A model generated the notes under the pieces. The model was given only the letters and a program-made list of their open reading frames with translations, did not search any database and had not been told where the DNA came from. A stretch of 64,000 nucleotides of DNA from Clostridia bacterium (lineage in GTDB: Bacteria > Bacillota > Clostridia > TANB77 > CAG-508), in contig JAFXPH010000002.1 in NCBI GenBank assembly GCA_017528085.1, positions 343,898-407,897 of the forward strand, in the 5' to 3' direction. This document shows positions 1-64,000 of the stretch, in pieces. Numbering within the stretch: the stretch's first letter is position 1; each line of letters begins with the position of its first letter. The translations under genes and the position numbers were made by a program.

Positions 1-701
1 AATCGTTTCTAACTATCATTTCTTCTAAAAAGCTCTCGCTACCAGAAGATTTAGTTAATTTAGAAAATAATTCATTTAATTCAACTTTTAGACTTTCATT
101 ATTGATATCTGCTGAAGTTAATATTTCAGGAGATCCAGCAAGTGTTGTAAGTAATCCCAAATATGCTGTAGCACCTGAATTAGTTTGTGTTGGATTTGCC
201 ATAGCAAACTTTAACGAACCATCATTAATATAATTTACAATGTCTCTTACATAAATTTCTCTTCCAGGATTATCAAGACCAAGTTCTCTTGCTTTACTTT
301 GTTTTACAGCAAATACAACTGGATTAATGCTAATTGATTTTGAATTACTTGTTTTTACAACATTACTATCTAGCATATAAAGCCAAATAGAATTTGATGC
401 CCAAACTGCATCGTACATCTCTCCAGCATTTAATCTATCCATTATCTCTAATGTACCTGCGTAATCAATCTTTAGATTAAATCCTTGTTTCTTTGCATAT
501 TCCTTAAGTGGTAAATCTAAAGCTTCATTTTCTGAACTTGAAATAATTGTAAACGTTTTATCAACGTCCTTATTAGTAATTGTACTAATTATATTGCTAT
601 CTTCCACCTCACTTGATGTATATGAAATTATATAAATTACAAGTAGTAGTAGAATAAAGGCAATGCCTTTCCATTTAGTAATATTACTATTTGTGTTCAT
701 T
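1..701 (-). CDS. partial CDS (C-terminus lies beyond window start): secreted or membrane-anchored protein with an N-terminal signal anchor; possible solute-binding-like fold
   Basis: ATG near 699-701 is preceded by GGAGGA. The translation begins MNTNSNITKWKGIAFILLLLVIY and stays open to position 1. It is absent from the ORF track because no stop lies in the window. Confidence 0.4.
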
Positions 702-765
702 CTTTATAATCCTCCAAATTTTTACAATAATATTTTATTTTAAAATGCATATTTTGTAAATAATT

Positions 766-1632
766 TTAAGCTTTTTTTAGTATTTCTTTTTTCTCTTTTA
801 AAAATGCTCTAAATATTGCATAAACTACGATTAAAGTCATACCTCCAACAATTAATCCTGTTGCAATATTAGATAATCCATATGAAATATCTTTAAAGAT
901 ATTTTGAATTAGATTTGTGAATGATTTTTGGAATAATAAGACATTATCTATGTCAATTTTGCTCATCAAATAAGCATATCCTGCTTTAATAACAATTCCT
1001 GCTCCTAAGCATGATACACCAATATATTTTATTACATCATATATTCTTTCTCTACATTCGATTAGTAATATCAAAATTGCAGCAATTGATATTACCATTG
1101 GAAAACTATTAAACTTATTAGCTAGTTTTTGTATAGTAAGCAATAATTGTTTTACATATACATTTACATTGTCTGATAGTTTAATATTTTTCTTATATGA
1201 ACTAGATATTAAAGCTTCAAACTTTGTGATGTTTCCTTTTTCTTCTTTAGTTAAAGTTTTATTTTGAGTCTTTAAGAATGCATTAATTCTTGCATCTAAT
1301 TCCTTGTCTAATTCCTCTGTAGAAATCTCATAAGTAACATCTTCATTGAATAGACTCTCAAAAATGCCATTAATATCTGCTCTTATTTTTTCATCTGAAA
1401 CAAGATTATCTAATGTATCTTCAGGAAGACCTGATTGATAAATATAATCTTCAAATCCACTATCTACTTCTCTACTTACTTGAAGATAATATTCAGTCTC
1501 CTCCATCATCTTATAATAGTAATCTTTATTCATGCCTTTGTTATCTAAAGTGATAATTGCTATGTAAAGTAAAATTAAGCATATTATGACAAAAGATAAC
1601 AAATAACTTACTATTGTTCTTACAGTTTTCAT
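766..1632 (-). CDS. hypothetical polytopic membrane protein
   Basis: 288-aa ORF with an N-terminal TM helix and several C-terminal hydrophobic helices. No recognisable catalytic motif. Confidence 0.5.
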   Translation of the reverse strand: MKTVRTIVSYLLSFVIICLILLYIAIITLDNKGMNKDYYYKMMEETEYYLQVSREVDSGFEDYIYQSGLPEDTLDNLVSDEKIRADINGIFESLFNEDVTYEISTEELDKELDARINAFLKTQNKTLTKEEKGNITKFEALISSSYKKNIKLSDNVNVYVKQLLLTIQKLANKFNSFPMVISIAAILILLIECRERIYDVIKYIGVSCLGAGIVIKAGYAYLMSKIDIDNVLLFQKSFTNLIQNIFKDISYGLSNIATGLIVGGMTLIVVYAIFRAFLKEKKEILKKA

Positions 1633-1644
1633 TATTCCTTCCTC

Positions 1645-2259
1645 CTAATATGCTGGTTTTGCATAAACAATATATCTTTGATATGCATGTCCTATATTAT
1701 TAATTGGCCAACAAGTATAAATCATTAATATTTCTTCATCAGTTTGAATTGGAACTTTATCAGTTTCTAATTCATTTATTACTTGTTGATCATAAATCTT
1801 ATATTCGAAAGTACCATATGTAGTTTCAATCTCAATTATGTCATCAATTTTAGTTTCTGGAAGACGTGCCAAAAATTTCTTAAAGTTGTGTCCCATATAT
1901 ACTATACTTCCTCCTTCACCTGGGAAGAAAGAATTTGTATCATGACCCACTCCTCCTTTAAGAACGTTATAACTTGTGCCATAATAAATTGGAAGATTTA
2001 CTTCAATAGAATCAATTTTTAAAGTACCGTACTTACTTCCAACTGTTGGATAATTCTCTAGTTTATGATTTTCTAAAACCGGTTCTACCAAGTCTTTACT
2101 GTCTGTTTTTATAGTTACAACATCAATAAGATCTGTTGCAAGGATAAGCTTATCGTTGCCTACTTTGTATAATACAAATAGAACTATAAAAGCAAACAAA
2201 AAAGCAACTATTATTGGTATAATAGCTGCTTTTATAAACTTCTTTAAACTTTCTGTCAT
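1645..2259 (-). CDS. sortase family transpeptidase
   Basis: N-terminal membrane anchor, a His in VYMGHNF, the catalytic Cys in a TLXTC-like motif (MIYTCWP) and a downstream conserved Arg (AYQRY). Confidence 0.75.
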   Translation of the reverse strand: MTESLKKFIKAAIIPIIVAFLFAFIVLFVLYKVGNDKLILATDLIDVVTIKTDSKDLVEPVLENHKLENYPTVGSKYGTLKIDSIEVNLPIYYGTSYNVLKGGVGHDTNSFFPGEGGSIVYMGHNFKKFLARLPETKIDDIIEIETTYGTFEYKIYDQQVINELETDKVPIQTDEEILMIYTCWPINNIGHAYQRYIVYAKPAY

Positions 2260-2263
2260 CTAA

Positions 2264-2833
2264 TTAGCTTCTTTTTCTAATTACAACTAGAGTAGCAACT
2301 GCAACAATTGCAAATACTGGTAATACATAAACTAATGTATTAGCACCTGTATAAACTAAAGCATTTCCTGAAGCTGAACCTGCATTGTCATCTCTATAGA
2401 AAGCATCCATACTTCCTTTTGCAATAGCTTTACCTGTTGAATCAACAAGTGTCATTGTTTTTTCAGAAGTATTTACTTGTAATCTTAATCCTGCTTTTGA
2501 AGCAGCTGATTTCATATAAGAAACAACTTTTGCTCCTACATCTGTAGATAATTGTTCTTTCCAAATAGCACCTGTTGAAGCAATTAATGCTTCTGCAGCT
2601 TCTATATCAGCTTTAATTGATTCTGCTGTAGCATCATCAACTGGGTTAGCATTTAAATAATTTGTTATAGCTGTTCTTTGTTCTTCTGATAATGAATAAT
2701 GTGTTCCATTAACAGTATGTGTATTTGTTAAATATGTAATCAATTCACTATTTGTAAAAGCATTTACATTTACTGACATGATTGCAACAACAGCTAACAT
2801 TACACATGTCATAACTAACATTTTTGTCCTCAT
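2264..2833 (-). CDS. small secreted surface protein with a C-terminal cell-wall sorting signal (putative sortase substrate)
   Basis: Likely start is MRTKMLVMT after the RBS AAGAGG; the ORF track start at 2911 is probably too long. There is a signal peptide ending VNVNA. The C-terminus reads LVYTGAN, then a hydrophobic stretch, then RKRS. Confidence 0.5.
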   Translation of the reverse strand: MRTKMLVMTCVMLAVVAIMSVNVNAFTNSELITYLTNTHTVNGTHYSLSEEQRTAITNYLNANPVDDATAESIKADIEAAEALIASTGAIWKEQLSTDVGAKVVSYMKSAASKAGLRLQVNTSEKTMTLVDSTGKAIAKGSMDAFYRDDNAGSASGNALVYTGANTLVYVLPVFAIVAVATLVVIRKRS

Positions 2834-2980
2834 ATTTCCATACCTCTTTCCAATATATTGAATTAAAATATAATCTAATAAATTTATATCATTAATAATT
2901 TTTAAATTCAATATACTTTTAAAAACTTAACATATTTGTAACATTTCTATTTATTATTTTTTTATTTTAAGGAAATTTAC

Positions 2981-3009
2981 TTGATTTTGCATACTCCTTA
3001 GTGTATAAT
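2981..3009 (+). promoter_or_regulatory. sigma-A-type promoter for tRNA-Trp
   Basis: TTGATT at 2981-2986, a 17-nt spacer, then TATAAT at 3004-3009, about 13 nt ahead of the tRNA 5' end. Confidence 0.5.
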
Positions 3010-3022
3010 TATACATGTGTCT

Positions 3023-3096
3023 AGGGGTGTAGTTCATCGGTAGAATAAGAGTCTCCAAAACTCCTGAGGAGGGTTCGATTCCTTCCACCCCTGCCA
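3023..3096 (+). tRNA. tRNA-Trp (anticodon CCA)
   Basis: Cloverleaf read by hand. Acceptor AGGGGTG pairs with CACCCCT, followed by GCCA. The T-arm is GAGGG-TTCGATT-CCTTC. The anticodon loop CTCCAAA gives CCA. Confidence 0.85.
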
Positions 3097-3109
3097 TTAA
3101 GAATATTAA

Positions 3110-3136
3110 AACACTAGCTATTAGCTAGTGTTTTTG
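3110..3136. terminator. bidirectional rho-independent terminator
   Basis: Palindrome ACACTAGCTA..TAGCTAGTGT. It is followed by TTTTTG on the plus strand and by a U-rich tract on the minus strand. It lies after tRNA-Trp and after the minus-strand XRE gene. Confidence 0.6.
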
Positions 3137-3162
3137 TTATATTGTAATATCTAATATTACAA

Positions 3163-3669
3163 TTATTTATTCTTTTTAATTAATATTATAGTTGTTAATA
3201 CTACTACAGCAATAGGTGCTAATCTCATAAATATCCATTCAAACGCTTGATAGAATGTTCCTAATATAGCCCATTCGGTAATACTATAATCCCAAGTCTG
3301 ATAAGGACTATTTAATATTGCTAACAATATAAATAACAAAATGATACTTATATCTATGATTATCAACACTTGAATTTTTTTCTTTCTTTTTTCCTTTTGA
3401 TAATTTGATAATTGCTCATTAATTACTTCTAATTTTTCAGATAATACTTTTAAATCATCTTTTTCTTTTTTTTCAATATTTTCTCCAAGAATTTCACTAA
3501 CCGGTGTTTCAAAAAGTTCTGATATTGCTACTAGCATTTCAGCATCTGGAACAGATAATCCTGTTTCCCATTTTGAAATCGTCTGTCTTACGACATTTAA
3601 CTTAATACTTAATTCTTCTTGTGAAAGTCCTTTGTTTTTTCTTAATGTTTTTAGATTATCTTTCAACAT
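3163..3669 (-). CDS. XRE-family HTH transcriptional regulator fused to C-terminal transmembrane segments
   Basis: The N-terminus GLSQEELSIKLNVVRQTISKWETG is a Cro/CI-type HTH. A coiled linker follows, then two or three hydrophobic helices. The RBS is AAAGGAG. Confidence 0.7.
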   Translation of the reverse strand: MLKDNLKTLRKNKGLSQEELSIKLNVVRQTISKWETGLSVPDAEMLVAISELFETPVSEILGENIEKKEKDDLKVLSEKLEVINEQLSNYQKEKRKKKIQVLIIIDISIILLFILLAILNSPYQTWDYSITEWAILGTFYQAFEWIFMRLAPIAVVVLTTIILIKKNK

Positions 3670-3714
3670 AGTACAATTTCTCCTTTCATCAAGTTCAGTT
3701 TATTACAAATATGT

Positions 3715-3731
3715 CATTGCTACAAGCAATG
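3715..3731. promoter_or_regulatory. 7-bp inverted repeat (CATTGCT aca AGCAATG) in the promoter region of the XRE gene; candidate operator
   Basis: Perfect inverted repeat about 45 bp upstream of the XRE start codon. Confidence 0.35.
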
Positions 3732-3930
3732 TGTTTTAACATTTACTTTTGCTATTAATTGCAAATGATAATTAACTTTTTATATCAATATTATAACACA
3801 TATTTTTATATTTAATTACCTGGTAGTATTACTAATTTACAGGCAGTTTTATTACTTTATTTTAAGAAGTATAATAATTATGGAAAGGTTTATAAAAAAA
3901 TTTTAAACCCTATGATTATCGTGCCAAAAA

Positions 3931-3958
3931 AACTCGTAAGATACTTACGAGTTTTTTT
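3931..3958. terminator. rho-independent terminator downstream of the zinc-ribbon membrane protein gene
   Basis: Stem AACTCGTAA/TTACGAGTT, flanked by an A-run upstream and a T-run downstream (bidirectional). Confidence 0.6.
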
Positions 3959-4892
3959 AATTTTCTTTATTAATTTCTATTTTTACTATTTCTTCAGCAC
4001 CATCGCTTGTAGTTATATAACTCTTCTTTAGACTCCATGCTGCATTTCCATTTTTATCATTTATTAAATAATCTCCTTCAGAACTTCCTATAGATGCTTT
4101 CCTTAACCCTTTAGAAATTTCTGTATCTGGAGGATCTCCAACTAAAGCTCTACTATGTGTTAAGTTATGAAGAATTTTTTCTTCTATTATTCCCTCTCTA
4201 GGAAGGCTACGAGTTATAGTTATTATTAATTTTTTTAATTCTTCAGTTTCAAAGCTATACTCCTCATTTGTTTTAATACTTGTATTATTTTCAAGAGTAT
4301 GTGTATATGAGACAGTAATTCTTTTTTCTTTTGAAGCCTCATCTTGAATAATTATAGCGTCTGAAACAAAAGGAAACTCTTCATTATTAATTAATTCAGA
4401 GTAGTCATCTAATATTGAATTAATTATAGAAAAATGATTATTAAATATTGTTGGGAATTTTGCAATCACTTTAGATCCTTCTAATTTTGTACCAATAGGA
4501 TAATCATCAATACTAACTGTATTAGTCTTTTCTTTTGTCATTGATTCATATATATCTGGACCATTATATAAGATGAACCCTATAATACAATAAGCTAAAA
4601 ATGAAAGAGAAGCTATTCTAAACACAAGAAAAGCAGTAACCGCAGTTTTACCATCTGAAGAAAAAAATGAAGCTAATGAAAAAGTTATTGCTAGAACGAA
4701 TAAAAGAAAACTTGACACTTCAGCATCAAACAAAAAGCATATTACTCCTGCCACTAATAAAATTATACTAAAAATTGTAGATTTATTAATATAAAGCTTA
4801 TGTAAACTTTTGATATTATGTCCGCAATAAGGACAAACATCTCCATCTATACTAATTTCTTCACCACAATTTGGGCAATTAACCTTTCCCAT
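3957..4892 (-). CDS. zinc-ribbon-containing membrane protein, hypothetical
   Basis: The N-terminus has CPNCG..CPYCG (a zinc ribbon). About four TM helices follow, then an extracytoplasmic C-terminal domain with no known motifs. Confidence 0.5.
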   Translation of the reverse strand: MGKVNCPNCGEEISIDGDVCPYCGHNIKSLHKLYINKSTIFSIILLVAGVICFLFDAEVSSFLLFVLAITFSLASFFSSDGKTAVTAFLVFRIASLSFLAYCIIGFILYNGPDIYESMTKEKTNTVSIDDYPIGTKLEGSKVIAKFPTIFNNHFSIINSILDDYSELINNEEFPFVSDAIIIQDEASKEKRITVSYTHTLENNTSIKTNEEYSFETEELKKLIITITRSLPREGIIEEKILHNLTHSRALVGDPPDTEISKGLRKASIGSSEGDYLINDKNGNAAWSLKKSYITTSDGAEEIVKIEINKEN

Positions 4893-4933
4893 ATTTTTCT
4901 CCTTTTTTATTTATTCTTTTGATTAACTTTAAT

Positions 4934-6340
4934 CTAATCATTTTTTTCTATAGTTACATTAGGAACTAAATTAATCTGTGTTTCAAAACTTTCTTTAAAT
5001 TTTTTAACCTTAATGTTTAATATCACGCATATTATAGTAATTACAATTATTTCAAATATCAATACTACTATTCTATGTCTCTTAAATGCTCTAAGCAAAG
5101 CAATAAATATAATTAATAATAGTCCAAATGATCCTGCAACAATTGTATTATAAAGTGCAAATGGAAGTTTTTCTACAGGGTGACTTGCTACAATATTAGT
5201 TGTGTAATTAAGACCATCTGCATGGTATGTCACTTGTCCTAATACTTCATTTGCCTCAATTGGTGCAATAATATCTGAATTAATACTTACCGTTTTCTTG
5301 ATATCATCTTTATTTACTTCTTTTGGAATAATTGTAGCCATATCAGTGTTTACTACTAAATCTAAAATTTTTGAATGTTTTACTGCTTTTCCTACTTCTA
5401 ATGTTGCTATTGCATCACCTTGATCTGCAATTTTCTTAATTTCATAATTATCATACATAAATTCAAATAGATTCTTTGTATCATAAAAACGATCATTTAA
5501 TCCATGACTATTTACTGTCTCTCCACCTAACACTACTGAAATCAGGTTAATATTATCAAATGAGCTACTAGCTACTAAACATTCACCAGCAGGTGTTGTA
5601 TGTCCAGTTTTAATACCTGTACAATTTGAATAATAATATGTACCTGGATGAAGCAATTCATTTGTATTTTTAATTACTCTTTCACCCGGATAAATATCAG
5701 TAGATGGTAAAGTATAAGTTCTAGTTTTTACTATTTCATTAAAAATCTCATACTTTTGGCATTCTTTTGCAATTAAGTATAAATCATAAGCTGAGCAATA
5801 ATGGTTATCATCATGCATTCCATTAGTATTTGTAAAATGCAGTGTTTCACATCCAAGTTCTTGAGCTCTTCTGTTACATAGTTCTACAAATTCTTCTACA
5901 CTTCCGCTTACATGTTCAGCCAATACATTAGCAGCTTCATTAGCACTTGGAAGTAATAATGCATAAAGAAAATCTTTAATTGTATGCGTTTCTCCTGCTT
6001 GAAGATTTGCATTTGAATAACCAGAAGGGACCAAATCTAATGCTCTTTGAGAAACTGTAGCTACATCTGTCATCTCACAATTTTCCATTGTCACTAGAGC
6101 TGTTAATATTTTTGTAGTACTTGCAGGATACATCTTTTCATGAGCATTTTTTTCATAAAAAACTTTTCCTGTATCAGGATTAGCAATATAGACCGCTTTA
6201 CTACCTAATACAGGAATGCTTTCTATTATTTCTTGTTCATTTCTATTGTACTCAAGTTCTATATTTGCCTCTTCTGCATACACATTAATTGGTAGTAATA
6301 TAACCATTATAAGTAGCAAACATAATATTCTTTTTTTCAT
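4934..6340 (-). CDS. D-alanyl-D-alanine carboxypeptidase (serine-type, low-MW PBP)
   Basis: Signal peptide plus the SxxK motif (ASTTK), an SxN-type motif (PSAN) and the KTG motif (KTGHT). There is a C-terminal membrane anchor. Confidence 0.85.
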   Translation of the reverse strand: MKKRILCLLLIMVILLPINVYAEEANIELEYNRNEQEIIESIPVLGSKAVYIANPDTGKVFYEKNAHEKMYPASTTKILTALVTMENCEMTDVATVSQRALDLVPSGYSNANLQAGETHTIKDFLYALLLPSANEAANVLAEHVSGSVEEFVELCNRRAQELGCETLHFTNTNGMHDDNHYCSAYDLYLIAKECQKYEIFNEIVKTRTYTLPSTDIYPGERVIKNTNELLHPGTYYYSNCTGIKTGHTTPAGECLVASSSFDNINLISVVLGGETVNSHGLNDRFYDTKNLFEFMYDNYEIKKIADQGDAIATLEVGKAVKHSKILDLVVNTDMATIIPKEVNKDDIKKTVSINSDIIAPIEANEVLGQVTYHADGLNYTTNIVASHPVEKLPFALYNTIVAGSFGLLLIIFIALLRAFKRHRIVVLIFEIIVITIICVILNIKVKKFKESFETQINLVPNVTIEKND

Positions 6341-6351
6341 CTTATTTCCTT

Positions 6352-7095
6352 TTATTTTAATAGCTTTTCTAAAGCATTTGCATTTAGTATTGTATTTGAA
6401 ATAAACTTTCCTTTATAGAAATTAGCCCAGTTGTTAAATATACATGGTGCATTTTTAGCCTTTTCTAAAGAGTCTATTTTTACAAAGTTTAGTTTAATAT
6501 TTTTTGATTTAGCATAATCAGAAAGTTCCTTAACCTCATATTCAACATAAGGACATTCGTTACTATAATAAATTGTAAAATCTTTATTATCTATTTCCAT
6601 TTTTCTTGCACAGTCATTAAATTTAGGAGTTTCTCCATCTTTAAATTTTAGTGCCATAAGTTCATAATCTTCGATAGTATCTACTACTTCAAATCCAAAA
6701 TGTTCAAAGAATTTCTTCTCTCCTAAAAATGGTTTCTTCTTTTTAGAAACTAACGTACAAATACCATTTCTGCCTTGTTTTTTAGAATCATCTATTGCAT
6801 ATTCAAGAAGTTCTTTTCCAATTCCTTTTCCTTTAAAACTTCCTGCTACCCATAAGCAATAAATATACTCATAATTTTTTCCACTAATTGGAATCCAAGC
6901 AGTATCAAGTGGTTCATATTCAATAAATATTTTTCCTCTAGCATTTAGTTTTCTAAATACATGACCATCTTTTAATTTATTTTTAATCCACTCTTTTTTA
7001 CAATCAACACCTTCTTGATGCTTAGGATCTCCTATAGCACAACAAATGTGTTCTTCTTCAATGTTTTCCTCTGTTAAATTAATATATTCGTTCAT
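6352..7095 (-). CDS. GNAT-family N-acetyltransferase with a YoaP-like C-terminal domain
   Basis: Acetyl-CoA binding signature GKGIGKELLEYA with a C-terminal YoaP-like region. Start probably at MNEYINL, behind the RBS GAGGGG. Confidence 0.6.
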   Translation of the reverse strand: MNEYINLTEENIEEEHICCAIGDPKHQEGVDCKKEWIKNKLKDGHVFRKLNARGKIFIEYEPLDTAWIPISGKNYEYIYCLWVAGSFKGKGIGKELLEYAIDDSKKQGRNGICTLVSKKKKPFLGEKKFFEHFGFEVVDTIEDYELMALKFKDGETPKFNDCARKMEIDNKDFTIYYSNECPYVEYEVKELSDYAKSKNIKLNFVKIDSLEKAKNAPCIFNNWANFYKGKFISNTILNANALEKLLK

Positions 7096-7242
7096 TTTTC
7101 CCCTCACATTATTATTTAGCTTATAAAAAAGCTCTAATCTCTTATTCTATATTCCTATTAAATCACATAATAAAGCTTTATACAATATTATTAAAGAACA
7201 AAAAAATAGACAATATTTCTATTGTCTATTTTAAAATTTAAA

Positions 7243-7806
7243 TTAAATTCTTTCCATGTATTCACCAGTTCTTGTATCTATTCTAATAACATCATCAATG
7301 TTAATGAATAGTGGAACGTTAATTTCTAATCCGTTTTCTAATTTTGCTGGTTTGAATGCTGTTGTTGAAGTATTTCCTGTAAATCCAGGTTCTGTATATT
7401 CAACTTTTAATTCAACAAATGTTGGTGGTTCAACTAAGAATACTTCACCTTGATATGATGAAATTGTGCATTCCATATTTTCTTTAATATATTTTAATGC
7501 ATCACCTAATATGTCTGCTGAAAGTGGGATTTGTTCATATGTTTCATTATCCATGAAATAATATAATCCGTCTGATTCATAAATGTATGACATAGTTTTC
7601 TTTGTGATTTCTGCTGTTTCTAATTTTTCGTTTGGATTGAATGTTCTTTCAAGGTTAGAACCTGTTTTTACGTTTTTCATCTTTACTCTTACGAATGCAG
7701 ATCCTTTTCCTGGTTTAACGTGTTGGAAATCAACTATTGTAAATACATTTCCTTCAAAATTAAAAATTGTTCCTTTTCTTAAATCTCCAGCTGATATAAT
7801 TGCCAT
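7243..7806 (-). CDS. efp: elongation factor P
   Basis: Full-length match to the EF-P family (KPGKG loop; 187 aa). Confidence 0.95.
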
Positions 7807-7873
7807 AATAATTCTCCTTTTATTTTAATTCTTAAATATTTTAGCACAAAAGTGCCAATAAATCAATATTTAC

Positions 7874-8959
7874 TTACTTTTTAGCAAGTTTTACTATCTT
7901 GTAATCTCTTGAATACTTTGTTAATGAGTTAAGTCCCATTTTATCTACAACATATGTATCTTCTATTCTTATACCAAATTTTCCAGGAATATAGACACCT
8001 GGTTCAACAGTAATAACAGAATTTTGTTTAAGCATACAATCTACTGTTGATCTTTGAATTGGTATTTCATGAATCTCAAGTCCAACTCCGTGACCAAATG
8101 AATGAAGTACTTCGTATCCTTTTAGCTTATAATCTGTTTCAACATCTTTTATGATTGGTTTAATGTTTACTTGATCTTTATATCTTAAAGCAATTCTGTC
8201 ATGAGTATCTAATACAAAGTCATATATCTTCTTGTATTCTTCTTTCATCTCACCTACAAATATTACTCTAGAAAAATCTGAACAATATCCATTAACTTTA
8301 CATCCCATATCAAATTGGATGATATCACCTTTTTGTATTTTTCTATCTGTAGGAGAAGCATGTGGTACAGAAGAATTTTCTCCTGAAGCAACGATTGTAT
8401 CAAATGCTAATCCATCAGCTCCATGATGCACAAAATATTTTTCTATTTCAAAAGCAATTTCTTTTTCTGTCATTCCTTCTACAATATGATTACAAATATA
8501 ATCAAAACAATCATCTGTAATCTTGCATGCTTTTTCAATACATTCTATTTCATCATCTTCTTTTACAACTCTTTGAGTTTCAACTATTCCATCTGTCTCA
8601 ATAAGTTCTACTCTATATTGTTGCAAATATCTTTTATAATTTTCATAAGTAACATATTTTTCTTCAAAGCCTACACTTGAGCAGCCATTAAAAACATTTT
8701 CATACTCATATTGAGTCATATCTTTAATGTTATAAGTTACTATCTCATCTTCAATTGTAAGTTTCTTATTAACATTTTCTAAGTATCTACTATCTGTCAA
8801 AAAGATATTCTCTTTTGGCGTAATAAGTAAAATACCTTCTTCAATTAGTCCAGTTAAATATCTTACGTTAATTGGATTGGATACTATCATACCATCCAAT
8901 TTTTGCGATAATAATTTATTTCTAAGAATTTTTAACTTAACATCCATATTATTTGACAC
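7874..8959 (-). CDS. Xaa-Pro aminopeptidase / M24-family peptidase
   Basis: M24 metal-binding motifs (HGVGLEIHE, a DxG.. region). The efp-adjacent position is conserved in Firmicutes. Confidence 0.85.
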   Translation of the reverse strand: MSNNMDVKLKILRNKLLSQKLDGMIVSNPINVRYLTGLIEEGILLITPKENIFLTDSRYLENVNKKLTIEDEIVTYNIKDMTQYEYENVFNGCSSVGFEEKYVTYENYKRYLQQYRVELIETDGIVETQRVVKEDDEIECIEKACKITDDCFDYICNHIVEGMTEKEIAFEIEKYFVHHGADGLAFDTIVASGENSSVPHASPTDRKIQKGDIIQFDMGCKVNGYCSDFSRVIFVGEMKEEYKKIYDFVLDTHDRIALRYKDQVNIKPIIKDVETDYKLKGYEVLHSFGHGVGLEIHEIPIQRSTVDCMLKQNSVITVEPGVYIPGKFGIRIEDTYVVDKMGLNSLTKYSRDYKIVKLAKK

Positions 8960-8967
8960 CTCATAAT

Positions 8968-9744
8968 TTAACTTTTTAATAATAAATTACTTATGTTTCT
9001 GCATATACCGAAAAATACAGTAACAACGATTCCCTTTGGTAAAAATATGCATAGAATTGCAGCTAATGTTAAAAATGGTCCAAATGCAATGTACTCATCT
9101 GTGTTTTTCTTTATTGATCTATAGATCAAAACAACTATTGAATAAATTGATGCAAGCAAGAATGCTAAAAGTGTAATGTTCAAAATATTTTGAACACCTA
9201 CTAATAGACCTAATGCACCCATAAGTTTTACATCGCCAAGTCCCATTGCTTCTTTTCCTGCAAGTAAACCTCCAAGTAGTGTAAGACCAACAAATATGCC
9301 TCCACCTACAAGCATTCCAAGTAGCATGTCTTTTACAAAATTTATATTGCTAATACCAAATAAAAATGTAAATATTAAACCTGTCTCAAATAATGTAAGT
9401 GTTAATCTATTTGGTATAATTCTATGTTCAAAATCAATATAAAATGCTAATACTAACATTGGTGTAACTACTAAATATTTAATAAGTTCAAGATTTTTAG
9501 CAGCTGTATCTTGAATACCAAATCTATACAAAATTAATACGTAGATAACAGCAACTGATATCATGTAAATATAGTTTTTTCTTAATCCTTTTTTATTTTC
9601 ATCAACAAACTCTTTTGAAAATATTGGTTTCTTTGCTATTAATCTTTCACTACACCATGCACAAAACTTACCTACAAGTAGTCCTAAAAATAACATTGCA
9701 AGGTAACTTATAATGTGCACATTATTTAAAAACATTAAGTTCAT
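8968..9744 (-). CDS. A24-family type IV prepilin peptidase
   Basis: Polytopic membrane protein. Motifs include GLGDVKLMGALG, conserved Asp residues and an N-terminal Cys pair. Confidence 0.75.
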   Translation of the reverse strand: MNLMFLNNVHIISYLAMLFLGLLVGKFCAWCSERLIAKKPIFSKEFVDENKKGLRKNYIYMISVAVIYVLILYRFGIQDTAAKNLELIKYLVVTPMLVLAFYIDFEHRIIPNRLTLTLFETGLIFTFLFGISNINFVKDMLLGMLVGGGIFVGLTLLGGLLAGKEAMGLGDVKLMGALGLLVGVQNILNITLLAFLLASIYSIVVLIYRSIKKNTDEYIAFGPFLTLAAILCIFLPKGIVVTVFFGICRNISNLLLKS

Positions 9745-9797
9745 CTTTTTACCTACTTTATCTTTTGATTTGTATATATATTCTATACTAAATATAT

Positions 9798-10346
9798 CTA
9801 TTTTTCATTACTTTTTTTGTATTTTTCAAGAATTTTATTCTCAATTGGTCTTTTCCACTTTGTATACCATAAATCTTGTTCATTTATAGGTTTTACTAAA
9901 ATTGAAAATAACTTACATCTATTAGCACCAATTACATCTGTAAAGATTTGATCTCCAACAACTGCAATGTTTTCCTTGTCCATATCTAATAGTTTAATTC
10001 CTCTTTTAAAGCCAGACTTAAGTGGCTTTAAAGCTAAACTAATATATGGAATTTCAAGTTTATCAGAAACAGATCTAATCTTTGCAATCTTGCTACTATT
10101 AGATAAAATGATGCATTTTATTCCTGCATCTTTAATCTTCTTATACCAATCTTCTAAACCATCTATAATATTTTTCTCAGTATCAACAACAGTATTATCT
10201 ATATCTATCATTAATCCTTTTATATTATTTTTGTTTAAAGTTTCAACTGATAATTCTAAAATTGAGTCTAAATATAAGTCTGGATAAATATTCATTTTTC
10301 CCTCCAATATCAAGTATATATTACCAATTGAAGGCGTTTTTGTCAA
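9798..10346 (-). CDS. YqeG-family HAD phosphatase (HAD-IIIA)
   Basis: DIDNTV motif I plus downstream HAD motifs, about 180 aa. Confidence 0.7.
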   Translation of the reverse strand: MTKTPSIGNIYLILEGKMNIYPDLYLDSILELSVETLNKNNIKGLMIDIDNTVVDTEKNIIDGLEDWYKKIKDAGIKCIILSNSSKIAKIRSVSDKLEIPYISLALKPLKSGFKRGIKLLDMDKENIAVVGDQIFTDVIGANRCKLFSILVKPINEQDLWYTKWKRPIENKILEKYKKSNEK

Positions 10347-10368
10347 ACAATTTTAACATTTTGAGCTA

Positions 10369-10398
10369 TTGTAACAAATAGTTCACTATTTGTTACAA
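10369..10398. promoter_or_regulatory. perfect 13-bp inverted repeat (TTGTAACAAATAG ttca CTATTTGTTACAA) in a divergent intergenic region
   Basis: Seen directly. There is no flanking T-run on either strand, so it is probably not a terminator and is more likely an operator. Confidence 0.35.
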
Positions 10399-10437
10399 AA
10401 AAGATATATATTTTTGCGATTTTAAACACTTTTTTTA

Positions 10438-10466
10438 TTGAAATTGTTTTTTTTTATTATTATAAT
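10438..10466 (+). promoter_or_regulatory. sigma-A-type promoter for the acidic-protein gene
   Basis: TTGAAA, a 17-nt spacer, then TATAAT. The RBS GAGGAG sits ahead of the ATG at 10511. Confidence 0.45.
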
Positions 10467-10510
10467 GTAGTCATATAAGATAGATAAGTTTATGTTTTGA
10501 GGAGATAAAA

Positions 10511-11479
10511 ATGGATATTACTAAAGATATTACATTTACAACGAATTTATTCGAAGGTGAAAAAGCTACCCTAATCTATAAAGGATATTTATTTAAAGCA
10601 AACTCAACGGATGTATCAATAGTTTATGGATACGGAAAAGATTGGGAAAATACAAAAACAGTTCCTATGGAAAGAACTTTAATGGGATTCATAGTAGAAC
10701 TAGAAATTGAAGGTTCAGGAGAATTAAACTTCTGCTTTAAGAATTCATATAATGAATGGGATAATAACTTTTATCAAAACTTTACAGCTAAAATCCTTCC
10801 TCCAATTGTTGTTCCAGAAGAAGAAGCAAGCTTATCATCTATCAATGAAAAACCAGACATATTAAATCAAATATTAAATGAGTATTCTGAAAAGATTGCT
10901 GCACTACCTGATTTTGATATGAATGAATATGTAGACAAAATTATCGAAGATATTATCGAAGAAGCATCTGATAATACTGAAGAAGTTGATATGGTTCCAG
11001 ATGCTGTTGAAGAATCACCAGAAATATCTGATATAGTTAATGCAGAATTAGCTGAAGAATCATCAGAAGAGCGTGAGTTTTTAGATGACACAGATTCAAT
11101 TACTGCTACTATCCAAGCAATAGAAGAACAATTAGATTCAATATATAATAGTGCTCTAATGGAGATTGAATCAAATCAAGAAGTTAGAGATGAAGAAGAA
11201 GCTACTATGGCTGATCTTGAAGCACTATATCAAAAAGCAATTGAAGTTGATGAGAATGAAGTTGAAGAAAACTTAATCGAATCAGAAACAGCTTATTCTC
11301 CAGTAGCTGAAGAACAAAGTTTAATCGCTGCTGATGATAAATTTGTAGTTTCTGCTAGAAGCTTAACTCCATTCTATAAATTCTTCAAAAGAGTAAAACT
11401 TGCATTTATAAAAGCACTAAGAGTTATACCTTCAATATTAGGTGCAGATGTTGATTATAATCATGATGATAATAAATAA
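10511..11479 (+). CDS. hypothetical protein: N-terminal globular (beta-rich) domain of about 100 aa plus a long acidic low-complexity region
   Basis: Only plus-strand gene in this stretch, with a good RBS. About 200 aa are D/E-rich. The amphipathic C-terminus reads FYKFFKRVKLAFIKALRV. Confidence 0.5.
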   Translation: MDITKDITFTTNLFEGEKATLIYKGYLFKANSTDVSIVYGYGKDWENTKTVPMERTLMGFIVELEIEGSGELNFCFKNSYNEWDNNFYQNFTAKILPPIVVPEEEASLSSINEKPDILNQILNEYSEKIAALPDFDMNEYVDKIIEDIIEEASDNTEEVDMVPDAVEESPEISDIVNAELAEESSEEREFLDDTDSITATIQAIEEQLDSIYNSALMEIESNQEVRDEEEATMADLEALYQKAIEVDENEVEENLIESETAYSPVAEEQSLIAADDKFVVSARSLTPFYKFFKRVKLAFIKALRVIPSILGADVDYNHDDNK

Positions 11480-11530
11480 TAAAAATAAACTCCTATAAGC
11501 AATGCTTATAGGAGTATTTTTTTGTCCTTT

Positions 11531-13201
11531 TTAGAAAAGACCTACTATTTCATTATTTTCATCTAAATCGATACTGTTTGCTGCAGGCACTTTAGGAAGA
11601 CCTGGCATAGTAACTACCTTTCCTGTTTTTGCTACAACAAACTCTGCTCCATTTTTAAGTTCTAAATCTGATACATGAAGAGTAAATGGTTCATCACATA
11701 ATAGATTTTTAGGATCATCTGAAAGTGAATATTGAGTTTTAGCAATACATACTTGATAATCTTTAATATCATATTTCTCAAATAGTTTTAGTTTCTCTTC
11801 TGCAACTTCTGAAAATTCAACATCTTTTGCCCCATAAATCTTAGTTGCAACTTTTTCTATCTTAGTTCTTAATGAATCACTATTTTCATAACATGGAGTT
11901 GCTTTATATTCTTTCTTTGTTTCACAAGCTTTGGCAACTTTTTCAGCAAGTTCAGTGCATCCTTTTCCACCTTGTCCCCAAGGATCACAAATTGCTACCT
12001 CTACTCCATCTTCTTTAAGTTTTTCTTCTAAGAACTTTAATTCTTTTTCTGTATCAGTTGCATATTTATTAATTGCAACTATTGGATACATATTGAATTC
12101 ATTTTTTAAGTTACTTACGTGTTTAATTAAGTTATGATATCCTTTTTCTAGATATTCTATATTTTCTTCTTTACATTCACTAATTGGAGCTCCACCATGA
12201 TATTTAAGAGCTTTTAAAGTTGCAACACATACTGCAACTTTAGCATCTAATTTTGCTTTATTACATTTAACATCAACAAATTTTTCAGCCCCTAAATCAG
12301 CACCAAATCCAGCTTCAGTTATTGTATAATCTGCAAGTTTAAGTGCAAGTCTTGTTGCTCTTATTGAATTGCATCCATGTGCAATATTTGCAAATGGTCC
12401 ACCATGAACAATTGCCATAGTTTCTCCAAGTGTTTGAACTATGTTTGGACTTAATGCATCACGAAGAAGTACTGCCATAGATCCTTCTGCATGAATGTCT
12501 TTTGCATAAACTAAGTTATCATCTTCATCTATACCTATTACTATTTTACCTAATCTTCTCTTTAGATCTTTCATATCTTCTGCCAAACAAAAGATAGCCA
12601 TTATCTCAGATGCAACTGAAATATCAAAGTGATCTACTCTAGGAACCATTCTCTTTTCACCAGATTGGTTAATAGTTACAGTTCTTAATGATCTATCATT
12701 TAAGTCTAAACATCTTTTATGTGTTACTTCTTTTATTCTTAATTCATTTCCATTAAATATATGATTATCAATTAAAGCTGATAGTAAATTGTTTGCAGCT
12801 GTAATTGCATGAATGTCACCTGTAAAATGAAGGTTAATGTCTTCCATAGGAAGTACTTGTGAATATCCTCCACCTGCTGCTCCACCTTTAATACCAAATA
12901 CTGGTCCAAGTGATGGTTCACGAAGAGCAAGTATTGCTTTCTTATTAATTAAGTTTAATCCATCTGCAAGGCCAATAGAAACAGTAGTCTTTCCTTCTCC
13001 AAGTGGTGTTGGGTTAATTGATGTAACTAATACTAAGTTACCATCTTTTCTTGATTCTACTTTAGAAATAAAATCTTCTTCTATTTTTGCTTTATACTTT
13101 CCATAAAAAACTAAATCTTCTTCATCTAAACCATATTTAGATGCTATGTCTTTAATTCTTTTTAATTTATATTCTTTTGCTATTTCAATATCGCTTTTCA
13201 T
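11531..13201 (-). CDS. fhs: formate--tetrahydrofolate ligase
   Basis: PTPLGEGKTT nucleotide-binding motif and a full-length 556-aa FTHFS architecture. Confidence 0.95.
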   Translation of the reverse strand: MKSDIEIAKEYKLKRIKDIASKYGLDEEDLVFYGKYKAKIEEDFISKVESRKDGNLVLVTSINPTPLGEGKTTVSIGLADGLNLINKKAILALREPSLGPVFGIKGGAAGGGYSQVLPMEDINLHFTGDIHAITAANNLLSALIDNHIFNGNELRIKEVTHKRCLDLNDRSLRTVTINQSGEKRMVPRVDHFDISVASEIMAIFCLAEDMKDLKRRLGKIVIGIDEDDNLVYAKDIHAEGSMAVLLRDALSPNIVQTLGETMAIVHGGPFANIAHGCNSIRATRLALKLADYTITEAGFGADLGAEKFVDVKCNKAKLDAKVAVCVATLKALKYHGGAPISECKEENIEYLEKGYHNLIKHVSNLKNEFNMYPIVAINKYATDTEKELKFLEEKLKEDGVEVAICDPWGQGGKGCTELAEKVAKACETKKEYKATPCYENSDSLRTKIEKVATKIYGAKDVEFSEVAEEKLKLFEKYDIKDYQVCIAKTQYSLSDDPKNLLCDEPFTLHVSDLELKNGAEFVVAKTGKVVTMPGLPKVPAANSIDLDENNEIVGLF

Positions 13202-13223
13202 TTATATCACATCCAATCCTATA

Positions 13224-13454
13224 TTAATTTAAATCTTCAAAAGTTTCTTCTTTTATATCTTCTCCATCATTAAGTAAAATAGTTATTCTTCTTTCAGCAT
13301 CTTGAAGTTTCTTATTACATTCTTTTGAGATTTTCATACCATCTTCAAATAGCTTAACAGAATCATCTAATGATAGTTTTTCTTTTTCTAACTTATTTGT
13401 GATGTCTTCTAAATTTTCAATTAATTCTTCAAAATTCTTTTCACTCTTTGCCAT
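13224..13454 (-). CDS. xseB: exodeoxyribonuclease VII small subunit
   Basis: 76-aa coiled-coil protein of the XseB family, located next to xseA. Confidence 0.9.
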   Translation of the reverse strand: MAKSEKNFEELIENLEDITNKLEKEKLSLDDSVKLFEDGMKISKECNKKLQDAERRITILLNDGEDIKEETFEDLN

Positions 13455-13465
13455 TTTCTTATCTC

Positions 13466-13927
13466 CTATAACATTTCAGTAATTGTTTCTGTTTCTAAAT
13501 TTACTTTATAAAATGCCTTAACACTTTGAGAATCTTTATCTTTTACAGATACAACATATTCTCCTGTACTTAATATAGAATCACACATAACTACAATATT
13601 ATCAGCATTACTATATAAATTCTTTACAAGTTTAATTGCCTCTGTTGTTTTATCTTGAGCGTATACGTTATCGGAATCTTCCCCACCAATATCTTCAACT
13701 ATTTTGTTTTCTGGTGCTATTTGAATATCCTCTACCTTATTTTCTACTACTGGTGTTTCTACTACGTTAGAAACAGTTTTAGTAATATTTTCCACTATTT
13801 CATTCTCAGCATTACCTAAGTTTAAGTTCATTTTTATTGCCATGTATAAAAATGCTACTACACATATTATTGCTAAAACTGGAATAATTTTTAATAATTT
13901 TCTTAAACTAAATCCTTTTTCTTCCAT
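13466..13927 (-). CDS. hypothetical membrane-anchored protein lying between xseA and xseB
   Basis: RBS AGGAGG and an N-terminal TM helix. No recognisable motifs. Confidence 0.5.
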   Translation of the reverse strand: MEEKGFSLRKLLKIIPVLAIICVVAFLYMAIKMNLNLGNAENEIVENITKTVSNVVETPVVENKVEDIQIAPENKIVEDIGGEDSDNVYAQDKTTEAIKLVKNLYSNADNIVVMCDSILSTGEYVVSVKDKDSQSVKAFYKVNLETETITEML

Positions 13928-13939
13928 TAACTATACCTC

Positions 13940-15127
13940 CTATAAAACTTTTGCTTTCTTTGAACCGTCATTAAATCTTATATCAACTTCCATGTCTTTC
14001 TTTAAGTCCTTCGAAGATGATATAACTTTTCCCTCATACTCTGTGATTGTGTATCCTCTAATTAATGTCTTAAGTGGGCTTAGAGTATCAAGTTTAGTTA
14101 TTAAATTCGAACTTTCTCTCTTTGCCTCATTTAATATATTCATAATACTTGTCGATAATTCCTTAACACAATTATCAATAGTAATATATCTTTCATTTAA
14201 ATTTTTAAGTGGGTCTTTATATACATATGAGTTCATACACTTCTCATATTGCATTCTCATAAGTTCTATTTTTCTTTTTAAAGCAAGCTTTAATCTATCT
14301 TCATAATTATCTATTGTTGCTTGAAGACTCATTACATCTGGAACTGCAAGTTCTGCAGCTGCAGATGGAGTTGGTGCCCTTAAATCTGCTACGAAATCTG
14401 AAATAGAAAAATCAGTTTCGTGACCTACAGCGGATATAATTGGTATTTCCGAATCATAAATTGCTCTTGCAACAATTTCTTCATTAAATGCCCATAGGTC
14501 TTCTAATGATCCTCCTCCACGGCCAATAATTAGAACATCGGCTAGTTTTTTCTCATTCATGAGTTTTATTCCATCAACAATTGTTTGAGCTGCGCCATCA
14601 CCTTGAACAGCAACCGGTAATAATCTAATGTGTACATTTGGATTTCTTCTTGAAGATACATTTATAATATCTCTAATTACTGATCCAGTACTTGCTGTTA
14701 ATACACCAATTGTTTTTGGGAACATTGGAATTTCTTTTTTATGAGAAACATCAAACAAACCTTCTTCTTCAAGTTTTGCTTTTAGTTTTTCATAAGCTTC
14801 ATATAATGAACCTGTGCCATCTTCTTTCATGGCATCTACATATATTTGATATTCACCATTTTTTTCATAAACTCCAACTGAACCTAGTACACATACCTTT
14901 AGTCCATCTTTTGGGACAAAATTTAAAGTAGCTGTACGTGATTTGAACATAATGCACTTTACTAAAGATTCTTCATCTTTTAATGTAAAATACATATGCC
15001 CAGTGTAATGGTGTTTGAAATTTGAAATTTCTCCACTAACAAATACACTCTTTAAATAATCATCTTCGGCTACTTTCTCTTTTATATACATATTAAGTTG
15101 AGTTACTGAAATTGGGCTAATCTTCAT
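13940..15127 (-). CDS. xseA: exodeoxyribonuclease VII large subunit
   Basis: N-terminal OB fold plus the catalytic domain. Overlaps nusB in the usual way. Confidence 0.9.
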   Translation of the reverse strand: MKISPISVTQLNMYIKEKVAEDDYLKSVFVSGEISNFKHHYTGHMYFTLKDEESLVKCIMFKSRTATLNFVPKDGLKVCVLGSVGVYEKNGEYQIYVDAMKEDGTGSLYEAYEKLKAKLEEEGLFDVSHKKEIPMFPKTIGVLTASTGSVIRDIINVSSRRNPNVHIRLLPVAVQGDGAAQTIVDGIKLMNEKKLADVLIIGRGGGSLEDLWAFNEEIVARAIYDSEIPIISAVGHETDFSISDFVADLRAPTPSAAAELAVPDVMSLQATIDNYEDRLKLALKRKIELMRMQYEKCMNSYVYKDPLKNLNERYITIDNCVKELSTSIMNILNEAKRESSNLITKLDTLSPLKTLIRGYTITEYEGKVISSSKDLKKDMEVDIRFNDGSKKAKVL

Positions 15128-15548
15128 TCTTATCTCCAGGAGCTAAATTTTTTTCTTTAACAACACTTGCTAAAATACCATTAATAAAAACAGGTGCTGA
15201 ATCATCTGCATATTTCTTTGCAAGTTCAACAACTTCATTGATAGCAACTTTGTATGGTAATTTTTCATATACCATTTCATAGATTGCAAGTTTAATTAGA
15301 CTAATATTGATTTTAGAAATTCTATTTAAACTCCAATTCTTCTTTAAGTTGTTTTCAATCAAGTGATTGATTTCTTCTTCATGTTCTTTAAGTCCTGATA
15401 TGATATTTTTTAAGTATTCTACTGTTTCTTTATTAGTAATAGAATTGTTCTCTAAGAATAATTCTACTTGTTCATCTTGATCATCTTTTTGCATCTCGAT
15501 ATCATATATTAATTTGAAAGCTAATTCTCTCATAAGAGATCTTTGCAT
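15117..15548 (-). CDS. nusB: transcription antitermination factor NusB
   Basis: NusB-family length and motifs. Positioned upstream of xseA as in many Firmicutes. Confidence 0.9.
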   Translation of the reverse strand: MQRSLMRELAFKLIYDIEMQKDDQDEQVELFLENNSITNKETVEYLKNIISGLKEHEEEINHLIENNLKKNWSLNRISKINISLIKLAIYEMVYEKLPYKVAINEVVELAKKYADDSAPVFINGILASVVKEKNLAPGDKNED

Positions 15549-15560
15549 TTGATTTTCCTC

Positions 15561-15761
15561 CTAAAACTGGTCAATAAATGATTTTATTTTTTCTTTAACA
15601 TCTTCTTTATTCTTTTGCATATAGTTTCCAATAAATATACCAGCTACTATTACAGCTACTCTTATAAGTGAGTTAAGTAATTCTGTATAAATAATGATAA
15701 CTCCTACTAAACAGCCAATAATTGCACCCTTATATTTATCCCAAAATTCTTGTAAATCCAT
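15561..15761 (-). CDS. small membrane protein (DUF2273-like, Asp23-operon associated)
   Basis: 66 aa with two TM helices, immediately downstream of AmaP and Asp23. Confidence 0.55.
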   Translation of the reverse strand: MDLQEFWDKYKGAIIGCLVGVIIIYTELLNSLIRVAVIVAGIFIGNYMQKNKEDVKEKIKSFIDQF

Positions 15762-15791
15762 AATTCTTTCACTCCTTAAAAGATTATGTTT

Positions 15792-16448
15792 TTATTCTTT
15801 CTCTTCTACCTCTACTTCTTCGTCTTCTTCATTTTCTTCAGGTGATTCTTCATCAACTACTTCTGGAAGATTAGTTTCTTGAGGAGTTTCTACTTTTCTG
15901 CTTCCTTTTAATTTCTTTGAAGTAATATTTTTAACTTTAATATTTACTTCTTTAACATCTAGATCAGCTGTACTTTTTAGTACTTCTTTAATTCTATTTT
16001 GTAATTCTACAGATACATCTTTTAGCATTACATCTCTATTTACAACAGTTGTAACATAAACTATTAAGTCTTTATTTTTATCAACTATTGTTCTAGAACT
16101 TGTTGATTCTGTTCCTGGAATTTCTTTAGCTACACTTGAAATAATGTTATCTAAACTCTCTTTAGAAATAACAAGTTTTCCATTTGAGTTTTCTAAAACA
16201 ACATCTTCTTTCTTAGCTCCTTGTGGTTTACTTGTGAAGCATACTGCTTTTAAAACAAATAGTAAAACTACTACTGAAGCAATTAATGTTACTTTTGCTG
16301 TTTGTGTATCTGTATCAGCAAGTCTAACAATCCATTTTGTTACTTCATTTGGTTCTAAAACTCCAGTTGTGATTAAAATTACTATAATAGTTGCAATTCC
16401 AATTAATAAAGCAAAAATTTGTAATAAAAACCTATCTAATCTTTTCAT
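15792..16448 (-). CDS. alkaline shock response membrane anchor protein AmaP-like
   Basis: N-terminal TM helix, an Asp23-partner architecture and an acidic C-terminal tail. Confidence 0.6.
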   Translation of the reverse strand: MKRLDRFLLQIFALLIGIATIIVILITTGVLEPNEVTKWIVRLADTDTQTAKVTLIASVVVLLFVLKAVCFTSKPQGAKKEDVVLENSNGKLVISKESLDNIISSVAKEIPGTESTSSRTIVDKNKDLIVYVTTVVNRDVMLKDVSVELQNRIKEVLKSTADLDVKEVNIKVKNITSKKLKGSRKVETPQETNLPEVVDEESPEENEEDEEVEVEEKE

Positions 16449-16466
16449 TTTATTTCCTCCTAAACA

Positions 16467-16979
16467 CTATTCTTCATTAGTATTTTCTTCTTCATTTTCT
16501 TCGGCGTCTTTTGCTTCATCTAATTCAGGCTTACTATTTTTGTCATATGAAGCATGAACTCCTGATACATTGACATTTACTTCAAGTACCTTAAGTCCTG
16601 TCATATCTTCTACAATCTTCTTTACAGAGTTTTGAATTTCAAACGCAACATCTGGAATTCTTGCTCCGTAATTTACAATTATATTAATATCTATTTTAGT
16701 ATTTTTTTCTCCAACATCTACTTTAATACCCTTAGTAGAACTTTTACTAAAGATACCACCAGCCATTGCATATACTCCTTGAACATTTGATATTGCAATG
16801 CTAGCATATGTTGCTATTGTATCGTTGGATATTTTAATTGAATCTGCACTAGTTTCTAGTTCTTCATCTGAAATATCAATTTCTTCAATTTCATCAGTTG
16901 TTACCATACCAGTAGATTCTTCAGTCTCTTCTACTGATTCTTCTTCAACTTCCTTTTTTTCTTCTTCATTTATTAGCAT
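16467..16979 (-). CDS. Asp23/Gls24-family envelope stress protein
   Basis: Core region GVYAMAGG...KVDVGE..IDINIIVNYG..IPDVAFEIQ matches the Asp23 family. Confidence 0.85.
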   Translation of the reverse strand: MLINEEEKKEVEEESVEETEESTGMVTTDEIEEIDISDEELETSADSIKISNDTIATYASIAISNVQGVYAMAGGIFSKSSTKGIKVDVGEKNTKIDINIIVNYGARIPDVAFEIQNSVKKIVEDMTGLKVLEVNVNVSGVHASYDKNSKPELDEAKDAEENEEENTNEE

Positions 16980-17041
16980 ATGATTTCCTCCATATAAATC
17001 ATATTTAGTATATCAATATTAATACTATTTCTGCAAGAAAA

Positions 17042-17983
17042 TTACTTAAATGCCTCACCTACATCAATTCTATTTCCTCTTAGGAAATCACCTACATTCA
17101 TCTTCTTTGCATTCTCTGCTTGAATTTCTAAAATAGAAATTAATTTATTATCACATGTTGCAACCATTAATCCTTCTTTAGGATTAGATACTACGATAGT
17201 TCCTGGTTTTTCAGTTGTATTATTTTCTACTATAGAAACTTTCCAAATTTTATATTTTTTAACACCAATAAAAGAATATGTTCCCATAAATGGATTTAAT
17301 CCTCTTACTAGGTTTTTAATTTCTAAAGCAGTTTTATTTTCCCAGTCAATCTTTGACATTTCTTTCTCTAGCATTGGTGCATATGTTGCATCATTATCAT
17401 TTTGTTTTTCTCTTGGAGCATTTCCCTCTTCAACAAGTTTTACTGTTTTAACTAATAATCTAGCACCAACTTCAGAAAGCCTTTCCCAAAGTTCACCTGT
17501 TGTTTCATCTTCGCCAATTTCAACTTCTTCTTTTAATATCATATCACCTGTATCCATACCAGGGTCCATATACATAGTTGTTATACCTGTTACTTTATCT
17601 CCATTTAGAACTGACCATTGAATTGGTGCAGCACCTCTATATTTTGGAAGAAGTGATCCATGTACATTTATGCATCCTAGTTTTGGAATTTCTAAAAATG
17701 ATTTAGGTAAAATCTTTCCATATGCTACAACACATACTAAATCTATATCTAAACTTCTTACTAGGTCTTTAAATTCATCATTTTTAGAAATCTTTTCAGG
17801 TTGATATACTGTAATTCCTTTTTCTAAAGCATATTCTTTAACTGGAGAATATACAAATTTCATTCCACGTCCAGATTGTCTATCTGGGTTAGTTACAGCA
17901 CCTACTATATTAAATCCTGCCTCATATAAACTTGCTAATGACTTAGCAGCTATATCAGGTGTTCCCATAAATAAAATTCTCAA
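17042..17983 (-). CDS. fmt: methionyl-tRNA formyltransferase
   Basis: MRILFMGTPDIA N-terminus, the HGSLLPKYRGAAPIQW motif and a def-fmt arrangement. Confidence 0.9.
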   Translation of the reverse strand: MRILFMGTPDIAAKSLASLYEAGFNIVGAVTNPDRQSGRGMKFVYSPVKEYALEKGITVYQPEKISKNDEFKDLVRSLDIDLVCVVAYGKILPKSFLEIPKLGCINVHGSLLPKYRGAAPIQWSVLNGDKVTGITTMYMDPGMDTGDMILKEEVEIGEDETTGELWERLSEVGARLLVKTVKLVEEGNAPREKQNDNDATYAPMLEKEMSKIDWENKTALEIKNLVRGLNPFMGTYSFIGVKKYKIWKVSIVENNTTEKPGTIVVSNPKEGLMVATCDNKLISILEIQAENAKKMNVGDFLRGNRIDVGEAFK

Positions 17984-17995
17984 AATTACTTACCT

Positions 17996-18511
17996 CTATT
18001 TTTTTGTTTCTTCTACTATTTCATCATCTTTATGATCTTCTGGATTATAGTATTCTAATGTTCCTTCTAACACTTTAGTAGTAAATACTATTCCATTTAA
18101 ATGATCAATTTCATGACATAGTGCTTGAGCAAGCAAATCTTTTGCTTTAATAGTTACTTTCTTTCCATCTAAATCTAAAGCCTCAACTGTTACTTCTTTT
18201 GGCCTTTCAACTTTACCATATAGATTTGGAAAACTTAAGCAACCTTCTTCAACACATTGCTCACCTTTTGTTTTTTTGATAACTGGATTAACTAACATAA
18301 ATTGAGTATTGTCTTCATCATAAAGGTCTATTACTATAACCCTTTTTAATACTCCAACTTGTGGAGCAGCTAAGCCAACACCATTATATTTATGCATAGT
18401 TTCCATCATATCATATGCAAGTTCTTTTATTTTATCATCAATTTTCTCAACCTCTCTGGCTCTTTTTGATAATATTTCATCGCCATCATATCTTAAGTTT
18501 CGAATTGCCAT
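17996..18511 (-). CDS. def: peptide deformylase
   Basis: GVGLAAPQVG, EGCLSFP and HEIDHLNG motifs. Confidence 0.95.
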   Translation of the reverse strand: MAIRNLRYDGDEILSKRAREVEKIDDKIKELAYDMMETMHKYNGVGLAAPQVGVLKRVIVIDLYDEDNTQFMLVNPVIKKTKGEQCVEEGCLSFPNLYGKVERPKEVTVEALDLDGKKVTIKAKDLLAQALCHEIDHLNGIVFTTKVLEGTLEYYNPEDHKDDEIVEETKK

Positions 18512-18520
18512 CTAATCCTC

Positions 18521-20755
18521 CTAAACCATATTATTTGGGTTACTATCCACTATAATACTTACATCTTTATTCTTATAATCTAGTACATTTGCTGCAAAAT
18601 TAATTTTATCTATTAATGAATTTGTAAGTTTTGCTTTTATTATAATACGCCATCTATACTTATTTTGAATTCTTTCAATTGGTGATGGAACCGGATTATA
18701 AAGTAGCTCTTTATCAGATACAATTTTTTCTAATTTTGAGTAAACACTGTTTGCAACTTTTTTTACATCTGATAAATTCTTGCCCAAAAATCTGATTACT
18801 ATTATATCGCAAAATGGCGGATAATTCAACATTTTTCTAAGGTTGATTTCTTGATTATAGAACAAATCATAGTCTTGTTTTTGACTATCAATTATTGCAT
18901 AATGATCAGGATTATAAGTTTGAATTATAACATCACCATGTTCTGTTCTACCAGATCTTCCTGATACTTGAACTAAAGTCTGGAATCCTCTTTCAACTGC
19001 TTTATAGTCATCTTGATATAAGTTTCCATCAGCTGCTATTACTCCAACTAAAGTTACATCTGGGAAGTGATGTCCTTTTACAACCATTTGTGTTCCAATT
19101 AAGACATCTATCTTTTCATCTCTAAATGAATTTAATATTTCTTCATAAGAGTTCTTCTTTCCTACTGTATCAATATCCATTCTAATTGTTGTAATACCTG
19201 GAAATAGTTCTTTAACTTCATCTTCTAGTTTTTGAGTACCTGTTCCAAAATATTTAACTTTATTAGAGCCGCAATTTGGGCAAATACTAATTGCACTTTG
19301 TTCATATCCACAATAGTGGCATTTTAAAGTGTTACCATATCTATGATATGTAAGTGGAATATCGCAGTTTTTGCATTTAGCAACATAACCACACTCTCTA
19401 CACATTATAAATGTAGAGTATCCTCTTCTATTTAAAAATAGTATTGTTTGTTTTTTATTCTTTAAGTTTTTCTTCATTGCTTCTTGAAGCTCAAGACTTA
19501 TCATAGATTTATTTCCATGAGAAAGTTCATATCTTAAATCTACTATTTTTACTTCAGGTAATTTTGCATTAGTTGCTCTTTTAGTTAAAGTAAATAACTT
19601 AATATCACCATTTTTAGCTTTATAAAAACTCGTTATATCTGGAGTTGCAGATCCTAAAACTAATGGTACATTATTTTGTTTAGCAATATAGTATGCTAAA
19701 TCTTTTGCATTATATCTTGGAGTATTTTCTGATTTATATGATGCATCATGTTCTTCATCAATAATTATTATTCCAAGATTAGAAACTGGTGCAAATATTG
19801 CAGATCTTGCGCCAATTACTATTTTGGCTTTTCCATCTTTTATTTTATTCCACTCATCAAATCTTTCACCTGAAGAAAGTTTACTATGAAGTACTGCTAT
19901 CTCTTCTCCAAATCTTGATAAGAATCTATCTACCATTTGTGGTGTTAAACTTATTTCTGGTACTAAAACTATTGCAGTCTTACCTTTATTTAGTACTTCT
20001 TCAATAAGCTGAAGATAAATTTCTGTTTTACCAGAACCTGTTATACCATAAATTAGATTTGTCTCATGTCTTCCTTCATCAATTTGAGATTTTATACATT
20101 CAAAGCAAACTATTTGCTCTTCATTTAATTTTTTCTTTTTATCTCTACTATATGCTTTATGAAGAAATGGATTTCTTTCCATTTCATTTTCTTTAATTGC
20201 AATATAACCATTTTTAGCAATAGTCTTAAATACAGCTTTGCTAACTCCAGTAAATACTTCTAAGTCAGATATGTAGATACCTTCTTCTATATTGTTATCT
20301 ATAAAGTATCTTAAAACTGTTTTATGCTTATCACTTTTAATAAGTCCTGCTTCAATATCAGCTTCTACCACATCTTTATCTTTATTTAAGAATACAAAGT
20401 TACCAACTTTTGCTTTTTCTCTATTTGATAATTCTTTGCTTGTAGTTCCTGGTGGAAGCATTAATTTAATGCATTCTGATATGTTGCAAAAGTATTTTCT
20501 TGCCATAAGTTTAGCTAAGTTCACATTAAACTCAGAAAGTGAGTCTTTCTCTATTCCTGCTATTTCTTTACATTCAAATTCAGATTTATCTTTTAGATTA
20601 ATTACAAATCCATCATCTAATTTCTTACCATTACCGAAAGGAACAAATACTCTAGATCCAATTTTGATTTTTGTTTCTAATTCTTTTGGTACTTTGTAAT
20701 CAAATATTCTATTTAATGCTCTAGCATTATTATTAATAATTACTTCAGCAATCAT
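18521..20755 (-). CDS. priA: primosomal protein N' (replication restart helicase)
   Basis: DEAH helicase motifs, Cys-rich zinc fingers and a length of 744 aa. Confidence 0.9.
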   Translation of the reverse strand: MIAEVIINNNARALNRIFDYKVPKELETKIKIGSRVFVPFGNGKKLDDGFVINLKDKSEFECKEIAGIEKDSLSEFNVNLAKLMARKYFCNISECIKLMLPPGTTSKELSNREKAKVGNFVFLNKDKDVVEADIEAGLIKSDKHKTVLRYFIDNNIEEGIYISDLEVFTGVSKAVFKTIAKNGYIAIKENEMERNPFLHKAYSRDKKKKLNEEQIVCFECIKSQIDEGRHETNLIYGITGSGKTEIYLQLIEEVLNKGKTAIVLVPEISLTPQMVDRFLSRFGEEIAVLHSKLSSGERFDEWNKIKDGKAKIVIGARSAIFAPVSNLGIIIIDEEHDASYKSENTPRYNAKDLAYYIAKQNNVPLVLGSATPDITSFYKAKNGDIKLFTLTKRATNAKLPEVKIVDLRYELSHGNKSMISLELQEAMKKNLKNKKQTILFLNRRGYSTFIMCRECGYVAKCKNCDIPLTYHRYGNTLKCHYCGYEQSAISICPNCGSNKVKYFGTGTQKLEDEVKELFPGITTIRMDIDTVGKKNSYEEILNSFRDEKIDVLIGTQMVVKGHHFPDVTLVGVIAADGNLYQDDYKAVERGFQTLVQVSGRSGRTEHGDVIIQTYNPDHYAIIDSQKQDYDLFYNQEINLRKMLNYPPFCDIIVIRFLGKNLSDVKKVANSVYSKLEKIVSDKELLYNPVPSPIERIQNKYRWRIIIKAKLTNSLIDKINFAANVLDYKNKDVSIIVDSNPNNMV

Positions 20756-20860
20756 TTTTAAGTATCTACTCCTTCCTTTAAAATTCGCTTTAAGTATATC
20801 ATAAACTTAAAAAGAATGGTATAAAATCACACCATTCTTTTGTTATAAACTCTATTAAAT

Positions 20861-21433
20861 TTAAGCATTTTTTTGTTCTTTTTCTCTTCTGTCTTCATGC
20901 TCGATTATTTTCTCAATAATATCTACTGTTTTTTCAAGATCATCATTTTTAAGAACATAATCATATAGCCATATCTTAGACTCTTCATAATCGAATCTAC
21001 TTAATCTTAATTCGATTTCTTCTTCAGATGGTTTATCTTCTCTATTTTCTAGTCTTCTTCTAAGCTCATCTTTAGGTACTCTTAAGAAAATTGTTACTAT
21101 CTTACAATCTAAAGCTTTCTTTAAGTTTTCTGTTCCATTAACATCGATATCTTTTATGATAATTCCTTCTTTAGATCTTTCATCTAAAATCTTTTTACTA
21201 GTTCCATAGTAATTATTATGATGAATATCATATTCATAGATTTCTTCGTTTTTGATTTTTTCTTCAAACTCTTCTTTGCTAATAAAAATATAAGTCTCTC
21301 CAGGAATATCTCCTTCTCTTGGTTCACGTGTTGTAAGAGATGGTAGAGATTTTACTCCTGACATTCTTTTAATAATCTCTTTCTTAACAGTATCTTTTCC
21401 AGCTCCTGATACACCAGATAGAATAACTAACAT
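20861..21433 (-). CDS. gmk: guanylate kinase-like protein
   Basis: TTREPREGDIPGETYIF and YYGTS motifs. The P-loop is divergent (SGVSGAGKDT). Confidence 0.65.
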   Translation of the reverse strand: MLVILSGVSGAGKDTVKKEIIKRMSGVKSLPSLTTREPREGDIPGETYIFISKEEFEEKIKNEEIYEYDIHHNNYYGTSKKILDERSKEGIIIKDIDVNGTENLKKALDCKIVTIFLRVPKDELRRRLENREDKPSEEEIELRLSRFDYEESKIWLYDYVLKNDDLEKTVDIIEKIIEHEDRREKEQKNA

Positions 21434-21461
21434 AATTATCTCCTTAAACTTCTAAAAAATA

Positions 21462-21737
21462 TTATTTTGATTTTTTTCTTGTTTTCTTAGCTGTATCTTC
21501 TTCCTTAGCTACTTCTTCTAATTTAGGCTCTTCAATTAACTCTTCTTTATTTGTTTGATAAACATCTTCTTCGAAGATTTCATCTACAGCTGTAGATACA
21601 GAAGTTGGTTCTTCTTTATCTGTTAATTTTGGAGCTCCTTCTGCTAATTGTCTTGCTCTTTTAGATGTCATTATAATTAATGAATATCTATTATCAACTT
21701 TCTTTAGTAATTCTGTGATTGGTGGTTCTACTAACAT
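21462..21737 (-). CDS. rpoZ: DNA-directed RNA polymerase subunit omega
   Basis: N-terminus ...LLKKVDNRYSLIIMTSKRARQL typical of RpoZ. Confidence 0.8.
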   Translation of the reverse strand: MLVEPPITELLKKVDNRYSLIIMTSKRARQLAEGAPKLTDKEEPTSVSTAVDEIFEEDVYQTNKEELIEEPKLEEVAKEEDTAKKTRKKSK

Positions 21738-21773
21738 TTATTTTCCTCCTATAAATTATTTATATTTTAAAAA

Positions 21774-22031
21774 TTAGTCTTCGTCGTCTTCTTCATCATC
21801 GTCATCAACCCTAGCTGCTACTGTTTCTGGTTGAACAGCAGATAAAATAACGTGACCTGAATCCATTATAATTACAGATCTTGTTCTTCTTCCGTATGTT
21901 GCATCAATAGCCATCTTTGAATCTTTGGCTTCTTGAACAATTCTTTTTATTGGTGCAGATTCAGGACTTACTATTGATATAATCCTATCTACTGAAACAA
22001 TATTTCCAAAACCAATATTAACTAATTTCAT
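21774..22031 (-). CDS. remA: RemA/DUF370-family regulator
   Basis: Near-identical core to Bacillus RemA ([48 protein letters not shown]), plus a poly-D/E tail. Confidence 0.85.
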
Positions 22032-22050
22032 AATAATTCATTCCTTTCTT

Positions 22051-22929
22051 TTATTCAATATTTTGAATTTGTTCTCTTATGTCTTCAACTATTGTTTTTA
22101 TATCTATAACTCTATTAGTTATATCAATACTATTAGCTTTTGAGCCAATTGTATTTGTTTCCCTGTTTATTTCTTGAACAATGAAGTCCATTTTCTTTCC
22201 AATTGGAGATTCATCACCATTAAGTAGTGCCTTTATTTGAGATATATGGCTATCTAATCTTGTAAGTTCTTCTTCAATTGATGACTTATCTGAAAAGATA
22301 ACAATCTCTTGAGCTAACCTTTGCTCATCAACTACTTTATCTTTCATAAGTTCATTAATTCTTGTCTCTAATCTTTCAATATAATCTTGAACAAGTGTAG
22401 AAGAATAATTCTTAATCTCATTTACTTTTGTTTCAACTTGGGCAATTCTAGCTTTAATATCTTGAGCTAGTTTCTCGCCTTCAGTTGATCTCATATCTAC
22501 GAAATTAACTAAAGCTTCATCTAAAGCTACTAGTAATTCTTTTGATATTAGTTCTTCTATATCTTCATCTTCTAATTTTACTATATCTGGGAATTTTGCT
22601 ATATCTATTAAATCGATTTTGTATTCAACACCAGTTTCTTCAGCTAATTTTTTTAGCCCTTCGATATAGTTTTTTGCTAAAGCATTATTGAACCTAATGT
22701 TAACACCTTGTTCACTAAAGTTTTCAAAACCAATAAATATATCAATCTTTCCTCTTGAAATAACATCGCTTACTCTTTTTCTAATAGTTTCTTCTAATAC
22801 ATTAAAATACTTTGGCATCTTAATAGATACATCAGAGTATTTATGATTAACAGATTTTATTTCTACTGTATATATTCTTCCTTCGTTTTCGAATTTGCCT
22901 CTTCCAAAGCCTGTCATACTTTTAATCAT
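22051..22929 (-). CDS. YicC/YloC-family stress-induced endoribonuclease
   Basis: YicC N-terminal and C-terminal domains (MIKSMTGFGRG...). Confidence 0.85.
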   Translation of the reverse strand: MIKSMTGFGRGKFENEGRIYTVEIKSVNHKYSDVSIKMPKYFNVLEETIRKRVSDVISRGKIDIFIGFENFSEQGVNIRFNNALAKNYIEGLKKLAEETGVEYKIDLIDIAKFPDIVKLEDEDIEELISKELLVALDEALVNFVDMRSTEGEKLAQDIKARIAQVETKVNEIKNYSSTLVQDYIERLETRINELMKDKVVDEQRLAQEIVIFSDKSSIEEELTRLDSHISQIKALLNGDESPIGKKMDFIVQEINRETNTIGSKANSIDITNRVIDIKTIVEDIREQIQNIE

Positions 22930-23593
22930 CTATATTTACCTCTTCGTCAGTTTTATTTTCTTCTTCTTTCTTTTTAGCTTCTTCTTTCTTTTTAGCTTCT
23001 TCTTTTTTCTTCTTTTTGATTTCTTTAATCATTGCTTCTTCTTTTTTTCTTTTCTCGATTAATTTGCTACTATCTTCATCATCTAAGTAGCCACCATCAT
23101 ATTCATTATCATTAAGAAGATCTTTAACATCACTTATATTTTCCATCTCATATTTCTTTGTTTTTACTAAAAACATAACAGTTGTTTTTATAACATAATA
23201 AAGTGCAAAGAAAAGTGGTAAAAGCATAACAAGCTTTCTTGCAACCACTGTTCCAAATAAATATATGTATGGAATATATGCAGTAATAATTGTTGCTGCA
23301 AGTGATTCTAGTGCTAATATACAAACTACTTTATTTGATTTTCTGTATGAATACTCAAATAAGAAAACTGTAATTACAGCACCAATCATTGAGAAGTATT
23401 TTAAGTTATCCAAAAACTCTTTATTACTACTCATAAGATAAGCATAATTAATAACAACAAAGTAAAACATAATTGTTATTGCTTTTAAGTTATTAATGAA
23501 AGATACTTCATCCAAGTAATCTTTAAGTTCTTTTGGTATTATCTTACTTTTCTTTAATTCTTCTTCAATTACTTTTTCAGATTCGTTCATCAT
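22922..23593 (-). CDS. hypothetical membrane protein with a K/E-rich C-terminus
   Basis: Four predicted TM helices. Start probably at MMNESEK, behind the RBS AAGGAGA. Confidence 0.45.
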   Translation of the reverse strand: MMNESEKVIEEELKKSKIIPKELKDYLDEVSFINNLKAITIMFYFVVINYAYLMSSNKEFLDNLKYFSMIGAVITVFLFEYSYRKSNKVVCILALESLAATIITAYIPYIYLFGTVVARKLVMLLPLFFALYYVIKTTVMFLVKTKKYEMENISDVKDLLNDNEYDGGYLDDEDSSKLIEKRKKEEAMIKEIKKKKKEEAKKKEEAKKKEEENKTDEEVNIDD

Positions 23594-23609
23594 TTGTCTC
23601 CTTAAAAAA

Positions 23610-24356
23610 CTACATTTCAAGTTCGTACATTATAATAGATGCAACTGAAAGGGCAACTGTTTCTGTTCTTAGAATTCTGTTTCCAAGTGTTACTACTTTA
23701 GCTCCGCTTTGCTTTAATGCTTCAACTTCGCTTTCTGCTAATCCTCCTTCAGGTCCAATTAGTACTGCAACCTTATATGTTTGTTTTTTAGTTTTGATTG
23801 TGACTAATTCATTTTTTATAGTGTTTTCTTTTTCATTTTCAAAACATACTATAAATAAATCATAATCACTTATAACATTTTGAACATCCTTTATATCATA
23901 TACATGTGATACTTCTGGAACAATATCTCTACCTGATTGTTTAGATGCAACTTCTGAGATTTTATTCCATCTGTCAATTTTTTTTAATTCATCTTTTTGA
24001 TCTAATTTTACTATACATCTTTCCATCTTAACTGGTATAAACTTATTTACACCAAGTTCTGTTCCTTTTTGAATAACAAGTTCCATCTTGTCTGCTTTAG
24101 GAAGTCCTTGATATATATCTAAAGTCACATTAGATTCACTTGTTGCTTCTGCTTCTTCTATAATCTTACAATTAACTTCTTCAGAAGAAACCTCTGTAAT
24201 CTCAGATATATAGTTTTTCTTTAGATCTTTATCACATACTAAGATTTTTGTTCCAACTTCTAATCTTAGTACATTTTTAATATGATTTACATCTGTACCT
24301 TTGATACAAATGTTGTCACCTTCTATTTGATTATTTAAAACAAAAAATTTTCTCAA
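23610..24356 (-). CDS. rsmE: 16S rRNA (uracil1498-N3)-methyltransferase
   Basis: PUA-like N-terminus and a SPOUT C-terminus (LIGPEGG). Confidence 0.85.
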   Translation of the reverse strand: MRKFFVLNNQIEGDNICIKGTDVNHIKNVLRLEVGTKILVCDKDLKKNYISEITEVSSEEVNCKIIEEAEATSESNVTLDIYQGLPKADKMELVIQKGTELGVNKFIPVKMERCIVKLDQKDELKKIDRWNKISEVASKQSGRDIVPEVSHVYDIKDVQNVISDYDLFIVCFENEKENTIKNELVTIKTKKQTYKVAVLIGPEGGLAESEVEALKQSGAKVVTLGNRILRTETVALSVASIIMYELEM

Positions 24357-24454
24357 ATCTTTTACCTCAAAACCTACTCACATGTTTAGATATTATATCA
24401 TAGATATTGTAAGATTTAAAGAGATTTTTAAAGATTTGTCGAGATTTTTAGAGT

Positions 24455-24877
24455 TTAGCCATGTAATTCATCATCATCTAATTCGTCGTCAGTTGATAAT
24501 ATTTCTCTAGTTGATACTCTCTTTTCATCTCTACATTTTTCAACTGTTTCAGAGATTAAGTTTTTAACTTTCTCAGAATTTTTAACATCTTTAATATCAA
24601 ATTCTGGTGTAGTTTTATCCCCAGAACAAATGTGGATAGTTCCAACCTTAAAAATTCTTTGAAGAAGTGATCTATAAAGTGTAACGTCTGTTATTCTATA
24701 TAGTTTTATTTCTTCTTCTTTAATAGCTAAAAACCCTGTTTTTACTTCAATCTTATCTGGTTTTAATCTATATGTTGTAAATGAAAGTGGAAGCCCAAAT
24801 ATTGGTCTTTTTTTATCTTTCCACAAATATTCAATTTCCACAGAATCTTTTGTCTCTACTTTTTCTTCATTTTCCAT
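24455..24877 (-). CDS. bacterial PH-domain (YdbS/YdbT-like) protein
   Basis: About 120-aa bPH-like core with an acidic tail. Confidence 0.55.
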   Translation of the reverse strand: MENEEKVETKDSVEIEYLWKDKKRPIFGLPLSFTTYRLKPDKIEVKTGFLAIKEEEIKLYRITDVTLYRSLLQRIFKVGTIHICSGDKTTPEFDIKDVKNSEKVKNLISETVEKCRDEKRVSTREILSTDDELDDDELHG

Positions 24878-24941
24878 TTTAGGTTCTCTCCTAACATATT
24901 TTTACGTAAATATTATATCTTTTTTCTATGTTAATATCAAC

Positions 24942-24980
24942 AAAAAAGAAGAAGGTTCACACAAATTTGTGTGAGCCTTC
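24942..24980 (-). terminator. rho-independent terminator for the ABC exporter gene
   Basis: A 15-bp stem (GAAGGTTCACACAAA/TTTGTGTGAGCCTTC) followed by a T-run on the minus strand. Confidence 0.55.
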
Positions 24981-25012
24981 CTCTGTTTCCATTGAATGGT
25001 TTTGATTGTTTC

Positions 25013-26785
25013 TTACTTAGCAACGATGAAAGATTTATTAAGTTCCGTACGGAAGCAAATCTCCCTGTTGCAGAATGGCTTGCACTGGTTTACCTGATGA
25101 GTCGCGAGAATTACAATCCTCGGGTCCCTCATAATGTAACCAATCACAAACTCAGCACACTTCACAGTGGTTTCATCATCCAAACGGTTGAAAGGCTCAT
25201 CGAGAGCTACCATCTGGATTGAATCATCCAACTGATAAAGAAGCTTCGCCAAGGCTAACCTTTGCATCTGTCCAGAAGAGAACTCACGTACTCTCTTAGC
25301 TCTGATGAAAGATATAACCTTCTCTTCGTCGCTCGCGTTCTCTATTTCGAACTCAGTACCCTTAATCATCGTCAAGATTTCATCATAGAGACAAAGCCCT
25401 TTTAAAATCTCGAGAATCTTAAAGATATCGATGCTATCCCCATCATTTAGACTAATTTCATTGATGACAAAATTGTTTGCCATAGCTCTATCAGTCTGGT
25501 ATGTGAGAGAATTTAAATACCCTGAGTCTCCATTGGAAAACTGAATAGGACTATTTTCTGGGAAAAGCCCCCCAGTAAGTGTGGTTAGAAGTGTCGACTT
25601 ACCGCATCCTGTTTGGCCATGCACTAAGTACACGTCGCCTCTTTTTAATGTAATCATTTCAGTATTCTCAAGCACGAATCTCCATCTAGGATCGAGAGAT
25701 GCTTTGAACGCTTTAACGACCACACTATCAATTTTTTCGGATACGACTTTCTTCCTCTGCTCTTCTTGATAAACGGCATTGTATTCCTTAAACTCAGGAT
25801 ACAAAGTATCTATATCAACAACAATGTTCATAAGATCTTCGTAGTGACCTGTGATAGAAGAAATTCTGCCAAGGATAGAAGAGTAAATTGAAGATAATGC
25901 TACGATGTCGATAAATGCCATCATGTTCAACTCACCACCGAGGATAAGTTTAACAAATATGATAGACATCATGATCATCGTTGCAACTACACTTCGTTTG
26001 ATGAATACCTTGTTGATCTTGAAATGTTCATCTTTTTCCACGTTAATTCTGTCTTCTAGAACACTCCTGAGTTTCTCAGCATGGTAGTCAAGGTCTTTTC
26101 TAGACATAAAGCCTAAGGTTTTAAGATCAGTGTAAAGAACTTCCACTTTGGATTCATTCTCTTTTCTGACTTTTCTAAACTTTTTCCAAACCCTGATTTT
26201 CCTTTTGCTAAAGACAAAGTAGAGTGCTACTGCGATTAACAAAATAATGGTGGTGATGATGGTTTCTTCTTTCGAAGCTGTCTTGCTCTGAAGCACCGTG
26301 GATAGAACTATACTGAAAACCAAACTAAGAATCTGCACAATAAATGTGGGAATCCTGAGAATGAATCTCCAGCAGTCCGAAAGATAGTCTTTGGACTTTT
26401 GAATAAGCTCTGGTGTTTCAACAACTACTAACCCATTGCTAGTCTTCTTGTGAACTTTGCCTTTGACGGTACCTGTAAGGTCCAAAATCACTTCTGTCGA
26501 TGCCGCAGTCTGTACTCTAGTGTACGTGTCACCGATGAGTTCCATGAACGTAGTGTACGTTGTCATTAATGTTCTCTCGCTGAAGTACAACAAAAGTAAA
26601 ATAACTGTAATGGCAATCTTACCATCATTTAAGGTAAGTTCAGCGCCTTTGAGTGCGAATGCCAACAAATCAGGAATAATTATTCCCAAAATGCTGATCA
26701 TCACAAGTCTGTTTGCAAATTTTCTAACTTCGTCTGGCCTTTTGACCAAATCAAACGAAAGCTGTTCCATCACTTTTCTAAGCAT
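25013..26785 (-). CDS. fused ABC transporter permease/ATP-binding protein (exporter type)
   Basis: N-terminal TM domain. Walker A is GQTGCGKST, the signature is FSSGQMQRLALAK and Walker B is MVALDEPFNRLDDE. Confidence 0.85.
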   Translation of the reverse strand: MLRKVMEQLSFDLVKRPDEVRKFANRLVMISILGIIIPDLLAFALKGAELTLNDGKIAITVILLLLYFSERTLMTTYTTFMELIGDTYTRVQTAASTEVILDLTGTVKGKVHKKTSNGLVVVETPELIQKSKDYLSDCWRFILRIPTFIVQILSLVFSIVLSTVLQSKTASKEETIITTIILLIAVALYFVFSKRKIRVWKKFRKVRKENESKVEVLYTDLKTLGFMSRKDLDYHAEKLRSVLEDRINVEKDEHFKINKVFIKRSVVATMIMMSIIFVKLILGGELNMMAFIDIVALSSIYSSILGRISSITGHYEDLMNIVVDIDTLYPEFKEYNAVYQEEQRKKVVSEKIDSVVVKAFKASLDPRWRFVLENTEMITLKRGDVYLVHGQTGCGKSTLLTTLTGGLFPENSPIQFSNGDSGYLNSLTYQTDRAMANNFVINEISLNDGDSIDIFKILEILKGLCLYDEILTMIKGTEFEIENASDEEKVISFIRAKRVREFSSGQMQRLALAKLLYQLDDSIQMVALDEPFNRLDDETTVKCAEFVIGYIMRDPRIVILATHQVNQCKPFCNREICFRTELNKSFIVAK

Positions 26786-26968
26786 AATATTCCTCCTTTA
26801 GTATAAATATTGCCGTGATGATTGTGTTACAGTTTGAAGAAACGATACCTCCTTTCAAAAAATTGGCTTAAAAGCGAGTGCTTTTAAATTTGAGACATAA
26901 AACCTATATAGTTAACATAATTATACCACAATATAGCTTGAAATTCAATAAAATCAGTATTTTGGAGC

Positions 26969-26999
26969 ATAAAAAAAAGAAGCTCTATATGAACTTCTT
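26969..26999 (-). terminator. weak hairpin plus T-run downstream of tRNA-Asn
   Basis: AAGAAG..CTTCTT stem followed by T8 on the minus strand. Confidence 0.35.
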
Positions 27000-27001
27000 T
27001 T

Positions 27002-27077
27002 TGGCTCCTCGTGTTGGGCTCGAACCAACGACCTATCGGTTAACAGCCGAGCGCTCTACCAGCTGAGCTAACGAGGA
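27002..27077 (-). tRNA. tRNA-Asn (anticodon GTT)
   Basis: Reverse complement reads TCCTCGTTAGCTCAGCTGGTAGAGC...CTGTTAA...GGTTCGAGCCCAACACGAGGAGCCA. The acceptor, D-arm and T-arm pair properly, and the anticodon loop CTGTTAA gives GTT. Confidence 0.85.
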
Positions 27078-27140
27078 ATATTCTTTTTGCAAATTGATTA
27101 TATACTATAATTATATTTAATTGCAAGTATTTTTTTAAGT

Positions 27141-27172
27141 TAAATAAAAAAAGTAGCTTAAAAGCTACTTTT
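27141..27172 (-). terminator. rho-independent terminator overlapping the folA stop codon
   Basis: AGTAGCTT..AAGCTACT stem with a T-run following on the minus strand. Confidence 0.5.
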
Positions 27173-27653
27173 CTTTTCTTTCATAAATAACATAGTCATA
27201 TCTAAAATCATTTTCATCTTGTGGTGCATGTTCTCTACTTACTTCTTTCCATTCATCTTTTGATATTTCTGGGAAGTAAGAATCTCCATCAAAGTCTTTA
27301 TCTATTTCTGTTATATATAATCTATCAGCCTTTGGCATTAGAAGCTTATATATCATTGCTCCACCTATTACAAAGTTTTCTTCATCTTTGTTTATATACT
27401 CATCTAGCTTTTCGATATCGTCAACTATTACAACATTTTCATCATCACAATCAATATCTGTTAAGCTTAATACAACATGTTTTCTATTTGGAAGTACTCT
27501 TCCAAGTGATAAAAATGTATTTCTTCCCATTATTACTGTATGACCTGTTGTTATTTTTTTAAATCTTTTTAAGTCAGCAGGTATATTCCATATTAACTTG
27601 TTATCTTTTCCTATTACATAATTTTTTGCAACTGCAACTATTATACTTAGCAT
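27165..27653 (-). CDS. folA: dihydrofolate reductase
   Basis: MLSIIVAVAKNYVIGKDNKLIW..GHTVIMGRNTF core. Start set at the ATG after the RBS GGGAGGG; the ORF track start at 27677 overlaps thyA. Confidence 0.9.
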   Translation of the reverse strand: MLSIIVAVAKNYVIGKDNKLIWNIPADLKRFKKITTGHTVIMGRNTFLSLGRVLPNRKHVVLSLTDIDCDDENVVIVDDIEKLDEYINKDEENFVIGGAMIYKLLMPKADRLYITEIDKDFDGDSYFPEISKDEWKEVSREHAPQDENDFRYDYVIYERKEK

Positions 27654-27666
27654 TGGCATCCCTCCC

Positions 27667-28524
27667 TTAGTTAGCAACAGGTATTTTACCTAATTTAATA
27701 TCTTTATTATAATCATATCCTTCAACAACAAAATCTTCTACTTTGAAATCATAGAAATTCTTAGTAGGATTATTAATTACTAGTTTTGGATGACAATCAA
27801 CAGGTTCTGCTTCTATTAATTGTTTTACTAGTGGTATATGTCTATCGTATATATGACAATCGCCGATATTATGTGTTAATGTTCCTGGTTTTAATCCACA
27901 TACTTGTGCAAACATATAGCAAAGTGCAGCATATTGCATTGTATTCCATCCATTTGCTGCAAGCATATCTTGAGATCTTTGATTTAATATTAAATGAAGT
28001 TTTCCTTCTTTTACAAGCCATTGTGTACCAAATGCACATGGTTCAAGATTCATATCTTTAAGTTCATCATGAGCAAATAAATTAGTCATTATTCTACGAC
28101 TTGCTGGATCATTTTGAAGTAGATATAAAACAAAATCTACTTGGTCCATACTCTTAATTCCCTCTTTTGTTTTGAAATCATATTTTCTAGAGAATTGGTA
28201 TCCATATGCTTTACCTATAGTTCCATCTTCCCCTGCCCATTGATCCCAAATGTGAGAATTTAAATCAGCTACTTTATTTGATTTCTTTTGCCATATCCAT
28301 AGTAGTTCATCAATTGATCTATAAACTGTCTTAGATTGGTTTCTTAAAGTAATCATAGGGAATTCTTTTTCTAAGTCGTATTTATTACTTACACCAACAA
28401 TAGAATAATAATTGGCTTCTGAGCCATCTTCCCATCTTGTTCTTACTCCAGTCCCTTCTGAAGAATATCCATGATCAATAATCTCTTTACATGTTTCAAT
28501 AAAATTCTTATCTGCTTCTGTCAT
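27667..28524 (-). CDS. thyA: thymidylate synthase
   Basis: ThyA active-site region (..LEPCAFGTQW.., nucleophile Cys). Resembles the B. subtilis ThyA-type. Confidence 0.95.
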   Translation of the reverse strand: MTEADKNFIETCKEIIDHGYSSEGTGVRTRWEDGSEANYYSIVGVSNKYDLEKEFPMITLRNQSKTVYRSIDELLWIWQKKSNKVADLNSHIWDQWAGEDGTIGKAYGYQFSRKYDFKTKEGIKSMDQVDFVLYLLQNDPASRRIMTNLFAHDELKDMNLEPCAFGTQWLVKEGKLHLILNQRSQDMLAANGWNTMQYAALCYMFAQVCGLKPGTLTHNIGDCHIYDRHIPLVKQLIEAEPVDCHPKLVINNPTKNFYDFKVEDFVVEGYDYNKDIKLGKIPVAN

Positions 28525-28643
28525 ATTAATCTCCTTTATCTTAAATTACCATTTTACTTATATCATATTTTAATTTTTCATTCAACAAAATTAGGCACAA
28601 AAAAAGATGTAATTCTTGTGAACTACATCTTCTTATTTCTATA

Positions 28644-29591
28644 TTAATAATTTTGTCCTCTTCCTTCTGGTAATGCAGGATATTCAAGAACAACTCTAAT
28701 TGCAAAGATGTATTTAACAGCTCTAACAAGTTTACTGCTTTTAATTCTTTGCCAGAATGATGGTCTTGCTTCAAATCTTGTATCCTCAAAGAATGGTTCT
28801 TGAGCTGGAGCAGCTGTTGCAGCTTCAACTGGAGCAGCCTCTACTGGAGCTTCAGGAACTGTTGCTATCTCTGGATTGATTGGAGCAGCTTGCACTGGAG
28901 CAGCTTCAACAACATTTGAAACAATATTTGTTTCTTCAACTTCCTCATATTCTTCAACTGGAGCTGGGATATATTTCAATGCTTCAGCTATTTCAATTCC
29001 GATATAGCTTAATGCTTTTGATCTATCTTCAATTCTCTCCATATCTATTTCAATATATAAGTTTGACTCTAAGTTATTAACTTTAGCTTCAATTAATTTC
29101 TCTGCTGCATCATATTCTTCTGATGTTTTGTCTTTGCATTCGCCAATTACTTTTAAAGCTTCAGCTACGTCAGCTGGATATTTTTGTTCAACTTTTTTAA
29201 CAATCTCTTTCCAGTTTTTAGCTCTTGCTTTAACAGCATTTGAAGCATCTCTTAATACACTACCTAATTTGATATTTCTTTCTCTTTGTCTAATTAAATC
29301 TTCGATTCTTTTTGTGTTTTCCTCAAATTGATTAGTTGCATATTCAACTAAATCATAAGCAGCTTTGTAAACACCTGATGGAAAATTCTTTTTCTTAGGA
29401 TATTCTATCAAGTATGTTTTAACAGACTCTACCAAATCTTTAAAATATGAATCATCGTCTAATTGAACTATTTGTTTCTTGCTGTTTGGATTTATTAACT
29501 TTTGAATCTTGTCTATGTTAGACAAAATCTTCTCTTCCGTGATTACCATTTTCACGTTTACTATGCCTGATTTATGAAAAAATAGTGACAT
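28644..29591 (-). CDS. hypothetical protein with a C-terminal Ala/Pro/Val/Glu repeat region and an amphipathic tail
   Basis: RBS AGGAGG and (EAAPV)-like repeats. No known motifs. Confidence 0.45.
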   Translation of the reverse strand: MSLFFHKSGIVNVKMVITEEKILSNIDKIQKLINPNSKKQIVQLDDDSYFKDLVESVKTYLIEYPKKKNFPSGVYKAAYDLVEYATNQFEENTKRIEDLIRQRERNIKLGSVLRDASNAVKARAKNWKEIVKKVEQKYPADVAEALKVIGECKDKTSEEYDAAEKLIEAKVNNLESNLYIEIDMERIEDRSKALSYIGIEIAEALKYIPAPVEEYEEVEETNIVSNVVEAAPVQAAPINPEIATVPEAPVEAAPVEAATAAPAQEPFFEDTRFEARPSFWQRIKSSKLVRAVKYIFAIRVVLEYPALPEGRGQNY

Positions 29592-29730
29592 GTAAACTTA
29601 CCTCCTTCGTATTTCCTAAATAATACTATAGTAATTATATCTAGTTTCTAAAAAAAAAACAAGTGAAATCTAGCTTTTTTTGATTACATTTTTGTAACAT
29701 TTTTTACATATTTATCAATACTTTGCCAGA

Positions 29731-29772
29731 AAGTAAAAAATATATTTCGGCAACAAAAAATTGTTACCGAAA
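29731..29772 (-). terminator. rho-independent terminator after the acyl-CoA ligase gene
   Basis: TTTCGGCAAC..GTTACCGAAA stem (one mismatch) followed by a T-rich run on the minus strand. Confidence 0.5.
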
Positions 29773-29776
29773 TGTC

Positions 29777-31585
29777 TTAATTGTTTTGAATTTTCTTCAT
29801 TTCTTCGAATCTTTTTACTTTTTGTGTAGTTGTTTTTATTAATTCTTCGTCTGTAACTATAATATTTTTTACATACTTATATGTTGGCATCTTTTGATTT
29901 ACATCTTCTTTAATTTGTACCCAGATTTTTTCTTTAATCTCCTCTACATCTTCTGTTCCAAAGACATTTTGAGCTAAAGATTTGTCATAAACTATTTTTG
30001 CACTAACTAACAAATCATTTTCATCATCATTGCTTGGTGCTCCATATACCATACATTCTTTAACTCCAGGTATTTTGTTTATTAATGCTTCTATCTCTTC
30101 TGGGAATATGTTTTTACCATTTTTAAGAACTATAACATTTTTCTTTCTACCAGTTAAGAATATATATCCATCTTTATCAAAATATCCTAAATCACCTGTT
30201 AAGAAATATCCGTCTTCTGTAAATACTTCTTTTGTTGCTTCTGGTGCGTTATAGTATCCAAGCATAACTGAATCAGCCTTAACTGCTAATTCACCTATAC
30301 CAAGTTCATTTTTATCTACAATCTTTCCTTCAATACTTGGGAATAATTGTCCAATAGATCCTGGTCTATAGCATGTTTTATGTTCTGCTGCAATAACTGG
30401 AGATGTTTCTGTTAGGCCATAACCTTGATATATTTCTATACCAAAATCACTAAATCCTTTTTCAACTTCAGGATCAAATGCAGCTCCACCCATAACACAT
30501 AATCTTAGTTTTCCACCAAAATTATCTAGTATATCTTTAAATAGTGTTCTTCTTACATCAATTCCAACTTTTGCTAGAATTTTTCCTATGATACGTCCCA
30601 TCTTAACTTTAGAAGCTTTTCCTTGTTTTTCTATACCTTGAATTACTCTTTTATAAACGGCTTCAAAAAGAGCTGGAACGGATATCATACATGTTATTTG
30701 ATATTCTTTAATATTTTCAGCTATGTGTCTTAATCCTTCACTAAAAGTAATACATCCACCTGTTGAGAATGGATATATAAATCCAACTGAACACTCAAAT
30801 GTATGATGAAGTGGTAAGAATGATAAGAACACATCATTTTCATTACAATCAAATACAGATGTAATATCATAAATATTAGTTAAAATATTTTTTTGTGACA
30901 AAACAACAGCTTTTGATTGTGAAGTTGTTCCAGATGTAAATAGCATAATTCCCATTTCTTCTGGATTAATCTCAGCTTCAATAAACTGTTTTGCTCCATT
31001 TTTTAGAAGACTTTTTCCTAGTTCTTCTACTTCTTTAAATGATTTAACATCATCATTTGATTTTTCTTCATCCATTGAGATATAAATCTTTATTTTTCCG
31101 ATATGTTCGTTTCTTACTTTTTCCATTATTGCATCATAATGTTTTGAATAAACAATAGCTTCACATTCTGATCTTTCTATTAAACTTAATAGTTCTTCTT
31201 CTGGAAGTGATTTGTCAAATGGTACAATAATTCCTGTTCCACCAACAACTGCTAAATATGTTTCTTGCCATTCATATCTATTTTCACTTATAACTGCAAT
31301 TCTCTTATCTTTTAATCCTAAACTAATTAAAGCTGTACCTAAAGCATATATTTTGTCTATATATTCACTATATAGCATATCTTCAAATACACCTTTTTCT
31401 TTAGTTTTAAATCTAAAAGCAGGTCTATTACTATACTTATCCCTTGTATTATTAATTAACTCTTTAAAATCTTTAAACTTTTTTGCTTCGTATAAAGGTT
31501 TACAGCCTGTATAAACTTTCCCGTCCATTATTATCTCCTTAATAAAAACTACAAGTATTATAATATTTATCAATGTTTTTTGCAA
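29777..31585 (-). CDS. AMP-dependent synthetase/ligase (long-chain acyl-CoA ligase-like)
   Basis: AMP-binding motif LFTSGTTSQSKAV, with the YGLTE and GYY..P motifs. Confidence 0.85.
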   Translation of the reverse strand: MQKTLINIIILVVFIKEIIMDGKVYTGCKPLYEAKKFKDFKELINNTRDKYSNRPAFRFKTKEKGVFEDMLYSEYIDKIYALGTALISLGLKDKRIAVISENRYEWQETYLAVVGGTGIIVPFDKSLPEEELLSLIERSECEAIVYSKHYDAIMEKVRNEHIGKIKIYISMDEEKSNDDVKSFKEVEELGKSLLKNGAKQFIEAEINPEEMGIMLFTSGTTSQSKAVVLSQKNILTNIYDITSVFDCNENDVFLSFLPLHHTFECSVGFIYPFSTGGCITFSEGLRHIAENIKEYQITCMISVPALFEAVYKRVIQGIEKQGKASKVKMGRIIGKILAKVGIDVRRTLFKDILDNFGGKLRLCVMGGAAFDPEVEKGFSDFGIEIYQGYGLTETSPVIAAEHKTCYRPGSIGQLFPSIEGKIVDKNELGIGELAVKADSVMLGYYNAPEATKEVFTEDGYFLTGDLGYFDKDGYIFLTGRKKNVIVLKNGKNIFPEEIEALINKIPGVKECMVYGAPSNDDENDLLVSAKIVYDKSLAQNVFGTEDVEEIKEKIWVQIKEDVNQKMPTYKYVKNIIVTDEELIKTTTQKVKRFEEMKKIQNN

Positions 31586-31602
31586 CTTTTTTTATGTTTT
31601 AA

Positions 31603-31638
31603 ATAATTAAAAGAAGATGACTTTTTAGTCATCCTCTT
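31603..31638 (-). terminator. hairpin plus T-rich run at the 3' end of the giant surface protein gene
   Basis: AAGAAGATGACT..AGTCATCCTCTT stem with one mismatch. Confidence 0.45.
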
Positions 31639-34600
31639 TTAGTATTTATATTCATCATTTTTCTTATAGAAATACAGTGAAATTCCAACGAGTAATACTA
31701 TTAATCCAATTATTCCCACTTTTCTTGGACTTCCTGATTTAGGAATTGATGATTCACTAGTTCCAACAGGAACATCTAAAACTTTAGATGTATCAGTATT
31801 CTTAGGAACTAATATCGTCTTATCTTGTCCTTTTACTGGATTTAAATTATTATTACTACTTTGTTCTTCTCTTGGCACATCCATTTGTGGGTTTTCCTCT
31901 GAAGTACCAGTATTTACAGGTTCATTATTATCAATTTGTCCTACTGGTTCGTTATGTACTTCTACTACATCATCCTGATTATCAACTACATTATTTACTA
32001 CTGTATTTGTTGCATTTGTTGTATTTGTTGTATTAGTTGTATTTGTAGTATTTGTTACTTCTTCAGTCAATGTTGTATTTACTACATCATTCACTATATC
32101 AATTTGTCCTGTAGGTTTAATAATATTTCCATCTTCATCTACAAAGTTACCATCATTATCTATCAAATTTCCATCGTCATCATATAGAGCAATCTTAAAT
32201 GGTGCGTACTCTGAATATCTTTCATTTCCTGCTCTATCTACAACATAAGTTTGAGCAAAATATCTTTTATATAATTCTAAATTATCAAATCGTAAGCTAT
32301 CTTGCCATGGAGTAGAATTATTTTGTTCATCTATAATTCTGTATTTAGTAAATTTCTCATCTATACCACTTAATTCATCAATTTGATTTAGAGTAACATC
32401 TATACAGTCTTGATTATTCTCTACAATTTGAACTGATGGAGCTGTATTTGTTGGTGGTTCTTTATCTATATTATTTACAATTAAAAGAACTTCTGGGCTA
32501 TAGAAATAGCCATCTGTATATCTTGCATATACTTTGTCACCATACTCAGTTGCTACTTGTCTATCAGTGTCTTCCCACTCTCCATCATTTAATTTTGTTT
32601 GAACAAAATAGTTTTCAAGTTGAGAAGAAATAACAGTAACATCTCCATTAGTCCATCTATCTCCAACCGTTGTTGATAAAGTTGGAGGATCATCTAAGTC
32701 AAATAATGTTTCATCCGGTGTTGGATATAAATGTTGGATATTATTAATAATTATAGATATTGGTTCTCCATAATTATAACCATCTGTTAGTCTTGCATAA
32801 ACTACTCCATTATTCTCTAAAGTTTGTCTATCAATATCTACATATTTTTTACCATTAGTACTTGTTTGAATATCAAAATCACTATCTGTACTTGCAATTA
32901 CTGTTACATTTAAGAATGTAGTTACATCTAATGGTACATCTGGAGTAAGAATTATTGCTTCTTCTCCACTTGGAATAGTAAGCATAGTTACCTCTGTAAC
33001 TTCTGAATAAGCTTCATTTCCTGCTCTATCTTTTGCATATGTTTGTATGTAATAAGTTTCACCTTGTTTTAATCTATCAAATACTGGATTTGATTGCCAT
33101 GATCCTGAATTTCCATCCACATCAGTTAATCTATATAATTTTGTTTCAATACCGCTTTCGTTATCTACTTGTTTTATACCAGAATAGATATATCTTGTAG
33201 TTACTTTACTTGCTACTGGAGCAGTATTTGTAGGTGGAACTTTATCAATTTTATTTACCATAACAGATGTTGGTTCACCATATTCATATCCATCTGTTAA
33301 TCTTGCATAAACTTGAATATTGTCGTCTACTTCAACTTCTGTAACATTAGTATAGTTTGTTCCATCTATACTCATTTGAATATCGTAAATATTCTCTTTT
33401 ACTTTTTTAGCAGTAACTATCTTATTTTGATTTGTCCAATTTGGATTATTTACTGAAAGTGATAAAGCTTCTGATGCTTTTGGAATTGGTTCTGACTTAT
33501 CTAGTAAGAACTCATTTCTTTCACTTACTTGTTCATTTCCTGCATTATCAGTTGCCTTTGTCCAAATATAATATGTTGAATGGTTTATTAATCCTTCAAG
33601 TGATATTGTATCTACTGATTCCATCCATTCAACAGTTGATGGTAATGTATCATCTGTTGAGATGTAGAAATATTGTTTATTTATGCCACTTCCTCCAGAT
33701 TCATCTTTTTGATTACATTTTAATGTTGCCTTTTTAGATTCCATCTGTGTTACTGTTGGCATATCAGTTGAAGGTTTTTGCTTATCAATCTTTGTAACAG
33801 TAATATTTGTTGAAGTTCCAAATGCTCCATTATATGAATATCTTGCATATACTTTTCCATTTTCAGGAACACTTATTTGAGTTCTATCAGTATATGATGT
33901 TCCATCAAGACTCATTTGAATTACATATTTTGGATCTTCACCTGAAGCTGCTGTTACTACTTTATTTCTATTTGTCCAGTCAGGATTATCAACTGTAAGT
34001 GTTATGCTTGTTCCTGCAGGTATTGGATCTGGAGTAGGTGTACTAGTTTTAAAGTTATTTGAAGCACTTACTTGTTCATTTCCTGCATTATCTATTACTC
34101 TTGTCCATACATAATATGTTTTTGATTCAGTAAGTCCTGTAAATTCAAGAGTTGTTCCCGTTCCTTTTACCCAAGATGGATTACTTGGAAGACTACTTCC
34201 TTCTTGCATATAGAAATAGTATTCTTTTATTCCACTTCCACCTGAATTATCTGTTTGATTAGCCTTCACAGTTGCCTTATTTGTTGTAATATTGCTTACA
34301 GTTGGTTTATCTGTTGAAGGTTTTACTTTATCTATTTTAGTAACATCAATATATGTTGATGTTCCATATTCTCCGTTATATGCAAGCCTTGCATATACTC
34401 TTGTATTTTGGTCTACTGCTAAAGTTGTTCTATTTGAATAATTTGTTCCGTCTGAACTCATTTGAACAGTATATTTAGAATCTGCAGATGACACAGCAGT
34501 TACTGTTTTATTAGAATTTGTCCAATTTGGATTATCTACACTTAAAGTAATTGCATCGCTTCCGCTTGGAATTGGATTTGATGGCTCAGCAGATGTTTTA

Positions 34601-37600
34601 ACTGTAGCTCTACTTGATACTGTTTCATTTCCTGCTTTATCTTTTACTTTTGTCCAGAAATAATAATTTGTATTTGATTCTAATGAGCTAAATGTATATG
34701 TTTTATTTGTGTTTGTTACCCAACTTGGATTACTTGGTATTGTATTTGATTTTGATGCAAAGAAACTATATGTACCATTTAATCCGGAAGCAGCATCTGT
34801 TTGTTCACACCTAATAGTAACTGAATTATATGTGCTTTCTGTTATTGTAGGTGCACTATTTGTTGGTGCTACTTTATCTATTTTAGTAACATCAATAGAT
34901 GTTGGTGATCCATATTCTCCGTTATATGCAAGTCTTGCATATACTGTTGAATTTTGTGCTACACTTAATGTTGTTCTATTTGAATAGTTTGTTCCATCTG
35001 AACTCATTTGAACAGTATATTTAGAATCTGCAGATGAAACTGCTGTTACTGTTTTATTAGAATTTGTCCAATTTGGATTATCTACACTTAAAGTAATTGC
35101 ATCGCTTCCACTTGGAATTGGATTTGATGGCTCAGCAGATGTTTTAACAAAAGCTCTACTTGATACTGTTTCATTTCCTGCTTTATCTTTTACTTTTGTC
35201 CAGAAATAATAATTTGTATTTGATTCTAATGAGCTAAATGTATATGTTTTATTTGAGTTTGTTACCCAACTTGGATTACTTGGAATAGAGTTTGACTTTG
35301 ATGCATAAAAACTATATGGACTATCTAATCCAGAAGCAGCATCTGTTTGCTCACATCTAATAGTAACTGAATTATATGTACTAGATGTTATTGTAGGTGC
35401 ATTATTTGTTGGTGCAACCCTATCAAAACAACTTACTGTGTATGAATATGTACCTTCATTATCATAAGTATCAGTTGCGCTAAATCTATATGTTCCATTA
35501 TCACTTACATTATATGAATAAACACTTCCTGAGTGAGTTGTAACCTCCGTTTTTGTTCCTCCTGGTGGTGTTACATATACTTTTTTGACTCCTGAAGAAT
35601 CTGTTACATTAACTTTAAGTGTTCTAGATGAAGCATTAGTATATGATGTATCAAAAGAATTTAAAGTAATCGTTGGTCCTGTTGTATCTGAAGGTGTTGT
35701 TTCTAACACTAGTTCTGAAGAAGGTCCTACATTTCCAAGTGTATCAATGCATCTAAAGTATATTTTACTTTGTCCAGTCTTATTGATGTTTAAATATAGA
35801 TTTCCATTTCTTGGAAGAGAACCTGATCTTATACTTACATCACTTCCAGAACTTGTTATATCTTTAAAACTTGAATTATTATAAGAGTATTCTATAGTTC
35901 CTACCTGTGATTTTTCATCAGAAATATGAATATTTACTGTATAAAGACTACTACTGTTAGTTAAACTATCATAAGTAGGTGCTATTGGTCCTTCATTATC
36001 TATTCTTGAAACTGTATAGTTTAAACCAGCTGTATATCCACTTTTGTTTTTTGCTTCAAAAGTATATTTACCATTTTCTTTAGCTATATATGTGTAAACA
36101 TTACTACTATTAATAGTAAGATTTGTTGTATTACCATCTGGATCTGTAACTTTAAAATACTCTAATCCTCTAGAATCATGTGGAATTACATTTAATGTGA
36201 TTGTTAATGTTCTAGCAGTTCCAGAACTTGGACTAGAAGAAAGACTTATTTCTGGAGTGCCTACTGTTCCTGGATCAGGATCATCTCCACCTCCACCAGA
36301 AAGGCCATTTACTGTAAAGCCAGCTCCTCTTGAATTTCCAGCATTATCTTCTGCATAGATATAATATGTTCCATTTTCTGTAACATAATAAATGTAATTT
36401 CCTTGCTCATCTGGTACCATATTGTCTTGAATAATATTTGTTTTATCATTTTTTGCTAAATAAACTCTTCTTATTCCTGAATCTGCATCATATGCAGTTC
36501 CTATACCTTGTTTTGGTGTAGTAGCATCTGCAGCAGTTGGTATAATATTTGTAACTACTGGTGGTGTTGTGTCTTGTTTTTCCCATACAGCTGTTAAGAC
36601 TACTGGACCTGTTACACCACTTCCTCTTGGAGAAAGTGATGGCTCAGGACCATTAGCACCATTCCATCCAAGGAATCTATATCCACTTCTAGTTATTGAT
36701 CCAATAGTAAATGTATTATTTGTATTATATGTTTGATTTAATGAAGTGTACTTACCATAAGTTAAATTATAAATAATATTATATGTTGAAGGTAGTGTCC
36801 AATATTTATATAACATATCTACGGCAACGGCACGAGATATTTGACTAGTAGGTCCATACGTTGAACCCGTATCTGTAATAATACCTTTTGAATAACACCA
36901 ACAAATTGCTTTATAAAACCAATCTGAGCTTGTAACATCAGTATATGGTAATGATATTGATGAAACTTGAGGTGAATCTGCTAATCTATATATCATTGTT
37001 GCATATTCAGCTTTTGTGCATGCTCTTTCTGGTTCAAATGTTCCAGAAGGATTCCCTTCTACTATATGTTTTTTTTCTAAAGCCCATTTAATGGCATTTG
37101 CATAGTAGCTAGTTCTAGGTACATCGCTAAAAGCATATAAATTATTTTCATAATCTACATTATCTCGTCCTCTAAATAAGACTCCATCTAGATTATATGA
37201 TCTATATATAATCTCTACAGCATCTCCTCTTTTTATTGAATTATTTGGAGAAAATGTATTTGATGTTGTTCCATTTACTATTCCATTTTTTAATGCCCAA
37301 TCAACAGCATTATAATATTGATTTGACATTGGCACATCAGTAAATGTTCTCATGACATTCATATTTATAAAATAAGATCTAACTGTATTCTCTCCAAAAG
37401 ATAATGGACATTTATTATTTTTACTAGAATTAGTTGAAGTAGAAGTACAATTTTGATATACACAATCGTAAGCCCTAAATCCTCCAAAATCAAACATATT
37501 GTTTTCAGCTTTACAGTTATTCACAACAAATCTATCACTTGTTTCTGTAGCTACATAATCTTCTGGAGAATAGTATCCTTGATGTTCAAAAAAGAACCCA

Positions 37601-38448
37601 TATTTATAATTATCATTAGCTTCACAATTATCAATATATATAGATTCTTCATTTACATAACCTGTTCCTATTCCAAATCCTGACGCTCCTTTAGCATTTT
37701 CTCCTCCTCCGTTAGTAGCTTTATCTGCTTCTCTTCCACAACCAATCGCTTTACAGTTTGTAATTGTGCATTCAATAGGACAATCCATACCAAATCCTGT
37801 TGCAATTGTATCTTTAACAATAACATTATCCCAATCGCAGTATTTAAAAAGATTAATCATAAATCCTTTTCCCGCAGAATTATACACATCACAACTAGCC
37901 TCTTTTCCATCAATTACGAAAGAAGAAAAATCTGCATTTACTAAATATTTATATTTTCCACCTTCCATTATTCTTTCACGAACACTATTATAATAGAATA
38001 AGTCTAAACCTTGCTCGACTTTTCCATAAGGTTTTAGAATGGTATTTTCACCTTTTCCAATAATTTTTACATTATTTTTTGGAGCAAGACAATATCCAAA
38101 TGGTTCATATTTTCCAGTTTTAGCATTATAAGCATAATCAGCCATATTAAAGTAAAATGTTCCTGCAGGTAGATATATTTCTCCTCCGCCACTATTACTT
38201 ACTGTATCAATTAGTCCTTGTAAATATACTCTATTAGCTTTCATTATAGCTTCAGTTTTTCCAGTCTTAAGTCCAGTTGCAGAAACTGTTAAGCCATTGA
38301 AATCACTGAATTCTCCGGCATAATAATGTTTAGTTTTATGACCAACAAATAAACAGCACAAAGTAGCTATTATAATCATAATAGCTACCCAACCTCTAAT
38401 ATTTAGTTTCTTTTTTCTCTTCACATATGTTTGATCTGTATAAATCAT
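31639..38448 (-). CDS. giant cell-wall-anchored surface protein (2269 aa)
   Basis: Domain order: signal anchor; right-handed beta-helix (PbH1 repeats, NCKA.. type); three SLH-like domains; a Listeria-Bacteroides-type repeat; at least six Ig/FN3-like modules of about 180 aa; a Thr/Asn-rich stalk; then IPKSG plus a hydrophobic stretch plus KK, which is a sortase-type signal. Confidence 0.8.
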   Translation of the reverse strand: MIYTDQTYVKRKKKLNIRGWVAIMIIIATLCCLFVGHKTKHYYAGEFSDFNGLTVSATGLKTGKTEAIMKANRVYLQGLIDTVSNSGGGEIYLPAGTFYFNMADYAYNAKTGKYEPFGYCLAPKNNVKIIGKGENTILKPYGKVEQGLDLFYYNSVRERIMEGGKYKYLVNADFSSFVIDGKEASCDVYNSAGKGFMINLFKYCDWDNVIVKDTIATGFGMDCPIECTITNCKAIGCGREADKATNGGGENAKGASGFGIGTGYVNEESIYIDNCEANDNYKYGFFFEHQGYYSPEDYVATETSDRFVVNNCKAENNMFDFGGFRAYDCVYQNCTSTSTNSSKNNKCPLSFGENTVRSYFINMNVMRTFTDVPMSNQYYNAVDWALKNGIVNGTTSNTFSPNNSIKRGDAVEIIYRSYNLDGVLFRGRDNVDYENNLYAFSDVPRTSYYANAIKWALEKKHIVEGNPSGTFEPERACTKAEYATMIYRLADSPQVSSISLPYTDVTSSDWFYKAICWCYSKGIITDTGSTYGPTSQISRAVAVDMLYKYWTLPSTYNIIYNLTYGKYTSLNQTYNTNNTFTIGSITRSGYRFLGWNGANGPEPSLSPRGSGVTGPVVLTAVWEKQDTTPPVVTNIIPTAADATTPKQGIGTAYDADSGIRRVYLAKNDKTNIIQDNMVPDEQGNYIYYVTENGTYYIYAEDNAGNSRGAGFTVNGLSGGGGDDPDPGTVGTPEISLSSSPSSGTARTLTITLNVIPHDSRGLEYFKVTDPDGNTTNLTINSSNVYTYIAKENGKYTFEAKNKSGYTAGLNYTVSRIDNEGPIAPTYDSLTNSSSLYTVNIHISDEKSQVGTIEYSYNNSSFKDITSSGSDVSIRSGSLPRNGNLYLNINKTGQSKIYFRCIDTLGNVGPSSELVLETTPSDTTGPTITLNSFDTSYTNASSRTLKVNVTDSSGVKKVYVTPPGGTKTEVTTHSGSVYSYNVSDNGTYRFSATDTYDNEGTYSYTVSCFDRVAPTNNAPTITSSTYNSVTIRCEQTDAASGLDSPYSFYASKSNSIPSNPSWVTNSNKTYTFSSLESNTNYYFWTKVKDKAGNETVSSRAFVKTSAEPSNPIPSGSDAITLSVDNPNWTNSNKTVTAVSSADSKYTVQMSSDGTNYSNRTTLSVAQNSTVYARLAYNGEYGSPTSIDVTKIDKVAPTNSAPTITESTYNSVTIRCEQTDAASGLNGTYSFFASKSNTIPSNPSWVTNTNKTYTFSSLESNTNYYFWTKVKDKAGNETVSSRATVKTSAEPSNPIPSGSDAITLSVDNPNWTNSNKTVTAVSSADSKYTVQMSSDGTNYSNRTTLAVDQNTRVYARLAYNGEYGTSTYIDVTKIDKVKPSTDKPTVSNITTNKATVKANQTDNSGGSGIKEYYFYMQEGSSLPSNPSWVKGTGTTLEFTGLTESKTYYVWTRVIDNAGNEQVSASNNFKTSTPTPDPIPAGTSITLTVDNPDWTNRNKVVTAASGEDPKYVIQMSLDGTSYTDRTQISVPENGKVYARYSYNGAFGTSTNITVTKIDKQKPSTDMPTVTQMESKKATLKCNQKDESGGSGINKQYFYISTDDTLPSTVEWMESVDTISLEGLINHSTYYIWTKATDNAGNEQVSERNEFLLDKSEPIPKASEALSLSVNNPNWTNQNKIVTAKKVKENIYDIQMSIDGTNYTNVTEVEVDDNIQVYARLTDGYEYGEPTSVMVNKIDKVPPTNTAPVASKVTTRYIYSGIKQVDNESGIETKLYRLTDVDGNSGSWQSNPVFDRLKQGETYYIQTYAKDRAGNEAYSEVTEVTMLTIPSGEEAIILTPDVPLDVTTFLNVTVIASTDSDFDIQTSTNGKKYVDIDRQTLENNGVVYARLTDGYNYGEPISIIINNIQHLYPTPDETLFDLDDPPTLSTTVGDRWTNGDVTVISSQLENYFVQTKLNDGEWEDTDRQVATEYGDKVYARYTDGYFYSPEVLLIVNNIDKEPPTNTAPSVQIVENNQDCIDVTLNQIDELSGIDEKFTKYRIIDEQNNSTPWQDSLRFDNLELYKRYFAQTYVVDRAGNERYSEYAPFKIALYDDDGNLIDNDGNFVDEDGNIIKPTGQIDIVNDVVNTTLTEEVTNTTNTTNTTNTTNATNTVVNNVVDNQDDVVEVHNEPVGQIDNNEPVNTGTSEENPQMDVPREEQSSNNNLNPVKGQDKTILVPKNTDTSKVLDVPVGTSESSIPKSGSPRKVGIIGLIVLLVGISLYFYKKNDEYKY
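34325..35416. repeat. two near-identical tandem copies of a 546-bp (182-aa) unit inside the giant gene
   Basis: Direct comparison of 34325-34870 with 34871-35416 shows only scattered mismatches. Older, more diverged copies flank the pair. Confidence 0.8.
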
Positions 38449-38476
38449 AAAACAATCCCTCGTTATATATGCACAT

Positions 38477-38503
38477 AGATAGTAGTATGCAATACTACTA
38501 TCT
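38477..38503. promoter_or_regulatory. perfect 12-bp inverted repeat (AGATAGTAGTAT gca ATACTACTATCT) in the 65-bp spacer between the two giant genes
   Basis: Seen directly. No T-run follows it. Confidence 0.4.
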
Positions 38504-38513
38504 ACGAAATTCT

Positions 38514-41500
38514 TTAAACATCTTCTAAATCTTTATTTCTCTTTACAAAGTATAGAGAAATTCCGATTAACAATAATGCTACACCAAATATTCCAACATT
38601 TGAATCTTTACCAGTTTTTGGCATATTTGAATTTGCTTCTGTGTTATTAATTATATTAGTTATATTTGTTATTGATGTATTTGTTGTAGTGTTTGTTGTT
38701 GTATTAGTTTTCTTTACGGCTCCTACTGCTGAATTTGATTTAGGAACTAACACAACTACATTGTTGTTGTTATTCTCTTCAATTACTTGTGTATCATTAT
38801 TTTGTTGTTCTGTTTGAGTTGTCTCTTCTGTTTTCTTAACTTCACCAACCTCATCAAGATTTGGTGCTGGTTCAGGTTCAATTACTGGCTCAGGTGTTGG
38901 TTCTTGTTGTTCATTATTATTGTTATTTGGTTCTGGATCTTGATTTACTGGATCTTCAGTTAATTCTGAACCAGAGTTTGGATTTACCTGATTATTAGTT
39001 TCATTTGGATCAATATCCTCTGAAATGCTTGTACCAATTTCTGAACCATTGTTGTCTGTATTACCATTTCCCCCAACTGGTTCATTATTATCTATTCTTA
39101 CAAAGTTTCCATTTTCATCTTGTCTTAGATAATGTCCATCTTTATCTATTATATTTCCATCATCGTCATAAAGGATTACCATGAATGAACCTTCCTCAGA
39201 AATTTGTTCATTTCCTACTAAGTCTATTGCAAGTGTTTGTCCTTTATATACTTTGTATGATTCTATATTTCTAAATATATTATCTGTTTGCCACTCACCG
39301 ATATTTCCATCTGGATCTATTATTCTATATTTAATGTGATCTGTATCTTGTGGTATACCAGATTGATCATCTGTTTGTTGGAATGTAAACATTACTATTG
39401 ATAAATCTTCACCATTTGCTCTTTCAACAATTGAGAATCCAGGTATTTCTGCGTTTGGTGGAGTCTTATCAATATTTGTAACTTGAAATTTTGCTTCCTC
39501 ACTATATGAAGTTCCATCATAATATCTTGCATATACTATGTCATCATTACTTTCAACTGTTTGGAATGCTGTATATTCCCAATCACCATCATTTAATTTT
39601 GTTTGAACCATATAATCTTTTACTCTGTCAACTCTTATTCTAACTGTGTCTCTTGTCCATGTTTCAGGATTAATTGTACAAGTTGGAACTTCTTCTAAAG
39701 TAAACATATCTGGGTCTGGTGTTGGAAGTGGAGCTTGTATATTAGTTACATCTATATAAATTGGTTCTGAATAGTTAACACCATCTGTTAATCTTCCATA
39801 AACCCTTCCATTTGTTTCCATTACTACTGAAGAAACATTTAAGTATTTTTCTCCATTTCTGCTCATTTGGATTGTTAAGTCTGGATCTGAACTTTTAGCA
39901 ACTACTGTTACATTTGTAAATGCCATCTCAGTATTTGGTGTTGATGGTGTAAGTGTTAATACATCTTCTGTATTTGGCAATTTAGCAGTTGTTGCAGAAG
40001 TAAGTTCTGATACCATTTCATTTCCTGCATTATCAACTACTCTAGTTTGTACCTTATATGTTGTATCTTGGTTAAGTTTATTAAATGTTCCATAGCTTTG
40101 CCATGCACCATAGTTTCCATCTGGATCAACTAATCTATATTTTGTTTCTCCTAGATTAATACCACTTAATGTGTCTGTTTGCTTTGATGTAGCAATTATT
40201 GATGCAGATGTTACTTTTGTTATAGCAGGTGCAGTATTTGTAGGTGCAACTTTATCAATATGGTGGCATTCCATTGTTAAAGGCTCACTATAGTTTGTAC
40301 CATCATATAAGCAAGCTTTAATTGTACAAATCTCAGTTGCAACTGCTTGAGTTCTTGGTGAGTAATTAGCACCACCATCTGTACTCATAACTATTGTATA
40401 AGGTGTACCTTCTACTGTTTTAAGAATTTTTGCTGTAACTGTAATATCTTGGTTTGTCCAAACTGATGTTGGTTTATCAGGAATTAATGTTATATATGTA
40501 CTTGTTTTATCTAATGCTTTAGTTGTTACTTTTGTTGTTTTTGATTCTTGTGTATTTCCAGCATTATCTGTTACTTTAGTTTGAATATAATATTCTCCTG
40601 ATGGAATACCTGTAAATGTATCTGATGTTTGATAGTCTTTAAAGACTGTAGTTTCATTACTTAATACTCTATATCTAATAGTAGATTCTTTTATCTTTGA
40701 AGCAGCATCTGTTTGTTTACATGTTACTTTAAATGAAGAAGTTGTAATATCACTAGCTGCTGGTGCTGCATCTGTTGGATTTACTTTATCAATGTTCTTG
40801 ATTTCAATAGTTTCATATCTAGATGAAGCATTTGTTCCATCTGATAATTTTACATATACCCTCTTATTCTCACTAACAGTAATTGTTGTTCTTTGTGTAA
40901 AGTCTGCTGCAGTAGTAGTTTCGCTTAGTAATACTCTCATTCCTGTAGCTGATGTAGAAACTGTTACTTTAACTGTTCCATTTGTCCATGTATCTGCATT
41001 AGGTGTCAAAGTATAAGTTACATTTCCACCTTCACCTATAACTGGATCTGGAACATTTACATAGTCATACTCTAATACTTGAGATTCTGTAGAATAACCA
41101 TAACGATCTGTTGCTTTTGTTTGAACATAGTACTTTTGTCCAGATGTCATTTTTAATTCATTACTTGATTGATATGTACCACTCGTTCCTGCAGCATTTG
41201 TTAATCTATATTGAGTTTTTGATTCATCAACACCACCCATAGCATCTACTTGATTACACTTAAATGTAGCTCCTGTAGCTGTTTTAGCTATAAAAGATGG
41301 TTTAGCATTTGATGGACCAGTAACATCTATGTTTGATACACTATAGTTTCCTACTAAAGTACCCTCTTTCTCAGTTCCGCTTTCTGTGTACTTATATTTA
41401 ACAGTTATTTTATAAGATCCATTTTCTGTTACATCTTTAGTATGATCCTTATTTGTAGATGATGTGTAAACAACATCAGTACCTCTAGCAATCTCAACAC

Positions 41501-41789
41501 TTGTAGTTGTAACTCCTGTCGAACGTGTCACTTTAAGTGTTACTTTACTTAAATATCTTTCTAGTTCGCTACCTGTATGAAGAACTTCATTTGCAGATAT
41601 TGTAATATATGTATTTTTGTTAATTTCTTTATCTGCATCAAAGATGTTTAGCTCTCCTGGTAAAGTACTTACAACTTTATCTTTTGGAATATTAACAATT
41701 ACTATTGCAATTATTAAGGCAACAATTAAAATACTAAATAACAAAACTTTTTTTGTATTTAGTCTGCCTTTTTCTCCGAACCTACTCAT
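38514..41789 (-). CDS. cell-wall-anchored surface protein (1091 aa), paralog of the giant protein
   Basis: Signal anchor and Ig/FN3-like modules, with a C-terminal region clearly homologous to the C-terminal roughly 350 aa of the 2269-aa protein. It ends MPKTG plus a hydrophobic stretch plus KRNK. Confidence 0.8.
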   Translation of the reverse strand: MSRFGEKGRLNTKKVLLFSILIVALIIAIVIVNIPKDKVVSTLPGELNIFDADKEINKNTYITISANEVLHTGSELERYLSKVTLKVTRSTGVTTTSVEIARGTDVVYTSSTNKDHTKDVTENGSYKITVKYKYTESGTEKEGTLVGNYSVSNIDVTGPSNAKPSFIAKTATGATFKCNQVDAMGGVDESKTQYRLTNAAGTSGTYQSSNELKMTSGQKYYVQTKATDRYGYSTESQVLEYDYVNVPDPVIGEGGNVTYTLTPNADTWTNGTVKVTVSTSATGMRVLLSETTTAADFTQRTTITVSENKRVYVKLSDGTNASSRYETIEIKNIDKVNPTDAAPAASDITTSSFKVTCKQTDAASKIKESTIRYRVLSNETTVFKDYQTSDTFTGIPSGEYYIQTKVTDNAGNTQESKTTKVTTKALDKTSTYITLIPDKPTSVWTNQDITVTAKILKTVEGTPYTIVMSTDGGANYSPRTQAVATEICTIKACLYDGTNYSEPLTMECHHIDKVAPTNTAPAITKVTSASIIATSKQTDTLSGINLGETKYRLVDPDGNYGAWQSYGTFNKLNQDTTYKVQTRVVDNAGNEMVSELTSATTAKLPNTEDVLTLTPSTPNTEMAFTNVTVVAKSSDPDLTIQMSRNGEKYLNVSSVVMETNGRVYGRLTDGVNYSEPIYIDVTNIQAPLPTPDPDMFTLEEVPTCTINPETWTRDTVRIRVDRVKDYMVQTKLNDGDWEYTAFQTVESNDDIVYARYYDGTSYSEEAKFQVTNIDKTPPNAEIPGFSIVERANGEDLSIVMFTFQQTDDQSGIPQDTDHIKYRIIDPDGNIGEWQTDNIFRNIESYKVYKGQTLAIDLVGNEQISEEGSFMVILYDDDGNIIDKDGHYLRQDENGNFVRIDNNEPVGGNGNTDNNGSEIGTSISEDIDPNETNNQVNPNSGSELTEDPVNQDPEPNNNNNEQQEPTPEPVIEPEPAPNLDEVGEVKKTEETTQTEQQNNDTQVIEENNNNNVVVLVPKSNSAVGAVKKTNTTTNTTTNTSITNITNIINNTEANSNMPKTGKDSNVGIFGVALLLIGISLYFVKRNKDLEDV

Positions 41790-41855
41790 TTTTCTACTTT
41801 CTCCTCATAATTTCCATTTGTAACATTGGAAATATTTTTTTAACATTTCAAGCAG

Positions 41856-41887
41856 ATTATATCAATTCAGATATATTTTTTAAATAT
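41856..41887 (-). promoter_or_regulatory. candidate promoter for the 1091-aa surface protein gene
   Basis: On the minus strand: TTTAAA, a 17-nt spacer, then TGaTATAAT (an extended -10). Confidence 0.35.
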
Positions 41888-41950
41888 TTTTGATAAAATG
41901 ATACATAAATGATATATTTGGAGAATTTTTGAAATATTTTTGTAACATTT

Positions 41951-41976
41951 AAAAAAGAGTATGATTTCTCATACTC
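41951..41976 (-). terminator. rho-independent terminator after carB
   Basis: GAGTATGA tttc TCATACTC followed by T6 on the minus strand. Confidence 0.6.
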
Positions 41977-41993
41977 TAAAATGTACTATTTTA

Positions 41994-44900
41994 CTAGATT
42001 TTTGTGATGTCTACCGGATTTAAATCTTCTTCTTTTGTTTCTAAATCTATAGCTTTATAAAGTGCATTTACTGTGTCTAATGCTGTAAAGCATGGAATTT
42101 TGCATTCAACTGCAATTCTTCTAATTTTAAATCCATCTCTATTTGCATTCTTACCTTTTGTTGGAGTGTTTATTACAAAATCAATCTTTCCTGATTGAAT
42201 TAAGTCTGTAATATCTTCACTACCATCTGATAATTTTTCAAGTGCTGTAGATTCTATTCCATTTTTCTTTAAGAATGTTGATGTTCCTGATGTAGCATAT
42301 ATATCAAATCCTTTTTCTTTAAACTTTTTAGCAATAGGAAGGACTTCTAATTTATCTTTGTCTCTTACTGATATAAATATATTACCTTGATGTTTTACAT
42401 TTATACCACTTGCAATAAATGCTTTTAGTATTGCATTTTCGTATTTAACATCTACTCCAAGTACTTCTCCTGTTGATTTCATTTCAGGTCCAAGTGAGGT
42501 ATCTGCATTTTTGATTTTCTCAAATGAGAATACTGGCATCTTTACACAAACATAATTTGATTTTCTATATAAGTCTATTCCATATCCCATATTTCTTAAT
42601 TTTTCACCAAACATTACTCTTGTTGCAATTTCTATTATTGGAAGATTTGTAACTTTACTAATATATGGAACAGTTCTACTTGATCTTGGATTAACCTCAA
42701 TAATGTATACTGTATCATCGCTTATGATAAATTGAATATTAAACATTCCAATTATATCTAATTCTTTTGCAATTTTTCTTGAATAATCAATTATTATCTC
42801 TTCATATTTCTTATCAATATTTTGTGAAGGATACACTGATATACTATCTCCAGAATGAATTCCTGCTCTTTCTAAGTGTTCCATAATACCTGGTATTAAG
42901 ATGTTTTCTCCATCTGAAATTGCATCTACTTCAACTTCTTTTCCCATTACATATTTATCAACTAGTATTGGATGTTCTTGAACTATTTGATTTATTTCAT
43001 TAACAAATTCTGTTATTTCTTTATCATCATGAGCAATTGCCATACCTTGACCACCAAGTACATATGATGGTCTTACTAATACTGGATAACCTAGTTTATT
43101 AGCTATCTCTTTTGCCTCATTTACTGTAAATATGGTTCCACCTTTTGGTCTTGTTATATTACATTTTGTAAGTACTTCATCAAACTCTTTTCTATCTTCA
43201 GATCTATCCATATTTTCTTCTGAAGTACCAAATATTCTAACACCCAAATCTGATATTGCTTTAGTTAATTTAATTGCAGTTTGCCCACCGAATTGAACGA
43301 TAACTCCTTCTGGTTTTTCTCTATCGATAATTGCTTCTACATCTTCTGGTGTTAGAGGTTCAAAGTAAAGTTTATCTGATATATCAAAATCTGTACTTAC
43401 AGTTTCTGGATTGTTGTTTACAATTATTGTTTCGTATCCTAATTTCTTTAGTGCCCATATTCCATGAACTGAGCAATAATCAAATTCTATTCCTTGTCCA
43501 ATTCTAATTGGTCCAGATCCTAAAACCATAACTTTCTTTTTGTATGAATTTTTTACTTCATCACCTTCATCATAAGATGAATAATAGTAAGGTGTCTCTG
43601 CTTCGAATTCAGCACTACATGTATCAACCATTTTAAAATATGGAATAATTCCATTTTGTTTTCTAAACTTTTTGATTTCTTCTTCTGGTTTTTTAGTATA
43701 CTTTGCAATTGTCTTATCTGTAAATCCAAGCATCTTTGCTCTTCTTACTAAATCTGCGTTAAACTGACTTGATTCAAGTTCTCTTTGCATTTTAATTAAG
43801 TTATAAACCATACCAATAAAATGTCTGTCTATTGTTGTTATCTCATGAATTCTATCCACAGGTATTTCTTTTCTTATAGCCTCTGCAATAACGAAAAATC
43901 TTTCGTTATCCACAACTTTTAACTTTTCCTCAAGTTCTTCTTTTTCATAGTTTTTATATTTTTCTAAGAACAATTCTTCAACATTTTCTTCTATTGATCT
44001 TAGAGTTTTCATAAATGCTGATTCTAGGTTTGAACCAATTCCCATTGATTCTCCGGTTGCTTTCATTTGTGTTCCAAGTGTTCTATTTGCTGTTAAAAAT
44101 TTCTTAAATGGCCACTTTGGAATTTTTACTACAACATAATCTAGTGTTGGTTCAAAACAAGCGTAAGTTTTCTTAGTAACTTCATTTTGGATTTCATCTA
44201 AGTCATATCCAAGTGCTATCTTAGTTGCAATCTTAGCTATTGGATAACCAGTAGCTTTTGATGCTAATGCTGAAGAACGACTTACTCTTGGGTTAACCTC
44301 AATTACAGCATACTCAAAACTATTTGGATTTAATGCAAATTGAACATTACATCCACCTTCTATTTTAAGTGCATTTATAATCTTTATTGCTGATGTTCTT
44401 AGCATTTGATATTCTTTATTAGATAATGTTTGTGATGGTGCAACAACTATACTATCACCAGTATGAACTCCAACTGGATCTAAATTTTCCATGTTACATA
44501 TTACTATGCAGTTTCCACTTTTATCACGCATTACTTCATATTCTATTTCTTTCCATCCAGAAATACATTTTTCAATTAGTACTTGATGAACTCTTGAGTA
44601 TCTTAGACCGCTACTTGCAATTTCATCTAACTCTCTTTTATTATATGCAATTCCTCCACCAGTTCCTCCTAAAGTATATGCTGGTCTTACTATTACTGGA
44701 TATCCTATTTCTTCTGCAAATACTAATGCTGCAGGAACATTTTCTACTACCTTACTTTTTACACAAGGCTCATTTATGGATTCCATTGTATCTTTAAATG
44801 ATTGTCTATCCTCTGCATTTTTTATTCCTTCTGTTCCTGTTCCTAAAAGTCTTACATTATTCTTTTTTAAGAATCCACATTCTGCAAGTTCCATTGCTAA

Positions 44901-45191
44901 GTTAAGTCCTGTTTGACCGCCTAGATTAGGAAGAATTGAATCCGGTCTTTCTTTTATTATTATTTTCTTTAAAGTTTTAACTGTAAGAGGTTCAATATAA
45001 ATTTTATCTGCCATCATTTTGTCTGTCATAATTGTTGCTGGATTTGAATTTACTAAAACTACTTCTACGCCTTCTTTTTTCAGTTCATGGCAAGCTTGTG
45101 TTCCTGCATAATCAAACTCTGCAGCTTGTCCAATTATTATTGGACCGGAACCAATTACTAATACTTTTTTAATATTCTTGTTTCTTGGCAT
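41994..45191 (-). CDS. carB: carbamoyl-phosphate synthase large subunit
   Basis: Duplicated ATP-grasp halves and an MGS-like C-terminal domain; 1065 aa. Confidence 0.95.
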   Translation of the reverse strand: MPRNKNIKKVLVIGSGPIIIGQAAEFDYAGTQACHELKKEGVEVVLVNSNPATIMTDKMMADKIYIEPLTVKTLKKIIIKERPDSILPNLGGQTGLNLAMELAECGFLKKNNVRLLGTGTEGIKNAEDRQSFKDTMESINEPCVKSKVVENVPAALVFAEEIGYPVIVRPAYTLGGTGGGIAYNKRELDEIASSGLRYSRVHQVLIEKCISGWKEIEYEVMRDKSGNCIVICNMENLDPVGVHTGDSIVVAPSQTLSNKEYQMLRTSAIKIINALKIEGGCNVQFALNPNSFEYAVIEVNPRVSRSSALASKATGYPIAKIATKIALGYDLDEIQNEVTKKTYACFEPTLDYVVVKIPKWPFKKFLTANRTLGTQMKATGESMGIGSNLESAFMKTLRSIEENVEELFLEKYKNYEKEELEEKLKVVDNERFFVIAEAIRKEIPVDRIHEITTIDRHFIGMVYNLIKMQRELESSQFNADLVRRAKMLGFTDKTIAKYTKKPEEEIKKFRKQNGIIPYFKMVDTCSAEFEAETPYYYSSYDEGDEVKNSYKKKVMVLGSGPIRIGQGIEFDYCSVHGIWALKKLGYETIIVNNNPETVSTDFDISDKLYFEPLTPEDVEAIIDREKPEGVIVQFGGQTAIKLTKAISDLGVRIFGTSEENMDRSEDRKEFDEVLTKCNITRPKGGTIFTVNEAKEIANKLGYPVLVRPSYVLGGQGMAIAHDDKEITEFVNEINQIVQEHPILVDKYVMGKEVEVDAISDGENILIPGIMEHLERAGIHSGDSISVYPSQNIDKKYEEIIIDYSRKIAKELDIIGMFNIQFIISDDTVYIIEVNPRSSRTVPYISKVTNLPIIEIATRVMFGEKLRNMGYGIDLYRKSNYVCVKMPVFSFEKIKNADTSLGPEMKSTGEVLGVDVKYENAILKAFIASGINVKHQGNIFISVRDKDKLEVLPIAKKFKEKGFDIYATSGTSTFLKKNGIESTALEKLSDGSEDITDLIQSGKIDFVINTPTKGKNANRDGFKIRRIAVECKIPCFTALDTVNALYKAIDLETKEEDLNPVDITKI

Positions 45192-45192
45192 T

Positions 45193-46269
45193 TTATATTT
45201 CCCCCTTTACTTTTCTTGCAAATGTATCAAATAAAAATGATGTATCTTCAGGTCCTGGGCATGACTCAGGATGGAACTGTACTGTAGTTATGTTTTTGTT
45301 TTTATAGTTTATTCCTTCTACTGTTCCATCATTTAAATTTATATAAGATACTTCAGCTATATTTTTATTTATTGAACTTTCTAAAACATAGTATCCGTGA
45401 TTTTGACTTGTTATATATACTCTATCAGTATTTAAATCTTTTACTGGGTGATTTACACCTCTATGTCCATATTTCAATTTACTTGTTTTAAAACCATTTG
45501 CAAGAGCCATAAGTTGATGCCCTAAACATATTCCAAATATTGGTTTATTTGTTCTTCTATATAGTTCTTTTAAAGTTTCTATTTCTTCTTTACATTCTTC
45601 TGGATCACCTGGTCCATTAGATAGCATTATTCCATCTGGATTATCTTTTAATATTTCTTCAGCTTTAGTTCTTGCAGGATATATCATTACTCCAAGTTTT
45701 CTAGATAAAAGACTATTTACTATGTTATGTTTAAAACCATAGTCTATTAACGCTACTTTCTTTTCATATTGTTTTCCATATTCTTGTTTTGCCTTTACTG
45801 TTACTTTATCAACTACACCTTCTACTTTATATTCTTTTATCTTTTCAAGAAGTGCTTCCTTATTATTAATTGCATTAACTAAAGCTCCTCTTAAAGTACC
45901 ACTTTCTCGAAGCATCCTTGTCAGCTTTCTTGTATTTACTCCTGTAAGTCCTGGTGTATTGTTGTTTCTTAAGAATTTGTCTATTGTGTATTTAGATCTA
46001 AAGTTGCTTTCAAAGTTTGCCATATTGTGGATAAATACTGCGCTTGCCCATATCTTATCTGACTCAAAATCTTCTGGTATTACTCCATAGTTACCAATTA
46101 ATGGATAAGTCATTACTATTCCTTGTCCTGCATAAGATGGGTCTGTGAATGTTTCTATGTATCCAGCCATACCAGTATTAAAGACAACCTCACAAAAGAC
46201 TTCTGCTTGATAGCCTATTCTTTCTCCCTCAAATACCTCACCATTTTCTAGTACTAAAAAACCTTTCAT
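45193..46269 (-). CDS. carA: carbamoyl-phosphate synthase small subunit (glutamine amidotransferase)
   Basis: GATase class I catalytic Cys (GICLGHQ) with a CPSase small-chain N-terminus. Confidence 0.95.
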   Translation of the reverse strand: MKGFLVLENGEVFEGERIGYQAEVFCEVVFNTGMAGYIETFTDPSYAGQGIVMTYPLIGNYGVIPEDFESDKIWASAVFIHNMANFESNFRSKYTIDKFLRNNNTPGLTGVNTRKLTRMLRESGTLRGALVNAINNKEALLEKIKEYKVEGVVDKVTVKAKQEYGKQYEKKVALIDYGFKHNIVNSLLSRKLGVMIYPARTKAEEILKDNPDGIMLSNGPGDPEECKEEIETLKELYRRTNKPIFGICLGHQLMALANGFKTSKLKYGHRGVNHPVKDLNTDRVYITSQNHGYYVLESSINKNIAEVSYINLNDGTVEGINYKNKNITTVQFHPESCPGPEDTSFLFDTFARKVKGEI

Positions 46270-46308
46270 GATACTCCTTTCACATAAAAAAAATACTAAA
46301 TAAAATAA

Positions 46309-46422
46309 ATATTATTTAGTATTTCTATTAAAAAAATTATTATCGAATAAAGAATAAATAGCCTTGTTTCTTGTCAATTTGCTTAAACTATTGATTTTGA
46401 ATACACTATTTACTGCTTTCAT
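46309..46422 (-). CDS. possible 37-codon small ORF/leader peptide upstream of carA
   Basis: Strong RBS AAAAGGAGAGAG followed by ATG. It reads MKAVNSVFKINSLSKLTRNKAIYSLFDNNFFNRNTK. It is below the ORF-track length cutoff. Confidence 0.25.
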
Positions 46423-46519
46423 TTCTCTCTCCTTTTTACATTATAGAGATTTTATATTAATCAAATTTAAAAATCAAGCATTTTTTTTATTTGTAATTAA
46501 ATAGTCATAAAAGAAAAAT

Positions 46520-47071
46520 TTAAAGGTCATATTTTACTACTTCACAATTAGAAAGTTTTAAAAATGATAAATTTTCTTCCATAGCTTTTGAATCATATCC
46601 TTCAAGATAAGCTCTAGCTGCAATACTATTTCCAGCATGAAATACAACTAAAACATCTTTATCTTGATATTTTTCTTTAATTTCTTCAAAGAAGTTCTTT
46701 GTTCTTTCATACAAATCATCAAATTCTTCCATGCCGTCTATACCAGATTTAACGCCGAAATTAAAAGCACATGATTTTATGTCTTTAAGAAGTGTTTTAT
46801 TTTTTCCTTCTAATGAACCATAGCATCTTTCTATTATTCTATCATCTGTTATTAATTCTAAATTTCTGCCCTCTGTAATTATTTTTGCTGTTTCTACTGC
46901 TCTTTTTAGAGGAGATGCAATTACTACATCAATGTTTGTTTCTTTTAAATCATCTCTTGTTTTTTCTGCTTGTTTTTTTCCTTCTTCATTTAAATCAGTA
47001 TCTGTTATTCCTTGAATCTTACCTAATACATTCCAATCTGTAAGTCCATGTCTTGTTAAATAAACCCTCAT
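46520..47071 (-). CDS. histidine phosphatase (phosphoglycerate mutase-like) family protein
   Basis: RHG motif (YLTRHGLTDWN) and a downstream His. Confidence 0.75.
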   Translation of the reverse strand: MRVYLTRHGLTDWNVLGKIQGITDTDLNEEGKKQAEKTRDDLKETNIDVVIASPLKRAVETAKIITEGRNLELITDDRIIERCYGSLEGKNKTLLKDIKSCAFNFGVKSGIDGMEEFDDLYERTKNFFEEIKEKYQDKDVLVVFHAGNSIAARAYLEGYDSKAMEENLSFLKLSNCEVVKYDL

Positions 47072-47151
47072 ATATACCTCCTAATAAATTTTACACTATT
47101 TTTAGGCCCAAAAAAAAGAGTTATTTTAAAAATAACTCTTTTTTATTTAAA

Positions 47152-48027
47152 TTATTTTAATTGTTTCATTACTTCATCAGCGAAGTTTTCTTCTCTTTTC
47201 TCTAGTCCTTCACCTTTTTCGAATCTAGCAAATCTTACGATTTCTGAATCGTTTTCTTTTAAGTAATCTTTTACTTTCTTAGATGGATCTTTAACAAATT
47301 CTTGATCTACTAAGCATATTTCAGCATAGAATTTTCCAACTCTACCTTGAACTATTTTTTCAGCTATTTCAGCAGGTTTTCCTTCGTTGATAGCTTGTGC
47401 TTTTAATATTTCCATTTCTTTTTCTAATCTGTCAGCTGGAACTTCAGTTTCATTTAAGAACTCTGGTCTAGCAGCTGCAATTTGCATACATACGTCTTTT
47501 GCAACTTCTTGTTTACCTGATTTAAAATCAACTAATACAGCAATTTTTCCACCTAAGTGAATATAGCTTTCAACAAATCCTTCAGATTCAAATCTTTGGA
47601 ATCTCCTGATTGTCATGTTCTCACCGATTGTAGCAACTTTCTCAATTAGTTCTTCTTTAACTGTATGATCTGTTCCTACATATTTTAATCCTTCTAATGC
47701 TTCAACATCAGCTGGATTTTCGTCAGCAACTATTTTTGCTAAATTGTTAACGAATTCAACAAATTGTTCGTTCTTAGCAACGAAGTCTGTTTCTGAATTA
47801 ACTTCGATAATTGCTCCAACTTTTTTATCATCTGATATATAAGATGCTACTAAACCTTCAGAAGCGATTCTTCCTGATTTCTTAGCAGCTTTTGTAATTC
47901 CTCTTTCTCTTAAAAGCTCTTCAGCTTTTACCATATCTCCATCTGTTTCTGTTAAAACTTTTTTGCAGTCCATCATTCCTGCTCCAGTTTTTTCTCTTAA
48001 CTCTTTAACTTGACTTGCAGATATCAT
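47152..48027 (-). CDS. tsf: elongation factor Ts
   Basis: UBA-like N-terminus ([25 protein letters not shown]-like) and a full-length match. Confidence 0.95.
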   Translation of the reverse strand: [291 protein letters not shown]

Positions 48028-48067
48028 AAGTCCTACCTCCTAAAATATTATAAATAAAACATAAAAT

Positions 48068-48095
48068 AAGACGTAACAAAAACTAATTACGTCTT
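48068..48095 (-). terminator. intercistronic hairpin between rpsB and tsf (partial terminator/attenuator)
   Basis: AAGACGTAA..TTACGTCTT 9-bp stem followed by a U-rich tract on the minus strand. Confidence 0.5.
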
Positions 48096-48110
48096 ACCTT
48101 AAAAGTATAA

Positions 48111-49103
48111 TTACTCTTCAACTTCTTTTTTAGTTGTTTTTCTAGCTCTTGTCTTTTTTGGTTTTTCTTCTTCTTCAGCTGGAGCTTCTTCTTTTTCTTC
48201 TTCAGCTTTTTCTTCAACTACTTCTTCAGCTTTTTCAGCTTTTTTTGATGTTCTTTTTGCTGGTTTCTTTTCAACAACTTCTTCAGCTTCTGGAGCTGCT
48301 TCTTCAGCTACTTCTTCAGCAACTGGTGCAACTTCTTCAGCTGCTTCTTCTGCTACTACTTCTTCGATGTCTGTTACTTCTTCTTCATCTGATTCAACTA
48401 CTGTTGGAACAACAGCGTCTTCACCTTGATTTCCTTCGATAACAGCATTAGCAATTACGTCAGCTATTAATTTAACAGCTCTTATAGCATCGTCGTTACC
48501 TGGAATTGCATAATCAACATCATATGGATTGCAGTTTGTATCTACTAATCCAACTACTGGTATTCCTAATTTGTGAGCTTCTAAAACAGCTATTCTTTCT
48601 TTCTTAGGATCTACTACGAATAAAACTCCTGGAATATCTTCCATGTTTTTAATACCAGATAAGTTTTTATCTAATTTTTCCATTTCTTTCTTTAATAATT
48701 GAACTTCTTTTTTAGGTAAAACTTCAAAAGTACCATCTTCTTGCATTCTTTCTAAGTCTTTTAATCTTTGAACTCTAGTTCTGATTGTTTCAAAGTTTGT
48801 AAGCATACCACCTAACCATCTTTGGTTGATGTAGTACATGTTACATCTTTCTGCTGCTTCTTTAATGCAATCTTGTGCTTGTTTTTTAGTTCCTACAAAT
48901 AGAACTGTTTTTCCTTCTTCAGCTTCATCCTTTACGAATTTGTAAGCCTCGTCTAATTTTTTTGATGTTTTTTGTAAATCGATAATATGGATACCACCTC
49001 TGGCTTGGAAAATATATTCAGCCATCTTAGGGTCCCATCTTCTTGTTTGATGTCCGAAATGAACACCAGCTTCAAGTAATTGTTTCATTGCAACTACTGC
49101 CAT
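48111..49103 (-). CDS. rpsB: 30S ribosomal protein S2 with an approximately 80-aa acidic/lysine-rich C-terminal extension
   Basis: Conserved S2 core (residues 1 to about 250), followed by an E/A/V/K-rich low-complexity tail. Confidence 0.95.
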
Positions 49104-49217
49104 TTTTTATTTCCTCCTTATTTGTTAATTCCTCCGTATACTTTTAAAGCACTCTAGAACACTTATATAAAGCACAATCTAGAGCTTAGTACACGTGTGT
49201 TATGTATAACGCAACTT

Positions 49218-49246
49218 ATTATAGCAAATTTAAAACTCTAATGCAA
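49218..49246 (-). promoter_or_regulatory. candidate rpsB promoter with a long (about 105 nt) leader
   Basis: On the minus strand: TTGCAT, a 17-nt spacer, then TGcTATAAT. Confidence 0.45.
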
Positions 49247-49252
49247 GAGTTT

Positions 49253-50191
49253 TTAGCAATTTTCTAAATATTTTAACTGCTTTACAAGTTCATTGATTAG
49301 ATTAATTCCATAGTACACATCATCATAGTATTTTTGAACATATGGCTTAGTTAAAATTTTATCTGAAAGAGTTGATTCTAAGTACTCATGATTTGGTCTA
49401 AATTTCAAATATAGCTTGTTTCCTTCTATTACTAAACCAAAGTTTTTCCATTTTAATTCTACAAATGTTTGGAAAAGTTCTAGTATATCTGGTGTAAATA
49501 GTTTTACAGCTTCTATTTTATTTCTAGTTATTAAATCATAATACTTTTCAAAAAACATAGAATCCATTTCAACTCTTTTATTACTTAACTCACGAAATTT
49601 ACTATTTGGGACAACTTGAATTGAATTAAAACATTCAATAGGAAGAGTGGCTTCTATCATAACTCCATCAAAAACAGGTACCCTTCTTGTTGTCGTATGT
49701 CCTTCTGAATCACGTTCAGTTTCTATTCTATGAGTGTGAATTTCACCCATTAATATTTCTGTTTCATTCTCTAATTTTCCTCTTATTAAATCTTCAGAGA
49801 AGTACTCATCATATCTTTGGTAGAATGGACTTCTGTTAAAATTCATTACTGGGAATCTATCAAGTGGTAGGTATAAAAGATTTTTATCAACACAAAGAAT
49901 TACTTGATTAATAAGAGTATTTTTATACATTAATCTAAACTTTTTATCTCTCATAGTAGCAAATACTACTAGGATTATTGCAAATGCAAAAGCAACTCCC
50001 ACCATAAGTGGTCCCATTGCCATATTCTTTGTAATATCAATTGCCATTAATACTAATTCAATTATTAAGCAAGCGCAAATAATAATACTTATTCTCTTTT
50101 TCTTTCTTTCTTTTGCAAGTGATTTTTCTATAAGTATTTGATCTTTGCATTTTGCGATTATATTCATATATTCGTTATTAAAATCTTTCAT
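49253..50191 (-). CDS. membrane protein resembling the DUF3137 family
   Basis: Start set at MKDFNNEY, which has an RBS (AAAGGAA); the ORF-track start at 50257 would run through the upstream terminator. There are two TM helices and a C-terminal globular domain. Confidence 0.5.
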   Translation of the reverse strand: MKDFNNEYMNIIAKCKDQILIEKSLAKERKKKRISIIICACLIIELVLMAIDITKNMAMGPLMVGVAFAFAIILVVFATMRDKKFRLMYKNTLINQVILCVDKNLLYLPLDRFPVMNFNRSPFYQRYDEYFSEDLIRGKLENETEILMGEIHTHRIETERDSEGHTTTRRVPVFDGVMIEATLPIECFNSIQVVPNSKFRELSNKRVEMDSMFFEKYYDLITRNKIEAVKLFTPDILELFQTFVELKWKNFGLVIEGNKLYLKFRPNHEYLESTLSDKILTKPYVQKYYDDVYYGINLINELVKQLKYLENC

Positions 50192-50213
50192 ATTTTCATT
50201 CCTTTTAAAAATT

Positions 50214-50252
50214 TCAAACAAAAACAAAAGTCTTTCATTGATATGAAAGACT
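50214..50252 (-). terminator. rho-independent terminator of the 761-aa gene
   Basis: Perfect 10-bp stem AGTCTTTCAT tgat ATGAAAGACT, followed by TTTGTTTTTGTTTG on the minus strand. Confidence 0.6.
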
Positions 50253-50261
50253 TTCATTACT

Positions 50262-64000: not shown

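Follow-up and report, generated by a model that had tools for sequence, protein, structure and literature searches.

We identified a three-gene cassette in which a sortase and a small secreted protein probably form a dedicated enzyme-substrate pair with a new sorting signal, LxYTG, whose most likely role, judged from sequence, would be to anchor the protein to the cell wall. As a whole, the cassette has the look of a system, new and dedicated, for anchoring a protein at the surface. In the window (the whole 64-kb stretch of DNA that was analysed) the genes form an operon in the negative strand, transcribed in the order substrate, sortase and membrane protein, with intergenic gaps of 4 and 12 nt; the substrate gene (2264-2833) lies 4 nt upstream of the sortase gene (1645-2259). 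The original prediction, a sortase followed by a small protein, had both ORFs in the right place, reversed their order, since they are read from the negative strand, and overlooked that the operon has a third gene (766-1632). The features considered here are the following.

3108..3134, strand not assigned: bidirectional terminator-like hairpin, bounding the upstream side of the operon
3023-3096, plus strand: tRNA-Trp, between the hairpin and the promoter
2883..2911, minus strand: putative sigma-A promoter of the operon, found by sequence reading and a regular expression; -35 TTGAAT at 2911-2906, 17-nt spacer with TGA at its end, -10 TATAAA at 2888-2883
2264..2833, minus strand: substrate gene; its product is a secreted protein of 189 aa whose family is without annotation
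2759-2833, minus strand: signal peptide of the substrate, residues 1-25, MRTKMLVMTCVMLAVVAIMSVNVNA, followed by FT
2345..2359, minus strand: sorting motif L-V-Y-T-G, residues 159-163, codons TTA GTT TAT ACA GGT
2267..2344, minus strand: rest of the sorting signal: AN, then TLVYVLPVFAIVAVATLVVI as the hydrophobic helix, then RKRS as the basic tail
2264-2266, minus strand: stop codon of the substrate gene
1645..2259, minus strand: sortase gene, 204 aa (Pfam PF04203, E = 2e-22), anchored in the membrane by an N-terminal segment (about residues 10-32)
1888-1890, minus strand: catalytic His124, invariant in the alignment
1711-1713, minus strand: catalytic Cys183 in MIYTCWP, invariant in the alignment
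1675-1677, minus strand: catalytic Arg195, invariant in the alignment
766..1632, minus strand: third operon gene, an unannotated 288-aa four-helix membrane protein; N-in, TM1 7-28, helical extracellular cap 29-173, TM2 174-193, TM3 203-225, amphipathic outer loop 226-255, TM4 256-277
31639-38448: giant protein with an IPKSG signal
38514-41789: giant protein with an MPKTG signal

The small protein predicted beside the sortase, with a signal peptide and a C-terminal LVYTGAN, proved to be real and 189 aa long. Its gene starts at ATG 2833, with the ribosome binding site GGAAAGAGG upstream. A 215-aa ORF from TTG 2911 was rejected in favour of this start on account of the ribosome binding site, the N-termini of the homologues and the location of the TTG inside the -35 box. 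The mature protein consists of an alpha/beta domain (about residues 26-144) and a short Ser/Gly/Asn linker, and the predicted model, of moderate confidence (pLDDT 60), presented a small alpha/beta domain made of helices and hairpins. After LVYTG-AN there is a hydrophobic stretch of 20 residues and then RKRS; the predicted scissile bond is that between Thr162 and Gly163. Neither Pfam nor NCBIfam gave a meaningful domain match for the window protein or for any of six diverse homologues, one of them 517 aa long. In databases the substrate homologues are named 'hypothetical protein', and those of the enzyme 'sortase A' or generic sortase.

Alignment of the family showed that LxYTG is the best-conserved part of an otherwise fast-evolving substrate: T and G were conserved at 100% and L and Y at 97%, the motif held the only fully invariant columns apart from Met1, and identity outside it dropped to 26-29%. 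Among the 79 loci first parsed, position 2 was occupied by Ala (30), Val (22), Leu (20), Ser (4) or Pro (one locus of the 79), and Gly followed the Thr of the motif in all 79; locus L061 has Thr at position 2. The residue before the motif was Lys in 61/79, being Ala in the window protein, and [N/A/S][N/D] followed the motif across the family, for a consensus signal K-L-[A/V/L/S]-Y-T-G-[N/A/S]-[N/D]. The signal peptide and the tripartite C-terminal layout were kept in every syntenic homologue, so that the elements of a cell-wall sorting signal (T-G motif, helix, basic C-terminus and signal peptide) are all present in the window protein and its syntenic homologues. The LPXTG-anchor model TIGR01167 did not match the substrate at E <= 0.1 in an NCBIfam scan, and no description of an LxYTG sorting signal was found in the literature, full-text searches included, or in curated family libraries. 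The predicted contrast between this signal and those of the giant proteins also held: IPKSG and MPKTG versus LVYTG.

We then have the distribution of the signal in a census of 892 kb from 86 sources, with 3118 ORFs that were 60 aa or longer. A signal made of xxYTG, a hydrophobic stretch and a basic tail at the C-terminus appeared in 83 of the 86 sources, once in each except for L077, where it was present twice, and every such signal in the census was directly upstream of the sortase, an association that goes beyond chance. The same three-gene cassette was present in 83/86 sources, all of them metagenome-assembled genomes of gut Clostridia and corresponding to about 80 species-level genomes. 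The three exceptions carried FANTG (L062), VKQTG (L064) or no substrate gene (L013). As to other neighbours, GerA genes were seen near the cassette in L001 and are not conserved there.

The sortase call was borne out by the PF04203 match (2e-22) and by the catalytic triad: His124, Cys183 and Arg195 were invariant among 20 homologues and aligned with GH, TTC and RY of 2ln7. The superfamily thresholds were passed (PF04203, 79.6 bits, cutoff 26.6; TIGR01076, 71.9 bits, cutoff 39.35), the nearest PDB entries were 2ln7 (5e-11) and 4d70 (1.7e-9), and there were more than 490 homologues, with 236 species-level genome matches. The best NCBIfam matches were SrtD NF058671 (107.3 bits, cutoff 140) and class D NF033746 (103.4 bits, cutoff 165); these families ranked at the top for all 20 family members scanned, with the window sortase falling short of all the curated class cutoffs. 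The class C model came second (72.4 bits, cutoff 160), class E NF033747 reached 40.1 bits (cutoff 160), and the class B family gave no NCBIfam match at E <= 0.1. The enzyme appears to represent a separate subfamily with a relationship to class D, one whose signal may have evolved to lack proline and to require Tyr at a position that normally varies.

Class D, with membership and motifs as given in PMC8225981, includes B. anthracis SrtC/SrtD with BasH and BasI (LPNTA) and B. subtilis YhcS with YhcR (PMC8225981). This class, to which NCBIfam NF058671 ('LPxTATN-specific') and C. perfringens SrtD (PDB 4d70) also belong, was the top HMM class and supplied the nearest structures. It shares with our sortase the N-terminal anchor, the GH...TC-x-P...IG-x-A-x-x-RY layout and a location beside its own one or two substrates. 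Both signals, LPxT-A-T-N and LxYT-G-[N/A]-N, extend to the primed side with Asn at the end. However, the cognate substrate did not carry an LPxTA-type signal, presenting L-[A/V/L/S]-Y-T-G instead: it is proline-free, with an invariant Tyr at 'x' and Gly rather than Ala after the Thr. Unlike class D, the enzyme scores under the curated cutoffs (107 vs 140; 103 vs 165), the promoter looks vegetative (sigma-A) and not sporulation-specific, a third conserved membrane protein is part of the cassette, and the host organisms are gut Clostridia not yet in culture. Class E sortases (Streptomyces SrtE1/E2, Corynebacterium SrtE/SrtF) recognise LAxTG (PMC8225981) and likewise tolerate or require a non-proline position 2; LAYTG, the commonest variant here (30/79 loci), formally fits their motif, whereas other loci, including the window, have V, L, S, T or P instead, and Tyr is obligatory. 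The class E score (40 bits, cutoff 160), the Firmicutes hosts and the one-substrate cassette, instead of a housekeeping enzyme, also set the two apart. Clostridioides difficile SrtB ([S/P]PxTG) is another clostridial sortase with a non-LPXTG signal, of a type that IPKSG and MPKTG of the giant proteins resemble; our sortase differs from it in lacking a class B match at E <= 0.1 and in having a neighbouring substrate with LVYTG, not xPxTG.

Sortase classes are defined mostly through their sorting signals. Every textbook signal given in PMC8225981 retains a Pro at position 2 (class E has Ala there) and lets position 3 vary. Here, a clade of abundant uncultured gut Clostridia (236 species-level matches) presents a signal in which position 2 is taken by A/V/L/S, Tyr is obligatory at position 3 and the primed side is conserved, paired with its own sortase subfamily. 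Biochemical confirmation would make this a new specificity class and a useful orthogonal enzyme-tag pair for 'sortagging', would mean that LPXTG-based predictors miss surface proteins of gut anaerobes, and would assign a function to two families of proteins that lack annotation.

The -10 of the operon promoter is 49 nt upstream of the substrate ATG. An equivalent promoter was located 30-50 nt 5' of the substrate gene in 71/79 loci, the -10 being extended in 57 of these, and the family element consists of an A-tract, CTATTGCA, N17 and TGnTATAAT. The consensus TTGCA-N17-TGnTATAAT is sigma-A-like, as a consensus match in AT-rich DNA, and suggests that the operon is driven from a putative strong housekeeping-type promoter. 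The suggestion of a spore protein found no backing, the conserved extended -10 promoter resembling the sigma-A type and not one for a sporulation sigma factor; for the same reason, a sporulation role by analogy with the Bacillus class D enzymes was rated unlikely.

From the sequences and established sortase chemistry we propose the following mechanism. The small protein would be exported by Sec, its signal peptide being removed after VNA, and the precursor would be retained in the membrane through the C-terminal helix and the RKRS tail. The adjacent membrane-anchored sortase would recognise K/x-L-[A/V/L/S]-Y-T-G-[N/A/S]-[N/D] and cut between Thr and Gly by means of Cys183, His124 and Arg195, and the C-terminal Thr of the substrate would be passed to an amino-group acceptor, the likeliest being the peptidoglycan cross-bridge on lipid II. 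The small alpha/beta domain would then be covalently fixed in the wall, near the membrane. The third protein presumably belongs to the same pathway, since it is always co-encoded, and perhaps presents the substrate or the acceptor, or is a partner of the anchored protein.

The principal alternative, which we consider unlikely, is that the enzyme is a general (housekeeping) sortase that also anchors xPK[TS]G/LPKTG proteins, the LxYTG protein being a neighbouring and perhaps its most abundant substrate. It would agree with the tblastn search, in which neither the 64-kb window nor the 5-kb flanks of the cassette at any of the loci showed a second sortase, with the giant IPKSG and MPKTG proteins, which have no sortase nearby, and with the LPKTG-type protein directly upstream of the cassette in nine loci. 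These neighbouring proteins showed no BLAST similarity to the substrate that would mark them as paralogues. Against this alternative, the two kinds of signal differ at P4 (Pro in LPKTG versus A/V/L/S in LxYTG), and at P3 (Lys versus the invariant Tyr) and have different tails (RYKSIK versus RKKLANA), and the LxYTG gene is universal beside the sortase whereas the LPKTG neighbour is restricted to a sub-clade. Moreover, the strict Tyr and the conserved N/D on the primed side argue for a tailored enzyme-signal pair. Since LPKTG proteins with a different tail adjoin the cassette in some relatives, two signal kinds coexist in one genome, and it is this coexistence, together with adjacency, that favours dedicated pairing. 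Of the originally proposed dedicated pair with a non-LPXTG signal, then, the pairing has strong support from sequence comparison, namely synteny in about 80 genomes, motif conservation and the coexisting LPKTG signals.

Slightly less probable still is a non-peptidoglycan acceptor, e.g., an amine-bearing membrane lipid or lipid-linked intermediate, with the Lit-like third protein supplying that lipid acceptor, binding it or remodelling it; the product would be lipid-anchored or membrane-proximal. The third protein, whose family comprises over 1300 clusters at 50% identity, has the signature NFENYIYQSG and a cap with the invariant polar residues S67, D86, Y146, E61 and Q66. Nineteen members gave no match in Pfam or NCBIfam, and a profile of the family (A3) found nothing among PDB sequences, 7b0o and 7b0p being absent at E <= 10. 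Two independent methods returned Lit as its sole PDB structural neighbour, a weak match of predicted structure (Foldseek E 0.08-0.23, TM 0.36-0.45). Lit (PDB 7b0o/7b0p; PMC8275575) is a lipoprotein intramolecular transacylase with no detectable sequence similarity to the third protein, and its catalytic dyad, His85/His153 (PMC8275575), had no counterpart as an invariant or majority His column among 19 or 65 aligned members. The cap, of about 145 aa, is larger than that of Lit, the TM-scores are below 0.5, and the third protein is encoded with a sortase and not beside genes for lipoprotein processing or copper resistance.

Consistent with a lipid acceptor, the third gene is always co-encoded, Lit is a lipid-handling enzyme at the outer-leaflet interface whose four-helix-plus-cap topology the third protein is predicted to share, and the invariant polar residues lie in the cap. 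The substrate linker also bears on the matter. Across the family its length varies between about 5 and over 100 residues, rich in Pro/Asp/Asn/Ser/Thr, and in many homologues only 5-8 residues precede the motif, a length that suits a membrane-proximal anchor. A near-absent linker between fold and motif is unusual for display through a thick wall, which leaves room for a non-wall acceptor. However, the long linkers of other members resemble, by analogy, the wall-spanning regions of anchored proteins and fit ordinary wall anchoring, the structural match to Lit is weak, and both sequence similarity to Lit and its catalytic histidines are absent. To our knowledge, no sortase uses a lipid acceptor other than lipid II. 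We regard as similarly doubtful a new anchoring pathway in which the LxYTG sortase and a Lit-fold membrane protein jointly attach the substrate, on the outer side of the membrane, to an acceptor that is a lipid or linked to one, and not simply to the wall; if true, it would be the sortase-based equivalent, in Gram-positive bacteria, of GPI-type or rhombosortase-type lipid anchoring. It is the obligatory third gene, whose product weakly resembles a lipid-modifying enzyme, that could raise this case from one more routine member to a pathway with a new mechanism.

Polymerisation of the small protein by the sortase into a pilus- or fibre-like structure, in the style of class C, is very improbable. 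A dedicated sortase adjoins a single small substrate, class C was the second-best HMM (72 bits), and Lys precedes the motif in 61/79 homologues; yet no Lys column reached 80% in the mature domain, the window protein has Ala before the motif, the class C score is far under the cutoff of 160, and the cassette includes neither a minor pilin nor a second sortase. The predicted helices and hairpins form a small alpha/beta domain and not an Ig-like/CnaB pilin fold, so the pilin-like role first suggested for the protein was rejected for want of a conserved Lys and of the right fold.

Least probable of all, with hardly a chance of being right, is that the substrate is a tail-anchored membrane protein in which LxYTG has another role and adjacency to the sortase is incidental: the canonical proline is missing and the LPXTG-anchor HMM does not recognise the motif, but the adjacency persists in 83/86 sources across deep divergence, and the motif occupies the sorting-signal position, with the T-G end typical of sortase substrates leading into a hydrophobic helix and then a basic tail.

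The three genes of the cassette were closely packed and all lay in the negative strand, where the substrate gene comes first, followed by the sortase gene 4 nt downstream and by a third gene 12 nt further on. The original prediction of a small secreted protein with an LVYTG-type end beside a sortase was confirmed from the ORF anatomy and the sortase domain match, but its order, sortase then small protein, holds only in plus-strand terms, and its inventory overlooked the third gene.

The cassette and its upstream elements in the window
766-1632, negative strand: third gene
1645-2259, negative strand: sortase gene
2264-2833, negative strand: small protein (substrate) gene
2911-2906 and 2888-2883, negative strand: putative sigma-A-type promoter (sequence and regex), -35 TTGAAT, 17-nt spacer ending in TGA, -10 TATAAA
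3023-3096, positive strand: lone tRNA-Trp (CCA), between the cassette promoter and the hairpin
3108-3134: bidirectional terminator-like hairpin, perfect over 12 bp, upstream of the cassette

A TTG-initiated ORF reaching 2911 was rejected as the substrate gene: the ATG at 2833 has a ribosome binding site and agrees with the homologues' N-termini, and the TTG at 2911 is the start of the -35 hexamer. The tRNA-Trp and the hairpin set the cassette apart from the adjoining gene (3163-3669, negative strand), which encodes a small membrane-tethered protein with an Xre-type HTH and C-terminal transmembrane helices; close by, 3957-4892 (negative strand) encodes a small membrane-tethered zinc-ribbon protein with several transmembrane helices. 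Downstream of the cassette, below ~700, another gene begins with its own promoter-like site.

Anatomy of the substrate, annotated at source as 'hypothetical protein'
Signal peptide: MRTKMLVMTCVMLAVVAIMSVNVNA, followed by FT; typical
Mature domain: ~120 residues
Linker: short, of Ser/Gly/Asn
Residues 159-163 (window 2345-2359, negative strand): motif LVYTG
C-terminus after the motif: AN, a 20-residue hydrophobic stretch, RKRS

A word-indexed search found only 12 close homologues of the small protein, all with L-[V/L]-Y-T-G. The sortase had more than 490 homologues at ~55% identity or more. The sortase alignment gave 236 confirmed matches in one genome per GTDB species; the best 80 of these were all MAGs of uncultured gut Clostridia (Candidatus Scatovivens included) from human, mouse, rabbit, chicken and ruminant samples. 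We compared these 80 loci and five more reached via the substrate. Directly upstream of the sortase gene was that of a signal-peptide protein of 170-300 aa (517 aa in locus L035), whose C-terminus has K-L-[A/V/L/S]-Y-T-G-[N/A/S]-[N/D], then a hydrophobic helix, then a basic tail; directly downstream was the gene of a membrane protein of ~280 aa that bears the NFENYIYQSG signature. Six-frame translation of 892 kb from 86 sources gave 3118 ORFs of 60 aa or more; an xxYTG signal was present in 83 of these sources, always adjoining the sortase and once per source, except for a tandem pair in locus L077. Genes for a prepilin peptidase A24, an M24 Xaa-Pro peptidase and EF-P lie a few kb from the cassette (window 7243-9744, negative strand; 2175-4677 in L001-L004). 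Since distant relatives keep the same neighbourhood as the window, gene order indicates that the cassette has been inherited vertically, its place in the chromosome being stable, and is not carried on a mobile element.

In an alignment of 79 distinct substrates, with identities to the window protein as low as 26-29% over aligned residues, the motif Thr and Gly showed 100% conservation and its Leu and Tyr 97%, which marks LxYTG as the part of these proteins under the strongest selection. Residues at position 2 were Ala (30 loci), Val (22), Leu (20), Ser (4), Pro (1) and, in L061, Thr. The linker from domain to motif ranged from ~5 residues (LAYTG group) to more than 100 residues rich in Pro/Asp/Asn/Ser/Thr.

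With matches to PF04203 (E = 2e-22) and TIGR01076 (above its cutoff), the 204-aa protein is a sortase; it has an N-terminal membrane anchor. His124, Cys183 (in MIYTCWP) and Arg195 were invariant across 20 sortase homologues and fell, in the alignment, on the catalytic residues of PDB entry 2ln7 (B. anthracis SrtD), which with C. perfringens SrtD (4d70) was the closest solved structure (5e-11 and 1.7e-9, respectively). The top NCBIfam models for this sortase and 19 relatives were SrtD 'LPxTATN-specific' and class D, yet all 20 scored below both cutoffs (window sortase, 107 against 140 for SrtD and 103 against 165 for class D). Classes C, E and GN gave 72, 40 and 41 bits; class A and B models did not match at E <= 0.1, and of the 20 proteins scanned one, not the window sortase, had a marginal class F match (E 8e-4). 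By these scores the enzyme represents a subfamily of its own, one that is related to class D, and should not be filed as a class D member. A 2021 review gives the class motifs as LPXTG (A, C and F), (N/S/P)PXTG (B), LPXTA (D) and LAXTG (E) (PMC8225981); LxYTG fits none of them, although the LAYTG variant formally matches the class E pattern. The conserved Asn/Asp at P3', two residues past Gly, parallels the last Asn of the SrtD signal LPxT-A-T-N.

The third protein matched no Pfam or NCBIfam family, but an exhaustive HMM search found 1331 clusters at 50% identity (E <= 1e-3), mostly of 260-300 aa among the 150 listed. Its AlphaFold model was confident (pLDDT 81), with both termini predicted inside.

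Predicted topology of the third protein
Residues 7-28: TM1
~145 residues: extracellular cap, helical
Residues 174-193: TM2
Residues 203-225: TM3
Between TM3 and TM4: amphipathic outer loop
Residues 256-277: TM4

Two structure comparisons, independent of each other, pointed to a single protein, Lit of B. cereus, a lipoprotein intramolecular transacylase; in Foldseek it ranked 1 to 3 with probability 0.95-0.99, but with E of 0.08-0.23 and TM of 0.36-0.45. The two share a topology, but the family alignment had no conserved histidine, so the third protein is at most Lit-like in predicted fold, and not a Lit. Its invariant residues S67, D86 and Y146, and the highly conserved Y38, F60, E61, Y63, Q66 and G68, all sit in the cap. 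From its constant presence, the gene presumably belongs to the cassette's pathway.

Established sortase chemistry and the cassette anatomy suggest the following mechanism. The substrate would be exported by Sec, its signal peptide removed, and the protein kept in the membrane by its C-terminal helix and basic tail; the adjoining sortase would recognise LxYTG and cut the Thr162-Gly163 bond, with Cys183 carrying the resulting thioacyl intermediate; and the amine of the lipid II cross-bridge would resolve this intermediate, fixing the small domain in the wall near the membrane. We consider the sortase-substrate pairing probable; the lipid II acceptor, proposed by analogy, is less so. A non-peptidoglycan acceptor, with the Lit-like protein involved, is attractive, as short linkers would suit it; the evidence from the structural models, however, is weak. 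Alternatively, the enzyme could be a housekeeping sortase also handling xPK[TS]G proteins such as two giant proteins, whose ends differ from LVYTG as originally predicted.

Giant proteins in the window
31639-38448, negative strand: 2269 aa, three SLH domains and one fn3 domain; IPKSG, helix, basic tail
38514-41789, negative strand: 1091 aa, no Pfam domain; MPKTG, helix, tail

In the window, no sortase gene lies near them, and tblastn found no second sortase in the window or in the flanks of the cassette loci, which would fit a housekeeping role; against it, nine loci have, beside the cassette, LPKTG proteins that are unrelated and end in another kind of tail, and the LxYTG and LPKTG-type signals are unlike at every specificity position. 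With SLH domains and a sorting signal, the 2269-aa protein itself appears to combine two different wall-attachment devices. Returning to the dedicated pair, polymerisation of the small protein into a pilus is unlikely, since the mature domain has no conserved lysine across the 79 substrates, which also weakens the pilin-like role first suggested. It is very unlikely that LxYTG is not a sortase signal; such strong conservation is the expectation for an enzyme recognition site.

Class D sortase systems of Bacillus are expressed specifically during sporulation, and a spore role had been suggested as possible for the small protein too. In 71 of 79 loci, the substrate start was preceded at 30-50 nt by a sigma-A-type promoter: an A-tract, then (C/G)TATTGCA, 17 nt of spacer, and TGnTATAAT (extended -10 TG in 57 of the 71); the window has an equivalent element. 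The conservation of this promoter argues for vegetative, probably strong, and not sporulation-specific expression, and thus against a spore role; being a consensus match in AT-rich DNA, it is suggestive.

Full-text searching on LxYTG motif variants turned up no sortase paper, a broader search retrieved nothing relevant to this sortase system, and the substrate, the third protein and this sortase subfamily all lack a model in curated libraries. A dedicated sortase beside its substrate follows a familiar logic, and the cassette is of a known kind; judged from sequence, the novel parts are the sorting signal, the enzyme subfamily and the obligatory partner. To a sortase specialist, a sorting signal that lacks proline and has an obligatory Tyr, together with a conserved membrane protein as accessory, should be noteworthy and can be tested directly.

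Several loci departed from the common pattern. The two most divergent substrates end in FANTG (L062, 4472-5029) and VKQTG (L064, 4454-4999) within otherwise intact cassettes, which suggests that the signal can drift along with its sortase. L013 has the sortase and third genes and no LxYTG gene (4584-4986); a 400-nt gap follows a 486-aa protein with a type IV prepilin-like N-terminus, and the substrate may have been lost or degraded. The tandem substrate genes of L077 (146-679 and 822-1361) end in LAYTG and LPYTG, the latter with the only position-2 Pro in the family. In one sub-clade (L044, L050, L051, L054, L069, L075, L079, L083 and L084) the cassette is immediately preceded by a gene for a protein of 240-820 aa, which ends ~50-100 nt before the LAYTG gene; these proteins carry an LPKTG, LPSTG or LPKAG signal and a distinct tail, RYKSIK, and have no BLAST similarity to the LxYTG substrates. 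Finally, in L061, where the cassette substrate ends in LTYTG, a further secreted protein is encoded at 3190-3654, ~800 nt upstream of the cassette; it is 123 aa long and rich in Thr and Asn, and has LPYAG, a helix and a basic tail.

Follow-up and report, generated by a model that had tools for sequence, protein, structure and literature searches.

Two adjacent genes for large surface proteins were found on the minus strand of the window, which is the whole stretch of 64,000 nucleotides that was analysed. The first, at 38514-41789 (minus strand), encodes a stalk protein of 1091 aa (P2) and the second, at 31639-38448 (minus strand), encodes a mosaic protein of 2269 aa (P1), each open reading frame running exactly over these coordinates. 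P2 and P1 probably form a two-gene operon of an uncultured rumen Clostridia bacterium. The pair sits in a chromosomal context, with carAB on one side and a gene for an acyl-CoA ligase on the other; the flanking genes are of housekeeping type, and no phage genes were seen among the flanking window genes that were checked. A consensus scan gave a promoter-like site 5' of P2 (41856-41884, minus strand) that includes an extended -10 element, and carB ends in a terminator-like hairpin (41956-41977). The P2-P1 intergenic region contains a 15-bp RNA hairpin (38474-38506, minus strand; dG -19.5 kcal/mol, z -3.8) that is also present in L009 and L010, where one base pair has changed in a compensatory manner, and a further terminator-like hairpin lies 3' of P1 (31608-31641, minus strand).

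P1 and P2 are fibrillar surface proteins with a bead-on-a-string layout. Their alignment gave 38% identity across about 770 aa (E 6e-123), which bears out the tandem paralogy proposed in the initial annotation and extends the shared part well beyond the C-terminal 350 or so residues given there. P2 consists of an N-terminal hydrophobic segment (residues 10-40), a tip (41-150) and eight FN3/Ig-like domains (151-870), followed by a D-rich block, an N/T/E-rich linker and the MPKTG sorting signal. The tip domain (41340-41669, minus strand) matched no family and is the most variable part of P2, with an identity to the orthologs of 67-70% compared to 87-88% for the stalk, and a dN/dS of 0.44-0.61 compared to 0.26. 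This small and fast-evolving domain is likely to be the ligand-binding part of P2.

The stalk of P1 (residues 626-2090; 32179-36573, minus strand) is built of about 16 FN3/Ig-like beta-sandwich domains, which include tandem di-domain modules of 540-546 bp, each composed of an FN3-like and a 'WTN' Ig-like domain. Direct DNA repeats within the stalk are spaced 540-546 bp apart, and self-repeats were also detected by phmmer. The Ig/FN3 matches in Pfam were sub-threshold only; the AF2 model of residues 1734-2114 had a pLDDT of 90.8 and contained four beta-sandwich domains, and the best Foldseek matches of the stalk model were fibronectin FN3 arrays, with the GhpA filament also matched, consistent with the Ig/FN3-like repeats first described. 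The stalk is followed by a D-rich block, YDDDGNLIDNDGNFVDEDGN (residues 2091-2112), and a T/N/V-rich low-complexity linker (residues 2113-2231), which together occupy 31756-32178 (minus strand). Conservation is lowest in this linker, at 67% identity and a dN/dS of 0.44.

The N-terminus of P1 is a basic and hydrophobic segment (residues 1-45; 38314-38448, minus strand) with a hydropathy peak at residues 15-39, predicted to serve as a signal peptide or else as a signal anchor. The N-terminal segments of P1 and P2 have long hydrophobic cores and lack an obvious A-x-A site for cleavage, so both N-termini may remain embedded in the membrane. Residues 62-625 of P1 (36574-38265, minus strand) form a head cassette of a beta-helix, three SLH domains and a Flg_new domain. 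The right-handed beta-helix domain itself (residues 46-365; 37354-38313, minus strand) has a parallel beta-helix fold. The beta-helix head of the initial annotation was upheld as a fold, with no beta-helix family match in Pfam on P1 itself at E<=0.1; 360 relatives were found, many with precomputed PF12708 or PF13229 matches. Comparison of 51 relatives revealed that D182, E228, E248, H249 and K154 (numbering of a 585-aa query) are invariant in the head family. It is the fold and these conserved polar residues that point to a polysaccharide-active, enzyme-like head with putative catalytic activity.

Among the closest known systems to the P1 head were alginate C5-epimerases and epimerase-lyases (AlgE4, 2pyg; 8ja4) and phage tailspikes or appendages (HK620, phi29 gp12), the sequence likeness to these being confined to about 60 residues. 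PfbA of S. pneumoniae (3zpp, 4mr0), an LPXTG protein deposited as 'cell wall surface anchor family protein', is a surface adhesin built around a beta-helix, but it has neither SLH domains nor a long FN3/Ig stalk and is only 12% identical. The P1 head is enzyme-like yet also resembles this adhesin.

The three SLH domains of P1 (residues 366-552; 36793-37353, minus strand) had been proposed near residues 370-540, with the lack of a profile match there set beforehand as grounds for rejection. Pfam PF00395 matched three stretches within residues 368-551 with a score of 115.6 bits (cut-off 20.8), and a purpose-made SLH HMM covered the same residues with an E value of 1.9e-51. The triad was modelled by AF2 with a pLDDT of about 90-97, and Foldseek gave a TM of 0.81 to 3pyw (B. 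anthracis Sap) and 6bt4, and of 0.79 to 6cwr. In the phmmer alignment with Sap 6bt4 (1.2e-11) the sequence CTKAEYATMI was placed opposite LTRAEAATMM. In SLH motifs of the TRAE type the arginine binds pyruvylated ManNAc; the motifs of P1 are degenerate and read KRGD, TKAE and SRAV where TRAE would be expected, each retaining a basic residue. The same SLH pseudo-trimer is found, at a TM of about 0.8, in the S-layer proteins Sap (3pyw, 6bt4), SbsB of G. stearothermophilus (4aq1) and SpaA of P. alvei (6cwr), from which P1 differs in its degenerate motifs and in that the triad is internal, between head and stalk, and not terminal. No PS_pyruv_trans (csaB) or wall-polysaccharide genes were present among the window ORFs scanned. 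The cassette ends with the Flg_new (Listeria-Bacteroides repeat) domain (residues 553-625; 36574-36792, minus strand), which was suggested at the outset and was matched by Flg_new_2 at about residues 555-625 with a score of 26.1 bits (cut-off 23.6).

The C-terminal signal of P1 (residues 2232-2269; 31642-31755, minus strand) begins its motif IPKSG at residue 2235 (2235-2239), crosses the membrane with residues 2242-2262 and ends in YKKNDEYKY. In P2 (residues 1054-1091; 38517-38630, minus strand) the motif is MPKTG (1056-1060), the TM stretch covers residues 1063-1083 and the tail reads KRNKDLEDV. Direct reading and hydropathy thus confirmed in both proteins a tripartite C-terminus of motif, hydrophobic stretch and charged tail, and the two signals are closely alike; the tail of P1, which the initial annotation had called basic, is of mixed charge, as is that of P2. 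Both motifs had also been described as non-canonical. This is overstated in the case of P2, which passed TIGR01167 with the motif aligned (18.5 bits at full length and 25.9 for the C-terminus alone, cut-off 15.9) and is named 'LPXTG cell wall anchor domain-containing protein' by NCBI (MBR3511686.1). P1 scored 14.1 bits, slightly under the same cut-off, with only the TM part aligned and the motif unaligned. Pfam Gram_pos_anchor (PF00746) gave 13.3 on P2, below the cut-off of 20, and no match on P1. The xPKTG motifs SPKTG and PPKTG are documented in SrtB substrates of C. difficile (PMC4155245, PMC5118464), and the C-termini of stalk-family relatives include IPQTG, IPNAG, LPQTG and LPKTG. By sequence, the only truly off-model signal within the pair is the Ser-for-Thr IPKSG of P1. 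The SrtB substrates share with P1 and P2 the clostridial PKTG-type motif, the TM stretch and the charged tail (PMC4155245, PMC5118464, PMC5569036), and differ from them in that position 1 is Ile or Met here, that P1 has Ser for Thr, and that the sortase seen is class-D-like and not class B.

This sortase gene (1645-2259, minus strand; 204 aa) lies about 30 kb away and is a candidate for the processing enzyme. The ORF gave 79.6 bits with Pfam Sortase and 71.9 with the generic TIGR01076 (cut-off 39.35), remained below the class D cut-offs (NF058671, 107.3 against 140; NF033746, 103.4 against 165) and had 2ln7 and 4d70 as its nearest solved structures. It was the sole sortase seen in the window and adjoins a small protein with a C-terminal signal-like end of its own, so it may be dedicated to that protein.

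The [MI]PK[TS]G motif, TM stretch and charged tail would most likely be cut by a sortase and P1 and P2 then joined to peptidoglycan. An alternative that we regard as improbable is that PK[ST]G is left uncut and the C-terminal hydrophobic stretch acts as a membrane anchor for P1, perhaps also for P2, which would make the SLH domains the sole wall attachment of P1. Such an arrangement would suit the failure of P1 in TIGR01167, the Ser where sortases cut after Thr, the sub-threshold results of both proteins with Gram_pos_anchor, the acidic residues within both tails and the fact that a sortase matching the motif was not identified in the window. However, a sortase gene is present in the window, P2 clears TIGR01167 with its motif aligned, and in the P2 orthologs the motif and TM stretch belong to the best-conserved part of the protein (95-100% identity; dN/dS 0.04-0.13 compared to 0.26 for the stalk). 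The P1 signal is likewise 92% conserved in P0150, an ortholog 87% identical overall, with IPKSG retained, and the low-complexity linker before the motif is typical of the general layout of wall-spanning segments in sortase substrates (PMC3617157).

The origin of the head cassette was revealed by comparison with related strains. In the ortholog of sister strain L010 residue 61 is joined straight to residue 626, in frame, so that the N-terminal segment is retained and exactly residues 62-625 are missing. The cassette is present in L009 and in L003-L005, and the same 2269-aa gene was found in two independent assemblies (L001 and L002). Stand-alone proteins of gut and rumen Clostridia, with the order beta-helix, SLH and in some cases Flg_new, share 40-50% identity with residues 46-625 of P1. 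These relatives are wall-associated and of about 540-620 aa, as in the 620-aa P0003, which has all three domain types in the same order and the NCBI name 'S-layer homology domain-containing protein'. They end at most about 120 aa past the last domain, while P1 adds a stalk of 1,600 aa and a sorting signal. The rarity of an SLH and a sortase-type signal in one chain was counted within the families of the head and of the stalk. A stalk or sorting signal occurred in 0 of 120 relatives of the head (longest tail <=122 aa; 73 of them are without SLH), and SLH or the head in 0 of 150 representatives of the stalk family, in line with the initial view that the combination is unusual. In reviews, SLH domains and sortase signals are presented as two alternative means of anchoring (PMC8286594, PMC11557425). 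As read from these alignments, the double anchor appears to be a real, dispensable domain fusion that arises from an in-frame head-SLH-Flg_new cassette, dispensable and not a fixed design because a sister strain is without exactly that cassette; the event may have been an insertion or a deletion, in either direction. The dN/dS of the SLH (0.15) and Flg_new (0.12) parts was low compared to 0.36-0.38 for the neighbouring domains, which indicates that purifying selection acts on the SLH part in its fused context.

A fairly probable explanation of what was observed, from the domains and their folds to the paralogy, the polymorphic cassette and the patterns of selection, is that P1 and P2 are sortase-linked stalk proteins, with the head cassette fused in frame in P1 and its SLH domains gripping the cell's own wall. 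Both proteins would be exported via the N-terminal hydrophobic segment. After sortase processing the T/N/E/P-rich low-complexity linker would cross the cell wall, and the FN3/Ig rod would keep the N-terminal end off the cell, by about 30 nm for the eight domains of P2 and about 60 nm for the about 16 domains of P1. The tip of P1 would be a complete cassette placed in frame directly after the signal sequence, and the co-occurrence of SLH and sortase signal a by-product of this fusion with no dedicated double-anchor design. The SLH triad is probably still functional, its most likely ligand being the cell's own pyruvylated wall polysaccharide. If the SLH domains bind the own wall, the tethered P1 would fold back and the beta-helix enzyme would be held at the wall surface, where the stand-alone beta-helix-SLH relatives would also act.

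The position of SLH and head opposite the sorting signal, with about 16 rod domains between, is also compatible with a tip that works as a lectin in trans, the SLH domains on an anchored stalk of about 60 nm binding pyruvylated wall polysaccharide of neighbouring cells and the beta-helix trimming or remodelling the polymer. SLH modules of different species cross-bind walls (PMC5817068), and the purifying selection on SLH within the fusion and the polymorphism of the cassette among close strains would agree with such a role. We nevertheless consider it unlikely, since no other member of the stalk family uses SLH and ligand is locally far more concentrated on the cell's own wall, which should make binding in cis dominate. 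Were it true, P1 would be a cell-to-cell 'grappling' fibril bridging cells into aggregates or biofilm, strain-wise gain and loss of the cassette would be an aggregation switch that tunes social behaviour, and recognition in trans instead of self-anchoring would be a new use of SLH.

It is highly unlikely that P1 is instead a two-point staple, in which covalent C-terminal and non-covalent N-proximal attachment make a loop or arch in an S-layer-like scaffold and the beta-helix is structural or adhesive. Both attachment modules are conserved, hydrophobic segments lie at either end of P1, and a close match in fold is PfbA, a beta-helix adhesin that is not known to act as an enzyme; against this, the whole cassette is missing in the sister strain, SLH is absent from P2 and from 150 of 150 stalk relatives, and in the head family 73 of 120 members are free of SLH and the invariant residues (D, E, H and K) are enzyme-like. 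A metagenome mis-assembly joining a head-SLH gene to a stalk gene might be suspected from the absence of the exact P1 sequence from the protein collection and from contigs frequently ending inside the gene, but it is effectively refuted by a head-stalk junction that is in frame in six or more assemblies made independently from different samples (L001-L005, L009), the contigs breaking about 450 aa past that junction at near-identical 546-bp repeats.

On the favoured reading, a sortase-linked stalk bearing a fused cassette, the P1 locus presents SLH and a sortase signal on one chain together with the way in which the combination appears to have arisen, a complete wall-enzyme cassette joined in frame to a stalk gene of the sortase type, with plus and minus sister strains both extant. 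This makes it a natural experiment on what a second, non-covalent anchor contributes to a covalently tethered fibril, on whether SLH can act far from the wall, and on the modular assembly of giant surface proteins in uncultured rumen Clostridia. The practical impact is limited pending laboratory study of the organism or its proteins. The overall layout of P1 and P2, in which a stalk of tandem beta-sandwich domains links a functional domain at the end to a cell anchor, is that of the fibrillar adhesins (Monzon et al. 2021, PMC8286594) and of Aureispira GhpA (9fly). The locus also draws attention to a large and so far unstudied stalk-protein family, many members of which (64 of 150) have a pilin-like N-terminus (G-[FIV]-[TS]-L-[IV]-x-L) and mostly no sortase signal; P1 and P2 are the opposite, with no prepilin-type motif and a sortase-type signal present. 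The two wall-attachment devices of P1 are also those of the cellulosome anchoring scaffoldins of related Clostridia, where SLH (Acetivibrio) and sortase (Ruminococcus) are alternative anchors on different proteins (PMC11557425). No cohesin or dockerin was found in P1 or P2; dockerins are present at the end of some of the stalk relatives.

The interval 31639-41789, for which the initial annotation described tandem genes for giant surface proteins, is filled exactly by two open reading frames on the minus strand, P2 (1091 aa, 38514-41789) and P1 (2269 aa, 31639-38448). P2 is recorded at NCBI as MBR3511686.1, 'LPXTG cell wall anchor domain-containing protein [Clostridia bacterium]', and several ruminant-gut metagenome assemblies carry the same P2-P1 locus. 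Known parts are newly combined here, namely a fibrillar protein of the sortase type that also carries an SLH triad and a putative beta-helix wall enzyme, so that the locus is of relevance to specialists in Gram-positive surface display and overturns nothing. The architecture first observed was confirmed, while its interpretation was supported in part.

P1 begins with a basic and hydrophobic N-terminus (residues 1-45, hydropathy peak at 15-39); a lipoprotein signal was rejected because 'TLCC' is not a lipobox. Residues 46-365 were assigned to a right-handed beta-helix from the Pfam families of relatives and an AF2 model, the Pfam scan of P1 itself reporting no beta-helix family. Many of the 360 relatives of this segment carry precomputed PF12708/PF13229 matches and the model, obtained from an input of 51 sequences, had a pLDDT of 86.8, in agreement with the beta-helix head originally proposed; profile similarity to PDB entries was confined to the N-terminal cap. 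Across the head family a set of polar residues (D, E, H, K, N, Q) is invariant, which looks enzyme-like. The three SLH modules were recovered at residues 366-552 (Pfam, 115.6 bits; phmmer match to Sap, 1.2e-11; Foldseek TM 0.81), with the motifs KRGD, TKAE and SRAV, in which the basic residue of TRAE is kept, and are followed at residues 553-625 by a Flg_new domain (26.1 bits against a cut-off of 23.6). Comparison of the window with the diverged strain L009 gave dN/dS values of 0.15 for the SLH triad and 0.12 for Flg_new, compared to 0.36 for the beta-helix and 0.38 for the adjacent Ig-like domains, indicating that the SLH triad is more constrained than the beta-helix and the adjacent Ig-like domains.

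Residues 626-2090 of P1 form a beta-sandwich stalk, identified from DNA repeats, phmmer and AF2. The stalk DNA consists of tandem modules of 540-546 bp, and a di-domain unit detected by phmmer recurs in P1, P2 and their relatives. In AF2, residues 1734-2114 were modelled (pLDDT 90.8) as four all-beta domains, for which the best PDB matches were fibronectin FN3 arrays and also the Aureispira 'grappling hook' filament protein GhpA. The stalk is followed by YDDDGNLIDNDGNFVDEDGN, a T/N/V-rich linker of approximately 120 aa, IPKSG at residues 2235-2239, a hydrophobic stretch at 2242-2262 and the tail YKKNDEYKY. In P2, a hydrophobic N-terminus (residues 10-40) precedes a tip domain of 110 aa (residues 41-150; 41340-41669, minus strand) that matched no family; after it come eight stalk domains, a D-rich block, an N/T/E-rich linker, MPKTG at residues 1056-1060, a TM stretch and KRNKDLEDV. 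The paralogy of the two proteins is real, but the C-terminal extent of about 350 aa given for it was too small, since the two align over some 770 aa with an identity of 38% (E 6e-123), and the final 380 aa of the stalk reach 47%.

The C-terminus of P2 was recognised by the NCBIfam LPXTG_anchor model TIGR01167 (18.5 bits for the full-length protein, 25.9 bits for the C-terminus by itself, cut-off 15.9) with the motif inside the alignment, whereas P1 scored 14.1 bits, below the cut-off, with only the TM part aligned. The Pfam model Gram_pos_anchor was sub-threshold for P2 and absent for P1. The last 38 residues of P2 are 95-100% identical among orthologs that are 83-97% identical overall, and their dN/dS of 0.04-0.13 compares with 0.26 for the P2 stalk and 0.01 for carB. 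IPKSG is kept in the ortholog P0150, and the TM stretch and tail of P1 closely resemble those of P2. Other stalk-family proteins end in IPQTG, IPNAG, LPQTG or LPKTG, and C. difficile SrtB is known to process xPKTG signals (PMC4155245, PMC5118464, PMC5569036). Taken together, and with the sortase gene described below counted in favour and its possible dedication to another protein counted against, these points make sortase anchoring likely for P2 and probable for P1, as predicted from their sequences.

A search for the pattern TLxTC across the window gave zero matches, and a 204-aa sortase with the active site IYTC (..IYTCWP) was found by Pfam scan at 1645-2259 on the minus strand (79.6 bits). 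The enzyme is nearest to class D yet under the class cut-offs. It lies directly downstream of a gene for a 215-aa secreted protein (1645-2911, minus strand, for the pair) that ends in ..NALVYTGAN, a hydrophobic stretch and RKRS; this end resembles LPxTATN-type signals and was recognised by none of the NCBIfam sorting models. Given this adjacency the sortase may be dedicated to the 215-aa protein, which we would guess to be its substrate. A 288-aa multi-pass membrane protein follows the sortase at 766-1632.

The occurrence of SLH domains and a sorting signal on one chain had been called unusual, which held within the two parent families, head and stalk. SLH domains were present in 47 and absent from 73 of the best 120 head-family relatives, and none of the 120 extends more than 122 aa beyond its last domain. 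The stalk family was collected by exhaustive phmmer (411 representatives at E<=1e-3), as word-indexed searches gave only 9 matches with full-length P2, where low-complexity words probably swamped the candidates, and 1 match with P1 residues 1734-2114. The best 150 of the 411 contained no SLH domain or head; only about 7 had a sortase-like end and several had a dockerin end. The reviews and surveys consulted treat SLH domains and sortase signals as alternative anchors and do not mention both on one chain (PMC5817068, PMC8286594, PMC11557425), and the literature search returned no paper on SLH domains and an LPXTG signal in one protein, an absence within the library searched that is not proof of novelty.

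The closest non-orthologous relatives of P2 (P0151, P0152 and P0156; 33-35% identity, approximately 1,400 aa) carry type I dockerin repeats at their C-termini, where P2 has the sorting signal, suggesting that the same stalk is also displayed through cohesin-dockerin systems. A prepilin-like N-terminus (K-G-[IVF]-[TS]-L-[IV]-A-L-V...) was found in 64 of the best 150 stalk-module representatives (P0153-P0302, relatives of window 39180-41339), with the canonical Glu5 in only 6 of the 64 and lengths of up to 4,891 aa, which suggests that Clostridia have a large class of giant pilin-like proteins that is as yet undescribed. The motif is absent from P1 and P2, so a pilin-type N-terminus was rejected for both. 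The window contains a type IV prepilin peptidase gene at 8968-9744 (minus strand).

The analysis establishes the folds, the paralogy, the strain polymorphism described below and the selection patterns, and from these features we infer the secretion, cleavage, ligand, catalysis and geometry of the two proteins as follows. Both would be exported and tethered to peptidoglycan by their C-terminal signals, with a semi-rigid stalk projecting approximately 30 nm in P2 or 60 nm in P1. The fast-evolving tip of P2, with a dN/dS of 0.44-0.61 that is far above the remainder of the protein, is likely to be a ligand-binding end, and the tip of P1 would combine a beta-helix acting on polysaccharide with an SLH module of its own for wall targeting. 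Binding of the SLH triad in trans, on neighbouring cells, is the more novel alternative. The producer's own wall, however, offers ligand at much the shortest distance, and binding in cis is therefore preferred, in which the fibril would be folded back and the enzyme kept at the wall surface as in the stand-alone relatives.

In the P1 ortholog of the sister strain L010, in which P2 is 83% identical, residue 61 is followed immediately and in frame by residue 626; what is missing corresponds precisely to the beta-helix, the SLH triad and Flg_new (residues 62-625; L010 3731-5119 against window 36574-38265, minus strand). The microhomology between the two junctions is only about 5 nt. The cassette is kept in L009, with a P2 ortholog of 85% identity, and in four near-identical assemblies, and the order beta-helix, SLH, Flg_new recurs in a stand-alone 620-aa protein, P0003 (44% identity). 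The L010 allele and P0003 together indicate that P1 is a P2-like stalk protein with a complete putative wall-enzyme gene fused behind its signal sequence, the strain difference being a gain or a loss; on this sequence comparison the evolutionary origin of the SLH/sortase combination is clear, and it is polymorphic between strains. An assembly chimera was excluded because six independent assemblies span the head-stalk junction. Four independent assemblies (L003, L004, L005 and L009) end within P1 at about residue 1073-1074, away from this junction and at the start of two ~90% identical 546-bp modules (~34249-35424), so short-read assemblies may not give the number of P1 repeats reliably. When P1 residues 301-900 were searched against GTDB species genomes, no close relative emerged, only matches of 25-35% to Ig-like parts.

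The P2-P1 locus is flanked upstream by carA/carB and downstream by an AMP-binding acyl-CoA ligase, thyA and folA; G+C content is 29-32% throughout and shows no compositional break at the locus. Otherwise the genes in the window are typical of a chromosome (rpsB, tsf, efp, fhs, priA, fmt, xseA, a LonC-like protease and tRNAs). A phage origin of the tailspike-like head was rejected in view of these housekeeping flanks and the absence of phage genes. A TetR-family regulator gene lies between P1 and the acyl-CoA ligase in one strain (L011 3586-4155) and is lacking in the window. Consensus scans identified a terminator-like hairpin after carB, a promoter-like site with an extended -10 element upstream of P2 and a terminator-like hairpin after P1, a pattern that fits a single predicted transcription unit for P2 and P1. 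The 65-nt spacer between them contains a 15-bp RNA hairpin (38474-38506, minus strand; dG -19.5 kcal/mol, z -3.8) with no T-tract, which is kept in the two diverged strains L009 and L010 apart from a single compensatory exchange of U-A for C-G, and which might serve RNA processing or stability and so set the P2:P1 ratio.

Elsewhere in the window, the region 58000-62000 has a higher G+C content (0.34-0.37) and includes a tRNA at 58123-58193 and, at 59573-60682, open reading frames that overlap on both strands (326 aa on the plus strand against 255 and 110 aa on the minus strand) and gave no Pfam match. Upstream of rpsB, the minus strand carries at 49253-55113 a row consisting of a DUF3137 protein, a 761-aa open reading frame with no family match and the LonC-like protease, which contains AAA_32, LonC_helical and Lon_C.

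Follow-up and report, generated by a model that had tools for sequence, protein, structure and literature searches.

The gene and its neighbourhood

The window, as the whole 64,000-nucleotide stretch of DNA analysed here is called, comes from an uncultured Clostridia commensal of ruminant guts and carries a large gene for a cell-surface protein with an internal repeat array. The protein is composed of a signal anchor, a beta-helix head, three SLH (S-layer homology) domains, an FN3-like stalk and a sortase-like C-terminal anchor. The gene, its main parts outside the stalk and its upstream neighbour are as follows.

31639-38448, minus strand: cell-surface protein gene with the repeat array, 2269 aa (open reading frame and translation; one gene call in public assemblies)
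37354-38271, minus strand: N-terminal right-handed beta-helix head, aa about 60-365 (AF2 model, pLDDT 92, pTM 0.92)
36769-37353, minus strand: three SLH domains (Pfam PF00395, E=9e-34, 115.6 bits, 3 stretches)
31642-31746, minus strand: C-terminal sorting-signal-like tail (IPKSG, hydrophobic helix, KKNDEYKY)
31641-31608: terminator-like hairpin at the 3' end of the 2269-aa gene
38514-41789, minus strand: upstream LPXTG surface protein of 1091 aa, a paralogue whose units are distantly related

A hydrophobic anchor is present at the N-terminus of the 2269-aa protein, and its three tandem PF00395 domains place it among the SLH-domain cell-wall-associated proteins. Foldseek matches of the modelled head are the AlgE4/AlgE6 mannuronan epimerases, alginate epimerase/lyase and phage tailspikes, and the Pfam Beta_helix match is weak; as predicted, the head resembles a beta-helix of the polysaccharide-enzyme type. 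The initial annotation called the gene a giant adhesin, a name that is unproven for a protein with such a head. The IPKSG tail and the MPKTG tail encoded by the upstream gene are paralogous. The TIGR01167 (LPXTG) profile finds no match in the 2269-aa protein at E<=0.01, the motif there being IPKSG, and the upstream neighbour passes it (18.5 vs a cut-off of 15.9). Sortase anchoring of the 2269-aa protein is thus putative, suggested by the form of its tail. The 2269-aa and 1091-aa genes are probably one operon; a promoter and terminator scan pointed to a likely two-gene operon and nothing further. The surrounding genes are housekeeping genes: carAB, an AMP-binding enzyme, thyA and folA.

The tandem pair and the older units

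The stalk is read on the minus strand through the following units.

34879-35424, minus strand: unit 1 of the pair, two-domain FN3-like module, aa 1009-1190
34333-34878, minus strand: unit 2 of the pair, aa 1191-1372, 43/546 nt and 17/182 aa apart from unit 1
33787-34332, minus strand: unit 3, older copy, aa 1373-1554, matching units 1 and 2 at 50% of residues and 61-62% of nucleotides
33247-33786, minus strand: unit 4, older copy, aa 1555-1734
32737-33246, minus strand: unit 5, older copy, aa 1735-1904
32467-32736, minus strand: half unit 3' of unit 5
32188-32466, minus strand: lone FN3-like domain after the half unit

The pair forms a direct tandem repeat with a period of 546 nt (34325-34870 and 34871-35416; 41 mismatches, 0 indels, 92.5% identity) and lies in frame. 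It was measured by shift-identity and repeat finding in place of TRF, which missed it, its longest period being 500. Taken in codon phase the units are about 92% identical in nucleotides and share 165/182 residues (90.7%), and since off-register 30-nt windows are only ~13-50% identical, the in-register match is far beyond chance. The two adjacent 182-codon units that had been reported are accordingly real, with the coordinates, frame and lack of indels as described; the description of them as near-identical and differing at only a few positions is too strong, as 41-43 of 546 nt (7.5-8%) differ. That the neighbouring copies are far more diverged also holds: units 3-5 match units 1 and 2 at 54-62% of nucleotides and 35-50% of residues. 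The Ig-like character of the array is borne out as well. An AF2 model of one unit (pLDDT 89, pTM 0.60) consists of two beta-sandwiches, and its top Foldseek matches are tandem FN3 pairs (E=5e-7 to 1e-5). By Pfam score or by fold the stalk is assigned to FN3 (PF00041), for which the whole protein scores 25.3 bits vs a gathering cut-off of 25 and a single unit 15.5 bits.

Copies of the array in other assemblies

All of the compared sequences are short-read metagenome assemblies, in which four gene lineages, A to D, were distinguished. The two-copy structure is reproduced in independent assemblies: in L001 (lineage A, MEGAHIT), in L003 and L004 (lineage A, scaffold-named contigs of the Xie et al. 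data set, probably IDBA-UD) and in L010 (lineage B, with a NODE-style contig name, probably SPAdes, and 90% aa identity over the whole protein). Every lineage-A contig that spans the array has two units, i.e. four with the identical protein together with L003 and L004. Lineage D (L016, L018) has at least two. The counts are therefore two in lineage A (at least 6 contigs), two in lineage B, at least two in lineage D, and one in the lineage-C contig L013, where collapse in assembly is possible.

The single unit of L013 is a hybrid, with a unit-1-like 5' end and, from nt 346 on, identity to unit 2 of L014; its 3' part has 1-2 differences per segment from unit 2 of the window. L014 belongs to the same strain, with a single other SNP over 4.8 kb, and has a different cassette at nt 314-333. 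The PNGED/PTGEE cassette of L014 was considered as proof of a second unit and rejected, since unit 2 of lineage D occurs with either cassette and the cassettes are thus not tied to unit position there.

Wider searches added little. A homology search with the whole protein found only relatives of its head/SLH/Flg_new part (<=43% identity, ~24% coverage) and no orthologue with another unit count. The exact 2269-aa protein is absent from a clustered protein collection, and a scan of GTDB species representatives with it gave no match; a CarB scan placed the nearest such representative at 76% identity, without a related adhesin beside carB. A JGI metagenome scan returned only a 43-residue C-terminal fragment.

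Age of the duplication

Units 1 and 2 are 92% identical and any other pair of units at most 62%, a difference that would suit a very recent duplication, as the initial annotation proposed, followed by uniform divergence and no recombination. The comparison between lineages speaks against this. Lineage B has both copies and lineage D no fewer than two; moreover, 14 copy-specific sites are common to the window and L010 in the orthologous arrangement (W1=L1, W2=L2, where W and L are the units of the window and of L010), and the crossed pattern occurs 0 times. At the 5' edge of the unit (nt 1-138) dS between the copies is 0.43, about four times the 0.10-0.11 found between lineages. Together with a divergence along the unit that is strongly non-uniform (p=3e-5), this makes a recent origin scarcely credible. 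Judged by these sequence comparisons, the duplication is older than the divergence of the gene lineages present in public metagenomes.

A homogenised centre and probable gene conversion

The differences between units 1 and 2 are unevenly spread, and the segments concerned are the following.

34966-35286, minus strand: homogenised middle part of unit 1, nt 139-459 of the unit
34420-34740, minus strand: homogenised middle part of unit 2, nt 139-459 of the unit
34606-34709: longest exact run common to units 1 and 2, 104 nt, equal to 35152-35255
34603-34605 and 34564 (within 34564-34605), minus strand: four-site patch in which unit 2 of L003 and L004 has the unit-1 state

The centre has 12/321 differences (3.7%) and the edges 31/225 (13.8%; Fisher p=3e-5), although for third-position differences alone the contrast between centre and edges reaches p=0.07. 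A run of 104 identical nt, given 43 differences, has a permutation P of 0.003. dS is 0.13 in the centre vs 0.43 at the 5' edge, and dN is 0.013 in the centre vs 0.096 and 0.147 in the edges.

Comparison across the lineages suggests gene conversion between units 1 and 2. All four concerted sites between the window and L010 (W1=W2, L1=L2), which depend on L010, fall in nt 139-396, and all 14 orthologous sites fall outside it (P=0.005). The two L010 copies are identical over nt 136-459 (324 nt) yet are 10-11 sites off the window copies. In nt 346-459 unit 1 of the window differs from lineage-D unit 2 at 6 sites and from lineage-D unit 1 at 13-15. Across 14-23 kb, the four sites of the patch are all that separates L003 and L004 from the window.

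Much stronger purifying selection on the centre than on the edges of an old duplicate, with no conversion, would account for the very low central dN, and the centre does span the core strands of both beta-sandwiches. Selection could indeed contribute part of the low central divergence. As the whole explanation it is quite improbable, since synonymous divergence is low in the centre too and the same centre is 13-20% apart between lineages (27-41 differences in nt 139-345 between the window and lineage C/D units) and hence not intrinsically invariant; further arguments against it are the concerted sites and the fact that unit 1 groups with unit 2.

The favoured reading, to which we give a probability of roughly 0.7, is an old in-frame duplication followed by repeated gene conversion of the central ~320 nt, producing a mosaic with 92% overall identity. 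The aligned units show the mosaic divergence, the cross-lineage patterns and a duplication older than the lineage splits; RecA-type intragenic recombination is what we infer as their source. The series of events would begin with the in-frame tandem duplication of a 182-residue stalk module (FN3-like + FN3-like) before the lineages split. The edges of the units would have retained old copy-specific differences while the central ~320 nt was repeatedly overwritten by non-reciprocal homologous recombination between the copies, with conversion tracts that would vary from lineage to lineage and perhaps also among near-identical strains. Recombination of this kind might now and then delete or insert a whole unit, and the stalk would then change in length. 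The earlier proposal of ongoing recombination-driven expansion and contraction is in this way upheld in one part: recombination is supported as gene conversion homogenising the centre of the unit, and expansion or contraction is not, as it would come from one assembly (L013) that is indistinguishable from collapse. Unit 4 was also considered as a possible donor of a micro-conversion at the 3' end of unit 1, to which a 10-nt match would point.

Behaviour of the repeat in short-read assembly

The warning of an assembly-collapse hazard proved apt. Three Logan k=31 contigs break at a shared 30-mer, ending exactly there, 30 nt past the last copy-specific base. The end of the Logan contig L012, at unit nt 55, is not accounted for by the repeat of L010 itself.

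Since the sequence was assembled from short metagenomic reads of mixed strains, the duplication might be an artefact of assembly, e.g. two strain variants of one unit joined in tandem. The chance of this is negligible. Independent samples and assemblies recover the same unit 1-unit 2 junction and all of the 41-43 differences, the k=31 contigs stop at the point expected of a true in-genome repeat, and the reading frame is intact. In addition, the longest shared run of 104 nt is below k=141, so that every 141-mer is unique.

Finer details are more exposed. Bubble merging or read correction in a two-copy repeat can itself homogenise the copies, and the 324-nt tract of L010, the four-site patch of L003 and L004 and the single unit of L013 could be partly or wholly assembler artefacts. 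The study from which the scaffold-named assemblies come used IDBA-UD with maxk 124 and --min_contig 500. The locus marks a place where short-read assembly of this genome is unreliable: contigs break, the copies may have been made uniform and a unit may have dropped out, and gene length and sequence in MAG catalogues are consequently not to be trusted there.

Unit number and stalk length

An actively length-variable stalk of the Periscope type, in which unequal crossing-over adds or removes units and so changes the projection of the head, is a further interpretation. The Periscope screen (PMC8201768) takes tandem protein repeats of >50 residues with >=80% identity, and the 182-residue pair at 90.7% passes it, being the only such pair in the protein. 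The single hybrid unit of L013, together with the different cassette in L014 of the same strain, would also be in keeping with length variation. However, two units are present in every array-spanning lineage-A contig and in L010 of lineage B. L013 is a scaffold-named assembly, probably made by IDBA-UD with --min_contig 500, and the skipped loop of a collapsed two-copy repeat, being <500 nt, would be discarded at that setting, so that collapse mimics a real deletion. Furthermore, only two copies are similar, the other units (54-62%) being too diverged for efficient homologous recombination, and the three SLH domains adjoin the head, a poor fit to a simple projecting stalk. Active length variation is accordingly judged unlikely, although less so than the alternatives considered above; if it were true, the protein would be a commensal, enzyme-headed addition to the Periscope class.

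A bolder proposal would have the array work as a switch of both length and sequence, with L013 and L014 as truly one- and two-unit strains and the L003/L004 patches as fresh micro-conversions. This is likewise doubtful; were it correct, surface variation of the Periscope type would extend to a non-pathogenic gut commensal with a polysaccharide-active beta-helix head. The locus does not belong with programmed antigenic-variation systems, which switch the expressed sequence by donor cassettes, invertases or hypermutable tracts: neither an inverted-repeat switch nor a cassette was detected, and the repeats present are direct ones inside the gene. The suggestion of antigenic variation in the initial annotation is unsupported; the organism is an uncultured ruminant-gut commensal.

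Relation to known repeat proteins

The system can be set beside Periscope-type repeats and those of fibrillar adhesins and is of a kind already known; the process is an ordinary one for bacterial surface proteins, and the duplication opens no new question. What the locus offers is a clean small case of partial concerted evolution in the surface-protein stalk of an uncultured gut anaerobe.

Periscope Proteins include the G5-E repeats of SasG/Aap, Rib/alpha C and the SHIRT repeats of Sgo_0707 (Whelan et al. 2021, PMC8201768; review PMC9704523). Like these, the 2269-aa protein would be a Gram-positive surface protein whose functional head lies at the N-terminus and whose C-terminal tail resembles a wall anchor, and its stalk of predicted beta-sandwich domains may form an elongated rod; it shares with them repeats of >50 residues at >=80% identity and a DNA similarity of repeats that permits intragenic homologous recombination. 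Unlike them, it has only 2 of ~6 units that are similar, at 92% vs 95-100%, its SLH domains lie beside the head, and its host is an uncultured gut commensal and not a pathogen; what is documented here is homogenisation by gene conversion, not a change of length between strains.

Streptococcal M protein and the alpha C protein vary in size through recombination among repeats inside their genes (Hollingshead 1987 and Madoff 1991, as cited in PMC9704523). So far as that review relates them, the proposed process is alike, namely homologous recombination between in-frame tandem repeats of a surface gene; those genes have many near-identical short repeats and experimental deletions under immune pressure, whereas here there are two long units, 8% diverged, and no switching has been seen.

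Fibrillar adhesins with FN3/Ig-like stalks (Monzon et al. 2021, PMC8286594; PMC9210967) have the same plan of a head, a long stalk of repeated beta-sandwich domains and an anchor, and their stalks too evolve by domain duplication. The head of the present protein differs from theirs in resembling polysaccharide epimerases, lyases and tailspike glycosidases, and not a known adhesive domain.

Structure of the duplicated pair and its gene

The gene for a 2269-aa surface protein contains a direct tandem repeat with a period of 546 nt (34325-34870 vs 34871-35416; gapless, 41 mismatches, 92.5% identity) that TRF leaves unreported because its longest period is 500. A shift-by-546 scan in 30-nt windows confines 80-100% identity to 34320-34890, with 13-50% elsewhere. 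Aligned in reading-frame phase the two copies, units 1 and 2, differ at 43 nucleotides and 17 residues; the initial annotation's "only a few positions" is thus overstated, although the far greater divergence it saw in the neighbouring units is real, units 3-5 having 54-62% nucleotide and 35-50% amino acid identity to units 1 and 2. The pair is a real feature, somewhat mis-described.

Features of the surface-protein gene and its neighbour (window coordinates; domains from N- to C-terminus)
31639-38448, minus strand: surface-protein ORF, 2269 codons, containing the repeat
34879-35424, minus strand: unit 1 in frame phase, aa 1009-1190
34333-34878, minus strand: unit 2 in frame phase, aa 1191-1372
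N-terminal-most part: hydrophobic anchor
aa about 46-365: beta-helix head (AF2 pLDDT 92, pTM 0.92)
C-terminal of the head: three SLH domains (E=9e-34)
C-terminal of the SLH domains: Flg_new-type repeat
Between the Flg_new-type repeat and the array: about four unclassified Ig-like domains
Unit array: five units of 170-182 residues, a half unit and a lone FN3-like domain
Between array and tail: low-complexity region
C-terminal tail: IPKSG, hydrophobic helix, KKNDEYKY
38514-41789: upstream gene, paralogous surface protein with MPKTG tail

A single unit is modelled as two beta-sandwiches (pLDDT 89) best matched by tandem FN3-FN3 structures. The best fold matches of the head are the AlgE4/AlgE6 mannuronan epimerases, alginate epimerase/lyase, phage tailspike glycosidases and GH87; the name "adhesin" given earlier was a guess, since the modelled head looks instead like a polysaccharide-active enzyme. 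The MPKTG tail of the upstream paralogue passes the LPXTG model; the IPKSG tail of the 2269-aa protein does not.

About 30 proteins of the SLH, Flg_new or dockerin kind share the head (37354-38313) at 39-52% identity, with invariant TGFGxD, GASGFGIGTG and FFFEHQ motifs, and a Pfam search of it returned zero families above threshold. The head may represent an uncharacterised carbohydrate-active family; its predicted fold is like those of alginate epimerases, lyases and tailspikes.

Source and lineages of the locus

The flanking proteins (GenBank MBR3511684, MBR3511686) are annotated "MAG: Clostridia bacterium", and the sample names on several contigs come from Xie et al. 2021, a MAG study of the ruminant gastrointestinal tract in which assembly was by MEGAHIT and by IDBA-UD (mink 90, maxk 124, min_contig 500) (PMC8199421). 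The source organism is in a sparsely represented Clostridia lineage: no close species representative was found in GTDB, and CarB of the nearest representative, a mouse-gut MAG of uncultured Clostridia, is only 76% identical (window 41994-49103). Using neighbouring genes as handles, four lineages of the locus were recovered from public contigs; all sequences compared are short-read metagenome assemblies, the assembler of each being inferred from contig names alone (k141_, MEGAHIT; scaffold_, IDBA-UD; NODE_, SPAdes).

Lineages of the locus
Lineage A: window, L001, L003-L007
Lineage B: L010-L012; 90% identity to the window's protein
Lineage C: L013, L014, L008, L009; lacking aa 62-622 (head, SLH and Flg_new module)
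Lineage D: L016-L018; TetR gene inserted downstream

The segment absent from lineage C corresponds to window 36583-38265, and the signal anchor is fused straight to the Ig-like stalk; a head-less stalk is therefore possible, as three independent assemblies have it (L013 2398-6978; L008 7981-8650; L009 5234-5864). The TetR-family regulator gene of lineage D (L016 3638-4207; L017 3321-3890; L018 3586-4155) lies between the surface-protein gene and an AMP-binding enzyme gene, and is absent from the window. In L011 (10502-11123), near the contig end, the surface-protein frame diverges and stops after about 177 codons; this end is probably chimeric or erroneous.

Age of the duplication

The lineage B contig L010 has both units in the same place as the window, and in two lineage D contigs (L016, L018) the 3' part of unit 1 is followed by unit 2 in full. 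Between window and L010, 14 sites are orthologous (each unit matching its counterpart), 4 concerted (the two units alike within each contig) and none crossed. The dS between the window's copies is 0.43 over unit nt 1-138, 0.13 over 139-459 and 0.11 over 460-546, as against ~0.10 between lineages A and B, so that the duplication has several times the age of the A/B split. The "very recent" event first proposed is accordingly rejected.

Homogenization of the copies

Differences between the window's copies are clustered: the central 321 nt has 12 and the remaining 225 nt at the flanks has 31 (Fisher p=3e-5), and the longest identical run is 104 nt (P=0.003 given 43 randomly placed differences). 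Purifying selection alone accounts neither for the low synonymous divergence nor for the 13-20% by which this centre diverges between lineages. At nt 139-345 the window's units are 27-41 sites from lineage C and D units and only 6 from each other, and at nt 346-459 window unit 1 differs at 6 sites from lineage D unit 2 and at 13-15 from lineage D unit 1; on these distances unit 1 of lineages A and B has unit-2-type sequence at its centre.

All 4 concerted sites fall within nt 139-396 and all 14 orthologous sites outside it (P=0.005), a placement that hinges on L010, whose copies are identical across nt 136-459 (324 nt), each 10-11 sites from its window counterpart. Over 14-23 kb, four bases (34603-34605, 34564) are all that separates the lineage A contigs L003 and L004 from the window; each of the four is in the unit-1 state in unit 2 of these contigs, thereby extending the identical run to 211 nt. 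Since bubble merging or read correction by short-read assemblers can homogenize a two-copy repeat, both the L010 identity and this four-base patch could be assembly artefacts. The clustered differences and the lineage C and D distances are robust, because the underlying differences survived assembly and recur across assemblies. A mosaic distribution over units and lineages is seen for the short cassettes PSGSD, PTGEE and PNGED (nt 314-333). The ongoing recombination proposed for the pair is supported, in the form of gene conversion.

Assembly and copy number

The two-copy structure of the window is safe, because the longest shared run is shorter than the 141-mers of a MEGAHIT assembly, which gives an identical gene. 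The suspected assembly hazard is borne out: in three Logan contigs, L005-L007, drawn from different runs, the sequence stops at unit-1 nt 199, 30 nt beyond the last copy-specific base (nt 169). The gene contains their terminal 30-mer twice and their terminal 31-mer once, which is the mark of a branch in a k=31 graph. Others (L014, L016-L020, L012) also start or stop within the pair, which is chiefly of use as an assembly warning.

Two units are present in all array-spanning lineage A contigs (four with identical protein, plus L003 and L004) and in L010; lineage C contig L013 has one. That unit starts out like unit 1, and from nt 346 on it is identical to L014 unit 2, with 1-2 differences per segment from window unit 2. 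A unit-1-like start and unit-2-like remainder is the structure expected of unequal crossover, and also of an assembler skipping the loop of a collapsed repeat, a loop that min_contig 500 would discard. L014, which represents this strain in a different sample (1 other SNP over 4.8 kb), starts at unit nt 307 and has seven differences from L013 within nt 314-333; this is indecisive on copy number because lineage D unit 2 carries either cassette. Of the initial reading, then, recombination stands and recency falls, while expansion and contraction is unproven.

Relation to known systems

The closest known concept is the Periscope Proteins, surface proteins with lengthy tandem repeats of high similarity that recombine and alter stalk length (PMC8201768, PMC9704523). 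The pair passes that screen's threshold (>50 residues, >=80% identity). However, just two units qualify, length variation is undemonstrated, the LPXTG model is unmatched and SLH domains adjoin the head, and the protein is therefore filed as a surface-protein stalk with a partly homogenized domain duplication, an event of ordinary kind; the pair works like known repeat-recombination systems, but is a candidate rather than a demonstrated length-variable member. Among the window's repeats and in the neighbourhood no elements of a programmed antigenic-variation system were found.

Short repeats

Small-scale repeat-number variation between lineages is real at a 9-nt repeat encoding (NTT)n near the C-terminus of the surface protein (32002-32056), since L010 and L013 have one unit fewer. 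An 18-nt coding tandem repeat (GCTAAAAAGAAAGAAGAA) at 22958-23011, in a gene at 22922-23620 on the minus strand, has one copy more in the window than in the otherwise matching L001, reflecting either a minor in-frame polymorphism in length or a difference between the assemblies.
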